Positions 1-64,000 are shown, counted from the stretch's first letter. The stretch is 64,000 bases of DNA from Bilabrum cf. latius (GCA_965178125.1 OZ237758.1:434001-498000); one strand, 5' to 3'. Notes: generated by a model not told the origin, from the letters alone. Numbers and translations: made by a program.

Positions 1-1108
1 CCACGGCCAGCACGGTCGCCAGCGCGTTCACCACCGAGGCCAACAGCGAACCTGACACTGCCGCCACGCCCGCCTTCTGGAACGTGTCCGAGGAGTAGTA
101 GAAGACCACGTTGATGCCAGACAGCTGCTGCGCGATGGTCAGAACCAGCATGATGGTGAGACTCCGCCGCAGCCGCTGGTCTCCCAGGACCTGCCACAGG
201 CTGGGTGCCTCCTCGTCCTGCCCCTGGGCGGCCTCCCGCTGCAGCTGCTCCAGCTCCCTGGAGATTTTGTTCCCTGCGCCCGGTGCTGTGGTGTCTCTGA
301 GCTGCTGCAGGCTCTTCTGGGCCTCTTGCTGGCGGCCCTGGGCGAGGAGATACCTGGGGGACTCCGGCATCATGAGACATAGCGCCACCTGCACGCCGCC
401 GAGCACCGCGCTGATGAGCAGCAGGATGGGCCAGTTGGTCGCGTAGGGCGAGGCGCCGCTCGGGAGGTTCTTCTGGAGCTGGGTGCCAGGGTCCACCGTG
501 ACGGCGAGGTAAAGGAGCTGGCTCGCCACGATGCCGATAACCACGGCGAACTACGCAAGCGTGCCGAACGTTCCGCGCATATGCTGGGGGGCAATTTCGC
601 CCAAATACAGGGGTCCGATCACGCTGGCTCCGCCGGAGCCGAAACCCGACAAGAATCGGCCCACAGCCAAAAGACCGTAACCGACGGGTCCCCGCAGTCC
701 CTTCTATCCAGCCATAAACTAAAGCACGCCCTGCAAGACGAACACGACACCCGACCACACGAGCCAGCTTCGCCGGCCCAGCGCGTCGGCAATGTATCCA
801 CCGGACTACGCTCCGACCATACCGCCTAGCGTAAACATCGACACAATCACGGACCAAAGCACTACGTGATCACCGTAATCGTCCATTTTAAGATCGCTTA
901 TCACCGAGTTTTCGGGCAAGTTAAGCACTCCCGTGTGCCACCCGAACTGGAACCCGCCAAACAAGCTCAGGCCTGCGACCACGTACAACCACCCACTAGG
1001 CACCGGCTAGTTCGTGACATTAGAATTCTACTTGGATTCATCCTATCCATTGATAGTATCAAACCCTCTCTGATCTACCAATGGGGCTGTTGCACTTTCA
1101 CGCTCCAT
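1..1108 (-). CDS. MFS sugar porter (GLUT/SLC2A-like hexose transporter), 3' end runs off the window; 7 in-frame TAG read as Gln
   Basis: One frame from ATG at 1108 to the window edge. It carries the sugar-porter motifs GGFQFGWHTGVLN, IADALGRR, GRFLSGFG, PLYLGEIAPQHMRGTFGTLA[TAG]FAVVIGI, PESPRYL and QQLSGINVVFYYS. TAGs at 1043, 1028, 1007, 806, 719, 704 and 551. Confidence 0.93.
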
Positions 1109-1386
1109 TGGCTTTGTTCGAAGCTGCCTGGCGCGAATGATGACCTATGTACGCTCAAATAAGCAGTAGATGCAGCTACAAGCCCAATTTAAACCAGAAG
1201 TGCGTGAGACACTCCAGGACAAACGAAGAACTACTGCTATGGCCGCGTCGACTGGTCGCCGTGGATCCTTCGCAAAGTGTACGCTACATTAATAATAATA
1301 CCGTAGATGCATTGCACGGTCAAGCAGGCAGGTTGCCGAACACTTTAAATTGCTGCAGATCACTCTTCGGTAGAGTTTTTGGTTTG

Positions 1387-4300
1387 ATGTCGTCTGGTTA
1401 TTTGTTGAAAAATGCTCGTTTGTACGAGTTTTCTGCCGTAAATCTGTGTAAAGTGCCTCCATGGCTGATTTCACGATCACAGTAGGTCGCCAGGAGACAT
1501 GGTAGCTCTCTGCAGTCGCACAGGCGGACTAATTCGGCTGTCAGGCTCCAGTCTGTGCTTGATATGAGGCATGCGCACCATGAATGCGCTCGTCCTGTTT
1601 CGACTACCGCGACAGAGGCATCTCTCCGGCAGTCTACAAGACCCATGCAGACAACGACCCCATTGGACGATGGCAGCGAGAGCGAGTGGCCGTTGAGCGA
1701 TTCAGATTCAGTACCAGCTCTACAACATGGCGGCACGCACAGAGATGGTTCGAAATTTGAAAGTGCAGCTTCAGTGGAGCCATCGGATGATCTGTCGGAC
1801 ATGACGGACTGGATAGCTGCGGCGCAAGAGAATGCATCCCTCGATGAGTAGCACAGCTCTGCGGGAGATGTGCGCAGATCCGACACAGTCGATACAAGCT
1901 CCGGCTGGCTGCTCGCTCCCAGGGATGACGCCATTCGCATGCAGACAGGCAAGACCGCCGAGGAAGCCTATGGCAAGGCAGCCGTACGCTTCCGAAGGGC
2001 CAACTGGACGACTGACCGCTCCCCCATGATGGCGAGCATGCCGCTCGCCGAGGCGATGGATTTTCGAGGGGATGGCATGGAGGAGTGGGGCCATGCGAAC
2101 GTTCTTCCGTACCTCGCTGAGTCGTTGTCGAGGCCCTGGCACGAGCAGCAGGACGTGGTGGTGCCCCACCTGGGGGGCATGCGCAGATCGACCGCTGATG
2201 CCAATCGGAACGTTGGCCTGTCCAGGTAGAGGCTGCAGTCTAGGGTGGCGATACAGGCTGATGCTATGTTCCGCTCGCGAAGGCGGCGCCGCGAGAGGCT
2301 CCGTGAAGCCTACGGAGTAGCTCGGCAGCACATGCGTGCGGCGCAGCGCCGAGCCACGAGGCAGCACGCCGAGCACCTGACTCTCCTCACGGAGGCCATG
2401 CTAAGCGCGCTACAAGCGGGGGACAGGGAAGGCGCAAGGCGACTGCTGGGCAAGATGAGGGGGACTGGACACCTGGGCGACTTGGGTCCCATCATGGGCA
2501 CTGGTGGTGGCGAGGGCAGGCCAACCAAGCTACAGCGGGAAAGGCAAATGGCTTAGAGGAGAGCGAGCGGGACGTTGGGGCGGCAGAGAAGAAAAGGCAA
2601 GGAGGCTGCGCTAAATGACAGCTTGGATTCCGTTGCTGTGGACGTGGCGCTGGCCGGTGCCGGTGCCGGTGCCGGTGCCGATGTCGTGGTGCGAGCTGGC
2701 TCGGGCGGTGCCAAGTCTCGCGGTGGGCAACAGACTGTGGTAGGGTAGCAGGGCCCGAGTATAGACTCCATACCACCACAAGATGGCGTGCTTGATGAGC
2801 CTACCACTCGTGCGGCCACCGCTGCATCGCAAGGACAGTAGGCAACCAGCAGGGTATAGATCACTGCCTCCAGAATGCCACCCATGCCGCGATTCAAACT
2901 GCCAGCTGCTCGAATAGAAGCTCCTGGTCCGGATTGTGCGCCCGCAAACCAAGGTATCAAGGTTACTTCTGAGTCGCAGCGGACGATGGATGCAGCCATG
3001 GCTGCATGGGCGGCGAGCCGCGCGCCGCACAGCCAGCAGGACGCAGCATTCAGCGAGACGCAACAAGGCGGGCTTGACTCCGAGCCTCACGAGGCGCACG
3101 TGAGCGGCACAGAACCTCGCTCGCTGGGCCCAGAGAAAAGCTAGCCGCTGGTCCTGCACGCTGATCCCACGCCTTCAGGCAATGTCCAAGGCGCCGCTGA
3201 AGACATACCTCCTGCAGCAGGTCGAGATGAGCAGACTGACGGGGATGAGTTTGAAGTAGACCTCTCGCTGCTGGACGCATCTGCCCAGCTCGCTGCCAAC
3301 GCCACGCTCCCCCGCGTGACACTCTCCGCGGGCAAGCCCAGGATGGATCCAGCCACAGCACGCAAGGAGCTCGAGCGCAGAAAGAGGAAGAGATCCATTC
3401 AGCGGGCAAATGAGATCGCAGCCTAGAGAGTACAATGGAACCAAGCGGCCGAGAAAGCGGCCAAGCAGGCCGCAATTGTATCCAAGCAAGAAATCCCTGA
3501 AGCAGAGCAGAACGCAGGCACGTCTGATGAGCAGCACGCTAGCCAGACTGAGGTCGAGGCTCCAAGTGAGCACCAGTCCGACGTGCAGTCTGCCAACGCA
3601 GGAGCTGCTGGCCTAGAGGAGGCTCTATATTCTTCAGCAGCGATTGCGCAGAGCATCCAGGCAGATCCGTTCGCAGCTCGTGCTTCCCATACGTCAGAGG
3701 CAGGTGAGCTATCGATCGATCTGGGCCAGGACACCGGGCCCCGCGCCGTAAATGTCAAGGTACGGTTGCGGGTTGAGGAGCCTACAGCCCCGCGAGAAAC
3801 CCCTAGCAGACCGAAGGAATCTGACAGCGGCGTGCTCGATGTGACGTCATCTGACGAGGCCGAGCGGAAAATTGCCGCGTACTGGGACAGCGTGCAGTCA
3901 CGAGAAAAGGAAGCCTCCGCTGCGAAGCGAAGCGAGATCCTTAGCGTCAGTACTCCTACCTAGGAGCAGCAACATCCTGCTGTTGCGGAGGCATAGGTTG
4001 AGGCTGCAGCGGATGACGTTGCGTCCTCTTCAGAGCCCATGGAAAAGCAACCGCGCTCATTGAAGGGTGAGACAGCCAGTGGTGCTGCACGGGAACCCAG
4101 TGAGTCCGACTCGAGCCCGGTCGTGGTGCTTGCCGAGAAGAGTAGGACGCTGCAGCTGCACGCAGTCCCGCATCGGCGTCAACCAGAAGAGTCGACAGCA
4201 CCCAAGGCAGCCGCACCAGCCGTGCCGCTGCAGAAGCCCTCCCCTGCCACTCAATTTGGAGAGCCTCAAGCGATTCCACGGGTCAAATTGGCAGCACGCC

Positions 4301-5901
4301 CAACGACGTCGAGCGTTGATGGAACCACGATCCGAAGCGGCGGCAAGACGGGCACAAGCGCGCTAGCAGAGGATATTTCCCTTGACCTGGCAGCGTACTG
4401 GCTGCGTCAACAGGTAACCGCGGCCCCGAGCCATACCCCCACCAAAGTGATGGCTCGACGCAGCGATGCGTAGCATACAACTGGACCACGATCGTCACAC
4501 CAGTAGAAGCATGCCCGTGGAGCAGAATCCAAAAAGGGAGGCAGGCGACGGCGCCCCGAAGTCGCCCAAATGCAGCCACGAGCGAGTAATCAAGGCAGCA
4601 CCAAGTCCAGCAAGCCTTTGCAGCAGGAGAACGGCCGCCGCAAGCCAGCAGCTGCTGCGGTGGCTGCTGCCATGCGCCCTGGCCGTGCGCACGGCCCCAC
4701 CACCACGGGATTACTATCCGTGCAGCAGCATGTGCTGGCCAAACAAGACCGTGCCATTGAGGAGGAGCGCAGCTCAATTGGAAACGTTCCTATCAGAGAC
4801 TCCTCTCCGGTGACGGTGCGTGCAAGCGAGCCGGCCACTGCGTCGGGCGGGGCCCGGAGTAGCAAGCCTAAGCGCTTGTCTAAGGACTTCAGGAAGCAGA
4901 TGAAGTCGCTTGAGTCCGCAAGTGCAGAGCCGGGTGCAGCCAGCCTTAAGCTATCACCAGCTGCGGAGGCATCGCCCCCTTCCAGTGCATCCAGTGAACC
5001 TGCTCCAGCCCGAAAGCGGCTCTCCCCCGCTCTTGCGGTGGTTGCAGAAGTAGAGCAGCAGGTAAGGGAAACTGGCTCCGTGAGCGTGCCGATTGCATCC
5101 ATGCAAGCCATGCTTCGATGCAAGCTGGATCCTGGGAGCGCAGAGGGGCGGGCGGTACTGCGATGCTTCGCAGCCATGGTGCGCGGGTCTAGCGAGCTTG
5201 ATGTTCTCGACGTTCTCTGCGCTGAGACTAAGCGCAAGAATACTAGAAAGCTGACCATGTACCAGCTGTGCGTCATGGTTGCCCGCAACGTCCTCGCAGA
5301 GCGTTGGACGGAGGCAGGGGCTGCACACGGTGGCCGTGCCCCCGAGGACCAGGCCAGGAGCGCGAGGTGCATCCAGCTTGTGCTGGCGATCGCGGAATGG
5401 AAGATGTCCAATCCGCTCCTCGCAAATGGGAGCGTTGGGACGCTGCGGCGCCTTGCTGCCATCGCGGGTGGGATGGGGCTGCCTGGTGCCTTGCCGAGTA
5501 TGGAGGAGGCATTGTCATTTCCGGACGGTGCTTCTGCGGGCACCGCAAAGGGGGTGCCGTCTGCGGCTGAGGCTCTTCTGGCTCGGGCCGATGTGACAGA
5601 AAATCTCGCCATGCCCAAAGTGGTGCGTCACCCAGGTAAGCTCTCCCAGTCACTGGCAAGGGACCGGCTGGTGTCTATAGTGGAGGCGCCGACGTACAGG
5701 CGGATCGGTGCTGCCGCGGAGCGCGTGAGGTCCAAGATGCTGCAGGCCATGCGGGAGGCGCGCAAGTACGAAGCAGGGGAAGCGGTGCTGCCTAGGGTAT
5801 GGGTGCCCCAAGGAGAAGTGCAGGCGGGCTCAGGCAAGGCCGAGGGGTTGGGGGCACCCGGGGATGAGTCCGGGGATGGGGAGGCTCGCGGCAGGCAATG
5901 A
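1387..5901 (+). CDS. Uncharacterised, largely low-complexity protein of ~1,500 aa (13 in-frame TAG); start codon uncertain
   Basis: ORF-track pieces 1147, 1555, 1870, 2245, 2875, 3583, 4039 and 4570 share a frame and are joined only by TAG; the frame ends in TGA at 5899-5901. It is also open upstream to ATG 1147. No family recognised. Confidence 0.72.
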
Positions 5902-6011
5902 GCAATCGGTGGGGCTTCCGCGTCTTGGGCTAGGGTGTGACTGGCAAATATTCATAGTACTCAACAAAACTTTATATTCTAACGCATGTCTCGTAAATTC
6001 TGGTGTGCGGG

Positions 6012-9000
6012 TCACTCAACGCGTCTCTTCTTCTTTGCTGACCGCTTTCCTCGTGAATCCCCCTCGGCTGCCTCACCCGACCTGGCCACCCCGAACGCAG
6101 CCCCTGCCCGCCTGCCCGCCTTGGAGGCTCCTGCGACCGCCTTGCGCTGCGCCGTCGAGGACTCCGTTTCCGCGTTCGGCCAAGCGATCACCAGCTTGCG
6201 GCCGTACAGGTGGGTCGCACCGAGCTTGTCAGCCGCAGTGCGCGCATCCTCAGCAGAGGCGAAGTCCACGAATCCGAAACCACGGTGCTACCCATCGTGC
6301 CGACGGGGCACACGGACAGACTGCAGCTTGCCAAACGCGCCGAACAGCTCCCGTAAGTCCTGTCGCGTGGCCTCGAAAGCAAGGTTCTTCACCAAAAGCT
6401 TGCTTCCCTGACCAACATTCGATGCGGTGCCTTCCTTAAGCTCCTTGACAGCGGCCGAAGCTGAGGCCCGGTGAGCAGCAGACGGTCCCGCCTGCTTCCT
6501 GGATAGCTTCAGCTCGATCGAATGGCCGTCCAGCATGGCCCCTTGCAGCCGCTTGATGGCTTCTAGCGCGTCTTGCTTGTCCGTGTACTCGATGAAGCCG
6601 TACCCCATCGACAGCACGACGTCCTTGCCGCCGCGCCGCTCGGTCCTCGTGGGAATATGCACCGCTCGCGTCTTTCCCACCGTGTCTGCGAGCTCCTTGA
6701 GCCTCTGCTGCGTAGTGGCGAAGGCAAGGTTCTTCACAAAGATCGTCTTGCCGTCAACGGCAGAGGACAGCGAGGGTGCGGCAGTGCCCGCTGCAGCTGC
6801 AGTGGCAGCACTGCTGGGCTTGCCGCCCTCCGCACTGCCATCGCTAGGCAGCTTACCTTCATCGTCAGCTCCTTGCTCAGACGTAGAGGCTCTGGCCTTG
6901 CTGTCCACGGCCGTGCCAGCCATGTCGCTGTCATGCATCCCGCCGGCAGAGCGCTCGGACACCAAAGTGCCAGCCTCAAACAGCTGATCCGGAGCCCACT
7001 CGAGGTACAGGGGGACTCGCATGAACCTGGTGTATGCCAGCGAGCGGAATGCCTTCTTGGCAGCACGGGGCTGCTCGAATTCCACCAGGCAGATGCTCTT
7101 GGCCGGAGGCATCACGCACCGCACAAGAGGCCCGAACCGAGAGAAAAGCGACCGGACGGCCTCTCGCTCTACATCAGGCGGCAGCTGCTTGACAAGGATG
7201 ACGCTGTCGCTCCGCGGCACTGGGAGCCCCTTGAGGGCCCTCTCCATCACCTCGAGGTCCACACCCTCCTGTCGTAAGAACCCCTTGGTTTCCTCGATGA
7301 CAGCAGTCTCGCCCAATGCCAGCCGCACTGCGGGGTTGGACGCCGTCTTGTCCATGACTTCGTCTTCTGCTGCTCCCGAGGCTTTGGCTGCAGAGGCCAG
7401 CGCTACATCGGATCGCACGAGCAGAGTGTTCCACACGTTGGATTCCCTGCCGCTCCTGGCTGCCTCCTTCCTCTTCGCTTCCAATTGCGCCTTGTAGGTG
7501 CTTTGGCCCACCTTGCGCCTGTCCCCGCCCGACCAGCCATCGGTACCGTCAGCACTATCATCGTACCCCCCTGTCGGCTTTGGGGGCGGCCTTGCAGGCA
7601 TAACGTGCACGAGTCTTCCCATGAATACCTTGCCATCTGTTGAGTGCATGGCCCTTGCAGCACTGGCGGGGTCATCGAACGAAACGAAACAGATGCCCTT
7701 GCCCTTGCCAGATGCGTCCCGGGGCAGCACAACCTCCTTCACAATGCCAAACTCACCAAAGTGCTTCTGCACCTCGGCCTCTGTCGCAGCATAAGGCATG
7801 TTCCTGACGAACAGCCTTGACTCATCAAACTCCGGCTAGCCTTCGCCATCGCTGTTCTCGCCTTCGCTGTCAGAATCTCCTCCATCGGCCCGCCCCATTT
7901 CCTGCCTGCTCCTTTTCTTGCCACGACGGGCCGCCGGCTTCAGCTCACCATCGACAACCTGCAAGTCTCCGCCTTCGTCCTCGTCGCTGTCACTGTCACT
8001 GTCTCCATCACTGTTACTGCTGTCGCTGCCGCTTCCGCTTTCCCCGCCTGATTCATCCGAAGCCTTCGCTTCTCCCTCAGTGGCACCCTTGCTGGCGGGC
8101 CCCTTGGCTTGGCGCAGGAACGCCAGGTTGTCCTTGCTCAACCCTGCTGCAGACGCAGGTGCGTCGGCACCAGAGTCGCCGTCCACCGAGCTACCATCAT
8201 CTGATGCACTATCGCTATCGCTATCGCTACCACTATCGCTATCGCTGTCACTGTCGCTGTCGCTGTCGTCGCTGATCGACTTGCCTTCTTCTTCCTGTGC
8301 ATCCCCACCCAAAGCGGCAGCGCTGCTGGAAGAACTGGATGGGGCAGAGGCAGGTCCTCTGCCAGGGCGAGCTGATGTTGCTCCCTGTCCCGCGACATCG
8401 TTGCTCCAAGTCGATTTGTTCCCCTCGCCGCCCCCCATCACCCCAGCAAACTCCCTGTACAACGGGTCGTCGCGTGGGATGAGCCCACGGACACCCGTGG
8501 GATCTTCCTCTTCGCTCTTTTGCTGCGATCGTGGCTCTCTCTCCGCATCTCCATGCACTTCTGCATATTTACTAGAGCCCGGAGTGTACTTGCTCCATGG
8601 CCTTGGCAACGCTCCATCGCCCACCTGCATGCAGTAGAGTGCAAGTGCAACAAGACGAAATACAGTTGTAACCGAATAATGATGGATACTCCACGCAACC
8701 ATGGCTACAGACAATAAAGGAAATTATCTCACCGCCTTGGCAATTTCGACAACGATCCTTCCCCCGCCAATGTATGACTTGTTCAAGCGCCTAACTGCAA
8801 GTCTGGCTTCGCCCGCCGACTTGAACCCAACGAATCCAAAGCCACGAGGTCGACCATCTCTGCGTTAGAATTGGTAGCTTATGAATTCACAGCGTTGCTT
8901 CATGACTTCTGAGACGCACTGGCCTGCTGCACATCTCGCTAGTTGCACTCACTTGGTTTTTACAATTTTCAGATCTGTCACTGTACCTATCTTGGAAAAT

Positions 9001-9074
9001 ATTTCTCGGAGCTTTGGCTCTGTCATGAATTTGGAAAGCTGTTTTACGCAGATTCTGCTGCTTTCGTCCTCCAT
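6012..9074 (-). CDS. RBM19: Multiple-RRM ribosome biogenesis factor RBM19/Mrd1 (~953 aa; exons 9074-8953, 8859-8733, 8624-6012)
   Basis: N-terminus SRICVKQL...VTDLKIVKTKDGRPRGFGFVGFK, then PRPWSKY, NVWNTLL, AVRLALGET, VILVKQLP, PLYLEWAP, SMGYGFIEY and KLLVKNLAFEAT. TAG at 7836 precedes RRM2. TAG at 6288 lies inside the last RRM (DG[TAG]HRGFGFVDF). Ends in TGA. Two GT-AG introns restore the frame. Confidence 0.93.
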
Positions 9075-9194
9075 AGTCGCACTACAAACGGTGTTTTGTC
9101 TGGTGCTCGGGAACACGAAAATCGATCGAGCAAGTGTGACGAATGCCACGCCCCAGCCACGGGATTGGTCTCAATTCGAGTATTTACCGAGATT
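9075..9194. promoter_or_regulatory. Probable compact bidirectional promoter between RBM19 and the aminotransferase
   Basis: Only 120 nt separate the divergent ATGs at 9074 (-) and 9195 (+). Inferred from layout; no motif identified. Confidence 0.45.
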
Positions 9195-10673
9195 ATGGCA
9201 GCTGTAGCCGGAGATGGAGCCGAAAAGAAGTATACCTATGGACAATACACAGTCGCTAAGGCCGAGGAGCTTGTAAACTTCTGTGTCGGACAGGTAAGAT
9301 CACATTAAACTTGGTGGCCTGCACGCGCATCTTTGGCAATCGATCCTTGAAGAGCGCTTCCGTTTGAGTAAATCGCAGCCGGCTCCATCTATGCTGCCTT
9401 TGGACAAGATCCGAGCGGCCGGAAAGGCCAAGTTCGAGGAGGATGACGTGAATCTCCTGCAGTACGGGCAGATCCCGGGATACCCCGAGTTCCGCGAGGC
9501 TCTCGCCAAGTTCCTTTCCGAGGAGACCAAGTTTCCCCACAAGGCAGAGAACATGTTCGCCACGAACGGCGTGACGGGCGCGTTGGCACTGATGTGCTCT
9601 CTGTTCCTGAAGACCGGCGACACGGTAGTGGTAGAGGAGCCCTCTTACTTTCTCGCTCTGAGCATCTTCAAGGATTTCGGCCTCAAGACCGTGTCTGTGC
9701 CTATCGATGAGAACGGCATGCAGGTGGAGTGAGTCCTGTTGGAAATGAGCTCTATATTTCCACCCATCGTTGCACCCGGCCCCGCACTGCCGTTGCCACG
9801 TCCGTCTTCCGCCCGCTTGCACTCGCATCGAATGGCCTCTCCCACATCGTGCACTGTCCCCGCAGCAAGTTGGAAGAGCTCCTGAAGGGCGGCCTCAAGC
9901 CCCAGGCCCTGTATACCGTGCCCGTGTACCACAACCCCACGGGATACACACTCTCAGAGGAGCGCAGGGTCAAGCTCGTGGCACTGGCGCGGGAGTACGA
10001 CTTCCACGTACTGGCCGACGAGGTGTATGAGATGCTCGGCTTTGAGGGGACCGACGGGTCAAGGCCCTCGCCTCCCAAACCCATGTATTTCTACGACGAC
10101 GCCGAGGACGGGCACGTCACGACCGTGGGTTCCTTCTCCAAGATCCTCGCACCCGCCCTGAGGGTGGGCTACCTGGTTTGCCCCGGGCACGTGATGAAGA
10201 AGATCAGCGATTCGGGGCAGCTGGACTCGAGCGGCGGCATCAACCCCGTCATGTTCGGCGTGGTGCACAAGGCCATCGACATGGGGCTTCAGAAGGAGCA
10301 CCTGTACGCGGTGCAGAAGGAGCTCGGCGAGAGGGCACGCACCCTCAGCGCCGCCCTCCACAAGCACCTGCCCGAGGGCTGCTGGTTCCAAGAGCCAGCG
10401 GGGGGGTACTTCCTCTGGATCCGCGTGCCCGAGGGCGTGGATGGCGCTCTCCTGGCTGACCACGCGATGGTGAATCACAAGGTGAAGGTTCTCCCCGGGG
10501 TCAAATTCGGCGACACGCTCAAGAAGTACATAAGGCTGTCGTACTCGTACTACAACGCGGCGGATCTGGCCACAGGGGCAGAGAGGCTGGGCGAGGCCAT
10601 CAAGACCTACATCGCCAACGGTGGTCCAGTTGGGGACGCTGCTGGAGCTTCGGCTCGCGCCGGGGGTCGCTGA
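9195..10673 (+). CDS. PLP-dependent class I/II aminotransferase (aromatic amino acid / 2-aminoadipate transaminase-like, ~418 aa; exons 9195-9293, 9379-9728, 9866-10673)
   Basis: Motifs LQYGQIPGYPEFREALA, TNGVTGAL, VVVEEPSY, YTVPVYHNPTG, ADEVY, GSFSKILAPALRVG (PLP lysine), PAGGYFLW and IRLSY. Two GT-AG introns. Ends in TGA. No in-frame TAG. Confidence 0.92.
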
Positions 10674-10986
10674 GCAGCGTGTCCAGGTAGCGACCAGTCG
10701 CTCCCGGGACCTTCGCAGGGGCCGGGCTTTTTGGAGCCGGTCTGTCGGTTGGTTTGTTCCTCGTGCGACGTGCATGTCGGCCATGAAATGGTCCAGTGTT
10801 TCGATATTTCATGTTTTACATCGCAATCAACAAGCATGGCTGCCCGTGGGGAGAACTAACGAGCCGCGACCTCGGCGCCACCCAGACTGCTTGCCTCGGG
10901 CTGTCTGGCTGCGCCTCCCTCCCTCATCCAACGTCCCAGATATTTGTACCACCTTGCACTGATCACTGTGACCAAGAGTTCTGTGA

Positions 10987-12004
10987 TCACGAGTCTGGTG
11001 TTTTGGGGGAGTGCAGTGGGTTGGACATTTCGATGTCGAGGTCTTGGCTGTCAGAGTCCAGCATGCTGCCCATCGAGGTCTTCTTCTTGAGCTTGGCGAA
11101 CTTGCTCTTCTTTGCCTCCTTCTTGCTCTTCGCGGATCGCTCGGCCTTGAGCCTGGCCTCTTCCTCGATGGGGTCTCTCTTGGCGAACAGGCCCTCCTGG
11201 ACCTTTTTCTGCTGCTCCTCGTCCAGCTCCGTGACGATTTCGCCGCAGCACGGGCAGCAGAATGGGCCAACGGGTCCGAGGTGCCGACGGCATATCATGC
11301 AGCAGCCGCACGTGTCTTGCGTTCCGCATTTGCAGAATCCGAAGCAAACCAGCACCGAGAAAAAGACTATGGTGAACACGATACCGCCGACGACCATTAG
11401 GATGATGGCGAGCGTGGAGGCAACTGCGATTGATTGAGAGCACCAAGATGCCAAGGCACAACGGATAACCTGAAAACATTCATTAGAGGCATTGCTACGA
11501 AACCCTAAAGCTCACTGATGCAATTATTGTAGTACAGCTTCATGCCCGGACATGACAAGTCTGCCTGCACCCACTCCAACGAGCCCAGAATGTTGCTGTA
11601 GTTTCCCTTGTTTCGCAGCATCGTACCAAACGTACCTGCGGTATGCGAAGGAACAGTATGGGCCGAATATTCCTCGCTGGTACCCGAGAAGAGCCTCGAA
11701 TGGACGGCGGTGCGCTGTCACCAATCAGAGTAAAAAGCGATCGAAAATAGCCTTCCTTACCTTCCCAACAAAATTCTCCCGGCGCAGGATCTCCGTTCTG
11801 TGCGTAGTTTACGTACGTGAGCATGGTAGCATTCTCAATGAACCCTTTACCTTCCGAGCAGAACACGCTGTCCTCGTCTAGCGTGCAGAGCTCGCAGTCC
11901 TTAATGGCAAGCACCTAGAAAGCGCTGGTTGCGTTCTCTCTGGCATGAACCGATTGTCCTAGAATCACAAATAACACAGCAAGCGCTCCTGCTACGCTTT
12001 TCAT
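10987..12004 (-). CDS. Small type I membrane protein with Cys-rich ectodomain and Cys-rich juxtamembrane tail, PTTG1IP/PSI-like (~266 aa; exons 12004-11761, 11635-11516, 11423-10987)
   Basis: Signal peptide MKSVAGALAVLFVILGQSVHA, TAG at 11915, CELC...FC...FCWEG, TM helix LAIILMVVGGIVFTIVFFSVLVCFGFC, then a Cys cluster and a charged tail. Two predicted GT-AG introns join the frames. Ends in TGA. The family call rests on architecture only. Confidence 0.68.
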
Positions 12005-12342
12005 GCTCGCTGCGGGCACCAAGGGGCTGGAGTCGGCAAATACGATTGTTCATCTAGCTTCTACAGTGAGACGGGTCGCAAACCCCGAACACGCAGCGAG
12101 TTACAGCACACAACGTTGGATCTATTTCATATGCGGGTACTTTCTCACAGTTTCTATCTTGTGTAATCGTGAACAGAGTGGGTCGACGAGCTGAGCGAAC
12201 GAAAACCGCATTTTCTTGTAATAGCACGGTACTTATAACTGGAACGGACACAACGCATATTCTCTCTCCTCAGCCTGCGTGGAGCAAGTTTCAGCTTGTT
12301 AACTGCATTTTGCCCTTTTGGAGTCTCGTAAATTGCATCAGA

Positions 12343-13989
12343 ATGGGGTCCTGTTGCTCTAGTGATAACGCTGTAGTTCCTGTGCAGTGAGACCACTTGC
12401 GGGAGCGGCATGTTTGCTCCATACAGTCGCAGATTCCTACGCCGAGACTTTTGAATCAATTTTTATTACACGCAGATCAGAAGCCGATAAGGAAGCAGTC
12501 GAAGCGTTGGAGAGGCGGAGCAAAGAGGCAATTCAGTTGATCATTCGAGATAAGCAGCAGAGGGAAGGCAACCAGGGCGCAAGTCGGTAGGACCTGTGAG
12601 TATGGTGCGAAATTCGGCACTATAGGTCGAGGAGTTGCCTTCAGTGGTGTGCTGTGTCACGCTCTGAGGTGCTCCACTGCGTACATTCACGAGCAACGGC
12701 GGCACAACCCAACTCATAGTAGGCCTGCGTGCCATTCTCTTGACTCCGACTTGCGAATGCATTCCCGAAACCCTCGCAGCAACTCTCAATTCAATCGAAT
12801 TATATTGAAGTTTCCCAAGGTTCGAAGAGCATTCAAGGCGGTCCGACGGGTGTTCGACGAGTTCGACGACGACAATTCCGGGACGATCGACCGTGGGGAG
12901 CTGCGCAACTGCCTCGCCGCTCTCGGCGCCGAATTGGCAGAGGAGGACGTAAAGGAAATGTTCGCTGGTTCCCAGCTAACGGCTCAGGGTGAACTGGACT
13001 TCAAGGAGTTCCTCGTCGCACTCTCCCTGGGGTCGGTGCTGCAGCTCTTCCCCAGCCTGAGGGCCTACTCGGCCGTAGACCTGCAGAAGCTCAAACAGGA
13101 GGAGGAGGCCAGGAGAGGGGGGCTAGAGGACGGATAGACCCTGCCGGCGAAACCGCCCAGCGCAGCCGCCGCGGGATCCGACGACTAGGAGGGAGAGAGC
13201 AAATACAAGGTCGACACCAACGTGGGCGAGACCGCCCCCGCAACATCCCCGGCGCGAGCGGGGCCCGCAGACACCTCCGGCCCCGTGACCCACGCCGTGA
13301 CCCCCCACACCCGCGCCAAGCTGCAGCAGAAGGGACGCATGCTGGTGGAGGGCCTAAAGATCGTGCTGGAGGCCTACTGCCTCTTTGACCAGGACGGGAG
13401 CGGAACCATCGACAAGGATGAGGTGCTCGGCATGATTGCAGAGGCTTCCAGCGGCGGGGCCAAGCGAGCTCACGGCGCCTCGCAGGGAACAAGCGCGATG
13501 CTCTCATCGGAGCGGTGGTCGCAGCTAGACTGGGACGACGACGGGTCCGTGACCCTGAGGGAGTTCATCAGCGCCTTCTATTCCTGGGTGGGACTGGATG
13601 ACGACGACGAGGACAACACGGAGTACGACACCGCGGCGCCCGAGCAGGGGGAACAACAGCTTGACGAGAGCGGCAAGCCGGTGAGTCTCGAGGACAGCGC
13701 GCCCACGCCGGCCCGGGTGCCGCCTCCCACTTCCGAAGCCCTGCAGAAGGAGGAGGCAAGGGCGAGCAAGCCGAGGGGTGGTGCCTTCCGGAAGAAGGAG
13801 TCGTGGACAAAGGGGAGCAGCGGGGCGGCGTCTGCGGGCTCGGGGGGCCCATCAGCGGCTGCTGGCTCTGCTGGTGTTGCCGCGGGCAGCAGTGGGGCCG
13901 GTGGCGTGGTTGTTGATGAGCACGGAAGAAGGGTGTCTTTCGATGGCAGGGGTGGAGGTGCCGCCGCCGCCAATGGGGCGGGCAGATGA
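12343..13989 (+). CDS. N-acylated EF-hand calcium sensor resembling plant CML21/22 (~457 aa; exons 12343-12386, 12476-12595, 12780-13989)
   Basis: N-terminus MGSCCSS; FNRIILKFPK...FDEFDDDNSGTID; ELDFKEFL; FDQDGSGTIDKDE; LDWDDDGSVTLREFISAFYSWVGLD. TAG at 12588, 13135 and 13186 joins the two EF-hand pairs. Ends in TGA. Confidence 0.85.
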
Positions 13990-14452
13990 TGCATGCTGGG
14001 CTGCTGCGTCGTAGTGCCAGTGGTTGCCGGCTGCAAGCCGGACTACCAAGAAGTCTGCCGGTCTGACGCCGTGCCCAGGTTGCGCGAGGCCTCTCTTTCG
14101 CAAGACAGGAGTATGGAGCAGCCCCGATAGATTATGTCAATGGGATAGAATATACTTGATCGTTGATGCAGGCTACGTGCACTGCCTCCCAAGACCAGCA
14201 TCGCACAACGGTCTAGCTGATAGCCGCATTTGTAAATAAATCAGGCCATCAAATACGAATAATCTTAAGAAACATGCAAAGCATCCGGAGAGAAAGGGAG
14301 ATGCAACGGCAGCAACAGCGGCCGCAGATCTTCCGGCTCCGCCGGCCTGGCGTCTTGGATCCAGCATCCAAAAAAACAGCCGCCCAATGAAGGCTTACTT
14401 CGAGCGAGATGACGCATTGGCTCGCCCCAATCGTCTCAAAACCAGCGTTGGT

Positions 14453-17400
14453 TCAATCCCCACCGGCGAGCCCCTGCCTCCCGCGCGCCAGATCGCGCCC
14501 TTCCATGAACGGGCCCACGACCCCAAAGAAACTCGGGCTGGGCGACCCCACTGGCTCTCCGTCAAACTCGCCGACGTGCACGTCGCGAGCACCGGGTGCC
14601 TGCGCGGCCCTCATCAGGTAGTGCCTGTACACGTCCCCATCGGCCCTGCCAAGGGGAGAATGCACGAACGAATCCCTGAACCCGAATGAGTCTACCAGAG
14701 CCACTGCATCCGGCCGCACGCTCGCGCAAGCGGCCTGGTGAAGCGCCGGCAGTGCAGAGGCCTCGGCCGCTGTCAGAGCGCCGCACGTCGACATGGCCGC
14801 CTCGAGTGCCCTGCACCTAGACAGCACGTGCAGGGACAAAAGCCTCTCCAAAACCTTTGAAAGCGGCTCTTCCCCAGCGCCTTCCCCAGCATCGGCCGGA
14901 GATGCCCCACCATCCTCGCCAGCGTCTCGAAGGGCAGGCCCCAACCGGGACGCACCGGGGCCAGATGCACCCGATTGTCTCCTCTCGCGCCTCCTCTGCG
15001 CCTCCACAGCAGCTGCGAATGACGTGGCGATCCGCGCCCAGACGCCCGCCCTCGACGCGTCCAGCATGGCAGGCGCCGCCAGCTGCCAGGCGCGCGGGTG
15101 CACCTGGGAATTGGCATCGGCCGGGGCCCACATCTCGATTGAAGCGTGCCTGGGGAATGGTTCCGGCCCGCGAGGCGCCGTCCCGGCAGTCTGGGGAGCG
15201 TAGGCGCGGGCTTCCCTCGCGCAGTAGAACAGGAGGCAGTCCGCGGCATCAACCGCGACCGCAGCTGCCCGGCCCAGCTCGGCGGCGGTCAGCCGCAGCC
15301 TCCGAAGAGCCACGCTCGCGTGCGCCACGGGCACGTTGGGCTGCGCCGTGCCCTTGGCGTCTTCCTTCGCGCGCTGCTGGGCCGTGGAACCGGCAATCGC
15401 CTCGGCGCACGCAGCGGCCACTGCGGCGGTTCGGGAGGCGGGCAGCTCCGTGGATACGGCACGCGCCACGGCGGCCACGGCAGCGGCAGCGGCTGAATCG
15501 GCCGCGTCCGTACCCACGGCCCGCGTGGGTCCCCCCACCGACGTCCCTTGCGCGCCCTGGGGAACAGCGGCATCCACACCGTGCTGCATCATGGCTGACA
15601 GCAGCTGCCCGAGCACAGGGTGCAGAGCGCCGCCGCCCGTGCGACGCACCGCGGCCGCCTCCGCACGGTGCTTGCCCACGACCGCGCGACCCGTCTGCAG
15701 CGCCATCACCACGTTATCACCCTCCCAGCTGCACATGACTGCGAAGTCTCTCGACTGCCAGCTGAGCCCGCAGTACTGCGAGTACCCGTGCCCGCCCATG
15801 GACTGCCTCAGCAGCTCGAGTCCGCCGTGGCAGTCCCACGTGGCCCAGGCTTTGAGGCCGGCGCTCTCCGCGTGAAGGGACGAGGCGTCGGAAGGGGCGG
15901 CTCCTTCCGACCCGTGAGCCACGTCGCTCCGGGACGAGTTGCCGTCGTGGCGATCGCTGGCCTCGATCTCCTCGGCGGCCGCGTCCTCGTCCTCGTCCTT
16001 GCCCTCGCCCGCGTACAGCGGCCTGCCGGACCCCTGCTCATAGAGGCGCGTGACTCGCTTGGCGGCAAAGTGCAGCGCAAAGGAGAGGGCTAAGAGAGGG
16101 AGCACGCGGGCCTGGACGGTGGGATAGTCCAGCGCCTGCGTCTCCAGGTGCCTGTCCTTGGCGGCAAGCTGCGCCTGCTCGCTGCCCTCGCCCCCCTTGC
16201 TTGAAGACAGGTCGGCGGTGCCCGCCACGAGTTTGGCCACGTCAGTCCGCATGCCGCTCCGCGCCGCGTCCCTCTCGAACTGTTCCCCAAGCAATTCCCT
16301 GGACGCAGCTCCTAGCGCGGACGTGCTGCGCGGATCCGCTGCCCCCGGCATGCCCTGCCGCCTCACGGCGAGGTACCGCACCGCAGTGACCAGGCCCCTC
16401 TTCAGCCAGTCACTGGATTCTTTGCACATCACTGCGCGCCCCAGCACCAGGGCAGAGTAGTTGCTGCTGCCCCCGTCCCCACCCCCGGCCTTGCGGGCAG
16501 GGACCCACGCCCCACCCGACGAGACGCTCCCGCTCCCCCGAAGCAACGCGTCCCTGCCCAGCACGCAGCGGTCGAACTGCAGCCAGCCGTTGTCGATGCC
16601 GCCCCGCCCGTGCTTGCTGCCGCAGTCGCCAGCCCGCACGCCTGGAAGCAGAGAGTGCAGCGGGAGTTTCCCGTCAGACACGGCTCGTCGTCCTCCCTCG
16701 TCCTCCTCCTCCTCCTCTAGCCCCCTGCGAAGCTGCACCACGAAGCACTTGACGCCCCTGTCGACCCACACGGGCCTCCCCGGCTGGCTGCCGGGCCCAT
16801 CCGGGGTCACCAGGCGGGCAAACACGGCGGCATGCGTGGCCGTGCGGGCCGCGCCGCCGATCCACCACTTTGCGCTAGCGGCGAAAGGGGAGTGGAGAAC
16901 AAAGTACCCCTCGGGCTCCTCGTCGCCGCGCAGGGTTCCGCTCGCCCGGCCCAGACCGGACCTGGCGGCCTCTGCTGCCGCGGCAGGACACAGCCGATTG
17001 GAGCCCCTGCGAGGGTCGTCCAAAGGAACGCCCATCGCACGGCGGCAGGAGTCGGCCTTTGTGGCCGCAGAGGCCGCTGCATGAGCCCCGCCCGCGCCCC
17101 CCGTCCCCCTCAAGAGCGAAGCCTTCGTGTCCTCACCCAGCCCGCGGAATGGCGCCGCGCACCCCGGCGGAACATACACGGCGGTGGTCTCCACTCCCCT
17201 GGTGAAACTCCCGTGGCCCAGCTCGGTCATGGCGAAGCATCCCAGCGCCTGCATGGTGTAGGCCTTGCCCATCCACTCGGCCCTCTGCTCTTCATCACCG
17301 CTTCCTTGCAGCGCGCCGCAGAACAAACCGAAATGCACGCCGTTACGGGTGGCCCAGGAGGGCATCTGCATGCTCCACATCTCAAGCCGGGCGCCCCTCG

Positions 17401-18036
17401 TCGCTAGGTCGTCCACCATGAGGTAGCGAATCACACGCCTCACGCGAGCGGCAGCCTGGGCTCGCTCTCCGGACCCGGTCCAATCCTCACGGCCGGGGGC
17501 GCCCTTGCAATGCCTTGCAAGAGCTGCACCGCCCGCCCAGGGGTTCTGGTGCTCGTCAGCGGCGGCTCGCTTCTCGGTGCCGGATGCCTCCTCGTCCTCA
17601 ACGTGCTCGCTCGACCCCCCGAGCAGCGGCGATGCGCCTGGGACCGCCAAAGACGACTTGCCGGCAAGCGCCCTCTCCAGAGCAGCGGCCTGCAACTGTG
17701 GATTAAGCATCGGGTCTCGCTCCCACTGCACTTGCACCAATCGCTTTAGCTCTGCCTGTCGACGACCCCCCGCCAGCAGCTCCTCAAGAGCCTGAGTGCT
17801 GAACCGAGCTGCGAGGGAAAGCAGGCAAAGTCAGCCGGATGAATGCAAATACAACAGCAAAGCACTCTAAATCAGACAACAGTTAGCACGAACTCGTTGT
17901 CCTCACATCGCAATCGCTCGGCTGACATGGTGGCGACAGGCAACGAACTCGACCCATCAAGCCACGGGATCGGATTCTTCGATGTATCAGATACACGCGA
18001 CGACACACCGTCTAAGTGGCGGCTTATTCTATCCAT
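14453..18036 (-). CDS. Acyl-CoA oxidase (peroxisomal type) with long low-complexity insertions (~1,161 aa; exons 18036-17907, 17808-14453)
   Basis: Motifs VHFGLF, GCFAMTELGHGS, SAKWWIGG, GDCGSK.G..GIDNGWLQFD, RYLAVRRQ, LDYPTVQARVLP, RQSMGGHGYS, CSWEGDN (catalytic Glu) and VRPDAVALVDSF...SPLGRADGDVY. One GT-AG intron. Ends in TGA. Alternative start at 17928. Confidence 0.9.
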
Positions 18037-18369
18037 GCCTAGGGACCTTTAGCAAGTGCTCAGGGCGAGATCTAGTGAGTAACGAATCTTGGCGGAGCGG
18101 GATCCGAGAAAGCAGTGAAGGTTCGCTTGTAGCCGGCGCTCCAGAGAGACAGCGCAATCAGACGATAAACTCCGTCACACAATTTTCAATTCACGTGTCA
18201 GATTTTGAATGGAAATGCGGCAAGACGGGGGCTGTCGGAGTCAAGGACGCTGTTGAGGTCACAAGGTCACAACACTGACTGCAACTGCGGAGCGGGCGCA
18301 AAGCACAAGCTAATTGTTGGACTGGCGAGCATCAACGCTTAATTTATTCGCATAGATACGTCGGACGTG

Positions 18370-20166
18370 ATGTCAAGTGACTCGCCGTGGCAGCCTCCGG
18401 CACAGAAGCCGTCTCGTCAAGCCATGCTCGAATCTAAGCAATGCAGAGTGGCAGGTGGACCTGCCTTGATCGCCTCGAGACCGGACAGTATGGTAGACCA
18501 CGTGGAAATGAAGCAGCCTCTTCGAGCACGAGGTGCCAAATCAACTGGCGCCGATCGTAACCTGTCGACATTTGAGCCCGCGTCCAGCTCGTCTGGTGCC
18601 GCAGTAGGCACGGTCAAGCTGATTGCCCCGGGTGTATTCTACATTCCTAAATTCCTTGCAACGCGAGCCTTGTAGGAAGAGCTGCTTGGGGAGTTTGACC
18701 GCATTTGCGGGTGGGACGCACCGTCACCATCCTCCGGAAGTTTGCAGAAGCAAATGCCTGCTGGTTCTATCGATCTGGTCCGAGACGAACGCGAACTGCC
18801 GCCAAGGGCGGCATTCGTGCGAACGACTACTATATTCGGCAAAGTTGGTTTCATGAGCTGTTATGTGCAGAGTGCTGGCTTAAAGTGGACGTACGAGAGC
18901 AAGCTGAAACATGGTGACGGTGCTGCCAGCTCGCAGCAAGCCGCTGCAGAGCAGGCCAAGCGGCTAGACTCGAGCGCTTAGAGCAGAAGTGCCTCCACTA
19001 TAAGCAAGAAAAGCCGGCCAGAGGGTGCAGCCAAGTAGTAGCCGCCACCGAGGGAACAAGTGGCCCAGATGCCAGCCAGCTTCAGGCGGCTCTATCACCT
19101 CGCGATTGGCATGTGCGGCGCGAGTCCAGCGTGCTTTTCTCCTCGTGCCAAAGCCGACCTGTGCTTCTGCAACCTGTACCCCCGGAACTGGGGCAAGATG
19201 GGATGGCACAGCGACAGAGACGAGAGCAAAACATCGCTGGAGAGGGGTGACCCCGTGGTGTCTCTCTCTGTGGGCGATGCGGCAGAGTTCACTCTGTTCA
19301 TCCCTAAAGAGCTGGACGCGATTGATGCATCTTTGTACATGGGAAATGCTGATGAGGCAAAAGCGTCTAAAATTTCAGGGCGCGTATCTGAGACCGGTGG
19401 CATCGCTGTTTACTTTGGCCGGGGAAGTTGCCAGTCTGCGGCCACTGGTGGCACCTCGGCTTGCAGCGATGCCAGCAGTGCGAAGCACCACTGTCTGCCT
19501 GTGGTTGAGACCAACGACGGCGACGAGGTGGTTGACCTATCGGACGATTCAGAGACAGAGACTTCACCGCTGGCTGCTGCTGCGAGTTCGTCCAGCTCGT
19601 CAAGCTCAACCATGAGGCCCGCTACTAGCCGATCGCAAGCGTCCAAGGCGGGGAGTGGAGAGCGAGCTTGCGCGTAGCCGCGGGCCGCCAGTGCTCCCCA
19701 ACCGGGCAGCAAGCGTGCACGGATCGAAAAAGCATCGACCACAAGGCTGCGTGCAAAGAATCACCCCCAAGCCACCGGAAACACACCGAAAGGCTCGGAA
19801 GGAGCCGGGTTTGCGGCAGCGAATGAGAGTGCCAGTGGGGCCTGCAGTCCTTTCAAGAGGCGTCGTGTGGAGAAGACGGGTAGCAACAGCTGCATGTCAC
19901 GGGCCAGTGCGACCCAGAGTCGAGCATCCAAGCCGATAACTGCATCATTAGTGAAGCCAGGGCTAACCTGCCGGTTTAAGGGGCCGGGCAAGTGCAAGGG
20001 CAGGGTCGTGACAGTGCTGCTCAAGTCAGGTGACTGCCTCGTGTTTGGGGGGCATGCTCGCCTTGTATACCATGGCATTCGCAAGATTGTTGGGCCTGTG
20101 GGCAGGCCTCAGGGGCTGAGGATGATCGACGGAAGGCTCAACGTGACTCTCAGATGCAAGGCGTGA
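18370..20166 (+). CDS. AlkB-family 2-oxoglutarate/Fe(II) dioxygenase (~598 aa; 5 in-frame TAG)
   Basis: PGVFYIPKFLATRAL[TAG]EELL; CFCNLY...KMGWHSDRDE (HxD); PVVSLSVGDAAEF; LKSGDCLVFGGHARLVYHGI (distal His); GRLNVTLR. The catalytic residues join into one protein only if TAGs at 18673, 18979, 19036, 19039 and 19675 are sense. Ends in TGA. Confidence 0.9.
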
Positions 20167-20510
20167 GTCAGCCTGGTGCACTGCCTCCGAGTCTAAACCT
20201 GTCGGCGGGATTCCAGTTGAAATTCAAGCCGAGACCTAGCCGAGGCGAGCCCGGGGTGGCCTGGTGTGAGCCGCCGTGCCCCAGTGCTCCATACCCTTGG
20301 TCTGCAGGCCTGTCGAGTCACCTCAGAAAGTCGACCAACTGGCTACTGATGCTGCCCATCACGTCACGACAAAGGGGATGACACACGCGCCACTGCGCAC
20401 CGCCGCCATCTACTTCGTCACGGTCCCTGGGCACCGTTTGGCCCCTCCGCCAACCCGAATAAGAAATGGTTCTAGCGGGGTGGGCTTGCCGTAGCTGCAT
20501 TTCGGTTCGA

Positions 20511-20584
20511 AGCATGAGCAGCCTTCAGACACGACTACTCATGCTATGAGCAGCCTTCAGACACGACTAGATCTACTCATGCTA
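20511..20584. repeat. Tandem duplication of a ~32-nt hairpin-forming unit
   Basis: ATGAGCAGCCTTCAGACACGACTACTCATGCT at 20514-20545 is repeated at 20546-20583 with a 6-nt insertion. AGCATGAG and CTCATGCT are inverted repeats. Confidence 0.85.
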
Positions 20585-21076
20585 ATCGCTGCCGAGCCGC
20601 AACGACGTGCGATCCCATAGACACGCCTTGGCAATAGAATTCACCGCAATGCCGAAGATGAAAATCGCCTCACCCTCGTTATCAAACGGCACCTGGGTGG
20701 CTTTCACACCCTGGAACCGGGCCACTTGGCCCTCTGGCTCCCGGATGGGACACTATATCATATAGTCTATATGGTCCACGGCCGACCGGATGGTCTGCTC
20801 GAGCGCGCCCGACACTCGATAGTGCACGCGACCAGGAAGGCCACCGCAGACACGTTTGTCCTTAAAGGCGACACTGTGCCGGACTGACCCTTTTAATTCG
20901 GCAAGCACCCCCTACCGGTGATAATCCGCGTCAGCCGCCGCCAAGCATCCCTGGCGACCTCGTCAGCGTCGGACCACAGGAAGTTTGACAGCGGGGAGGG
21001 ATGAAGCATCCCACTACAGTCTTTCTGCCTGCGTCCTCTCTGCCAACACCATCACACGGCTCTTGTTTATGCCTTC

Positions 21077-21108
21077 CTGAAATCTGAAATCTGAAATCTG
21101 AAATCTGA
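21077..21108. repeat. Heptamer microsatellite (CTGAAAT)x4.5
   Basis: ctgaaat ctgaaat ctgaaat ctgaaat ctga, read directly from the sequence. Confidence 0.9.
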
Positions 21109-22386
21109 TTTAAGGTCAAGCATAACCGAACAATGGGTGCTGCGCAAAGACAGCATGACCATGACGGTGGACTTTCGTCCGCAACCGTATACAGCGAGGC
21201 AAGCCCCACTGCACCGGCCCTAACAAGATCCCACACTCCCCACTCCCTCACCTCACTCTCCGCGAGCCACGAAACACTCACCACCCCACAAACACTCTCT
21301 CTGTTCGCCATAAATGGCCTCCCCATCCATCTAGTGCCTCGCTGGTTATAGCCCACACGCTCCTACCTGACATACCCTGTCTCCTGATATGCCTCCACAT
21401 CTTCACCACTCCTCCGGAATAGGTCCCGAACAATCCTGCCTACGGGCAGAACCCCTCAGTGCTGCCGATCTCTCATAAGACAGCCCATCGACAGCCCAAA
21501 TAAGACACACCCACCCAGTGCCCCTTGCTTCAGCCCACCTGGCCGTATCCCCAACCCGGCCAGTTGCCTCTCGCCCCTGTTACCCCGCACCACAATCTCC
21601 GCGGTCTCCGCGCAACCTGCAACGCATCAACCGCACGTTCCTTCTTGGTTTTCCTGGTCCCCTTGAAAACCTTCACTCGCTCACCTTTCCTCCGTTATAG
21701 GTGCTACACGAACTTCCTGTGCAGCAGTTGCTCTCTCCCTTGGACCTCCGCAAGCAACCTCAACAAGCCGTACTCTCCCCATCCAATGAGTACGCCCCGA
21801 ACAGCAAACCTTCTCCCCCCGAGGCCCCTGTCCTTCTCGTTCTCGTGCCTAGTTTTCACTGGAAACAACTATTCTTGGCCCGTTCCAGGTTGTACCGCGA
21901 ACATACATCTCGCGCCAAGTCTTGTCACGGCAAGCGTTTTCGGCACAAAACTCTCACGCATGTCCGGCGCCAAACTCGCGCCTCCAAAGACATAAACTAT
22001 GAGTAATTTTGTGAAAATAAATGCCCACCCCGCCCGAATTCGCGCCCCAATCAAGACAAGGAGAACGGATGCACATCCAACGGCTATCAACCGATTGGCG
22101 CCAACCCTCCCACCGATCAACAGGCAGCTACTCTACTCACTTTCCCACCACGATTACTTTGCCCCACACATCACAAGTAATAGCCGGGAATTGCAAGCCC
22201 ACCTCGCATGCACCCCAGAGGCAACGAGAACACGATCCTGCGGCTCGTTCGAGTCAAACACATAGTAGCGTACTAAGTGTGGTTTTAGAGCTGAGCACGT
22301 TACGCGCTGCACATGGGTGACAAATAGTCCATTCCATCAGCTGGAAAATCAGGATAACTAGTCCTTGACGCCACATAGTCTGATTC

Positions 22387-25300
22387 ATGGGCTGGTTGTA
22401 TCGATTTTGTACACCCTCTCATGCGGCGCCTACATTAAGAACCGCCGCTATAGCTGCTGCTCTCGCGGTTGCAGTGAGCGCCTCTGCGTCTTCTGATGCT
22501 CACTTCAGAATTACCGGACAGTACCAAGCGTATGGGTCTCAATACTTTGGTACAGAGGTTATTGAACTTTCCTCGGATTTTGAGCTCCGCCAGGCGACTC
22601 GCGTGGTGGCAGTGTCTGACAGCGCGTACCGAATTACGAGACAATCTGGTCTGGTCACGCACGCCGGAGCCCTCCACATGATGTGGATCAACGAAATTCT
22701 CTTGTCCAATGGAACTAGATTGAGCAGTGTTACGGAGACGGCAGTGATTACGGACGGGATTGGGCTCCCGGAGGGAACGCTGCAGAACGGCGACTATTTT
22801 GGAGTCGAGCTGGCCTAGCTGCCAGATCTCGACGGAGACGGGGCTGTCCGGGAGATTGCAGTCAGTTCGATGCACTGGGGTCCCAACAACCGTGACTATG
22901 GAGCAGTGTTTGTATTTTTTCTCAGCCCGAACGCCTCCGTGGTGAGCGTCACTATCCTTTCGCATTCCATGAACGGAGCTCCTCCCTTGAACCAACGAGA
23001 TGCTTTTGGTCGTGGTGTCTCGGCAATCGGGCCCGACACTATCGCTGTTAGCGCCATAGGCGACGATACTGCCGGCTTTGGATCAGGGGCACTATACGTG
23101 CTTCGCCTCAACTCGGACGGCAGCTGTCGAGAGTACAAAAAGTTTACTGACGGCAGCAATGGCCTCCCCGTAGGTACCTTCCAGCAGTATGATTTTTGGG
23201 GCGTTTCCGTCCAGGCAGTGGGGGACCTGAATGGGGACGGGAACGACACAGAGCTGATCGTGTGTGCTGCGCTGGACCAGACTGGAGGCAGCAGCAAGGG
23301 CGCCTGCCTTGTTCTGGAGTTCTCGCCGGACTTCGACAGCGCGCGCGTCATGTCGAAGATTGCCGACGGGCGCGGGGGCATTGATGCTGGTGCTCTGAAG
23401 GGCTTCAACTTCGGGATGAGCGTTTCGTGGACCGATATCGATGGTGATGGCAGCCACCGCGACCTCATCGTCGCCGGGGCCCCGTACAACCAGCAGACAG
23501 CCATTTACGCAATGCGTTTGTCGAGCGGCGGTGAAGCGACGTCGTTCCGCAGGCTGAGAACATACGACTACATCCCTGCGTTTGGGCGTTCCAGTTCTTT
23601 GGACACTACCGACGAAGTCTTCGCCGATCAGTACGACTACTATGGAGACGGGCTAGCCTCCATTTCGCCTGTGTCCAATCCTTTCGGGCCCACTGACCTG
23701 GTCGTCGGCGCCCCAGGTTATGTGAATTGGAATCTCGGCAGGGACATGGGGTGGAGCACGTGGCAGCGGGGGCTGGTTGCATTCTTTAACATGAACGGTG
23801 CAGCTAGGGTGAGCGCGCTAGATGCCCAGCAAGGCGTGTGTGAGGCAGGCGGTTCATCGGCTTTTGCAGCTGGAGTGGTTCCCGAAATCCGCGCGGTCTT
23901 AGTTGTGACTGGTGCTTCGTCGACCGCCACTAGTCAGAGTGGGCATGAAAACGACGACGATGACGACGACGACGACGACGACTTAGACAGTAGTGATGAC
24001 GATGGATACGACAGCCCTGCCGCTGTGCACAGCGCACATGCCAGGCTAAAGCAAGGGGGTGGGACGAGGGTGGTTCTGGACGTGCGGGTGCCGACGGCCT
24101 GGCGAGTGAAACTTCTTACTGTCGAGCGGATAAGCCGCGGCCTTCCGCTAGCAGACAATGATGAAGATCCCCGCACAATGTTTGCGTTCACGAGGTCCGA
24201 CTCAACCAGCTCCGCCGTCAGCTGCACACGTCTGCGGCAGCGTAGGTCATCCTGTGGTGCCGTTGTAAGTTGCAGGTCTGGCCCGGGCCTGGGCCAGGTG
24301 GAAGCATACGTGGCCTACGACTCTGCACAGCGACGTACCAATGGCAGCCCGACCGTGTCGGAGCGCTCCAGTTTCTTGTTGCGATACGATGATCCGGTCG
24401 TCTAGACCCTATCCGTATTTCCTTAGGCCCAGTTCGTCCCGAGGGCTGGCGGCCTTGGGCTCGCCGTGCAGGGCGTGAACCTCTTCGATCTCAACGACTT
24501 CGCATGGAACTCGTCTACTGCTCCTGACCCTGCAACGTTTGGAAGTGGGCTGCCGCTAGGTTCGCGAATGTTTATAGGGCCGTACGAGTGCCCGCAGGCC
24601 TAGATCAGAAGGAGCTTCGGCGGACGTCTCCTGAATTGCATGCAGCTTCCTGCAGGGTATGGTGGCCCTCACCCCGTGCGTTTTGAGCTGCCCGGTAGCC
24701 TGATCGTTCAAGCTGAAAATCCATCAACCTTCCTCACCTATGAGCCCGCTCGTATCGAGTCTATGACGCCCTCGCTTGTGTACTTGGACCCGAATCCGGC
24801 CGCAAGACAGCTCTTTCAGATCAGAGGCCGCCTTATCGGAGACTCCTCGGTCATTACATCGGTACAGGTTGGAGGTTTGGAGTGTCGCAATGTTTCGATT
24901 CATCTCGATGGTCTGGGTCTCAACTGCACCGCTGGGTTGAGCGGGTACGTAAACAACAATGTTGAGATTATCCATGGAGGTGTACGGAGCCAAGGCGGCG
25001 CTGACTTGCTCGAGTACACCGTGCCACCAAGGATTGCAGGCGCAACTCCTGCCGAGATTCCGGTCGCAGGTGGGGTCAACGTGAGCTTTTTCGGATACAT
25101 AGGCTCGTCTCAATCGCAAATCGGAGAGGTTTTTATTGGAGACAGGCCTTGCCTGCAGTGGACTGTCTAGAGCGAGGTTGTGCTGGAGTGTTTGGCCCCT
25201 CCAGGCACTGGGAGCGCCCTGAAGGCCTCTATCCTCTCTCCAGCGGGGGTGCGAACATTCAGTGCGTTCCCACTCGTCTCCTATGAGGCTCCTGAGCTGG

Positions 25301-28300
25301 ACAACGTGCATCCTAGTGACCTTCTATCGAACCCTACAGCTCGGTATAACTTTTTGCTGACTGGAAGCAACTTCGGTGCCGTGCAGTCGGACGTAGTCGA
25401 GGCAGTAGTGGGGGGCGTGAGGTGTCCAAATCCTATCCTGGAAAACACTTCTGCTATTAGATGCAATGGAATCGGTCCCCCGTGGATTTCGAATGGTGCA
25501 CGGGTCACCATTGCCGACTAGTCTGGGACTTTGGCGGATGCTGTGAGCTACCAGCCCCAGCCAAGGGTAACCGGTGTGGCTCCACTGTTGCTGCCCACGA
25601 GCGGAAGAGAACCGTCGGGTGCGTCACCTGTTACCATGACTTTGAGTGGGGAGGGCTTTGGTCTTGCAGCGAACGACGTGACTAATGTGACAGTAGGCGG
25701 TAAACCGTGCCTGTCAGTGGGTCATGTCTCCTCGTTTGAACTGAGGTGCGAGGTGCCCCCAGGCATCGGAACGGGCAAACAGGTTGTTGTGTTTACGCGA
25801 GAGAACGGTAACAGCAGTAGTACGGTCGCGTCTGCTGCGGATGCTTCGCTATCAACGGTGTCATACCGAGCGCCAGAAATTCGAGCCCTCAGGATTCGGA
25901 CCTGGGGCCCGTACTCACCCGGTAGCAACGTATCGGTTGGCGACCAAAGCCCCACTGTCGGGCGTCCACTGCAGTCGTACGTTCTAGGGGGCGAGCGCAA
26001 CGTTTCAATTGAACTGCGGGTGAGCAACGCCGGGTCAAGCCTGGGTGATCTGGTGGGGTTGGGCTTCCTCATCGATGATGACGACGACGAGAGGCGTGGA
26101 TGGGGGTGTGAAGGCGGGTATGTTGCATCTGAAGCATGTACCGCGGGTCATTGCGAACTGGAGACGATCGTTTGCCCCAGCCTTGACTTCACCGGCGTCA
26201 GCGAAGCGGGCGTACTCCGAGCGTCCTTCGCGGTTGGGGGGCAGCCTGCCAGCTCGATCGTCACACCGAACCCTGCTTCCTCAGATGGGAACGCATTCCC
26301 GCTTTCGGTAGAGGTCGTAGGCGAGCCCTCTGTATCCGTCGTTACACCGAGTGAATTTCCTACTCTCGGGTCGGATGCCCCATCGTTTGCGGAGTTGGAC
26401 GCAGAAGCGGGCACATGGCCAACTACGGCTCGCATCGTTGGCCTAAATTTCGGGTACGCTGCCCATGATGTCACGAACGTCACCGTAGGTGGAACTCCTG
26501 TCACCGGTGCAGAGTGGGTGTCACCGACTGAGATCATTGTGAGGGTTCCACCGGGAGTGGGTGGTCGGCAGGCCGTGGTAGTCACGACCGCAGGCGGCCT
26601 GCAGTCGAATGCTGACGGGGCGAGCCTCTCCTACAGCCGCCCCGAGATCATCAGCATCAGTCCGGCATATGTGTTTGCTGGTCGAGGCACCCAAACCATA
26701 CGCATCGAAGGGCGGCACTTCGGTAACGCAGCGGGCGATCTCGATGAAGTCTCCTTGGTGGCGCCAGGAATGGACGGTGACCTTGAGCTCGGTTGCGCAT
26801 CATCACGCTGGATCAATCCGTTCGCTTTCGATTGTACAATTGGGGCACTAGACCTGCTCGATATTCAAGCGCTCGGAATCAGTGGTGTAGAAGCAGCCAG
26901 GCTGCGATCGGGCAACTAGAGCTCGAGCTCGAGCCCGGGGCCCACTGAGGCAAGGACTGGGAGCCCTGGCCAGCAGTCGGTTGCCGTCGCAGTTACGACG
27001 CGGGTAGGAGGGCAGTCATCGGATCTGTCTGCCTCTACCCCAACGCTCCTTGTGCTGGGCAAGCCATCCGTGTCGCTCGTGTCACCAAGTGTCATGGAAA
27101 CTTCCGGGTCGGAAGGCACAACCACGCCAGTGCAGATCATCGGTGCGGGATTCGGCGTCGTGGCGACCGACGTGCACAGCATCACTATAGGCGGCAAGAC
27201 GTGTAGACACGTGCAATTCGTAAGCGGTGGGGAGCTTCGCGTGAGCATGCCCCCTGGTGCCGGCAAGGATCTAGCAGTAGTGGTCAGGACAAGAGGTGGC
27301 CTTGCGTCTGAGACGACCCTGCAATCACGCATTAGCTACAGTCCCCCAACTGTGGACGCTGTTACTCCAACTCACCTATTCGCGGCGAACCGCTCCGTGC
27401 TGACAACTGTACGTGTAGTTGGCAGCAACTTCGGGCCCTCTGGAACTGTTGATGTCATGGCTGGCGCGATGCTCGATCAAGTCACCTGCAACACCACGCT
27501 GCAGAATCACACTTTCTTGGAGTGCACAGTGAACGCAAAGGATTTTGACAGGTATCCAGAGTTGTTTTCTTCGAGCGATGGGGCATCCAGCGGTCGATTG
27601 TCCATGGTATCACCAGTGTCTGCACGCATCGCCGTGGTAGTACGCGTGGCACAGCAGGAGACTACTTCTGCGGCGGGTCCTACCAACAGTCTCGAGGTGG
27701 TAGGACGCCCGCAAGTCAACCTCATCAACCCCCGAGTAATCCCAACGGGCGGTTCGCAAGCTTTAAATGGCGCAACCGGCGTGGCCAATGTGGTAGTGCT
27801 GGGGAACGGTTTTGGCACCGGACCTGGTGACGTGCTTGATGTGACCGTCGGCGGCAAGCCATGCTCTTCCGTGATCTGGGTCAGTGGAACTGAGCTACGC
27901 GTTACCGTACCACCAGGCGTGGGAAAGTTGCAGGCAATGTAGGTTCGCACTCGTGGGGGGCTCACTAGCCTGTCCACAAACGAAGGCAGCTTTGTGCAGT
28001 ACCGCCAGTCCATCGTGACGTCCATTACACCCACGTATTCTATGACAGGCGACCTGCAGTCTTCTTTCTCGATTCGAGGCACGGACTTTGGCAACCGTCC
28101 GCAGGATGTTGAAAGTGTGTTTGTTGGAGGGCAGTTGTGCGGGCAAATTGAGTGGATATCTTCGACAGCCATCAACTGCAGCGGCGTGGACGCCCGTCAG
28201 TGGTCCGGGTCGAGCGTAGTAGCTGTCGTTGGTGGACAGGAAGGCAGCCAAAACACCCTTTTTGAAGCTGTAGGCGCCCCCATCGTCGATGTGGTGTCAC

Positions 28301-31300
28301 CATCTCTGTTTTCTGCCGGTGATAGCATCGTTTTGCTCGGTCAGCGTTTTGGATACGCCCCTACCGACGTGAGTGGGGTCTCTGTGGCCGGGCGGCCCTG
28401 CACAACGTTTGAGTTGCTCGGACCCACGGCCATCCGATGCATCGCTCCAGCGGCCCCTCCGAACCTGGAGGCTCAAGCTACGGAAAGACCCGAAGTTCTG
28501 CGCAATCTACCGCTAGTTGTCACCACTGCAGGGGGTCAACAATCAGCCGACTACCCCGTGTCTTACGCCGGCTCTGGAGTTGCACCGTTAGAAGCTCCCC
28601 AGGATTTGCTGGCGTACCGACCTGTGGGGAGCGCGCAGCGACTCATGCTCAGGTGGTCTTTTCCGGTGGAAGACCCAACAGATGCCGTGGAGCCCATTCG
28701 TTCCTTTGAGATCCTGGTCGTGACGGCCCGTGAGTCTGGCGAAGAGGTGATGGAGGCCAGCGAGGAGCAACAGCAATCGCAAGTCATCTCAGTCCGCTCC
28801 GACGGGGTCGATGAGATAGTGGATACACGCGATGGAGCGTAGGTGTACCGGCACACAGTATTTGCATTTACGACCGCTCCAGTATTCATTCGAGTCCGCG
28901 CCTCGAACTCAGTCGGGCCCGGGCCGTACAGTGATTTGGCTGAAGGCCCTCTGGCAGTCGGCATTCCCAAGGAGATCGATAGTACGATTGTCGTGGCAAC
29001 TGTGGACAGCGAAGGGCAACCTATCGCTCCTATCAGCGCTGCTGTATCATAGTACAACGCTGTTCGGGCGACGTGCAAAGAAAGCCAGTACCTAGGAAGC
29101 CATTTGCCTATCGATTTGCAGAGGTGCATGGAGTGTCCGCGTGCGGCCTATTGCGGAGGAAGCGGGGCCAACAATGTCACAGCTAGAGATGGGTTTTGGC
29201 GCGTGCCGTGGAGTAAGGGCGGCCTGGGCTTCAGTCGGTGCTACTTTCCACCCGCATGCCTTGGGTACGAAACATTTCGGGAGCCCTCCTACTCTGGCAC
29301 AGGATTTGCGAGACGGAGGCGCTCCCTCCAAGCTTAGACGCCGGGGCAGTTATCGGCTGCTGAGGACTACCTTCCCGATGCCACGACGAGCTCTCAGTCG
29401 CAGGCACTGAGTATGGAGCTCGCGCGGGACTAGCCGCCCACAGCAGTGCCTGAAGACAACCTCGGGGACCCACTATCGCACGAGCAGTGCGCAGAAGGAT
29501 ACACGGGCGTACTGTGCTCGGCGTGCTCGCCCGGTTTCGCGAGGTGGGGCAATCACGAGTGCAGGAAGTGCAAGTCGGCCAGGATGCTCGCGGCTGCACT
29601 CGTAGGCATATTCCTATTCATCTTTCTCGTAGTGGGCTGGCTCGTGATCAATGCCCTCCGGATTAACAGCAACCCCAATGGGCAGCGCATCGAGACGGCG
29701 ATACTAAAGATTATGTTCAATCATGCGCAGACCGTCAGTATTGCCGCGTCACTTGACCTGCGCTGGCCTGACAGCTCCATGTAGCTCTTCTCAGCAATGC
29801 AAACTGGCGGGTTTTCGTCCAGTTACGTGCTAAGCCTCGATTGCATGATAGAGGTGCCTGAAGATGATGTTGCTGGCATATCGGTGGGCAACCGCACGAT
29901 TCGATTCCAGGAGGAGTCTATGGGAGTGGGGCTGGAGGTGCCATACCAGTCCATGTTCCTTGCACGCTCACTTGTCATTCTCTGCATCCCGATTGCTCTG
30001 CTCGGCTTTGCAGCACTGTTTTGGTTTTGCTTTGCTCCAGTCGTAAAATGTTGCATGTGCTGCTGCCCGAAAACTTCGGAGGATGATGCGGTGCAAAGCG
30101 AGGCGACAGTCGAGGTTCAACGCACGCTGCGTCGTCTCAGTACGGAGTCGCCTGCAAACACACCAATCGACTCCTCTCTCAACACGCCGCGATCAAAGCC
30201 AAAGCCGGGCAAGGACCTGCTAGCTGCAACAGCTGCCAAGTACTCGCAACACAAGCGTAGCTTCTCGCAAGAAGGCCCAGTTGTCAGGCGGCAAAGCTCC
30301 GATGGCGGTTCGCAAGGCATGTCTCGCCGGCGAAGCAGCTTTGCTGTGATGCGGGAGCACTTTTCGTTGAGTGCTCGATTTGTGGGGGCAGATTTGACGG
30401 TGTGGCACAAGGTGATGGTCACGTCGCTCATCATCTTGTTTCTTGGGCACATGTCAGTGACGTAGACCAGCCTCGGTCTTCTCACCTGCACGAACGTGAA
30501 AGCAGAGACCGAGGCAGGAGTTCCTGAGGGAATGGATCCGGACAGCCTCGCAGTCGAGGACGTCACGGCGGTCGAGTGGCACGAACTGGATCCGGGATGT
30601 CCCGCTAGTCACCCCGACCGGCGGCTGTTGGGCGACCTTAACGTATGCTGCCACGACCCGCGGGCCCTTGCCTATATGATTGGTCTAGGCCTCCCCGGCA
30701 TGGCCCTGTACGCCGTAGGGATCCCTGCCATCGCTGCGCTCGCCATATACTGGAAGAGGGATCAGCTGAATGACCCGGTCACCAGGGCAACCCTGGGGTT
30801 CCTCTATGCCGGCTACAGGGACGAGTCGTGGTTCTGGGAGAGCGTGGTCATGCTGAGGAAGGTCAGCATCGCAACCGTGGCTGTCTTCCTGGAGCCGCAG
30901 GGTGTTGCGGTGCAGACGTATGCGGCTCTGTTCATCATCTTTGCGCTGACAATCGTGCAGCTCAAGGTAGAGCCTTTCGATCCTGTCAAGGCACCCATTC
31001 TAAATCACATGGAGCTGGCGTCCCTGGTGGCCAGCTTCGTCACATTTGAGTGCGGTCTTTTCTTAGTGGACGATGAGGCGTCCTCAACCTACAAAACGCT
31101 AGCTTCTGTCGGGATTTTCGTTGCGAATCTCGGGTTTCTCGGCTGGGCAGTCAGCCGACTGGTGGCGGCTGCGTACCGCAACTGGCAATAGGGAAAGGCC
31201 GAGAGCGCAGCCGTCAAGCGAGGCAGTCTTCGCAATGTTATGAAAGGCGTAGAGCGTCTGCAGAAGCGCACCGAGCTGCAGCTGAAGGGCCAGACCCCGC

Positions 31301-31740
31301 CACCGATGCCGTCGGGCGGCCGGAGCCAAGGCACCAAGGGCCGTTAGATCCGTGTGCAAATAGGACGCGGGGCGGCGGGTGCTGTCGGTGGTGGCTCTGC
31401 AGCAGGGCACCAAGGGGGGCGCATTTAGCTGCACATTTCAGCAGATGGTGGGTTTACCGTATCAAACCCGCTGCAGGCCACTGCCAACTCGGCTGCCACC
31501 AACGGGATCGACATGCAGGCCCTACCCCCGGGCATGGGGCTTGCCCAAGGGGCGGCTGCGGAGCTAGAGACGGGAGCAGGGACCATGGAGGCCGCCCACC
31601 ACGTTGATGATGTGGGGGGGAAGGATCCGACCCCGTCAAACTACTCGTCCACTGACAGCGACAGCGACGGCAGCGTGGAGGCAAGCTCATTGCAGGATGG
31701 GGGTCTTGGGGCTTTAGATTACTACGCTGGGCGGACCTGA
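22387..31740 (+). CDS. Giant intronless cell-surface protein (3,117 aa): signal peptide, FG-GAP repeats, many IPT/TIG repeats, FN3-like domain, Cys-rich repeat, multi-pass TM C-terminal domain; 17 in-frame TAG
   Basis: Thirteen ORF-track pieces from 22387 to 31513 share a frame, are linked only by TAG and end in TGA at 31738-31740. Motifs: GDYFGVELA[TAG]LPDLDGDG and VGDLNGDG (FG-GAP); repeated GxxFG...VTVGG.PC...PPG.G...Y.PP (IPT/TIG); IRVRASNSVGPGPYS (FN3); CMECPRAAYCGG and CAEGYTGVLCSACSPG; KIMFNHAQT; LGFLYAGYRDESWFWESVVMLRK. Confidence 0.9.
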
Positions 31741-32043
31741 TGTCACGGGACAACCACAACAGACGGTTCTGTTTGCCTGTAATACTGAGCGTTGTTTGCA
31801 ATTATTCGCTTCACTGCCTTACGTCTGTCACGCCATTGTCTCTCCGAACCTTCGCATATCACGCGCGGCAACGCTACCGATTGCGGGAATCCCACGCATT
31901 ACAACCGGCAGCCGTTCGGAGACAAGCTGAAATTTAAGTGCATCTGATCCAAACAAGGATTGATATAAACAACAACGCTGCTTGGCTAGTGGCCACGATC
32001 CCCAAACTCGTGGAGCACGGTCCAACGCAGCCTGGCATGATGG

Positions 32044-32082
32044 TCCCGACCAGATCAAATCCCGATCAGATCAAATCCCGAC
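32044..32082. repeat. 16-nt tandem repeat (TCCCGAYCAGATCAAA x2.4) just 3' of the CCDC57-like stop
   Basis: tcccgaccagatcaaa tcccgatcagatcaaa tcccgac, read directly from the sequence. Confidence 0.75.
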
Positions 32083-32099
32083 TACCCTGAAGAGGCTGC

Positions 32100-35000
32100 T
32101 CAGTGCTGCTCGCCCCTCTCTCGTCTCCTAGCCACATCCACCCCGTAGTGCCGAATCCTCGAGCCGGAAGAACTGGCCTGCACCACTCCGGGGCGCACCT
32201 CCTCAACCCCTGCAGCCAGCGGCACGCGGTCCCCTACCCTCATCTGTCCCCTGGCGGAGCCGTGGCCGCTGCCGCGAGAACCATCAGATCTCGCCGAGGC
32301 TGGCTGGCCCTCCTCGAGCAACCCCTCTTGACCCCGATCCTTGCTTGAGCCACGCCTGCGGCTAGAATCATCGCCCCGACCTCGGCGATGCTACCTTGGC
32401 GGCTTGCCAGACTCAGCACCTGGCATGGCGACGCCACCGTGCAGTGCACTTGCAGCGGCCGCGGACTAGGACCGCCTCAGCTCTCGAGCAGATCCAGCGC
32501 CGCGGTCTTCGCGAACGGAACTGCTGCCTGGCTCGCCTGCCCTGCCCACCGTTGCCATGACGCTGTCGTTACCCGCCCTGAAGTCCTGCCTGCCGCCCGA
32601 GCTGCCTCCACGATCCGCCTGCCCATGGCTGCGCACGCTCTCCCTGGCGCTGCTTCGAGCGCTGCCGTGTCCCTGACCTTTGCTTTCTACCCTGGGGGAG
32701 CGGTCGGTGGAGCGGCACCCAAAGGTCGATCCACCTGCAGAAGAGGCGACAGACGAGGCAACTCTCCTCCCACGAACCTCCACGTCACCGTGCCTCCCGC
32801 TTCCACCCCCAGTTTGCTGCCGCCTGCTTCCATCGCGCGACCCGCTCCGCCGACTGCCGGCTCTATCCGCGTGCTCACTCTCCGCAATGTCCCCGTCGCG
32901 CGCGCTTAGCCTCTTGAACTCCCGCCGCATGCGTCTCTGCTGCTCCGACAGCCGGACCAGGGCCTCCTCCACTGCTGCAAGGCTGGTAGTTGCGGGATGT
33001 GGCGCGTCACTGACCTCTCTTCGGTCCTTGACTAGGTCCTTTGCTTCACTCTCTGGCTCACCCGCGGCATCGTGCTGCTGCTTGGACTCTTGCTGCGCCG
33101 TTGGTGCCTGCGGCAGCACAGGAGGATCGACGGCCTGCTTAGCAGGGTGCACTGCCGTGGCAGCGAGCTGTGCAGCGGGGTTGGTCTGCCTGCCTAGTTC
33201 CCAGTGCCTGGCCTGCCCCACCTGCTCCTGGAGCCTCCGGAGCTCTGCCCGCATTCGGTTGCCGCTGTCGATAAGCGCATCCCGTTCACGCGCCAGGCGC
33301 TGCAAGTCGTTCGTGGCGGCTGCAAGCGCTACCTGAAGGCCGCCAGCTGACTGCCTCGTGGGACTGAGTGCATCGTCCCCCTAAGCCACCACCGCACCGC
33401 CGCTCTTGCCGGCAGCGCCCGCCAAGCCCACATCACCCCGGCTGGGCGCCTCGGCAGCTTGCTAGGCAGCCCGCAGAGCCCGCTGCTCCTGGCCCCTGAG
33501 CCTTGACCTGAGCTGCTTGACGACCTTCTGCAGGAACTGGCCCGTTTCTCGCACGCACTGCAGCTCCTGCGTGGCTCCGCGCAGCATGGTCTGCAGCTGA
33601 CTGGGCTCTGCAGGAAGCTCACCGGCTTGAGCGGCAGCGAGCCCGCCTGACGCTGCCTGCTCCAGAGCAGCTACTCTGTCCCTCAACACATCCACCAGCT
33701 TGCTTGCCCTGTCCACCTGCTCCTCTGCCTCGGCGCTGGTCTGCTAAGCGGACGCCGCTGCTGCCCTGGCTGTGTCTACCGCGGCGCTAGCAGCATCAGC
33801 GGCCCGGGCATCGCTTGCATCTGCAGCGTTCGAGTTCTGCGCCTGCAGCTCCTCGATCTGCTGGCGCATATCGCGGATAACCTGGCGAAACCGATCGCAC
33901 TGCTGCTCGAGCTCTTGGCACCGACCGCGCAGAGCCTGCTGCTGCCGTCCATCAATGGAGGTCACCGGCGTCACTGCGCTCCCTGGGATGAAGCCAGCGC
34001 CAAACCCGCTGTCCTAGCCGCCTGCCGCAGCTCCCGGCCCCCCGCCATCGCGCACCGGCGACAGAACCACGCCACCGTCCAGTCCCGCTCCATTGTTCCC
34101 CGGAGTCTGGGGGTTGTACTCAAACCCGACAGGCTCTGGAGCATCTGCGGCCGCACCGGTGTCTGCCAATGGACCCGCAGCATATCCCTCAGTGGCCCCG
34201 CCCTGAGCCCTGCCGAACGCGGGCGTCTGCATCCCAGCCGGCATCGAGGGCAGCGGAGACACGGGCCCCTGGTCGTCCGTAAACGCGGGCGAGGATACCC
34301 GTTGCAGGCCGGTCGCATCGATGCCCGTCGCTGATGCCATAGCTACGCCTGCACCTTCATCCATGCCCAGCAGCTGCGGCCGCCCCATTCCTCCGATGGA
34401 GGCCATGCCGCCGGTGGCAGCAGCCAGCTTATCTGCCGCTCGCATTGCACCATCCCTTGCTCTTCGCACCGCTGCGGCCGCTTGCGCGTGCCTATCTGCC
34501 TCGGCGCGAGCCTCCTTGAGCGCTTTCTCGGCCTCTTCCGCTCGCTTCTTCAGGCCGCCCGCGAGCTCCTGTGCCTCCCTGACGAGCCTGCGCTGGTCGT
34601 TGAGCTCCTCCTTCATCTGCTCCCTGTCCTGCAATGCCTCTGCTCTCTTGGACCTCAAGTCATCGAGCTCCTATTCCATCCTCTGCGCGCGGTCTGCCGC
34701 CGCTTCCAGCTCTGCGTGTGCCTTGCGGGCGTTCGATGCCGCCTCGTCCCGCTGCCTGACTGCCAGCTGCAGCCCCTCCAACGCCTCTGCCGCAGACTGC
34801 CTCAGCTCTTCCGACTCGCCGTCGCTGGTTGCCTGCGCCCGCCTCGCCGAGGCAGCCTGTTCCTCCGCGCCTCGGGCCCTAGACTCTGCAGCCCTCAGCT
34901 GCTGGGTCAGGGTCTCAATCTCCTGGCCTCTGCTGCTGCCCACCTCCCGCGCCTCTGCCAAGGCCTGCTCCACGCCCCGCAGCTGGCCCACCATGCCCTC

Positions 35001-36524
35001 GAGACGCCTCTCGTACTCTGTCATTAGCTGCCGCCTCTCTTCCTGCGATCTGTTCTCCTGCTCAGAGGCCTGCCGCACGGCCTGCTGGTGCTCCTGCCTG
35101 AGCTGGTCGAGCTGGCGCGCCGCGGCTTCTCGAGCGCCGGCCGCCTCACGAAGCTGCTGCAGCGTTTTATCGAGCTGCGAGCGCAGGGAGTCGGCTTCTC
35201 CTTTCGAGCTGCGGACCGCCGCCTCCAGCTCCTTGCACCTCGCCTGCGCGCTGCTCAGCTCTTCCTACAGATCGTGCGCCGCTTGCCTGTGCCTCCTCTC
35301 GCGATCCTCCGCGGCCGCCTGTGCCGCTTCCTGCAGCTCTCTCCTCTCCCTCCCCATGACTTCCTTGCCCTCCTGCACCCTTGCCTCTGCCTCCCTCTGT
35401 GCAGCCTCCAGTCGACCCTGCATCCTGGCGTGCTCCTGCTCCGCCTCGGCCTTGGCCTACGCAACCGTCTCCCTCGCGGCTCGGAGCCGGTCTTCAAGGG
35501 CCTGCTCCGCCACGGACGCCTGCTGCCTATGCCTGGCCAGGGTCTCCTCCGCCTCCGCCCGCCTTGCCTCCGATTCCTGCAGCGCCTTGCCGGTACTTTC
35601 GCTTGACTGCCTGCTCCTGGCGACCTCGGCCTCCAGCCGGTCGAGCTCCTCATCCCTGCCCTGCAACAGCTGCAAATTGTGAGAGAAATCCGACCGCAGT
35701 CGCTGGTGCTGGTCGCGAAGCGCAGCCAGCTCCTGCTGCGTCCTCTCCAGCTGCGCCTGGAGGTGCCTCGCTCGGTACTCGGTGATGTCGTGAAGCTCCC
35801 TCTCCTTCTGCTCGATCAGGCTCCGGAGGTCGGTTCCGCTGGATTGCGCGGCACCGGATGCCGTGGTAGCGGACAGGGTCGCCGCAGTGGCAGAAAACGA
35901 GCCGGCGCCAGGCCTGGGCGGGGGAGGCATCCCGGTGCCCGAGCGAATGCTCGCACCCGGAGCTAGAGGCAGCTGAGGCGAGGAGGCATGCGCGGCGATG
36001 GCCCGGGATTCTGCGGGGACCATGATACCGCTGCGAGATGAGCCTACAGCGGGAAATTCAACGCTGCTTGCTGCGTGTGGTCCAGCTTGGGACGCTATCG
36101 ATGATTGCAAAGAGCTAGCGACAGGAGCACTGGTTGCTGAGAAGCCTGCGATAGTAGATCCAACTTCAGACGATGCGCCTTCGGCTGCTAGGCCGCCAAT
36201 TGTGGCTTGCACGTGACTTGGAAAAGGCCCGGAGACTTCCTGCGACTTGGATCCTGTCGTGCCACCCCATGCCCCCGATCCCGTGGCCCCTGCGAACGGC
36301 AGCTCGCCGTCGGTGGCACGCAGATGCGGAGCTATGCCGGACTGTGCAAATGCCGTTCCTCCCGTCGAGAATAATCTATCGTTTCCATCGAGGCTTGTGT
36401 CAGGTGACCCTGCATCGATTCCTGCAATATCTTCTAGGGTCATGCGCTGTGATGCGTCAACTGCACTCCCACCGGCAGCTACTTCGTCTGCAGACTTTCT
36501 TGAGGGGCCATCGGAAGATGACAT
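32100..36524 (-). CDS. CCDC57: CCDC57-like centrosomal coiled-coil protein (~1,474 aa; 9 in-frame TAG)
   Basis: LRSLIEQKERE...LRSDFSHNLQLLQGRDEELDRLE resembles the CCDC57 N-terminal block. LARERDALIDSGNRMRAEL and the C-terminal RIRHYG resemble its C-terminal blocks (recalled, not searched). The pieces share one frame, are joined by TAG and end in TGA at 32100-32102. Confidence 0.78.
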
Positions 36525-36672
36525 ACAAAAAATACAAATAAGAGGGAATCAGAGGGCGTTGCGAAGCAAACAAGCCCTAGTGCGTATTCAAATTCAGGCT
36601 GTAACAACGATCGGAAATATACCACAGACTGCACCTCACAAATGACGGGTCCGACGAAGTTGTACTTTCGCA
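36525..36672. promoter_or_regulatory. Probable bidirectional promoter between the CCDC57-like and RING ligase genes
   Basis: A 148-nt, AT-richer spacer lies between the divergent ATGs at 36524 (-) and 36673 (+). Inferred from layout. Confidence 0.45.
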
Positions 36673-38787
36673 ATGGGCAACGCGCAAAGCGACGCGGACA
36701 ATCGCGACAGCGTACGAGACTCTTCTTCAATAGATGATGAGTAGATTGATCCTGCACTCACGGACCCTGATGCGCTATATCAGCTGTTTGCGCAAGGATT
36801 GTCACCTGACGACATCCTCAGCAGTGATGCTTTTCGTAGAATGCAGAACAGGATTGCGGGCGAATAGGCGGGCTAGGCCGCAGACTAGTAGTAGAACGAT
36901 AGCATACTGCAGGACGCACCGACAATCCAATCAAGAGCTCACCTGGTTCGGGGCAGCGTCAGGCTAGTTGAGGTTGCTGATCCCGTCAGCGCACAGAATC
37001 CTGGAGCCATGCGAGTTTTAGGCGCGTAGCGACGATTCGCCGTGCAGTTTCGATATCGTGCAACCATCCCGGTGACCGCTCGGGTGCTGATCGGCGCCAC
37101 GGAGCGACTTCGCCCGCCGAAACGTGATGAAGCCGAGGTCGTCACCATGGTGGACGGCGAATCGTACGATGCCAAAGTGAAACCAAAGGACTAGAACCGG
37201 TCAAGCGAAGGAAATCAAGCGGAATAGCCGTCTGGCGCAGAGGCTACGGCAGCGGGTGCGGCTACAGCTGCAGCCGGACCTGCGCCAAACCCACCGACAA
37301 CCGAGCAGCATCAGGCTCCACCCGACCCGCTAGACGTCTCACACCCCACGCGCTTCTTCCGCGCGACGGTCGCCTCCCCTCCCATGCGGCTTCCTCCCGG
37401 CTGGGACTGCAGGTGCACGACATCCGCCTGCCTTCCCCTCTTCGAGGAGGACTGCCGCAGGATGGGCGGGCTGCGAGCGAGCCCTGCCAGAGCCTACTGG
37501 CCACTGGTGGTGGTCCTGCAGCCAGACCTACCGGCCGTCCCGGATGATCAGACTGCTTCAGAGGACGCTGCGTCAGATAGGCCGCGAAAGGAAACGGCGG
37601 CTTCCAGCACGTTGGCACCAGGGTCAGCTGCAGGGTCTGCGGCAGAGGCAGGCGGGCCAGCGCAGGGGCGGGCATCAGTGGCGCCCATCTCCAGCAAGAA
37701 AGAAGCGATGGCTGGGTCTACGGACAGGGCGGGTGCCCTACCGTGGGGAGAGCCTCGGCTAGGGCTGGATGCTCGAGGTGGAGGTCGAGGTGGGGCTGGG
37801 GCTGGGGCTGTTCTGTCCCCGCTCTCGTCATCAGGCGCTCTAGTGGCTCTGCCGGTGGAGGACGCCAGCAAGCAGGTCGAAATTTCTTACTGCTCGCGGA
37901 TCATGGGGGCGGACGAGCTGGTGGGCCGAGGCCCGGCAAGCCCTCGCCGAGAAGCGCCCGCGGCCGTCAGCAGCAGCTCCAGTGCCCCGGGCACTGCAAC
38001 GACGGCCGGTGCCGGATCGGGATCTAGGGCTAGAGCTGGCGATGATGCTGGGGATGGAGGCAGCGGTGATGCAGCGAGCTAGCCGACCGATGGGGACGAA
38101 GGCGGTGGCGACGGCGGATAGCCACCTTTGAAGTCTTCGGACGAGGAAGGGAAGAAAGGCAGTTCATTCCGTGCCGAGATATCGAAGCAGCGGTTTCAGT
38201 TCGGGCGATAGTCTTACGAGCTGAGGGACATCTACGGGCTGGTGGACGAGGAGGAGGACGTCGATGGTGAGGAGGAAGGCAAGGGCGACGACGGGGAAGA
38301 TGGAAGGGCTTCAGACGACGAAGAGGTGCTGCCTGTGGCGTCTGCGAGCGGAGGTGGCGCTGGATTTGATTCCGATGTGGCCGGCGCAGGTGCCGTGTCT
38401 GGTGAGGGTGTCAGCGCGCAACAGGCGGCCGAGATCGTCGCTGCCACGAAGCTGCGTGCGGCTATGCAGCCCGTGGCTGGGGGGAATGCAGCTCCCGAAG
38501 AGGACCCCGCGGTGGCTGCTTCGCTGGATGCCGGTGGCCGTACGATCGCAGCCTGTGTGATTTGCCTGTGCCAGCCGAGAAACACGGTGGCTCTGCCCTG
38601 CAGGCACTGCTGCATGTGCAGAGGATGCGCGGATCGCATGCGCGCTGAGCAGCAGAGGTGTCCGATATGCAGGACGCAGATCGCGCTGCTGCTGCACATC
38701 GACGCCTTGGACGAGCAGGAGGAGGAGAGCGGGGACGGTGGCGCTGCCAGCGTGCCAGTGGTTGGATCAAGAGCTCCTGGTGTTTGA
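36673..38787 (+). CDS. MGRN1/RNF157/LOG2-family RING-HC E3 ubiquitin ligase (~704 aa; 12 in-frame TAG)
   Basis: N-myristoylation start MGNAQS; APTIQSRAHLVRGSVRLVE; FAVQFRYRATIP; YWPLVVVL; KQRFQFGR[TAG]SYELRDIYGL; RING CVICLCQPRNTVALPCRHCCMCRGCADRMRAEQQRCPICR. Ends in TGA. Confidence 0.88.
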
Positions 38788-39012
38788 CCTTCAAGCGAGA
38801 ATTGCCCTTTACCCTGCGCCTTTTTCAGCGCACAGCACCGGTTCGCTTTGCAATCAACGAACGTTCGTCTCTGGGGCGACCTCGTGGATTTTTCGTTTGA
38901 TGCTCAGCACTGAAAACCTGATTCAAATTAGAATAAGTCAGCATTTTCTCTTTCATATACAGTAGATCAAGATATTTGGAAGGACAGGATCCCGTGCAGC
39001 ACCGCAGACGCT

Positions 39013-42000
39013 ATGCTTTCAGCATAGCAGCTGCATGCGATCTCGAGAGGCCTGCTGACAGACGATTCCAAGGGTGCTGGTGCAAGGCACAGCTAGCTGG
39101 CGCTTGAAAAGAGTCTGGGTGTTCTGAGCCTGCATCTAAGCACGCATCCTTGCAAAGGATTACCACGCGGTGTTCGGAGAGGATTGCTCCGCGTTGCTCT
39201 GGGCCAAACCTTTGGTTCATCAACTTCCGCGCTCGCTTTGCGTCTGCTCCAGCAATCTTCGCCTAGCTTCTTTGCATAGCCATGCGTCAGCCGTCTTGTG
39301 GCTTCTGGGGGCGAAGCGGCCGTTGCACAAGATGAGCAATTCGTGGCAGCGGTATCTGGCGGGGCTTGGAGGGGCGTCTTGTCGCTATCTGAGGGTTCCA
39401 AATGCCTGGTATCCTGCAATTAGGCTATGGGAGCAAGCGCAGCGGCATGCACACGTTTCTGGCTCGGCGGGGAGGGGACGCTGGAGGCCATTGTGTCCGC
39501 GACTGAGCCCAGCCCCTCCACCCATCCGGCAGCCATGCAAGCAGCACTCCCTGTCCTCGCCAGATCCATGCGAGTTGCCTGGAGAGCTGTAGATCCCGTA
39601 TTATCAGGGGAAAGTGGCGAGGGTATCGCCGGCAGCGGCTCAGTCGGGGGCGACCTGCCGTTTGCTTCGCACAGAGATGCCGCGCGATGCAGGACTACCT
39701 TGAGGAAGGTTCTCCCGGGCTTCGTCAAGCACCTGCTCGGGCTGTGCATCGGGGAAGACGCTGTGGCAGCGGGTGCAGCCGCTGAGGCGCTGCTTGTGCT
39801 CATCGCGAGCGACTGTGCCCGGTGCGGTCTAGATGTTGGCTGGGACACTACGGAGACGGCTGGGAGCTCTGCTTCGACAGGCGGGTCACTGGGAGACGAA
39901 GACGATCCTTTCTTGCGCATGTGTGGTGTCCTGCATGCGGGCGATTGGTCTCTTGGCAACTTTAGCGGGATGGCCGTCGAAGGTGGCTCAATTGCCGCGG
40001 GTGTTGGCTGGAGCGGGCCGTGGTCTGCTTGGCGGTGGCACTTCCTCAGGGCAACTGCAGGGCCCCTGGCAGGCTCCTTGCCCCTACTCGTGGGCGCAAT
40101 GGACGGCGTTCCTCCTCGCGGACGGCAGAGCCTCATGGGATTGTGCTCCTGTGTTGCGTTCGTGGCCATGCTGGAGGATGAGCACGGTTGGCGCGGGCCT
40201 CGCCTGGGACCATCAGGTGAGAACGTCTAGAATAGTGGGATAGAACAAGAAGAAGAGGACATACTGTAGGCCGCGAGCAGGAATAAGCACTCCACAGATG
40301 CAGCTCCAGATGCAGAAGCTTTGCCACCTGCTGCATCTGGAGCTGGGTCTGACGACTCCATTGCAAGAGATGCCGAGTAGGGGTCTCGACGCCGCCAAGG
40401 CAGCCATGTAACCTCGACGCCTCATATACCACACAGCATGGCCGGACTCTTAACAGAGACAGCTTCAGCCTTGGCGCGACTGCAGTCTCGTGTGGCTACC
40501 AGCGAATCACCGTCGGGCGGCAGTGCCTCTGTTACTGCCCCTCAGGTGATCGAGGCCGCGCGTGAGGCGGTCGAGCACGTTGCTGAAGCTGCGCTGGCGC
40601 AATCCTTGTCGCTCGATGTTGAGACGGAATCGGTTGGAACAAGGCGAGACACGGACGAGGCGGCAGATGGCTTCGACACTGACCGGGACTGGGTTGCCGC
40701 TGAGAGCGCCCTCCAAGGCCTTCGGGAGCCAAGCCTGGTACGGATGGCGATCGGCGCGTCAGTGAACGATCCATGCGTGGTGCCTCTTGTGCGGCAAACC
40801 GTCCTTGCTGGCCTTTTGCTTCCAAGGCTCCTGCATTCGCAAGAAAGGGTAGAGGCCGACACCGCTGCTGCGTGGCTCTGGGCGCTGGTTAGAGCCATCA
40901 CCACGGTTGGCACCAGCGGGACTCTCCTTCTTCGCGGGTGGCGATCCGGATCCATCAGCCACACCAAGACACAGCCCGCAGTAGTGCGGTAGCACGGTCG
41001 GTCTGCCCGTCTCATGCGTGCGGTCTTAGCCGAGACCCATGGTGCTATCACCAGCTCGTTGCGACGGCGGGTAGAACAGCATATGCTAGGATCTGGTTCT
41101 GGCAAGCTAAGCCTGCCCCACCAAACCTCCGAGCGAGTATTTCAGCAGCTACTTCTCTGCCTGGCGTCTGGGGATAACCACGCTATTTTGCGGCAGGCAC
41201 CGTGGCTCCTCGCAGCTGCAGCTGCGATTGATAGCGAACTGCATCGTTGGCAGATCCTCAGGCAAGCTGCAAGGCTGTGTGTGCTGGCAACGATTCGATC
41301 AGTAATGGCTAGGGCTGCAGGCACTGCGGAATATAGACCGGCTGTGCCCCGTCTTGTGAAGACCCTGGAGAGTGGCATTGCTAGCATGTGCGGGGCATAC
41401 TTGTCCGTCGGTCGCCTTGCGATAGTCCAAAGAGCCCTGCTTGTGGAGCTCTGCGGGGCAATGCGTACGTGCGTTGCAGGCACGGAGTTGGCCAGTCGCT
41501 GGATGCAAGAGGCGGGTGGCCTTCTAAGCGAGTCCTTGTGGGCAGTCAGAAGTGTGGTAGAGGCCAGCGTGTTGGGGAAAGGACGAGGTGCTGCGGCTGC
41601 ATCCAAGCAGCATAGAACCGTCGCAGGCATGAAGCCAAGACACCTGTGGATTGGGTTACAGGATTCTCAAGCACAGCAAGCCAGCGTTGACCACGAGCAA
41701 ACGTGTCTCTTGGCTCACGCTTGCGTTGATTTGGCATCGGGCCTTGCTATGCAAGGTGCTACGCGGGGCAAATGGGTTATCAAATTGGATGGAAAAGGCG
41801 CAAAGCGCAGCATACCGCTGTCCAAGGCAGCAGTGCGCGCAGCGGATAGTGCTGTCGGACACGTGATGCGCGCTGCGTCTGACGAGGTGATCACTCATAT
41901 TGCAGAAGCTGCTGCGCGGGAAAGGACCATCGTGCTGCAAGCAGCTGCGGCCCAGGCAGCCAGTCAAGAGTCAGCAGTTAGTACGGCGATGGCAGCTGCG

Positions 42001-45000
42001 CTACGGAGTTCTGGGGAAGCGCACTTGATGCTGGCAAATAGCAGCGAGCGCTCGATAGCTATCGATCGAGCAGCACGGCGGATTGATGGGGCAAGCCGTG
42101 GGACCGACTAGCAGGCGTCAGCCAGCGAGATCGTTCGTGCTGGGTCACAGCGCGCGAGGCTGAACAAGACAGGCGGTGGGTCTGGCCAGGATCTCCTGTC
42201 TGGTCAATCCTCTGCAGACGCGAAAGGTGTGCAGCAGCTCGTGGCTGCCGGTGTACGGAGTGACTCCGTCTCGCAGGCAGTCTCTTCAGGTGGACTGCCG
42301 TCCTCCTTTGCGTCTGGGTCAACTCTGAACGGACACTTGCCAGTGCAGGCCATTGACGCAGCTTCTTGCCAATAGCTGGCATTGGCATCGCAGTCAACTT
42401 GGAGCAAACCACCAACGGCTGGAACGCTCATATCAGTTGGTCTTGTGGCAGGCGGCATGCTCGCACCTTGGGACTAGGCCTCTGTTTCGTCCAGAAGGCT
42501 CGGCAGCGGCGGGGCGCAGGTGCAGCTAGATGGGGATGAAACCAGAGACTCTACGTACAAGGGGGCTGTCCTTCGCGGGGAGTTGTCCCGGGCCACGTAG
42601 TGCTATAGTGGTGTTGCAGTCGCAGTGAGGTGCGCTTGGCTTCGGCTGTGGGGTCTCGGCGGTGAGTTGCACCCAGTTGGCGGTCCCGGTGAGGAGTTGC
42701 CTGCGAGTGTGAAGGAGGCCATGCTGATGGGAACTGCTGATGAGGCTGCTTCAATGTGCTCTGGGCTGCTCCTGTCATTGTGCGGGGCCGTTGGTGTTGG
42801 AAGGCAGTTTCCGTCGCTTTGCCTTGAACCTGACCCGATCGCCTCGCTGCTGCCTCCTGCGGGCAGCTCTGCGACTGGGCCCCTTTCTGCCTTCAGAGCT
42901 GATATTAACAGGCTTGGCAGCTCGTTTAGGCACGGTCACGGACTTGGGATGCGATGGAGGCTGCAAGCCCACAGGCTAGGAGCACCAGTTGCTGCGGCGC
43001 AAGAAAAACGGAATCTATCCATCCATGCGCCTGGGATCAGCGGTTTGCTCGCCGCAGGAGCGGCAGAGTCGGCAATCCCTGCCGCAGGGACGGTTGCGAA
43101 GCGGCTGGGCGTCAGCAGGGCCTTTGGAGACGCTGCATGGTACGGACCCCACGGAGAAGCCCCAAGCACTGATGAAGGCCCTTCTGGTCTGGGCTGGGTC
43201 ATGCGGCTTGGGTCTCGTGTTGCCAAGCGTACCCGATGCGCGTTCAAGACTCGAGCAGTGGCGGCTGCAAAGGCCGCTGGGCTGCGAACAACTCCTCACG
43301 ACCGTGAGAATCCTTTGCCGAGCGAAGCAGTCAAGGTGCTGGGCCCAGGTGGGCACCTTGCAATGGAAATGCTCGTGCATCTATCCATGTCGTGGCCGAT
43401 CGCGACTTGGCCTCTAGTGTCGCGAGTTGCCAGCCAGCTACTGCGTTTGCCCACTCTATCCAAGGAGTTCCGACGAGAAATAGGCAATCTTCTTCAGTCT
43501 TCTAGAGCTGCAGTGGCTGCTGACTTGGCACTCCGGACCGCCGCGACTGCGAGCGGGCCAGACCAGCTGCCAAAGCACGCAAAGAAAGGGAACGAGAAGA
43601 AAGCATTGAGCAAGAACCAGACGTTCGACGAGGCAGGCCTTGCCGCTGGAGCAAAAGTCGCGTGTGCAGCGGCAGGAGCTCGGTCCACGCTGGAGATCAT
43701 TGCAAGCGACGACTCAAGTCTAAAGGCCTTGTCGCCCGAGGCAACGACGACTGCCGCTGCAAAACTTGCGGCTTGGTTGCGCCTGAACCTGCCCAGCCCC
43801 AACAATTCCGCTCGATCTGAAGCATCTCCAGTTGATGATAAAGACGGAAGCGTCGAACAAGTTGCCTAGTCTGTGTATGCCTTGAACCAGGCTTTGGTCG
43901 CAACTGCGCGACAGGCGTCAGCCGTGCATATTAGCACGTAGTCAAGAGGCTTGCAGCTGACCACTTTAAGTCTGGAGCAAAGCTTGCGACGTAGACCCAT
44001 GGACAGTGGATTACCTCCGAGGTCAAGTTCGGTAATGCAAGTCGCCATTGAGGATGTCGGCCTTGGCGCTGTAGCAGAGATCGCGGATCTGCGACCTGTA
44101 GCCCTCGTCGATCCGGCGATGCAAGCGATACGGGCCGGCGTGATTGCAGCACCGCGCCCTTCGGTAGCCGCTTTGTCAGCCAACAGAGACCGGCTTGTTT
44201 ACAGAGTGGGCAGCAGTCCCATCCTGCCCTCAGTTATGTCGGGCATGTCGGATCCACTTCTCATTGCGGGCTGGTCCAGCGTGATCGGCCGGGCGTCACC
44301 ACAAGCACCTGTCGTAGCCATTGTGGCATTTGAGGTAACAAATTTGATGCGGAGGAGCCTCTCAGGGCTGAGGCTAACGGCCAGGTGTGGACAGGGGACA
44401 ACCCTGATCGGTACCTCGCCGCATGCTTTCTTCGATGCTGCAGCCGCAGAGACGATCCCAGCTGGGTACAACTCAGGCACGTTTAGCTCGGGCCATCGAT
44501 TCCCTGGGCAAGATTCGTTCGCTGCCTCAAGGCTTCTGTCGCTGCCGTCTACCGCAAGGGCTGCAATTCTTTCAGCCACTTAGTCAGCGGAAAAGGGTCT
44601 TGGCCTGCAGTCTGACCCTGTGCAAGGCGGCGGGGGAAGCGGCGCTGAATCACTCGTCAGCGGGACCGGTGGAAGCGTGGTGTCTGGGCAGGCTTCCATT
44701 CTAGAACGCAAGGGGAACGCCTCCTTACGCGGCTCGAGTGAGATGGAAAGGCATGCGCAGAGCACCTCGTCTGCTGCGGGTTGCGGCGCGGGTGAAGGGC
44801 CGGGGGCCGCTGCCTCCCTATGGCTCCCGCGCGGCAATTCGGCACACGCAAGGTAGCTTGCTGTCCGCCGCGAGCTGCCTCCCAACCGACGAGTGTGGTG
44901 GGCAGTAGCTTTGAAGCTGACGGGAACGGGACTGGATGGGCACGCGTGCTCCCTGGAAGTTGCAGCCACATCCATTGCTGAGGGCGATGACGACGAAGAT

Positions 45001-48000
45001 GATGACGAGGACGATGATGGTGGGCTCAGCGATGGATCCTCTGCTCCGCCCGGCTCCATTAGCGCATCGCCGATAAAGTCAACGTCTAGCAAGCGGGGTC
45101 TCACAGGATTGGCTGGACTTCGAGGCGGCACAGGCGTGGAGGAGAGCAAAGCGGTCGACCCCGAAGAAGAAGTCCTCAGGCGGGCTCCAGCTGGGCAAGG
45201 TCCCACTGCAAGCGAGCTGGCTGGCTTGCGCGGCGGTGGCGCTGGAGTTACCGGGCTAGAGCAGCTGCCCGACCTCGGCTGGCTGCGAGAGCAAGCCCCC
45301 GATCCAGACAGCGACACGGATTCCGACGTTGGTGACGAGGGTGGGCCCATGTCCATTGGAGGTGGCCGGGCCATGCCGCATGGGTGGAAGCAGCGCTCCA
45401 CCGACGCGGAGTGGGACTCGCCGATGATTGGTACGAACTTTGCAAAGGAACTCGGTGTCTCCACCACCCGATAGCGGACTGCCACCGGAGGAGGAGTCAT
45501 GTGGACCGGGGGAGGCCTATCCAATCGAGGCACCGCGCTGCCTCGCACTCAAATAGCCCCGTCATCGCTGGCTACAGCGGACCAGGAAGGCATTTCGCTC
45601 GAGGGCTCTCCCTTGTCAAGTCGCCCGCAGGTTCCGGGATCTGGTATTGGTGGTCGCTCAAGGGGTGGAAGAGGCCATACCGCCCGTAGGTCCTCAACCG
45701 CCCTCATTCAAACAATGGGACGAGGCGGTCCAGGCTCAGGGAGGCTGAGCCACGGTCGATCCGGATCTATCGTACCAATGTCGTTTGGCGGGGGGTCATC
45801 AATTGGTGGGAATCACAGCAAGGGCGGTGGCTCGATTGCAGGGAGCAGGCGACTGTCTACGATCTTATCACCCCGCGCCAGAGGGTAGGCACCACGATCT
45901 CGTGGGAGCGGTTCTCACGCCGGAAGCAGCGTGGCCGGCGGTTCAACTCGGGGTCCTGCAAGCCCCAGGCGGCATTCTAGAGCAGTTTCTAGCGTTGGTA
46001 TCGATTCAATCATCGAAGAGAGCGGCAGCATTCGCGGTGGCAAGTCCGCTGGCTCGGGCAGCATGGCTGACACAGCGTCAGTGGCGTCAGAGGCTGTCGT
46101 ATACGGCGGGGCTGGGGATGATCCGAACGGCGAGGCCGCATCTAGGGTGTCAACGCGAACTTTGAGGATACTGTCGTCGCCACTTCGCGTAGATTGGACG
46201 AGATCTTGCCAACCGCTGCCCCTTGGCTTGCATGATGCTGGAACACAAGCCACTGGTGGCAGTGGTTGCCAGCAGGTACACCTGGGCTGGCTTAAGTCCT
46301 TGCCGTACCATAGCATCGCTGAGTTTTCGTGCGTGGCGGGCACCGACTTGCCTGACTTGTGCGATGCTGTCATTGGGAATTTGTCACGAACACAGCCTGT
46401 TGCATCTGCTGCGTGCGCTGCTTCTAGCAGTCAAGAGGATGCGATGGACTCTGCTTCGGTCGCGTTCCGATGCCCGGACGGTTCACTTCTAGTTGTACAG
46501 ATAGATCTGTTCGCTGGGTCGAATCAGGGGAACTTGAAGCCATTGCAGAATGCCAGTCATTCGTTTCGTATCCTGTCGTCGCAAGGGGTTCGATCTGATC
46601 TTGACGGAATCGCAAACCGCCTGAAGAGCGAGCGTGACGGCGCTGCTGATCGCAAGCAATCAGTAGAATCCCATTCCGATACGGATGAGCTGGATTTCCT
46701 CGCAAGTGCTGGTAAGCCAGCGTAGGGCCTGAAACATGCAGATGTTACGGCTGGGACACACGACCTCCATGCCGATAAGTCCTGGGCACTGGGAGATTCG
46801 ACTCAGCTGCACCAACCACTGCATCGTTTTGTCGTCTAGATTGCAGCATCGTCGAGCTCCTTGCATCGAGCAGTGCGAAGCAACATTTCGACTATATTTG
46901 GTCAGCTATGTGCTGGCATGTGTGTCGGGCCCACGGCACTCATTGCGTTTGGTGAAACAAGCAATACTGCGCTGTGTTCTGCAGCACCGAAGGATGTGCA
47001 GCTGTCAAGAGCAACTAGGGCAGCTGCGGCGATTGGAGCGGCCCCGTTGTGGGAGGTGGTCAAATCTGCATCGTGCAGCACTGGTCCAAACGTTTTGAAC
47101 GGCTACGCTTTCATCGGCAGCTACGCTTCAAGAACCACGGCAGCGGTCCGTGCGGTGCAAGCCGGCCACGCGGCCCTCGTAGCACTACCCGCGCTCTTGC
47201 GAATCACGACAAGTCTGGTCAAGGCGAGCCTCGGGCGGGCTATTCCAGGGCACGATCAGAGGGTTCTGTCCAGGACTGTCTCTGATAGCACCGATGGAAG
47301 CGACTTGTTCGGCGCATCCGCTGGGGCCGCAACTGCGAGCCGACAACCCGCAGCTACTCGGGGGCAACAGGATGGCGAACTACCCAGTCTTAGTCACCTA
47401 AATGACGCGGTCAAGACGCTTCGGTCGCGTCTTGCTGCTGCATCACAGGAGTCATCTTCGAGTGAGTATTGCGTTTCGCTGTCGATCCAGGCGCTGCTGG
47501 TAGCTATGGACTCCTGGGTATCGCGGGGAGGCAGTGCGGTCGAGTCTTGGACGCAGTAGATCGAATCCGCCATGCGACTTACTGGAGCATCTCGCACCGC
47601 TGAAGTGCTAGTACTTCGGGCCATGGCTGATGAATATTCCACTGCCAAAGTTGCTGGGTCTCTGCTGGCTCGTGCGTAGGACTGGGTTGCAGCAACCGTT
47701 GGCACACAGCTTGGTTCCTCCACGGAGAAAGACAAGCCCTTTGAAGCTGTCTTTGGCAATGATAACGAATCACAATCAGTGACAGAAGCAAAAACTAGCG
47801 TTGGAGCCGTTGCGAGCAACAATCCTGCTTCGTCGAGAACGGGAGAATCAGATTCTGGCCCTGTCAAGCAGGAGCCAGTCTCCCACGGCTCTGGTCCTGC
47901 CGAATCTATCCATAACGACTCTAGCGCTGACGATTTTGACCCCTTCGGTGGCAATGAAGCTGCATAGCAAGCGCCGAGTGCTCAAGCCAAGACTGCAGCT

Positions 48001-49506
48001 GCACCTGCTCCAACACCTGCGGTCGCACCGAATGCTGCACCGCGTTCCTTGGGCGACAACGTGACTGACAACGGCGTTAGTAGTGGGAAGCATTCACCCG
48101 AAACGTCATCATCTGACAAATTCGATGATATATTTGGCGCAGTGGACTCTGTAAGCGAGGACAGCAGTGCTGTCGTTGTGGGCAACACAGGTGGAGCACC
48201 AGGTGGAGCACTGGGCGTTAATGGGCCTCCAGGACCAGATGACATGCTCGCTGCTGGCGAAAGCTCTGAACTGGATTCAATAAGCAAGCAGCGCGCTGAT
48301 AAGTCCAATGCGATAGGGACGGACAGCTCTAGCGTTGGTACTGTTGGTTCGATTGGCCTGCCACCCCCGAGTGAAGCCTCCGGCCCTGGCATCGCTTCTT
48401 CGAGGTCCCGGCGGCGTGGCAGTCGCAGGCACAGGGCTGCATACGACGCGGGGACCATGGTAGTCAAGCCTGTCTCAACGGTCCATGAAAGAAATGAAGG
48501 CACTGTTGAACATGTACAGAATGGTGAATCGACCGCGGAAGAGCCGGCAACCGCAGCCAATGCCAAGGCAGAGGGTATCACCGATCATGCCGATAATCCA
48601 TTCGACTTTTTCGTCGGAGCAGAGGAGGGCTCGGCATCTACTGCGGGGAAGAAACAATAGGACGCTGCACCCAGCACGCACAGTGAAAGCCCCGACCAGA
48701 GCGCGGGCAGAGATGGGCCCCTCGATGTGGGATTGACTGGTTTGCCCCCACTAGGCAATGCTGCTGGTGACGGAGAGTTGCCTCCACTTGGAATGGATAC
48801 TAACGATACGGGCTCAGTTTCCGTCGAGCCTGCGCCCCCCTTACCGCAAGAATCTGCGGAACAGGCCGAATCAGGCTTCAACCCATTCGATGCGTTTGGA
48901 GAAGCAGCAGCAGACGAAGAAGACCAGGGCAGTGCGGCTGGTAGTGCAGACACCAAAGCCACGGCAATATCAGGGCAGGAGCTGCCGCCTCTAGGCTCTG
49001 TCGAGGGCGGACTGCCTCCTCTCGGTGGATTGCCACCTCTTTCCCAGTTCTAGAGCCATGCACCCGGAGGGAACAGGCGCATGTCAGCCGGTGTAACAGC
49101 GGGGCCTTCTCAGTTCGCGTCGTCAACTGGAATAGCAGGACTTGGTGACCGCCACGGTACGGGAAGCCGACGCACCACGATTGCGGGCCTGGGTGGCGAT
49201 GGTATCTCACCACTTGGCGTGTTTGGCACAAAGGATGAAGTTTCATCAACATCAATTGCACCCGCAACTTCACAAAAATCTGCTAGCGGGAGGACTCGAT
49301 CGAATCGGCGCTCTCGGCAGGGAAGGTAGTCGTCTGCCGGGGCCAGCATCGACGCCCTCTTTTCCTAGGGAGGCACCGCTGCAGGCACCTCTGGCTCTGC
49401 AGCGACTAGCTCTAAGGGCTCTCGACGACGCGGCAGGAGTCGTGCAGGACAGTCCAAGCCGGTTTTGAAGGAAGATAGCGAAGAAGAGGATCTGTTCAGT
49501 CTGTAA
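39013..49506 (+). CDS. Very large uncharacterised protein (~3,497 aa; ~27 in-frame TAG) with helical N-terminal region, adaptin/coatomer-appendage-like motif and acidic DPF/NPF tail
   Basis: Fourteen ORF-track pieces from 39427 to 49081 share a frame, and I read every gap as TAG-only. The first in-frame ATG found is 39013. The frame ends ...EEEDLFSL-TAA at 49504-49506. Function is inferred only. Confidence 0.78.
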
Positions 49507-49808
49507 AAGGTCGGTTGTCTTGCTCAGTGACAGGTTTGCAAACTTGCAACAGATCATGATTGATAATTCACTTCAAGTTTCATTTTAGAGCAAATTCAAA
49601 ATTCTGTTAGCAAAAAGCAAGGCACACGAAGAAAACAAAGTCCCGAGTCTCGCCTGGCCACTAGCTGGCTCCTTCGTAATCATGCACTGACCATACTATA
49701 GTACTGGCCGCGGCGCCGGAAAATGCCGAACACACCGGAGGATGGCCTCTGACCTACACAGGCGATATCTACGCCAACTGCAAACTTTCCAACCACTCGT
49801 TTGCATTC

Positions 49809-52800
49809 TTACTTGGGCTTCTTGGGTGCCTTCGGTTTCTGAGCCTTCCTGCGCTTCTTGAGTGCACGAAGCGCCATGTTCTATGCCCGAGCCTCCTTGC
49901 TCTTGCGGTCGAACATTGTGATCATGCCCATAAGCTTCGCACGATTCTTGGACTTCTATCCCTTCAACTTCGAAGCCTTTTTCTTGCGCCCCGATGTGGA
50001 GCGAGTTGATCGAGGTGAAGCCTGCTCGCTGTCGCTGTCGCTGAAGCCTTCGTCCCACCCCATCCCGCTGCTCCGCCTTGCACCAGCCGCTGAGTGTGGT
50101 CGAGTCGCACTCACAGTCGCAGGCGACAGCTCGATGCCACGATCTGCGCCGCCCATGTCGTCCTGGCTGCTAGGCGATTCGCCGGCCTTGAAGGCAAGCG
50201 GTCTCATGGACGTGCTCTGGCTCAGGCTCCTGGCACTGGCCTGCCCGAAATCGCTGGGGGAGGTACCGCGTCCGCGTCGCATAAATGCAATCAATGAGGC
50301 AGATGCTGGGCTATCGCCTCTTTCGCCCTCGGGTGCGTCTGTCTCCTCCGCCACCGCACGATGCAGCTGACCCGCCGCCTGGTGCACGACCCTTCCAGTT
50401 GTGCTGGTCCGACGCCGGCCCCTAGCCACCGCAAAGGGGTTCAAATGGCTCTCAAACTCACCTGCACCAAGCACGCTTGCATCTGCGCCTAAAGTATCCA
50501 TTGAGGAAGGGGCTTCCTGACCCTACGATTTGGCTGCAAGTCTCGCCCTTTCGTCCTCTCCACGCATAACCATGGCTCGCATCGGGTTAAGCAGCATGAT
50601 TGGCATTCCTTCCCCTGGGATGTCACCTGTGAGCACTGGACCACCTGTTCCAGCGCCGATCTAGGCCGTTTTGATCCGCCCCGTCACGGTGGGGCCCTGT
50701 GAGCCGATTCCAGGCGGCTTTCTGGGAGGTAGTGGCGCTGTGACTGCTGGACCATGGCTTCCGCTCACTCCTCCCTGTGGAATAAGCATGGACGGGCCGC
50801 CAGTTCCACCGCCGATCTGGTTTGTCACGATACGGCTCGTTATGACAGGCCCATCCGGCCCTCGTCCGCCTCGCTGACTCGCGACTAACCTGCCTGTCAG
50901 GCTCGGTCCGGCCGTGCCTCGAGTTGCCTTCTTGATGATAGCCGCACTGCTAGCACGGACGGATGCTACGGGGTTCTCCTTAATCGTTTTGCTGGGTTTT
51001 GCGACCATCGGACCGACCGTCCCAACGCCTGATAGCTCATTCACGGTAGTGTGAATGGCTGGAGCGGTGGTTTGGCTCGGTGCCCTCCTTCGCGAACACA
51101 TCGACACGCAGAAGCACACACAGCAGAACATATACGCGCACGCACCAGCAGCAGAGGCAAAGACCGAACCGCATGCGGAGCAAGGCCCTTCTAGCCTAGA
51201 CCCGACCGCCCCGAGAACGGAAGAGCCCGCACCGAGAGCTCCTACCACGATGCCCCGGAACTGGTGCCAGAAACTCGATATAGCAAAGAGGATGAGCCAG
51301 GTGTTGCATATGATCACCACCCAAGTCGCTGGTGCCTCGATGCTGATGCCGTAGGCCTCAAGAATTTGCAATTGCCTCTCGACTTCGATTGCGAGCACCA
51401 TCAACAAAGAAACCGCGGCCGTACTGATCGCAAAAAGCTCAAGTTCATTGAGAGGATCATCGTACTGGTACCGAACGGCTGGCACTTGACGCACGGCTGC
51501 AGATTTTTGGTTGCCAGAGGGACTCCCGTCTCCGTCTTCGTCGTAGTTTGCGAATACGTTGAGTCCATCATCGATGGCACCGAGCAAGTCAATCAAGGAG
51601 GGCGCGGACAGCGGGTCCGTATCTTCCTCTCCCTCTAGCATGCTGTTATAACTAGCTAATGAGGTGGTTGATGATGCGCGTACAGCCCGTGGGGGAAGCA
51701 AGACCGGACTCGCCGGGATACCGGTCCCCATACCGTGGGTGCCGACACCCAGCGGGATGCCCGCCACTATTGACCCGAGCTGCAGTTTTTCATCGTCGTC
51801 ATCGTCATCATCCTCGTTGATGGCCGCCTTGGAATCCGTCTCTACGTCAAAGAGAGTCTCGCGGTTCGCCAAGTGAGGCCCATGATGGAACGGGCGATGG
51901 GTCGTTGGTCGGCTCGCCACGCGCTGCAGCTGGGCTGCAGCCCTTGGATTGCCGTACAGCGAGACTCGAGTGCCGCGCCGCACCCGGGCTGATGGTGCCT
52001 CCATCACCACAGAGTCATCGGCAGACGGTGAAGCGCGCCTTGTTCCATTCCGAGTCGGTGTGCCCGGACTGCCGGGCGTAGCCGAACCGATATCGGGGCT
52101 GGAGGACCGTGCTGCCCCTTTCTGCTTCATATTGAGGACGTCATAGCGCACCACCGGTTCCATAGACTGCCGCTTCTGCATCCTGGCGTGCATGAGCCAG
52201 CGGCGCACTGCATCGCGCTGCTTCGCCTTCTCGTAGAGCCGCACAGCGCCGTTGCACCGAAGGCACAATGTCTTCGAAAGCCAGTACAAGAACTTGCCGC
52301 AGCAAAGCTCAGAGTACGGCTTGTCCATCAACTCTACTTCAAACAGCGCCCTGTCACGTCTCGCTCCATTCCCGTGCGCGCTGGCCCTACGAATCTGTCC
52401 GCTCAACTGTTTGATTCGCGCTCGGCAATCATCCGGGTACCGGTTTGCAACGACCAAAAATCTGGCTTTTCGCGCGAGAAACTGACCTTCAGTCTCCGTA
52501 ATGGACTTGATCGGTGGTACGGGTTTCGGCGGCATCTTCTTTAGCACAGCATTGATCATGTGGTTGAACAAGCTGTTCTTCCACTTGATGTAGGTCACAT
52601 CTGGCATAGCTTCCCACTTGACATTTTCGGGGAGGCTCTCTTCTTCATCCTGCTGCGCAGACAAAGACAGGCTCTGACTCGCAGAGATAGAGCCCCGGTG
52701 CCGAGCCGAAGGCTACGTCGTGCCATTCTTCACTGCCTGAGACTGTCGGCGGCGGGCAGTATTGCCGCCGCTGCTCTTGCCCATGATTGTACCCCGTCGC

Positions 52801-55800
52801 CGCATGGGACCACCGCCTGGGAAACGTGAACTTCTCCGGCGTCGACTTGCGGTTCCTCCTGCCTGTTCGTCCCCATCCGCGTCTTTCCCTTGCGGGTTGT
52901 CTTCATCAGCGTTTGCATCGTCGCCAGCACCGTCCTGGTCCTCGTCAGCTCCGCCGCCCTGCACCCCGGCAGTTGCGCCGTCCGTTCGCTCATACTTGAC
53001 CCGTTTTCCGGAGTCATCCAACTTAATGATGGGGAGATTATCCGCAGTTAACCGTAGTTGCTCCTGATACGGAGAGTTCCGGGCCTGCAGGCCAAGAGAG
53101 ACAAGCAGCACGCACAGCATGCAGAACAGCTGAAACGTAGTCCCAATCGGGGCAAGGATGGTCACAGCTACGGCCTACATTGCCTTGCGGAGCAAATTGA
53201 CAGCTTCCCAGTACTTATGGTCGTCTGAAAGCCCTTTGTACAGAAAACTCATCGACTGTTCTACGCTCTCCCACGTCTCGGCCGAAATGCACCTGCATCG
53301 CAGTTCAACCAGAGCGTACACCATGAGTGGTACCAACAAACTGAAACCGAAGAGAACGGGCATTCCAACTTGGATCATTTCGAAACGGTTCTTGCTGCAC
53401 ACGTACTCCAGGTCCATGGCGAGGCGCAGCTCGCCCTGAGAAGCAGGTGTGCCTCCGTATTCGATCCACTCCTCTGGTCTGGTCAGATTGGCAGCGAGGG
53501 CGTTTCGCCGCGCCTCCGTGATGGCATCAAACGCTATACCTGCTTCTGGTTGGATGGATCGGCAAGACAACATGCGGAGGGCGGCCTCAGTGATCGGCGT
53601 GTGCGTCAGGAAGAAAATAACCAGCACCGACAGCCCCATGCGCTTGCCAAACATGCCGCACAGATCACAGCACTCAGTCCGGTGGGTGATTCCCTCCTAG
53701 AGTGGGATCTGTTCTGACAGGGGTACGTTGGCCACGACGCTTCCCACATCAGTTGCACTGCCCGATGCGCTCCCGATCGGACTTCGAATGCTTGCCTGTC
53801 GGACCAGACTCGAGGCTTTGCTGCCACCGCGACCCACAGCTGCGAGCTTGGGCGATCGGCTACCAATGAATGGGCTTGCATTTGGCGATCTGTTCCCTCG
53901 CATGCTTGCCTATATATGAAGAGCGTTTCGCTTGGACACGCTGGATCCAAGCGACCGCATGCTGGATGCGCCGGAAGCACCGATGCTCCGAGAGGAAGCC
54001 TGCCTCCTCTTTAATTTCGCACGCTTCTTCGATAGATACTTGGGTGCATGCGCTTTTAGCATTTCGTAGAGTGACGGCAAGTGGGTGACGTGACCCTTAT
54101 CCATCGCGATGGCGATCTCGGCCGGCGTCAGCTACCTTCCGTACAGCTCAAATCCCTACGAGGCGCAGGTGGAACTGGAGCTGTGCGCTGCTGAGTGAGC
54201 CGTTGCGGTTGGAGCGGTAGCGGGCACACCCCCGACCGTTTGTGGCACATTGGACCTGCCAGCGTTGACGGAAAACATCAGTGTAGGACCGCTGGATTCT
54301 CCTTTACGACCAACCGCTCGCGAGCTACCAAATGCCTGCGATCGTGCCTCGGGAGCTGCTTTGGATTCTGGTTGATTCATTTGCCTTAGCGCCATCGAGG
54401 CGCTTCCGACTGCCATAGCATTGGCGGCTCCGCCCGCCACACGGCGCCCCCTGCCGGCCCCACGACCACGTCCAAGGCTGAGAGGATTCACGGAGCCAAG
54501 CTTCCGGTGACTCAAAGCAGAGTCATGTCCAGCTCCAGCTAGAGCCCTGCCATGCTGTGCAAACGTAGGACCACCCGTACCGAGGCTGGTCCCTTGTGTT
54601 CTGGAAGATCCTCCGTACTTCGGCCCGCTGGTCCCGTGTGTTCTGGAAGATCCTCCGTACTTCGGCCCGCTGGTCCCGTGTGTTCTGGAAGATCCTCCGT
54701 ACTTCGGCCCGCTGGTCCCGTGTGTTCTGGAAGATCCTCCGAACTTCGGCCCGCTGGTCGACAAAGGGCCGGGCTTCCCTGTTCCCGGTGCGACACGCCC
54801 GGGCACGCCTCGCTATCGTGCAAGGGCCGCCTGCATCGGATTGACGCCAGCCACACTGGAATCGATGGATCCCAGCTTTGGTCCGCTAGTTGTCAGTGGG
54901 CCTCGGTGGCTTGACCTGGTAGATAGCGTCCCTCTGTGCGATTTTGAGCCGATGCGACCGCGTGCTGACTGCATTGGGTTGAATGCCGCAAGCTACGGTC
55001 CAGAGGAGTCACCAATTGATCGAGTTATCTGCTGCTGCTGCTGCCTCTTTGCCTCATCGAGCATTTCCACCCTAGTGTAGAGGTGCGAGCCATCCCCCGA
55101 GCAGTCGAACCACGTCAAGCAGCAGCCGCAGCAAGCATCAAACCAGGACAGGCGAGACAGTCCAGGAGTGTATGCGACCTCGCGACGGTACCGATCCCAT
55201 GCCTGCGCCTGCTAGGCCTCTGAGCTGATTGTGTCGATGATCCATATGGCTTTTTCAACGTGTTCGTCCCACTCAAGGGACCGCCTGCACATAACCAGCC
55301 GGGCGCAGCTTGGACAGCATCGGGCCCTAGCGCGGTTCCGTGGCCTCTTCATGAATGCAATTATGTAGGAAATCACCACTTCTAGTGTCCACATCACGCA
55401 TGCATACGAGAGCAGACCTGGAAGAACAGCGTATGTGAGCAGAGTCTGACCGACCGGATCGGTTGAATCGTCCAGGCTGCACTCCAACGCGATACCGCTG
55501 GTCGCTGCAGACGCGCCCACGGACGCCCCGCCAAAGAACTGCCCCATCGTAACTGGGAACTCCATATCAACCGATGCTATGATACCGATAGTCTGCACGT
55601 GTGTGAACATGATCTTGGCTGCAACCACGACGGCCGCACTCGTCTGGTCCGCGTTCTGCGATCTCCAGGAGTTGTACAGGATACCGGCAATTGCTACCAA
55701 GATGAGTGCACCGATCAATAGCCTCTGCACCAGCGACCAAATGCCTTGCTCTTCTGGCGATGGGCACTGTATGCACACGCCGATAGCGTTTTTGAAGTAC

Positions 55801-58800
55801 CCGATCTCGCACTTCTGGCAGAGGACCCCCTTGTGGCCCTCGGCGCAGCCCTCCAAGTCGGGACTCGACAGCGATGTCACGCCATGCAGCGCAGAGGGCC
55901 GCTGCGCCTCGCCATAGGCGGCAAGAAGTCGAAGCACGTCGTCCGGGGGAGCAAGGTAGAAGGGCACGACGACGCCGTTCTCGCTGGTTGTGTTCACATA
56001 TCGCACACGGTTTTCTGTCGCCCAACGTGGGAGCAGCGGGTCTAATGCTGATGCACTGACGATGCTTTCGCTCCCTGACTGCTGTAAGATACGGATGGCC
56101 TGCAAAAAATGGTTCGCGGTTATCTAGGTGCCGGTCACCCGTGGATGTTCAGCTCCTTGAAGTCTCCTAGGTGAATCCACTTCATCCCCTAGCTCATTCT
56201 GATCCGGCATCTCCGACAGGAACGTGTCTGCCATGTCTGCGCCCGTGGCCACAAGGGATGCCGTCCGTCCCGACAGCCTCCACAGTCGCACCAGCGCCTC
56301 AGCCACCTCCTGGTTTCCGTTCGTCTATGCACGAGCAAGCCGCAGCTGCGTCTCGCGTCGCAGCTGCATCTGGGGCGGCATGCCCGCAGCCTCAGCCTCC
56401 GTCTGCACCTGGGCCGGCACGCCCCTGCACACGCCCTCCGTCTCGCACCGAATGAATCCAATCTGCCCGTAGGACCATTCTAGCCGTCGGTAACCCTCCA
56501 GCGCCGCGATTTGTTTCGAGCCCATCCCGCCGCACACTGCCCCGGTGGGGCACGGCAGGCACTGCTGTTTCAGGTCGAGGCTGTCCGGCATGAATCGATT
56601 GAACTAGCACGATGCCTTAACAGGATAATCCACATAGGCCCAAGCACTCGACTGTAACTTGTCGTCTTCAGCTGCGTGCTCGGCGCGCACGCGAATGATG
56701 TATGGTTCCGCTGACGGCACATTGAAGCTAGACTCCACCATGTACCACGCGTGTGCTGACCCAAGGTCTCTAGCACCGGGTGCCTTGTTGTCGATTTGAA
56801 AGCTTTCCCGCTGTTGCCATAGCCTGCCAAGCACTCCAATGGGTTCTACCACATCATTGCTTAGCCCAGATACTTGCATAGCAGCTATACTGGCGTTCTA
56901 AGCAGTGCGATTCAAGCTGAGACCACTCCGAGCATTTTCTATCGGACCCCACTCGCGCGCGTTTTGTATAAGGTCCTGAAGCGTACCATCGTCGAATGAG
57001 TCCAGAGCCCATGGCGGGTGCTGGTCGTCAAAAGCGTCCTACCTAGGTTCATGGATGGTTATCATTTGTGTTGTACCGAACAAGTCCTCCGACGGGGCCG
57101 CCTCAATTCGAAATTCCTAAGCAGCCAAGAAGCTCAGGGCTTGCGTTCCGCTGATATTATTCGCTGCAAACTCTTCCATTTCCTTGTTTGGATAGAACCA
57201 TCGCATGACGATCCGCAGATCGTCGCCAACCCCTCTCCAAGCAACAGGGGCCAAGGGCGGCACCGGAGGTGGGTAGCTCTGCGCAATGCCTCTTGGAATT
57301 AATCGCGCCCCCTCGGGTGCGTCCATACCGTAGTTGCCTTCGGGTAGCAGTCCATTCACTGTCTGATCGGAGAGAACGTCGGATGCTTTGATGGAGATTT
57401 GCTCTCCCATCTGGTCGTACACCTTCAGGTTGGACACCCCTGTCCGCATAACCACTTGCACCCCGACGTACGGCTGCACAGAGCCTTTCTTCCTTTGTGC
57501 CTTATACCACAACGAATGGTCTTGGGGAATGGTGCAAGTGAGCTCCACCATCGAGACGTACCACACCTCTGGGCCGCCTTGGCAGGGTATCCCACCCACT
57601 GTGAGTAACGAAAGATCGGACGGTGAGACACCGAAGCCCTCACCGGTGATACTGATCGTGTCTCCAGGCCCTGCACCAGCCGGGGGATTGATGATTACTC
57701 TCGGCGGTGGCACAAGGTTGACAACGCTCGAGGATGACTCCTACTGCTGGTCCAGCACCGTGATGAATGTCTCATCAGACGGCCAGGTGCTTCCAATCAC
57801 ACCGATTCCATCCAACACCGAGCGATTCCCTTGTGCACGCGCAACCCACGGCAAAATCCACTTGAGGCCGATGCACGACACGCTCCGACCTGGCTCCTCG
57901 AGACGTTTCTGCTGGCACTGCACGCCGCCGATTCGCAGATCATCCAGCTGGTCTAGCACCATCGGGAATGACTGGCCCCGAAGGGTGATAGATGCGTTTG
58001 AGTCGCCCGCAAGGATAGCAGGCGGGGAAATCTCCTCGATAACAGGTTTGCAATACGCAACGGTTTCCGGCCTGCTGACTGCGCCGCCATGGAGCTGTAC
58101 CCTGATCTGGATATCTTTCCCTGCTCCAGGCGGAAGCATAACGTGGATAGATTCGCCTGACTTCCATATAGCAGGTTTCACGCGCCCCTGGACGTTTCCC
58201 ATTGGCTGTACCAATGCATCAGATGATTTGTCGTCTAGCACCGGAATTGCCGCGGCAATCTTCCATGAAGGCACTTGCATTTGTCGAAGACTCGCGTCGC
58301 TAAAAAGTCTAGATGCGTTCACGATACCCTCACTGCGGTCTTTCACGACTTCCGATGTATTCAATCTAGCACCTAGAGCTTCTCTCTCCAAGTCAAACCC
58401 GGATACAAGCACGAAATCAACGTCCGCGGCGCTAGTTCCAAAACCTTGGCCAGAGATCTCGATCAACGACTCTGCTGTACCCCCAGTGGTGTCAGAGCAA
58501 CCGCTTTCGCGCAACCTTATCGTAGGCGGTTCGCCCAACGTAATGCCAGGAAATGTGCTAGAAAATGTTCCTGACTGCCCTGCTACCGACAACTGCACGC
58601 CAGCGTTGTCATCCCACCCGGCGAGTGAGCTCAGGTCAGAGCTGCTCCAATCTAGCTGGTCGCACAATAAGCAGGAGGCGAACGCAAGAACTTCTTGAGG
58701 CAATTCCAGTGTACTGCCTCGGTTCGCTGCGAAGGTCATTGCCTCCTCCAAGGTCATGTCACTGATGCCCAGGCATGCACGGCCTCCGAAACTGAGCGTA

Positions 58801-61800
58801 CGGTGGACAGGAAGCCCCGACCCGAAGCTTGTGCCACACACGAGGATAGAACGGGGCTCGCCATACACGGGAGCACGCGGCTCAATAGCCATGATTGTCG
58901 GCGGGTCGTACGAGAATGAACCCGTCGCGAAGGTGCCCGTCCGCATCACGACGGCTACTCCAACGTCTGCCCCGGCCCCTGGCGGCACGTTCACTCGCAG
59001 CTATTTGCCTGATTGCCATACCACGGGGCTGTCTTCTGTGGAATCTCGGATGCCCAACCCAGCGCTACTGTTGGTTGCTACGGTCGTCTTGGCCCATACA
59101 ATGCTACATACGTCAAGTGGCCGCGGGCTTGCGGACGGACTGACTGAAGCGGCTGGCGTGATTGAGGGAGTTACTGAAATGCTGGGTGCTACGCTCGCGG
59201 TTGCGGTCGGGGTCGCTGATGGTGATATCATGACTGACCCTGTTGCTGCAACAGTGCCATTCGCGGGTCCTGCGGATGGTGCAGTAGTGGCTGCCGTTGC
59301 GTTGCTACTCCCGTTGGTCAATTGTTGGTTATCTGCTGAGGAGTGGTTGTTGGGAGAAGTGGTCCCATTCACCGTCTCACCAGCTTCGTTGCGGCCACTA
59401 TTTGAGCCATTCGACGGGACACCCCGTTCAGTGGTGTTGTTGGTAGAGTCCTGACTTGCGTTCGTGGCAGATAATACTCTAGCATTCAATACTCCTGAAG
59501 TGCTATTTGCAGAGCTATCTAAATCACCACCATGGCCTGTGGTACCGTTGACTGCCGTTGTGTTGGCAGCACTTGTGGCGTTGGACAAAGGACTCTGAAC
59601 TGGATCATGCTGTACGGCGGTCATGGATGCAGAAGGTGAAGGAGGGGTAGGACTTGGGCTTGGGGTCGGGCTTGGGCTTGGGGTCGGACGCAGCTCCCCA
59701 TCCTACGTAAACATCAGCGGGTCCACACAGTGCTTGCCCACGTTCGCCTCCTCTCCAGGCGCGATCCCAGTCGTGCGCCAGGGGCCAAAGACGACAGCGA
59801 TCACGTCGCTCGCATCGAGGCCAAAATCGGTTTCCCCCACTGCACTTACTGTAGCCTGTCCAAATCCCGATGTGTCAAAATCATAGTTATGAAAATCACT
59901 TGCTCTATCTAGAGAGATGACTGCGGGGACTCCCTGCAGCTTCATTGCAGTGCTAGGAAATGAGGCTTGCCCGGCAACCTGTACAATGACCTCGCCAGTG
60001 GGCCACTCCGTTTCGACCGGGATCCTTGTCACGTTTCCGCCATCGTCCTCCACATCGTACGTGGACTCTAATCCACCGCATGTAATGTATCGTCCTTCTA
60101 AATTGGAGATATTGGCAGCTTGTGCTTCTTGCAGCCCTCCAAATCGTTCAAGTACTAAGAAGTCGGCGCCCTATCGTACGCTGCGACAACGCAGTCCTCC
60201 GATTGATACAAAGTCTATATGGCTGTCGCGATACCCGAAGTTCTGCCCCTTCAATACCACGGTAATGTTGAAGTCCCTAGACAGGGCAACATTGGGGAAC
60301 GCATCCGAGATCTCTGGTGGCGAGTATGCAACTATGCTCCTAGTCTCGGGCTCGGAGCTAATGCCAGTGCGCATCACCACCTAGACAGGAGAAGCAGAAC
60401 CGACTCCAGGCGGAATCATGACGGCGATTTCGTTCTCGGAGCTCCACTCGATGAGTGGGCCGTCAGCAGAATTGAGATCTTTCTAACTCGCCAACTTGAA
60501 TTCATCCGGTGGAATGCTGGTCGTGGTCAGCTGCAAAGGTCGTAGCGGCTCACCAGTCTCCTCGTTCAAAACTGGAACCCAGAACTCTACTGAACCGTCT
60601 GCAAAGACCATGCGGTTGTGATACACCTTCGTCGCATCTTGACCTTCGCCAAAATTGACATACGCTACATCTCCATCGTACCGTCGATCAGGCCCGCTCT
60701 CGCCTGGTTGCCTGTCCTTCGTGCCGAAACCCTAACCAATAATGTTCGCAAGCAATCCCCCGGTTGTAGGAGCAGTTTTACTGGGCTCCACACCTTGCTT
60801 CCGAGTACGCCCGGCGTTTTCGTCTGGGTTGACAGATAGAACTCTTGCCGGTTCCTACGGATCCAAGAAGTCTCTCTGCTGCGTGTCGGTTAGTTCGCCT
60901 CCCGGCATTCTCAAGCGGTAGTAGACAGTCGTATTAGTCCACACTTGGGGAGCGTTCACGGTGCAGTCGAGCCTCTTCTCTTGCTCTGGGAAGTCGTCGA
61001 ACTCGCTGCAGCTTACGGGCCCGATGACAATTTCTCCGATCTCAACATCAGCGTCTTGAACTCCCTCGCCAATGATCTCAAAGGTGTACTCGATAACTCC
61101 TGGAGCAGATGGAAGCACAGTGGTAGGAGACACAGTAAGTACGTACACTTGTAAGTACTCTAGCTGGCTAGGCACCGTTTCTGTCCCGTGTATTGTCAGT
61201 ACGACTGGCGCAATGGGCGAGTCGAACGTCAGGGACTTCGACGGAACGTAGACACAATCGGTTCCTGGTGCTTCCCCGCAGACGTCCTGGCGCAATCCGG
61301 CCAGAGCAGCCGGAGCAGCTCGGTCCCATGGACCAGCTGATTGGGGTTCGGCATACACCGAGGATGCCACATTTTCGGTTTGCATCTGTGTGTTTCGCGT
61401 GAACAGCCGAAGTTCGCCTCGCCCGCGGCTTGACTCTATCTGGAGGCGTTGGAGGGGCGACTGAAGCACCCAATCTGGAGGCAGATTCCATATTGCAGCC
61501 TCAATAAACTGTTCCCCTCGTGGCTCTAGTCGCTCTATATCTACAGCAGCATTCTCTGGATTCCTTATCCAGGTGAGCTCAGGCTGCTCGTATGAGATAG
61601 ACGGACGGTATTCCTGCTTTAACGGGGACAGGACGAGATCGTAGTTTCGAGCGTAGCCCGAGCTTGCCGCTCCCAATCGTGGTGTTTCTAATGAGCAAGA
61701 CCCCGTACTGGCGCCTGTGCTGGCAAGATCACACGGAATGACTGGCACGGATGCATCAAACGGAGCTGGGACCACCTCGGTGGCGGGGCCTCTATGCCGA

Positions 61801-64000
61801 GCCATGCCATCAACGGTAGCAGTACCGAGGCCATCAGGGGTGGTTTCTGAAAGGGCATAGCCTCGGTCAGGCCCAGGCTCCATGGCCCTGTCAACCGACG
61901 ACAACAACGCAGCGTCAGTTCTAATTACTTGACGACTAGCTATTGCAGCCATCTGCAGGTCTACGCCAGACCCGTACGGCACGGTGAGGTTCAGCTCGGC
62001 TGCGACAGGAATCCACATGGCGCACACTGCCATTCGGGTCTGCAAATCACAGTAAATATCAGATGTGTCATTCAAATTCGTGCTGTTGAGCGGCAAGCTG
62101 CCGCAGTCAGCATCGAACACAGCGGTCCCGTTCGGCTGCTTCGGCCCTCGAGGCTAGCGGCTCTCCCAATAGGCCTCCCGCCCCAGCAGCGATGCATCCG
62201 TGCGAGGAACTTCGATCATTTCGTCCGAGGCCACCTATTTGGTCGTGCAATCTTCGACACCGAGCTAAGCCAGATACACCACTGTCTTAGTTTGCCCATT
62301 TATGCTTCCGGTGTACGAATACCCATTTGAGCCTGAGGGATCGAACCGGAGCCGGCGCGTCTCCCTGCTGTACTGCATCTCAGAGTCGAAGAATGCCTGT
62401 CCGCCTTCATCAATCTCGCACGAACCTATTAAGTACTAGTACTCAACAGAGTCTTTGCTTCTTGCGATCCGCCTAGAGCCTTGATAATGTCGAAGTGTGT
62501 CATCTCGGATGCTCTTATAGACATTGTGCTGTCGGAGCCACCAAGAGGTGAAAGGTTGCGGCACCTAGACCTCTAAATACTCGCAGCGCGCGTCCAGATA
62601 GACGACATCATGGTCATTTTGTAGAACACGCTCGCGACTTCGTGGGAACCCGGGTATAATCGGTCTTCGACTATCGGTGGAGGTGGTCGATGGAGTGGGA
62701 GTTGCGCTTCTGGTGCTTGTGGTCGATGGAGTGGGAGTTGCGCTTCTGGTGCTTGTGGTCGATGGAGTGGGAGTTGCGCTTCTGGTGCTTGTGGTCGATG
62801 GAGTGGGAGTTGCGCTGCTGGTGCTAGTGGTCGACGGGGTGACACTGGGAGTCGTAGACGGCGAAGCAGAGGGCTTAATAGCTCTGTACCTGCACGACAC
62901 TTGCATCCTGTCGATCACGGCAGGCACAAACTTGGTCCCGAGGTTAAAGTCGTCCTGCAGACGAGCGTATCGAGCCGCCCGTGCCTCACAAGCCCGGCTT
63001 GGAACGTGCCGCACAACCCGCTAAAAGACTACTTTAACGGTTTCTGCATCACCCGCTCCATCCGCGAGACGGAATCCAAGACTGGCAGCGTTGACAGCCC
63101 CGAGAGCGGGCGCCGGACCCGGTCCAGGCCGAGGAGAAGCTGCAGGCTCTTGCGCTTGCAGGAACTCTTGGACGTAGGTTGCCGTGTTGCTCTGCCTCGA
63201 TTCTTGCGGCAGGTCAGGCGGGCCGAGAATACCGTGCAACGCCTGAGCTCCATCGATGGCCTTGTTCCCGTCCCAGGCTGCCCCAGCCACCGTGAGGCCT
63301 CGAGACACGCTTTCTGAAAGAGCTACCAGAGGGATCTCCAGTTCAGCCGTGCTGCCAATTGCTGGACCAGATCCGGCTTGTGAAAGCACCGTGCTCCCCA
63401 CGGTAAGGGCACTGTCATCGTCCAGCGTAGCGCTGCTGTTGATGGTTCCGGACCGAATCTTCGTTCGAACCGCAGGGACATGCTCTGGCAGAATGGGCCA
63501 CATTGCCAAGGAGTTCGACGATGGCAGGAATTGCCTGTGGTGAGCTGCTCGATGCACAATTTCACCGACTCCAAGACCCAACAGAGCCAGCGCCCCACTG
63601 CCTCGAAGCTGGATAGAACCGCCGCCTTCGTACGGCTGCTAAACATCTCGCTGCTGTGCCAGTCGCCCCAAGGCGAACGGCTCCACGGCAAATCTCGTTG
63701 AACCAGCTGGAACGTGCAATCGCCATGAATTAGCAGCTGCCATCAGAAAACCAACACTTGCGATAGGGTCGCCGAGCCGGGAGGCCGAGCCTCGATCGAA
63801 CGCCATCCGGATTTGCCGCTCGGTATTTAGGCGTGACTGCCGGAAGCTGGCTCGCTTTCCAGTTTGAGTGGCTACTAGCAGGGGCGGAGTGCGGATCATT
63901 AGAGCCGCGGGGTGAACAAGGTAGTTACTCCCGTTCGTAGCAGCGACCACTACTGGCTGGGGAGGTGCACCGGTACTGTTGTCTGACGCAACGACGTGAC
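49809..64000 (-). CDS. Second giant IPT/TIG-FN3-Cys-rich multi-pass TM surface protein, paralogue of 22387-31740; 5' end beyond the window (>4,700 aa; ~34 in-frame TAG)
   Basis: About 20 minus-strand ORF-track pieces from 63950 to 50501 share a frame, are joined only by TAG and end ...KAPKKPK-TAA at 49809-49811. Motifs: PPGAG...Y.PP IPT repeats, PYIIRVRAEH, CLPCPTGAVCGG, CAEGHKGVLCQKCEIG, KIMFTHVQT and MSFLYKGLSDDHKYWEAVNLLRK. Confidence 0.88.
54585..54759 (-). repeat. Coding minisatellite, 42-nt unit x~4 (GTSGPKYGGSSRTH)
   Basis: tgtgttctggaagatcctccgtacttcggcccgctggtcccg starts at 54595, 54637, 54679 and 54721; copies are near-identical. Confidence 0.92.
62683..62835 (-). repeat. Coding minisatellite, 36-nt unit x~4 (STRSATPTPSTT, mucin-like stalk)
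   Basis: gtggtcgatggagtgggagttgcgcttctggtgctt starts at 62683, 62719, 62755 and 62791. Confidence 0.92.

Follow-up and report, generated by a model that had tools for sequence, protein, structure and literature searches.

Comparison with described codes

Codes in which glutamine has captured UAR stop codons (NCBI table 6) are used by many ciliates, hexamitid diplomonads and some ulvophytes, and in these UAA and UAG have moved together. The window analyzed here (the whole 64-kb stretch of DNA) likewise shows a stop codon captured by glutamine, but it contains no in-frame TAA beside 122 in-frame TAG codons, and TAA stands at two of its gene ends. Nuclear reassignments confined to UAG are few, and those named in the accounts considered here are Iotanema, the rhizarian exLh, Scotinosphaera, Protocruzia and some phyllopharyngean ciliates (PMC5304391, PMC11687900). 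The initial annotation had called such changes rare and given Iotanema spirale as an example of UAG = Gln, in agreement with what these two sources report (PMC5304391, PMC11687900).

The combination of UAG as glutamine with UAA and UGA as stops is NCBI table 15, reported for the ciliates Hartmannula sinica, Trochilia petrani and Protocruzia tuzeti (PMC11687900). In Hartmannula and Trochilia, as in the window, UAG encodes glutamine and is spread along genes as a synonymous codon, with a dual meaning not indicated in that account, whereas the preferred stop differs: UAA is dominant there (93.5–100% of aligned C-termini), while the window has UGA at 10 of 12 gene ends and UAA at 2 (PMC11687900). 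Those two organisms are ciliates, whereas the window comes from a GC-rich non-ciliate with long contigs (PMC11687900). Iotanema spirale (Fornicata) resembles the window as a non-ciliate protist in which UAG alone passed to glutamine and UAA was kept as a stop, and the mechanism predicted for it is the one we propose below, a tRNA-Gln(CUA) together with an eRF1 of altered UAG recognition, for which the change T32G has been put forward (PMC5304391). It differs in being a metamonad described from a transcriptome only, with UAA as its dominant stop, whereas the window is genomic DNA of an apparent stramenopile with UGA dominant (PMC5304391). UAG is also decoupled from UAA in the rhizarian exLh and in Scotinosphaera, but there it means leucine and serine, respectively, in contrast to glutamine in the window (7 of 11 positions in relatives; PMC5304391, PMC11687900). 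Outside cellular genomes, giant-virus MAGs with alternative codes are known, and those with TAG as glutamine and TAA and TGA as stops show the same three-codon pattern as the window, which is cellular nuclear DNA (PMC13524828). The code of the window matches NCBI table 15, which the initial annotation had not named; its kind is already described, and the lineage is newly seen with it.

In-frame TAG codons and the stops of the window

The window belongs to a genomic contig at least 212 kb long and comes from the nuclear genome of a unicellular eukaryote, about 60% GC and intron-poor. Its genes are nuclear, with GT-AG introns present (one of ~136 nt, at about 9729–9864, precedes the last exon of an aminotransferase), and include acyl-CoA oxidase, MRD1, an AlkB-like oxygenase, a RING E3 ligase, an aminotransferase and a sugar porter (Table 1). 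With TAG read as sense, 12 ORFs were obtained, the shortest of 174 and the longest of more than 4,729 codons, with a total of 18,768 codons; standard stops break the same 12 regions into pieces. These ORFs contain 122 TAG, no TAA and no TGA in frame, and the other two frames (off-frames) contain 77 + 75 TAA, 192 + 141 TAG and 274 + 424 TGA. A 13th, partial gene, that of the sugar porter, adds 8 in-frame TAG. Several of the genes interrupted by TAG have clear Pfam matches, i.e., the sugar porter (E 3e-67), the MRD1 RRMs (E 2e-66) and the AlkB-like protein (E 2.5e-22). The TAG codons are evenly spread along the gene body (27, 29, 21, 27 and 18 in successive fifths) and make up ~14% of the glutamine codons in the window.

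The claim that TAA never occurs internally was confirmed by the count of 0 in-frame TAA in 18,768 codons, a result to which the procedure itself contributes, as TAA and TGA were used to delimit the ORFs. ORF length has no such origin: three ORFs of 3,118, 3,530 and more than 4,729 codons have no TAA at all, and the off-frame rate predicts ~76 TAA in total. Other codon pairs that end in a purine have an A-ending share of 0.18–0.32 in the ORFs (CAA/CAG 228/529, GAA/GAG 338/707, AAA/AAG 125/408, TTA/TTG 51/236). Were TAA synonymous with TAG, ~27–57 in-frame TAA would be expected beside the 122 TAG; none was seen.

All 12 gene ends listed in the initial annotation were recovered at their coordinates (Table 1), 10 of them TGA, 2 TAA and none TAG, as it had claimed, and the peptides it gave ahead of the two TAA codons (...EEEDLFSL at 49504 and ...KAPKKPK at 49809) were both found. 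TAG occurs 24 and 46 codons ahead of these two TAA stops. That UAG never terminates is a statement about 0 of 12 ends, since only 12 gene ends are visible, two of them TAA, and in a sample of this size UAG may still end a gene now and then in other parts of the genome. Within the window, UAG is an ordinary glutamine codon in nuclear genes, with UGA as the principal terminator and UAA in a minor role. With UAG as sense and both UAA and UGA still terminators, UAA and UAG are decoupled.

Table 1 Features of the window (coordinates count from its first nucleotide)
Feature	Position	Strand	In-frame TAG	Stop	Remarks
P0137, GLUT-like sugar porter, N-terminal two thirds	2..1288	-	8	outside window	PF00083, E 3.2e-67
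ORF, 1,585 codons	1144..5901	+	13	TGA 5899	
P0002, MRD1/RBM19 main exon	6012..8723	-	2	TGA 6012-6014	
MRD1/RBM19 5' exons	8724-8864, 8949-9170	-			
Class I/II aminotransferase, last exon	9711..10673	+	0	TGA 10671	
ORF, 174 codons	10987..11511	-	0	TGA 10987	
EF-hand protein ORF	12541..13989	+	2	TGA 13987	
Acyl-CoA oxidase, 1,125 codons	14453..17830	-	0	TGA 14453	
AlkB-like 2OG-Fe(II) oxygenase	18343..20166	+	5	TGA 20164	
P0008, giant IPT/TIG + FG-GAP membrane protein, 3,118 codons	22384..31740	+	17	TGA 31738	
Coiled-coil protein, 1,482 codons	32100..36548	-	9	TGA 32100	
MGRN1-like RING E3 ligase, 713 codons	36646..38787	+	12	TGA 38785	includes a TAG-TAG-TAG run
P0009, 3,530 codons	38914..49506	+	28	TAA 49504	no Pfam family; NPF/DPF-like motifs enriched in tail
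TAA terminator of the 3,530-codon gene	49504..49506	+			first in-frame TAA/TGA after 3,530 codons with 28 TAG
TGTAA motif including the TAA, then RNA-like contig end	49502..49514	+			X5 record 9
Probable 3' UTR of the minus-strand gene, ~222 nt	49587..49808	-			X5/X6 contigs (two studies) that span the gene end at 49587 and 49589; weak hint
TAA terminator of the >4,729-codon gene	49809..49811	-			follows ...KAPKKPK; P0260 ends at the same residue
P0010, giant IPT/TIG membrane protein, >4,729 codons	49809..63998	-	34	TAA 49809	5' end beyond window

Glutamine at TAG positions

The meaning of TAG was read from close relatives (73–88% identical), which have Q at 7 of the 11 TAG positions they cover; ordinary CAR-Gln codons, as a control, align with Q in 18 of 28 cases (P0138 and P0011 alignments). 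By relative, the residues are Q, Q, Q, Q, S, E and K in P0138 (80% identical), Q and V in P0011 (73% identical), and Q and Q in P0260 (88% identical). The four non-Q positions are all in variable tails or linkers. All five TAG codons within conserved domains correspond to Q, i.e., four in the sugar porter (806-808, 719-721, 704-706 and 551-553, compared with P0138) and one in an MRD1 RRM (6288-6290, DG-Q-HRGFGF, compared with P0011), and so do both TAG in the conserved tail of the giant minus-strand protein (49956-49958 and 49881-49883, compared with P0260). The sugar porter TAG at 551-553, the Gln of GTLA-Q-FAVV, aligns with the GTL(H/N)-Q-L Gln of GLUT1, GLUT3 and GLUT4; this residue binds substrate in GLUT-type transporters, and 88 of 117 distant homologues have Q in the column.

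Termination at TAA

The two TAA ends belong to the convergent P0009 (plus strand) and P0010 (minus strand) genes. For the minus gene, the C-terminus of a related protein of 221 aa (P0260) coincides exactly with the TAA at 49809, an agreement that is not fully independent because a standard-code gene caller stops at any conserved TAA, whatever its meaning. The next in-frame TGA lies 43 codons beyond, and the intervening 42-codon read-through gave no alignment among 1.84 billion representative proteins. Composition cannot decide this TAA, because the 42 codons have a codon-usage score of +0.07, a low value that still falls within the coding range, and similar scores occur downstream of two genes that end in TGA. 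For the plus gene, the next in-frame TGA is 8 codons beyond the TAA (49528-49530), and the 126 nt after the TAA have a GC content of 37% and score -0.62 for codon usage, compared with an in-frame median of +0.20.

Contigs from sequencing runs provided further evidence on the plus gene. X5 contigs span 38923-49514 without joints, so no intron was seen in the P0009 gene, and one of them (record 9, 45807-49514) stops 8 nt beyond the TAA, before an in-frame TGA is reached. TGTAA begins 12-13 nt upstream of this and two other RNA-like contig ends (49514 and 31790 on the plus strand, 31892 on the minus strand) although the window has only 27 TGTAA on both strands, and the three therefore look like true poly(A) sites; 49502..49514 is a probable poly(A) signal with its cleavage site. 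The end at 49514 comes from a contig of one run, and contigs are poor witnesses of ends. None of the runs X5, X6 and X8 is recorded as RNA (X5 was rated 'probably DNA'), and their RNA nature is deduced from gene-wise depth (6 to 83) and from contig breaks in intergenic spacers.

The reading proposed in the initial annotation, with UAG as sense, probably glutamine, and UAA and UGA as terminators, is supported by the Q residues of the relatives, the even spread of TAG and the restriction of TAA to gene ends. Taken as a whole, the data are very probably explained by nuclear DNA of a GC-rich, apparently Cafeteria-related eukaryote with a code of the NCBI table 15 type, which its relatives appear to share.

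Alternative readings

A context-dependent code, in which UAG is glutamine inside genes yet ends some of them, as in Condylostoma, karyorelicts and Blastocrithidia, would fit the small sample of ends, although, if TAG made up ~25% of stops as is typical, a result of 0 of 12 would have P ~0.03. We consider it quite unlikely, as TAG is not depleted near gene ends, where the last fifth still holds 18 of 122, and occurs shortly before both TAA stops, and all 12 ORFs continue to TGA or TAA, two dedicated stops that are still available. Another amino acid at UAG (Glu, Lys, Leu, Ser, Tyr or pyrrolysine) could account for the S, E, K or V at 4 of 11 positions in close relatives, and leucine in exLh and serine in Scotinosphaera provide precedents (PMC5304391, PMC11687900). 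The share of Q among the covered TAG positions (7 of 11), however, equals the match rate of CAR-Gln codons (18 of 28), every TAG in a conserved domain or in the giant protein's conserved tail is Q in relatives, and one falls on a Gln-dominated family column, which makes a different amino acid highly improbable.

Two further readings concern UAA. If both UAR codons were reassigned (NCBI table 6 type), TAA would be rare through GC-richness and the two genes would end at the next TGA, which is in frame after 8 and 43 codons, and codon usage does not clearly mark the 42 codons past the minus gene's TAA as non-coding. This is exceedingly improbable given the absence of in-frame TAA beside 122 TAG while A-ending synonymous codons elsewhere reach 18–32%, the low GC and negative score past the plus gene's TAA, the X5 contig end located downstream of TGTAA and ahead of the TGA, and the P0260 protein that ends at the minus gene's TAA, with an extension that finds no alignments. 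Alternatively, UAA might be unassigned, i.e., avoided and undecoded, with UGA as the sole working terminator and the two TAA ends accidental; 10 of 12 ends are TGA, and in-frame TAA would also be absent if it were an unassigned codon. However, TAA closes two long ORFs (of 3,530 and more than 4,729 codons), a relative's protein ends at one of these codons, and the RNA-like contig of the plus gene ends before any TGA, so that its mRNA would be stopless unless UAA terminates. An unassigned UAA is therefore extremely unlikely. We know of no eukaryotic eRF1 that reads UGA but not UAA.

Relatives and phylogenetic placement

The code seems to extend to relatives (73-92% protein identity), as judged from where their predicted proteins end. 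Two of these (P0259 and P0262) end just ahead of the window's TAG at 50661-50663 and 50523-50525, respectively, and P0138 ends just ahead of a CAG-Gln of the window (338-340). Among the relatives themselves, P0139 (97% identical) stops at a position where P0182 has Q.

The nearest named relative in the MRD1 tree is Cafeteria roenbergensis/burkhardae (Bicosoecida). A five-row clade that includes Cafeteria roenbergensis is the sister group of the window and P0011 (SH-aLRT 99), and all of these are nested in an 11-row clade (SH-aLRT 99), with oomycetes elsewhere; the tree represents one gene and 35 rows chosen among at least 120 matches, several of them, Cafeteria included, with deviant amino-acid composition. 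The organism is apparently a stramenopile related to Cafeteria. Cafeteria presumably uses the standard code. At 922 aa, its MRD1 homologue is predicted to be full-length and is only ~49% identical over the aligned part, and its database proteins are predicted full-length with the standard code, whereas the window's genes need TAG as sense. No nuclear code variant in stramenopiles was found among the full-text articles searched, which include only a minority of subscription journals. The fuller proposal, that UAG = Gln arose independently in an undescribed, environmentally recurrent clade of heterotrophic stramenopiles related to Cafeteria, as the first nuclear stop-codon reassignment of stramenopiles, and that this clade is the missing kind of host for giant viruses with TAG as glutamine, is at present unlikely in our estimation.

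Proposed mechanism and implications

From established knowledge of decoding, UAG would be read by a tRNA-Gln with anticodon CUA, which is one base from the standard CUG and would pair with UAG and not with UAA, and a tRNA-Gln with anticodon UUA would be absent. The eRF1 N-domain would have lost efficient recognition of UAG while keeping that of UAA and UGA, with changes expected in its stop-codon recognition motifs (GTS, TASNIKS, YxCxxxF). ARAGORN detected no tRNA gene in the 64-kb window, and eRF1 is not among its genes. Pánek et al. (2017) could not obtain the tRNA-Gln(CUA) gene and the eRF1 sequence directly for Iotanema or exLh (PMC5304391). With genomic DNA in hand, the source assembly should reveal the tRNA-Gln(CUA) gene and eRF1 of the present lineage directly.

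Cases in which UAG alone has changed are natural tests of why changes in UAA and UAG are nearly always coupled. The window provides such a case in a GC-rich background with UGA as the main stop, the opposite of what is described for the ciliates Hartmannula and Trochilia (PMC11687900). If the placement holds, it would add an independent origin in stramenopiles. Gene callers that use the standard code shatter the genes of this lineage, and the public proteins of its relatives are fragments cut at TAG. The organism is a candidate host type for giant viruses with TAG = Gln; if this is true, it would represent the cellular kind of host so far missing for those giant viruses of MAG catalogues in which TAG means glutamine but no decoder is encoded by the virus itself.

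Gene content and organisation

GC content was ~60% along the whole window, and standard stops left only fragmentary ORFs. Treating TAG as a sense codon recovered 12 long ORFs on both strands, with 1,585, 903, 320, 174, 482, 1,125, 607, 3,118, 1,482, 713, 3,530, and >4,729 codons. Their products included a peroxisomal-type acyl-CoA oxidase, MRD1/RBM19 (four RRMs), an AlkB-like dioxygenase, an EF-hand protein, an MGRN1-like RING ligase, a class I/II aminotransferase, and two giant IPT/TIG membrane proteins. A GLUT-like sugar porter is cut by the left window edge, and its first two thirds lie inside. These are eukaryotic nuclear genes. Introns were few and were placed at gene 5′ ends, i.e., a canonical GTGAGT...CAG intron (~136 nt) in the aminotransferase gene, and two short 5′ exons upstream of the main exon in the divergently transcribed MRD1 gene. 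No joints were seen in the contigs over 31200–51199 (20 kb with RNA-like contig cover), and no tRNA gene was detected in the 64-kb window.

A giant-virus or prokaryotic origin of the window is ruled out by the GT-AG introns and the nuclear housekeeping genes. Pseudogenes and assembly errors are ruled out by the confinement of 130 TAG codons to a single frame in ORFs that run for thousands of codons, and by contigs from four sequencing runs that agreed with the window, with no differences listed.

The two giant membrane proteins (3,118 and >4,729 aa) are distant paralogues (21–37% identity), both with IPT/TIG repeats, FG-GAP repeats or DUF7630, and a multi-pass C-terminal region; the minus-strand protein additionally has Thr/Ser/Pro-rich tandem repeats. 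The 3,530-aa protein P0009, encoded by the plus-strand gene that converges on the latter, had no Pfam family, and among the 2,241 candidates of similar length (1,941–6,178 aa) that were scored from 5.8 billion proteins, no match reached E 0.001. NPF, DPF, and FxDxF-like motifs abound in the last third of P0009, which terminates in EEEDLFSL; this composition is reminiscent of endocytic adaptor tails.

Coordinates of genes, codons, motifs, and contig ends in the window
Feature	Position	Strand	Associated site
MRD1, two short 5′ exons	8724–9170	−	
Aminotransferase, with intron	9298–9870	+	
Giant membrane protein, 3,118 aa	22384–31740	+	
Plus gene (P0009)	38914–49506	+	TAA 49504–49506
Minus gene (giant membrane protein, >4,729 aa)	49809–63998	−	TAA 49809–49811
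Sugar porter TAG in GTLA-Q-FAVV	551–553		
TAG directly after the end of P0262	50523–50525		
TAG directly after the end of P0259	50661–50663		
TGTAA	31778–31782	+	X8 contig end 31790
TGTAA	31899–31903	−	X5 contig end 31892
TGTAA	49502–49506	+	X5 contig end 49514
Uncovered stretch between convergent genes	31824–31891		
Uncovered stretch between convergent genes	49515–49586		
Minus gene, contig ends of two studies	49587 and 49589		

Stop codon usage

Across the 12 ORFs (18,768 codons), the in-frame counts were 0 TAA, 122 TAG, and 0 TGA, vs 77, 192, and 274 in one off-frame and 75, 141, and 424 in the other. The initial annotation had placed all the visible gene ends correctly: ten are TGA and two are TAA, the latter closing two convergent genes with 300 nt between them, and none of the 12 is TAG. 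Its statement that TAA never occurs internally also held (0/18,768 codons), in a count that is circular in form since TAA and TGA themselves defined the ORF ends; the lack of any TAA over ORF lengths of 3,000 to 4,700 codons is non-circular evidence. The A-ending member of the other purine-ending pairs had a share of 18–32%, and therefore ~27–57 TAA would be expected if it were synonymous with TAG, vs 0 observed. TAG codons were evenly spread along the gene body (27, 29, 21, 27, and 18 per fifth) and accounted for 122 of the 879 Gln-type codons.

TAG use was uneven among genes, with none in the acyl-CoA oxidase (1,125 codons) or the aminotransferase exon (320 codons), 12 in the 713 codons of the RING ligase, three of them as a TAG-TAG-TAG run, and 8 in the 429 codons of the sugar porter. 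TAG may be avoided in some window genes; passages of PMC5304391 report that the rhizarian exLh avoids TAG in its ribosomal protein genes.

TAG positions in relatives

Aligned to P0138, an 80% identical relative, the sugar porter showed Q at all four membrane-domain TAG codons and S, E, and K at the three in its variable N-terminal tail, with the eighth TAG lying upstream of the first Met. The TAG in GTLA-Q-FAVV aligned to the Gln of GTL(H/N)QLGIV in GLUT1, GLUT3, and GLUT4, and this column held Q (n = 88), S (n = 16), N (n = 10), or E (n = 3) in 117 more distant homologues; it is the column of the substrate-binding Gln161 of GLUT1. For MRD1, the TAG in DG-Q-HRGFGF was Q in the 73% relative P0011 and a linker TAG was V, and both covered TAG codons in the tail of the giant minus-strand protein were Q in the 88% relative P0260. 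Overall, Q was found at 7 of the 11 TAG positions covered by relatives, vs 18 of 28 for ordinary CAG/CAA glutamines in the P0138 and P0011 alignments, and TAG therefore behaves as a Gln codon. Between the two giant membrane proteins, TAG was opposite mostly polar residues in an alignment too divergent for use (21–37% identity), and when the AlkB-like and RING proteins were aligned to PDB entries, their TAG codons lay beyond the aligned blocks or at a variable position (Q522 vs V, MGRN1), neither being informative.

TAA as a terminator

Immediately 3′ of the plus-gene TAA, the sequence was AT-rich (37% GC) with a codon score of −0.62, a clear result. Three of the four sequencing runs compared over 31200–51199 (X5, X6, and X8) were RNA-like, with contig breaks in intergenic spacers and several-fold depth differences between genes (6 to 83 in X5; flat at 15.9 in the source-like run X1). 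We infer their RNA nature, none of the runs being on record as RNA, and evidence was taken only from contig ends and the TGTAA preceding them, not from the uncovered stretches between convergent genes. The X5 contig that spans the 3′ portion of the plus gene stops 8 nt past the TAA and 14 nt short of the next in-frame TGA. TGTAA, which occurs only 27 times on the two strands of the window together, starts 12–13 nt upstream of this and two other RNA-like contig ends; we estimate that chance would produce such a coincidence about 4 times per 10,000 ends. The three ends therefore have the appearance of poly(A) sites preceded by a TGTAA signal. The motif probably represents a poly(A) signal of the UGUAA type, with the transcript cleaved ~8 nt downstream of it, and it was absent within 300 nt of the other gene ends. 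In the plus gene it contains the TAA stop itself, and the 3′ UTR would be ~8 nt. If the contig end is the poly(A) site, no further stop is available to this mRNA, and termination must occur at UAA. Contig ends are weak witnesses to which the motif adds strength, and we regard this one as a hint of UAA termination.

For the minus gene, the last 630 codons were read on past the TAA as far as the following TGA (42 additional codons) using table 6, and the resulting protein was searched against 1.84 billion representative proteins. The 42-codon extension was touched by none of the eight matches in this set, and P0260 matched residues 411–630 at 88% identity with the same end, ...KAPKKPK. This shared end is a good anchor, yet not a fully independent one, because a conserved TAA halts a standard-code gene caller anyway. 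The codon-usage score of the extension (+0.07) is not discriminating for this gene. Contigs of two studies end together 2 nt apart, implying a 3′ UTR of ~222 nt.

Given the in-frame counts (122 TAG vs 0 TAA), the two TAA gene ends, and the Gln-like behaviour of TAG, the decoupling of UAA from UAG proposed in the initial annotation is supported: within the window, genes use UAG as a Gln codon along their whole length, and the terminators at the 12 visible ends are UGA and UAA.

Relatives and phylogenetic placement

Public protein sets from several source collections held fragments 73–97% identical to window proteins and cut at window TAG or Gln positions. P0259 and P0262 both end directly before a window TAG, P0138 ends directly before a CAG-Gln, and P0139 ends at a position where P0182, another relative, has Q. 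The simplest reading of these ends is that the relatives also have in-frame TAG, which standard-code gene callers would misread as stops. The lineage is recurrent in environmental data, with its genes shattered by standard-code gene calling. A metagenome scan with MRD1 returned nine loci, all distant (30–61% over parts) and without the contig of the 73% relative among them, and scans of genome contigs and viral contigs with P0260 returned no relative.

Among the MRD1 matches listed, one metagenome protein had 73% identity and the next ones 41–54%, including a cluster from Cafeteria roenbergensis. A tree was built from 35 of the 120 listed matches, i.e., the best unnamed ones and named representatives of the main groups. 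The window and P0011 were sister to a five-row clade with Cafeteria (SH-aLRT 99), and this group was nested in a clade of 11 rows (99). Other parts of the tree contained the oomycetes, green algae, chytrids, animals, and amoebozoans. The tree, of one gene with composition-biased rows, provisionally suggests a Cafeteria-related placement.

Proposed mechanism and significance

UAG, and not UAA, would be read by a tRNA-Gln whose anticodon, CUA, lies a single mutation away from CUG, no tRNA-Gln with anticodon UUA would be present, and eRF1 would have weakened recognition of UAG while keeping that of UAA and UGA. This argument is taken from that made for Iotanema and exLh in passages of PMC5304391.

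The code is NCBI table 15, i.e., of a known kind, in an apparently new lineage. Passages of PMC11687900 list UAG as Gln with UAA still a stop in Hartmannula sinica, Trochilia petrani, Protocruzia tuzeti, and Iotanema spirale, and the window lineage shares both assignments; the same passages give UAG as Leu in exLh and Ser in Scotinosphaera, whereas it is Gln here. No report that a stramenopile or bicosoecid has reassigned UAG in its nuclear code was found in full-text literature comprising few subscription journals and no supplementary tables. Giant-virus MAGs with an alternative code may indicate unrecognised hosts, according to passages of PMC13524828, and a Cafeteria-related protist with a UAG = Gln code would be a candidate host type for giant viruses of such a code.
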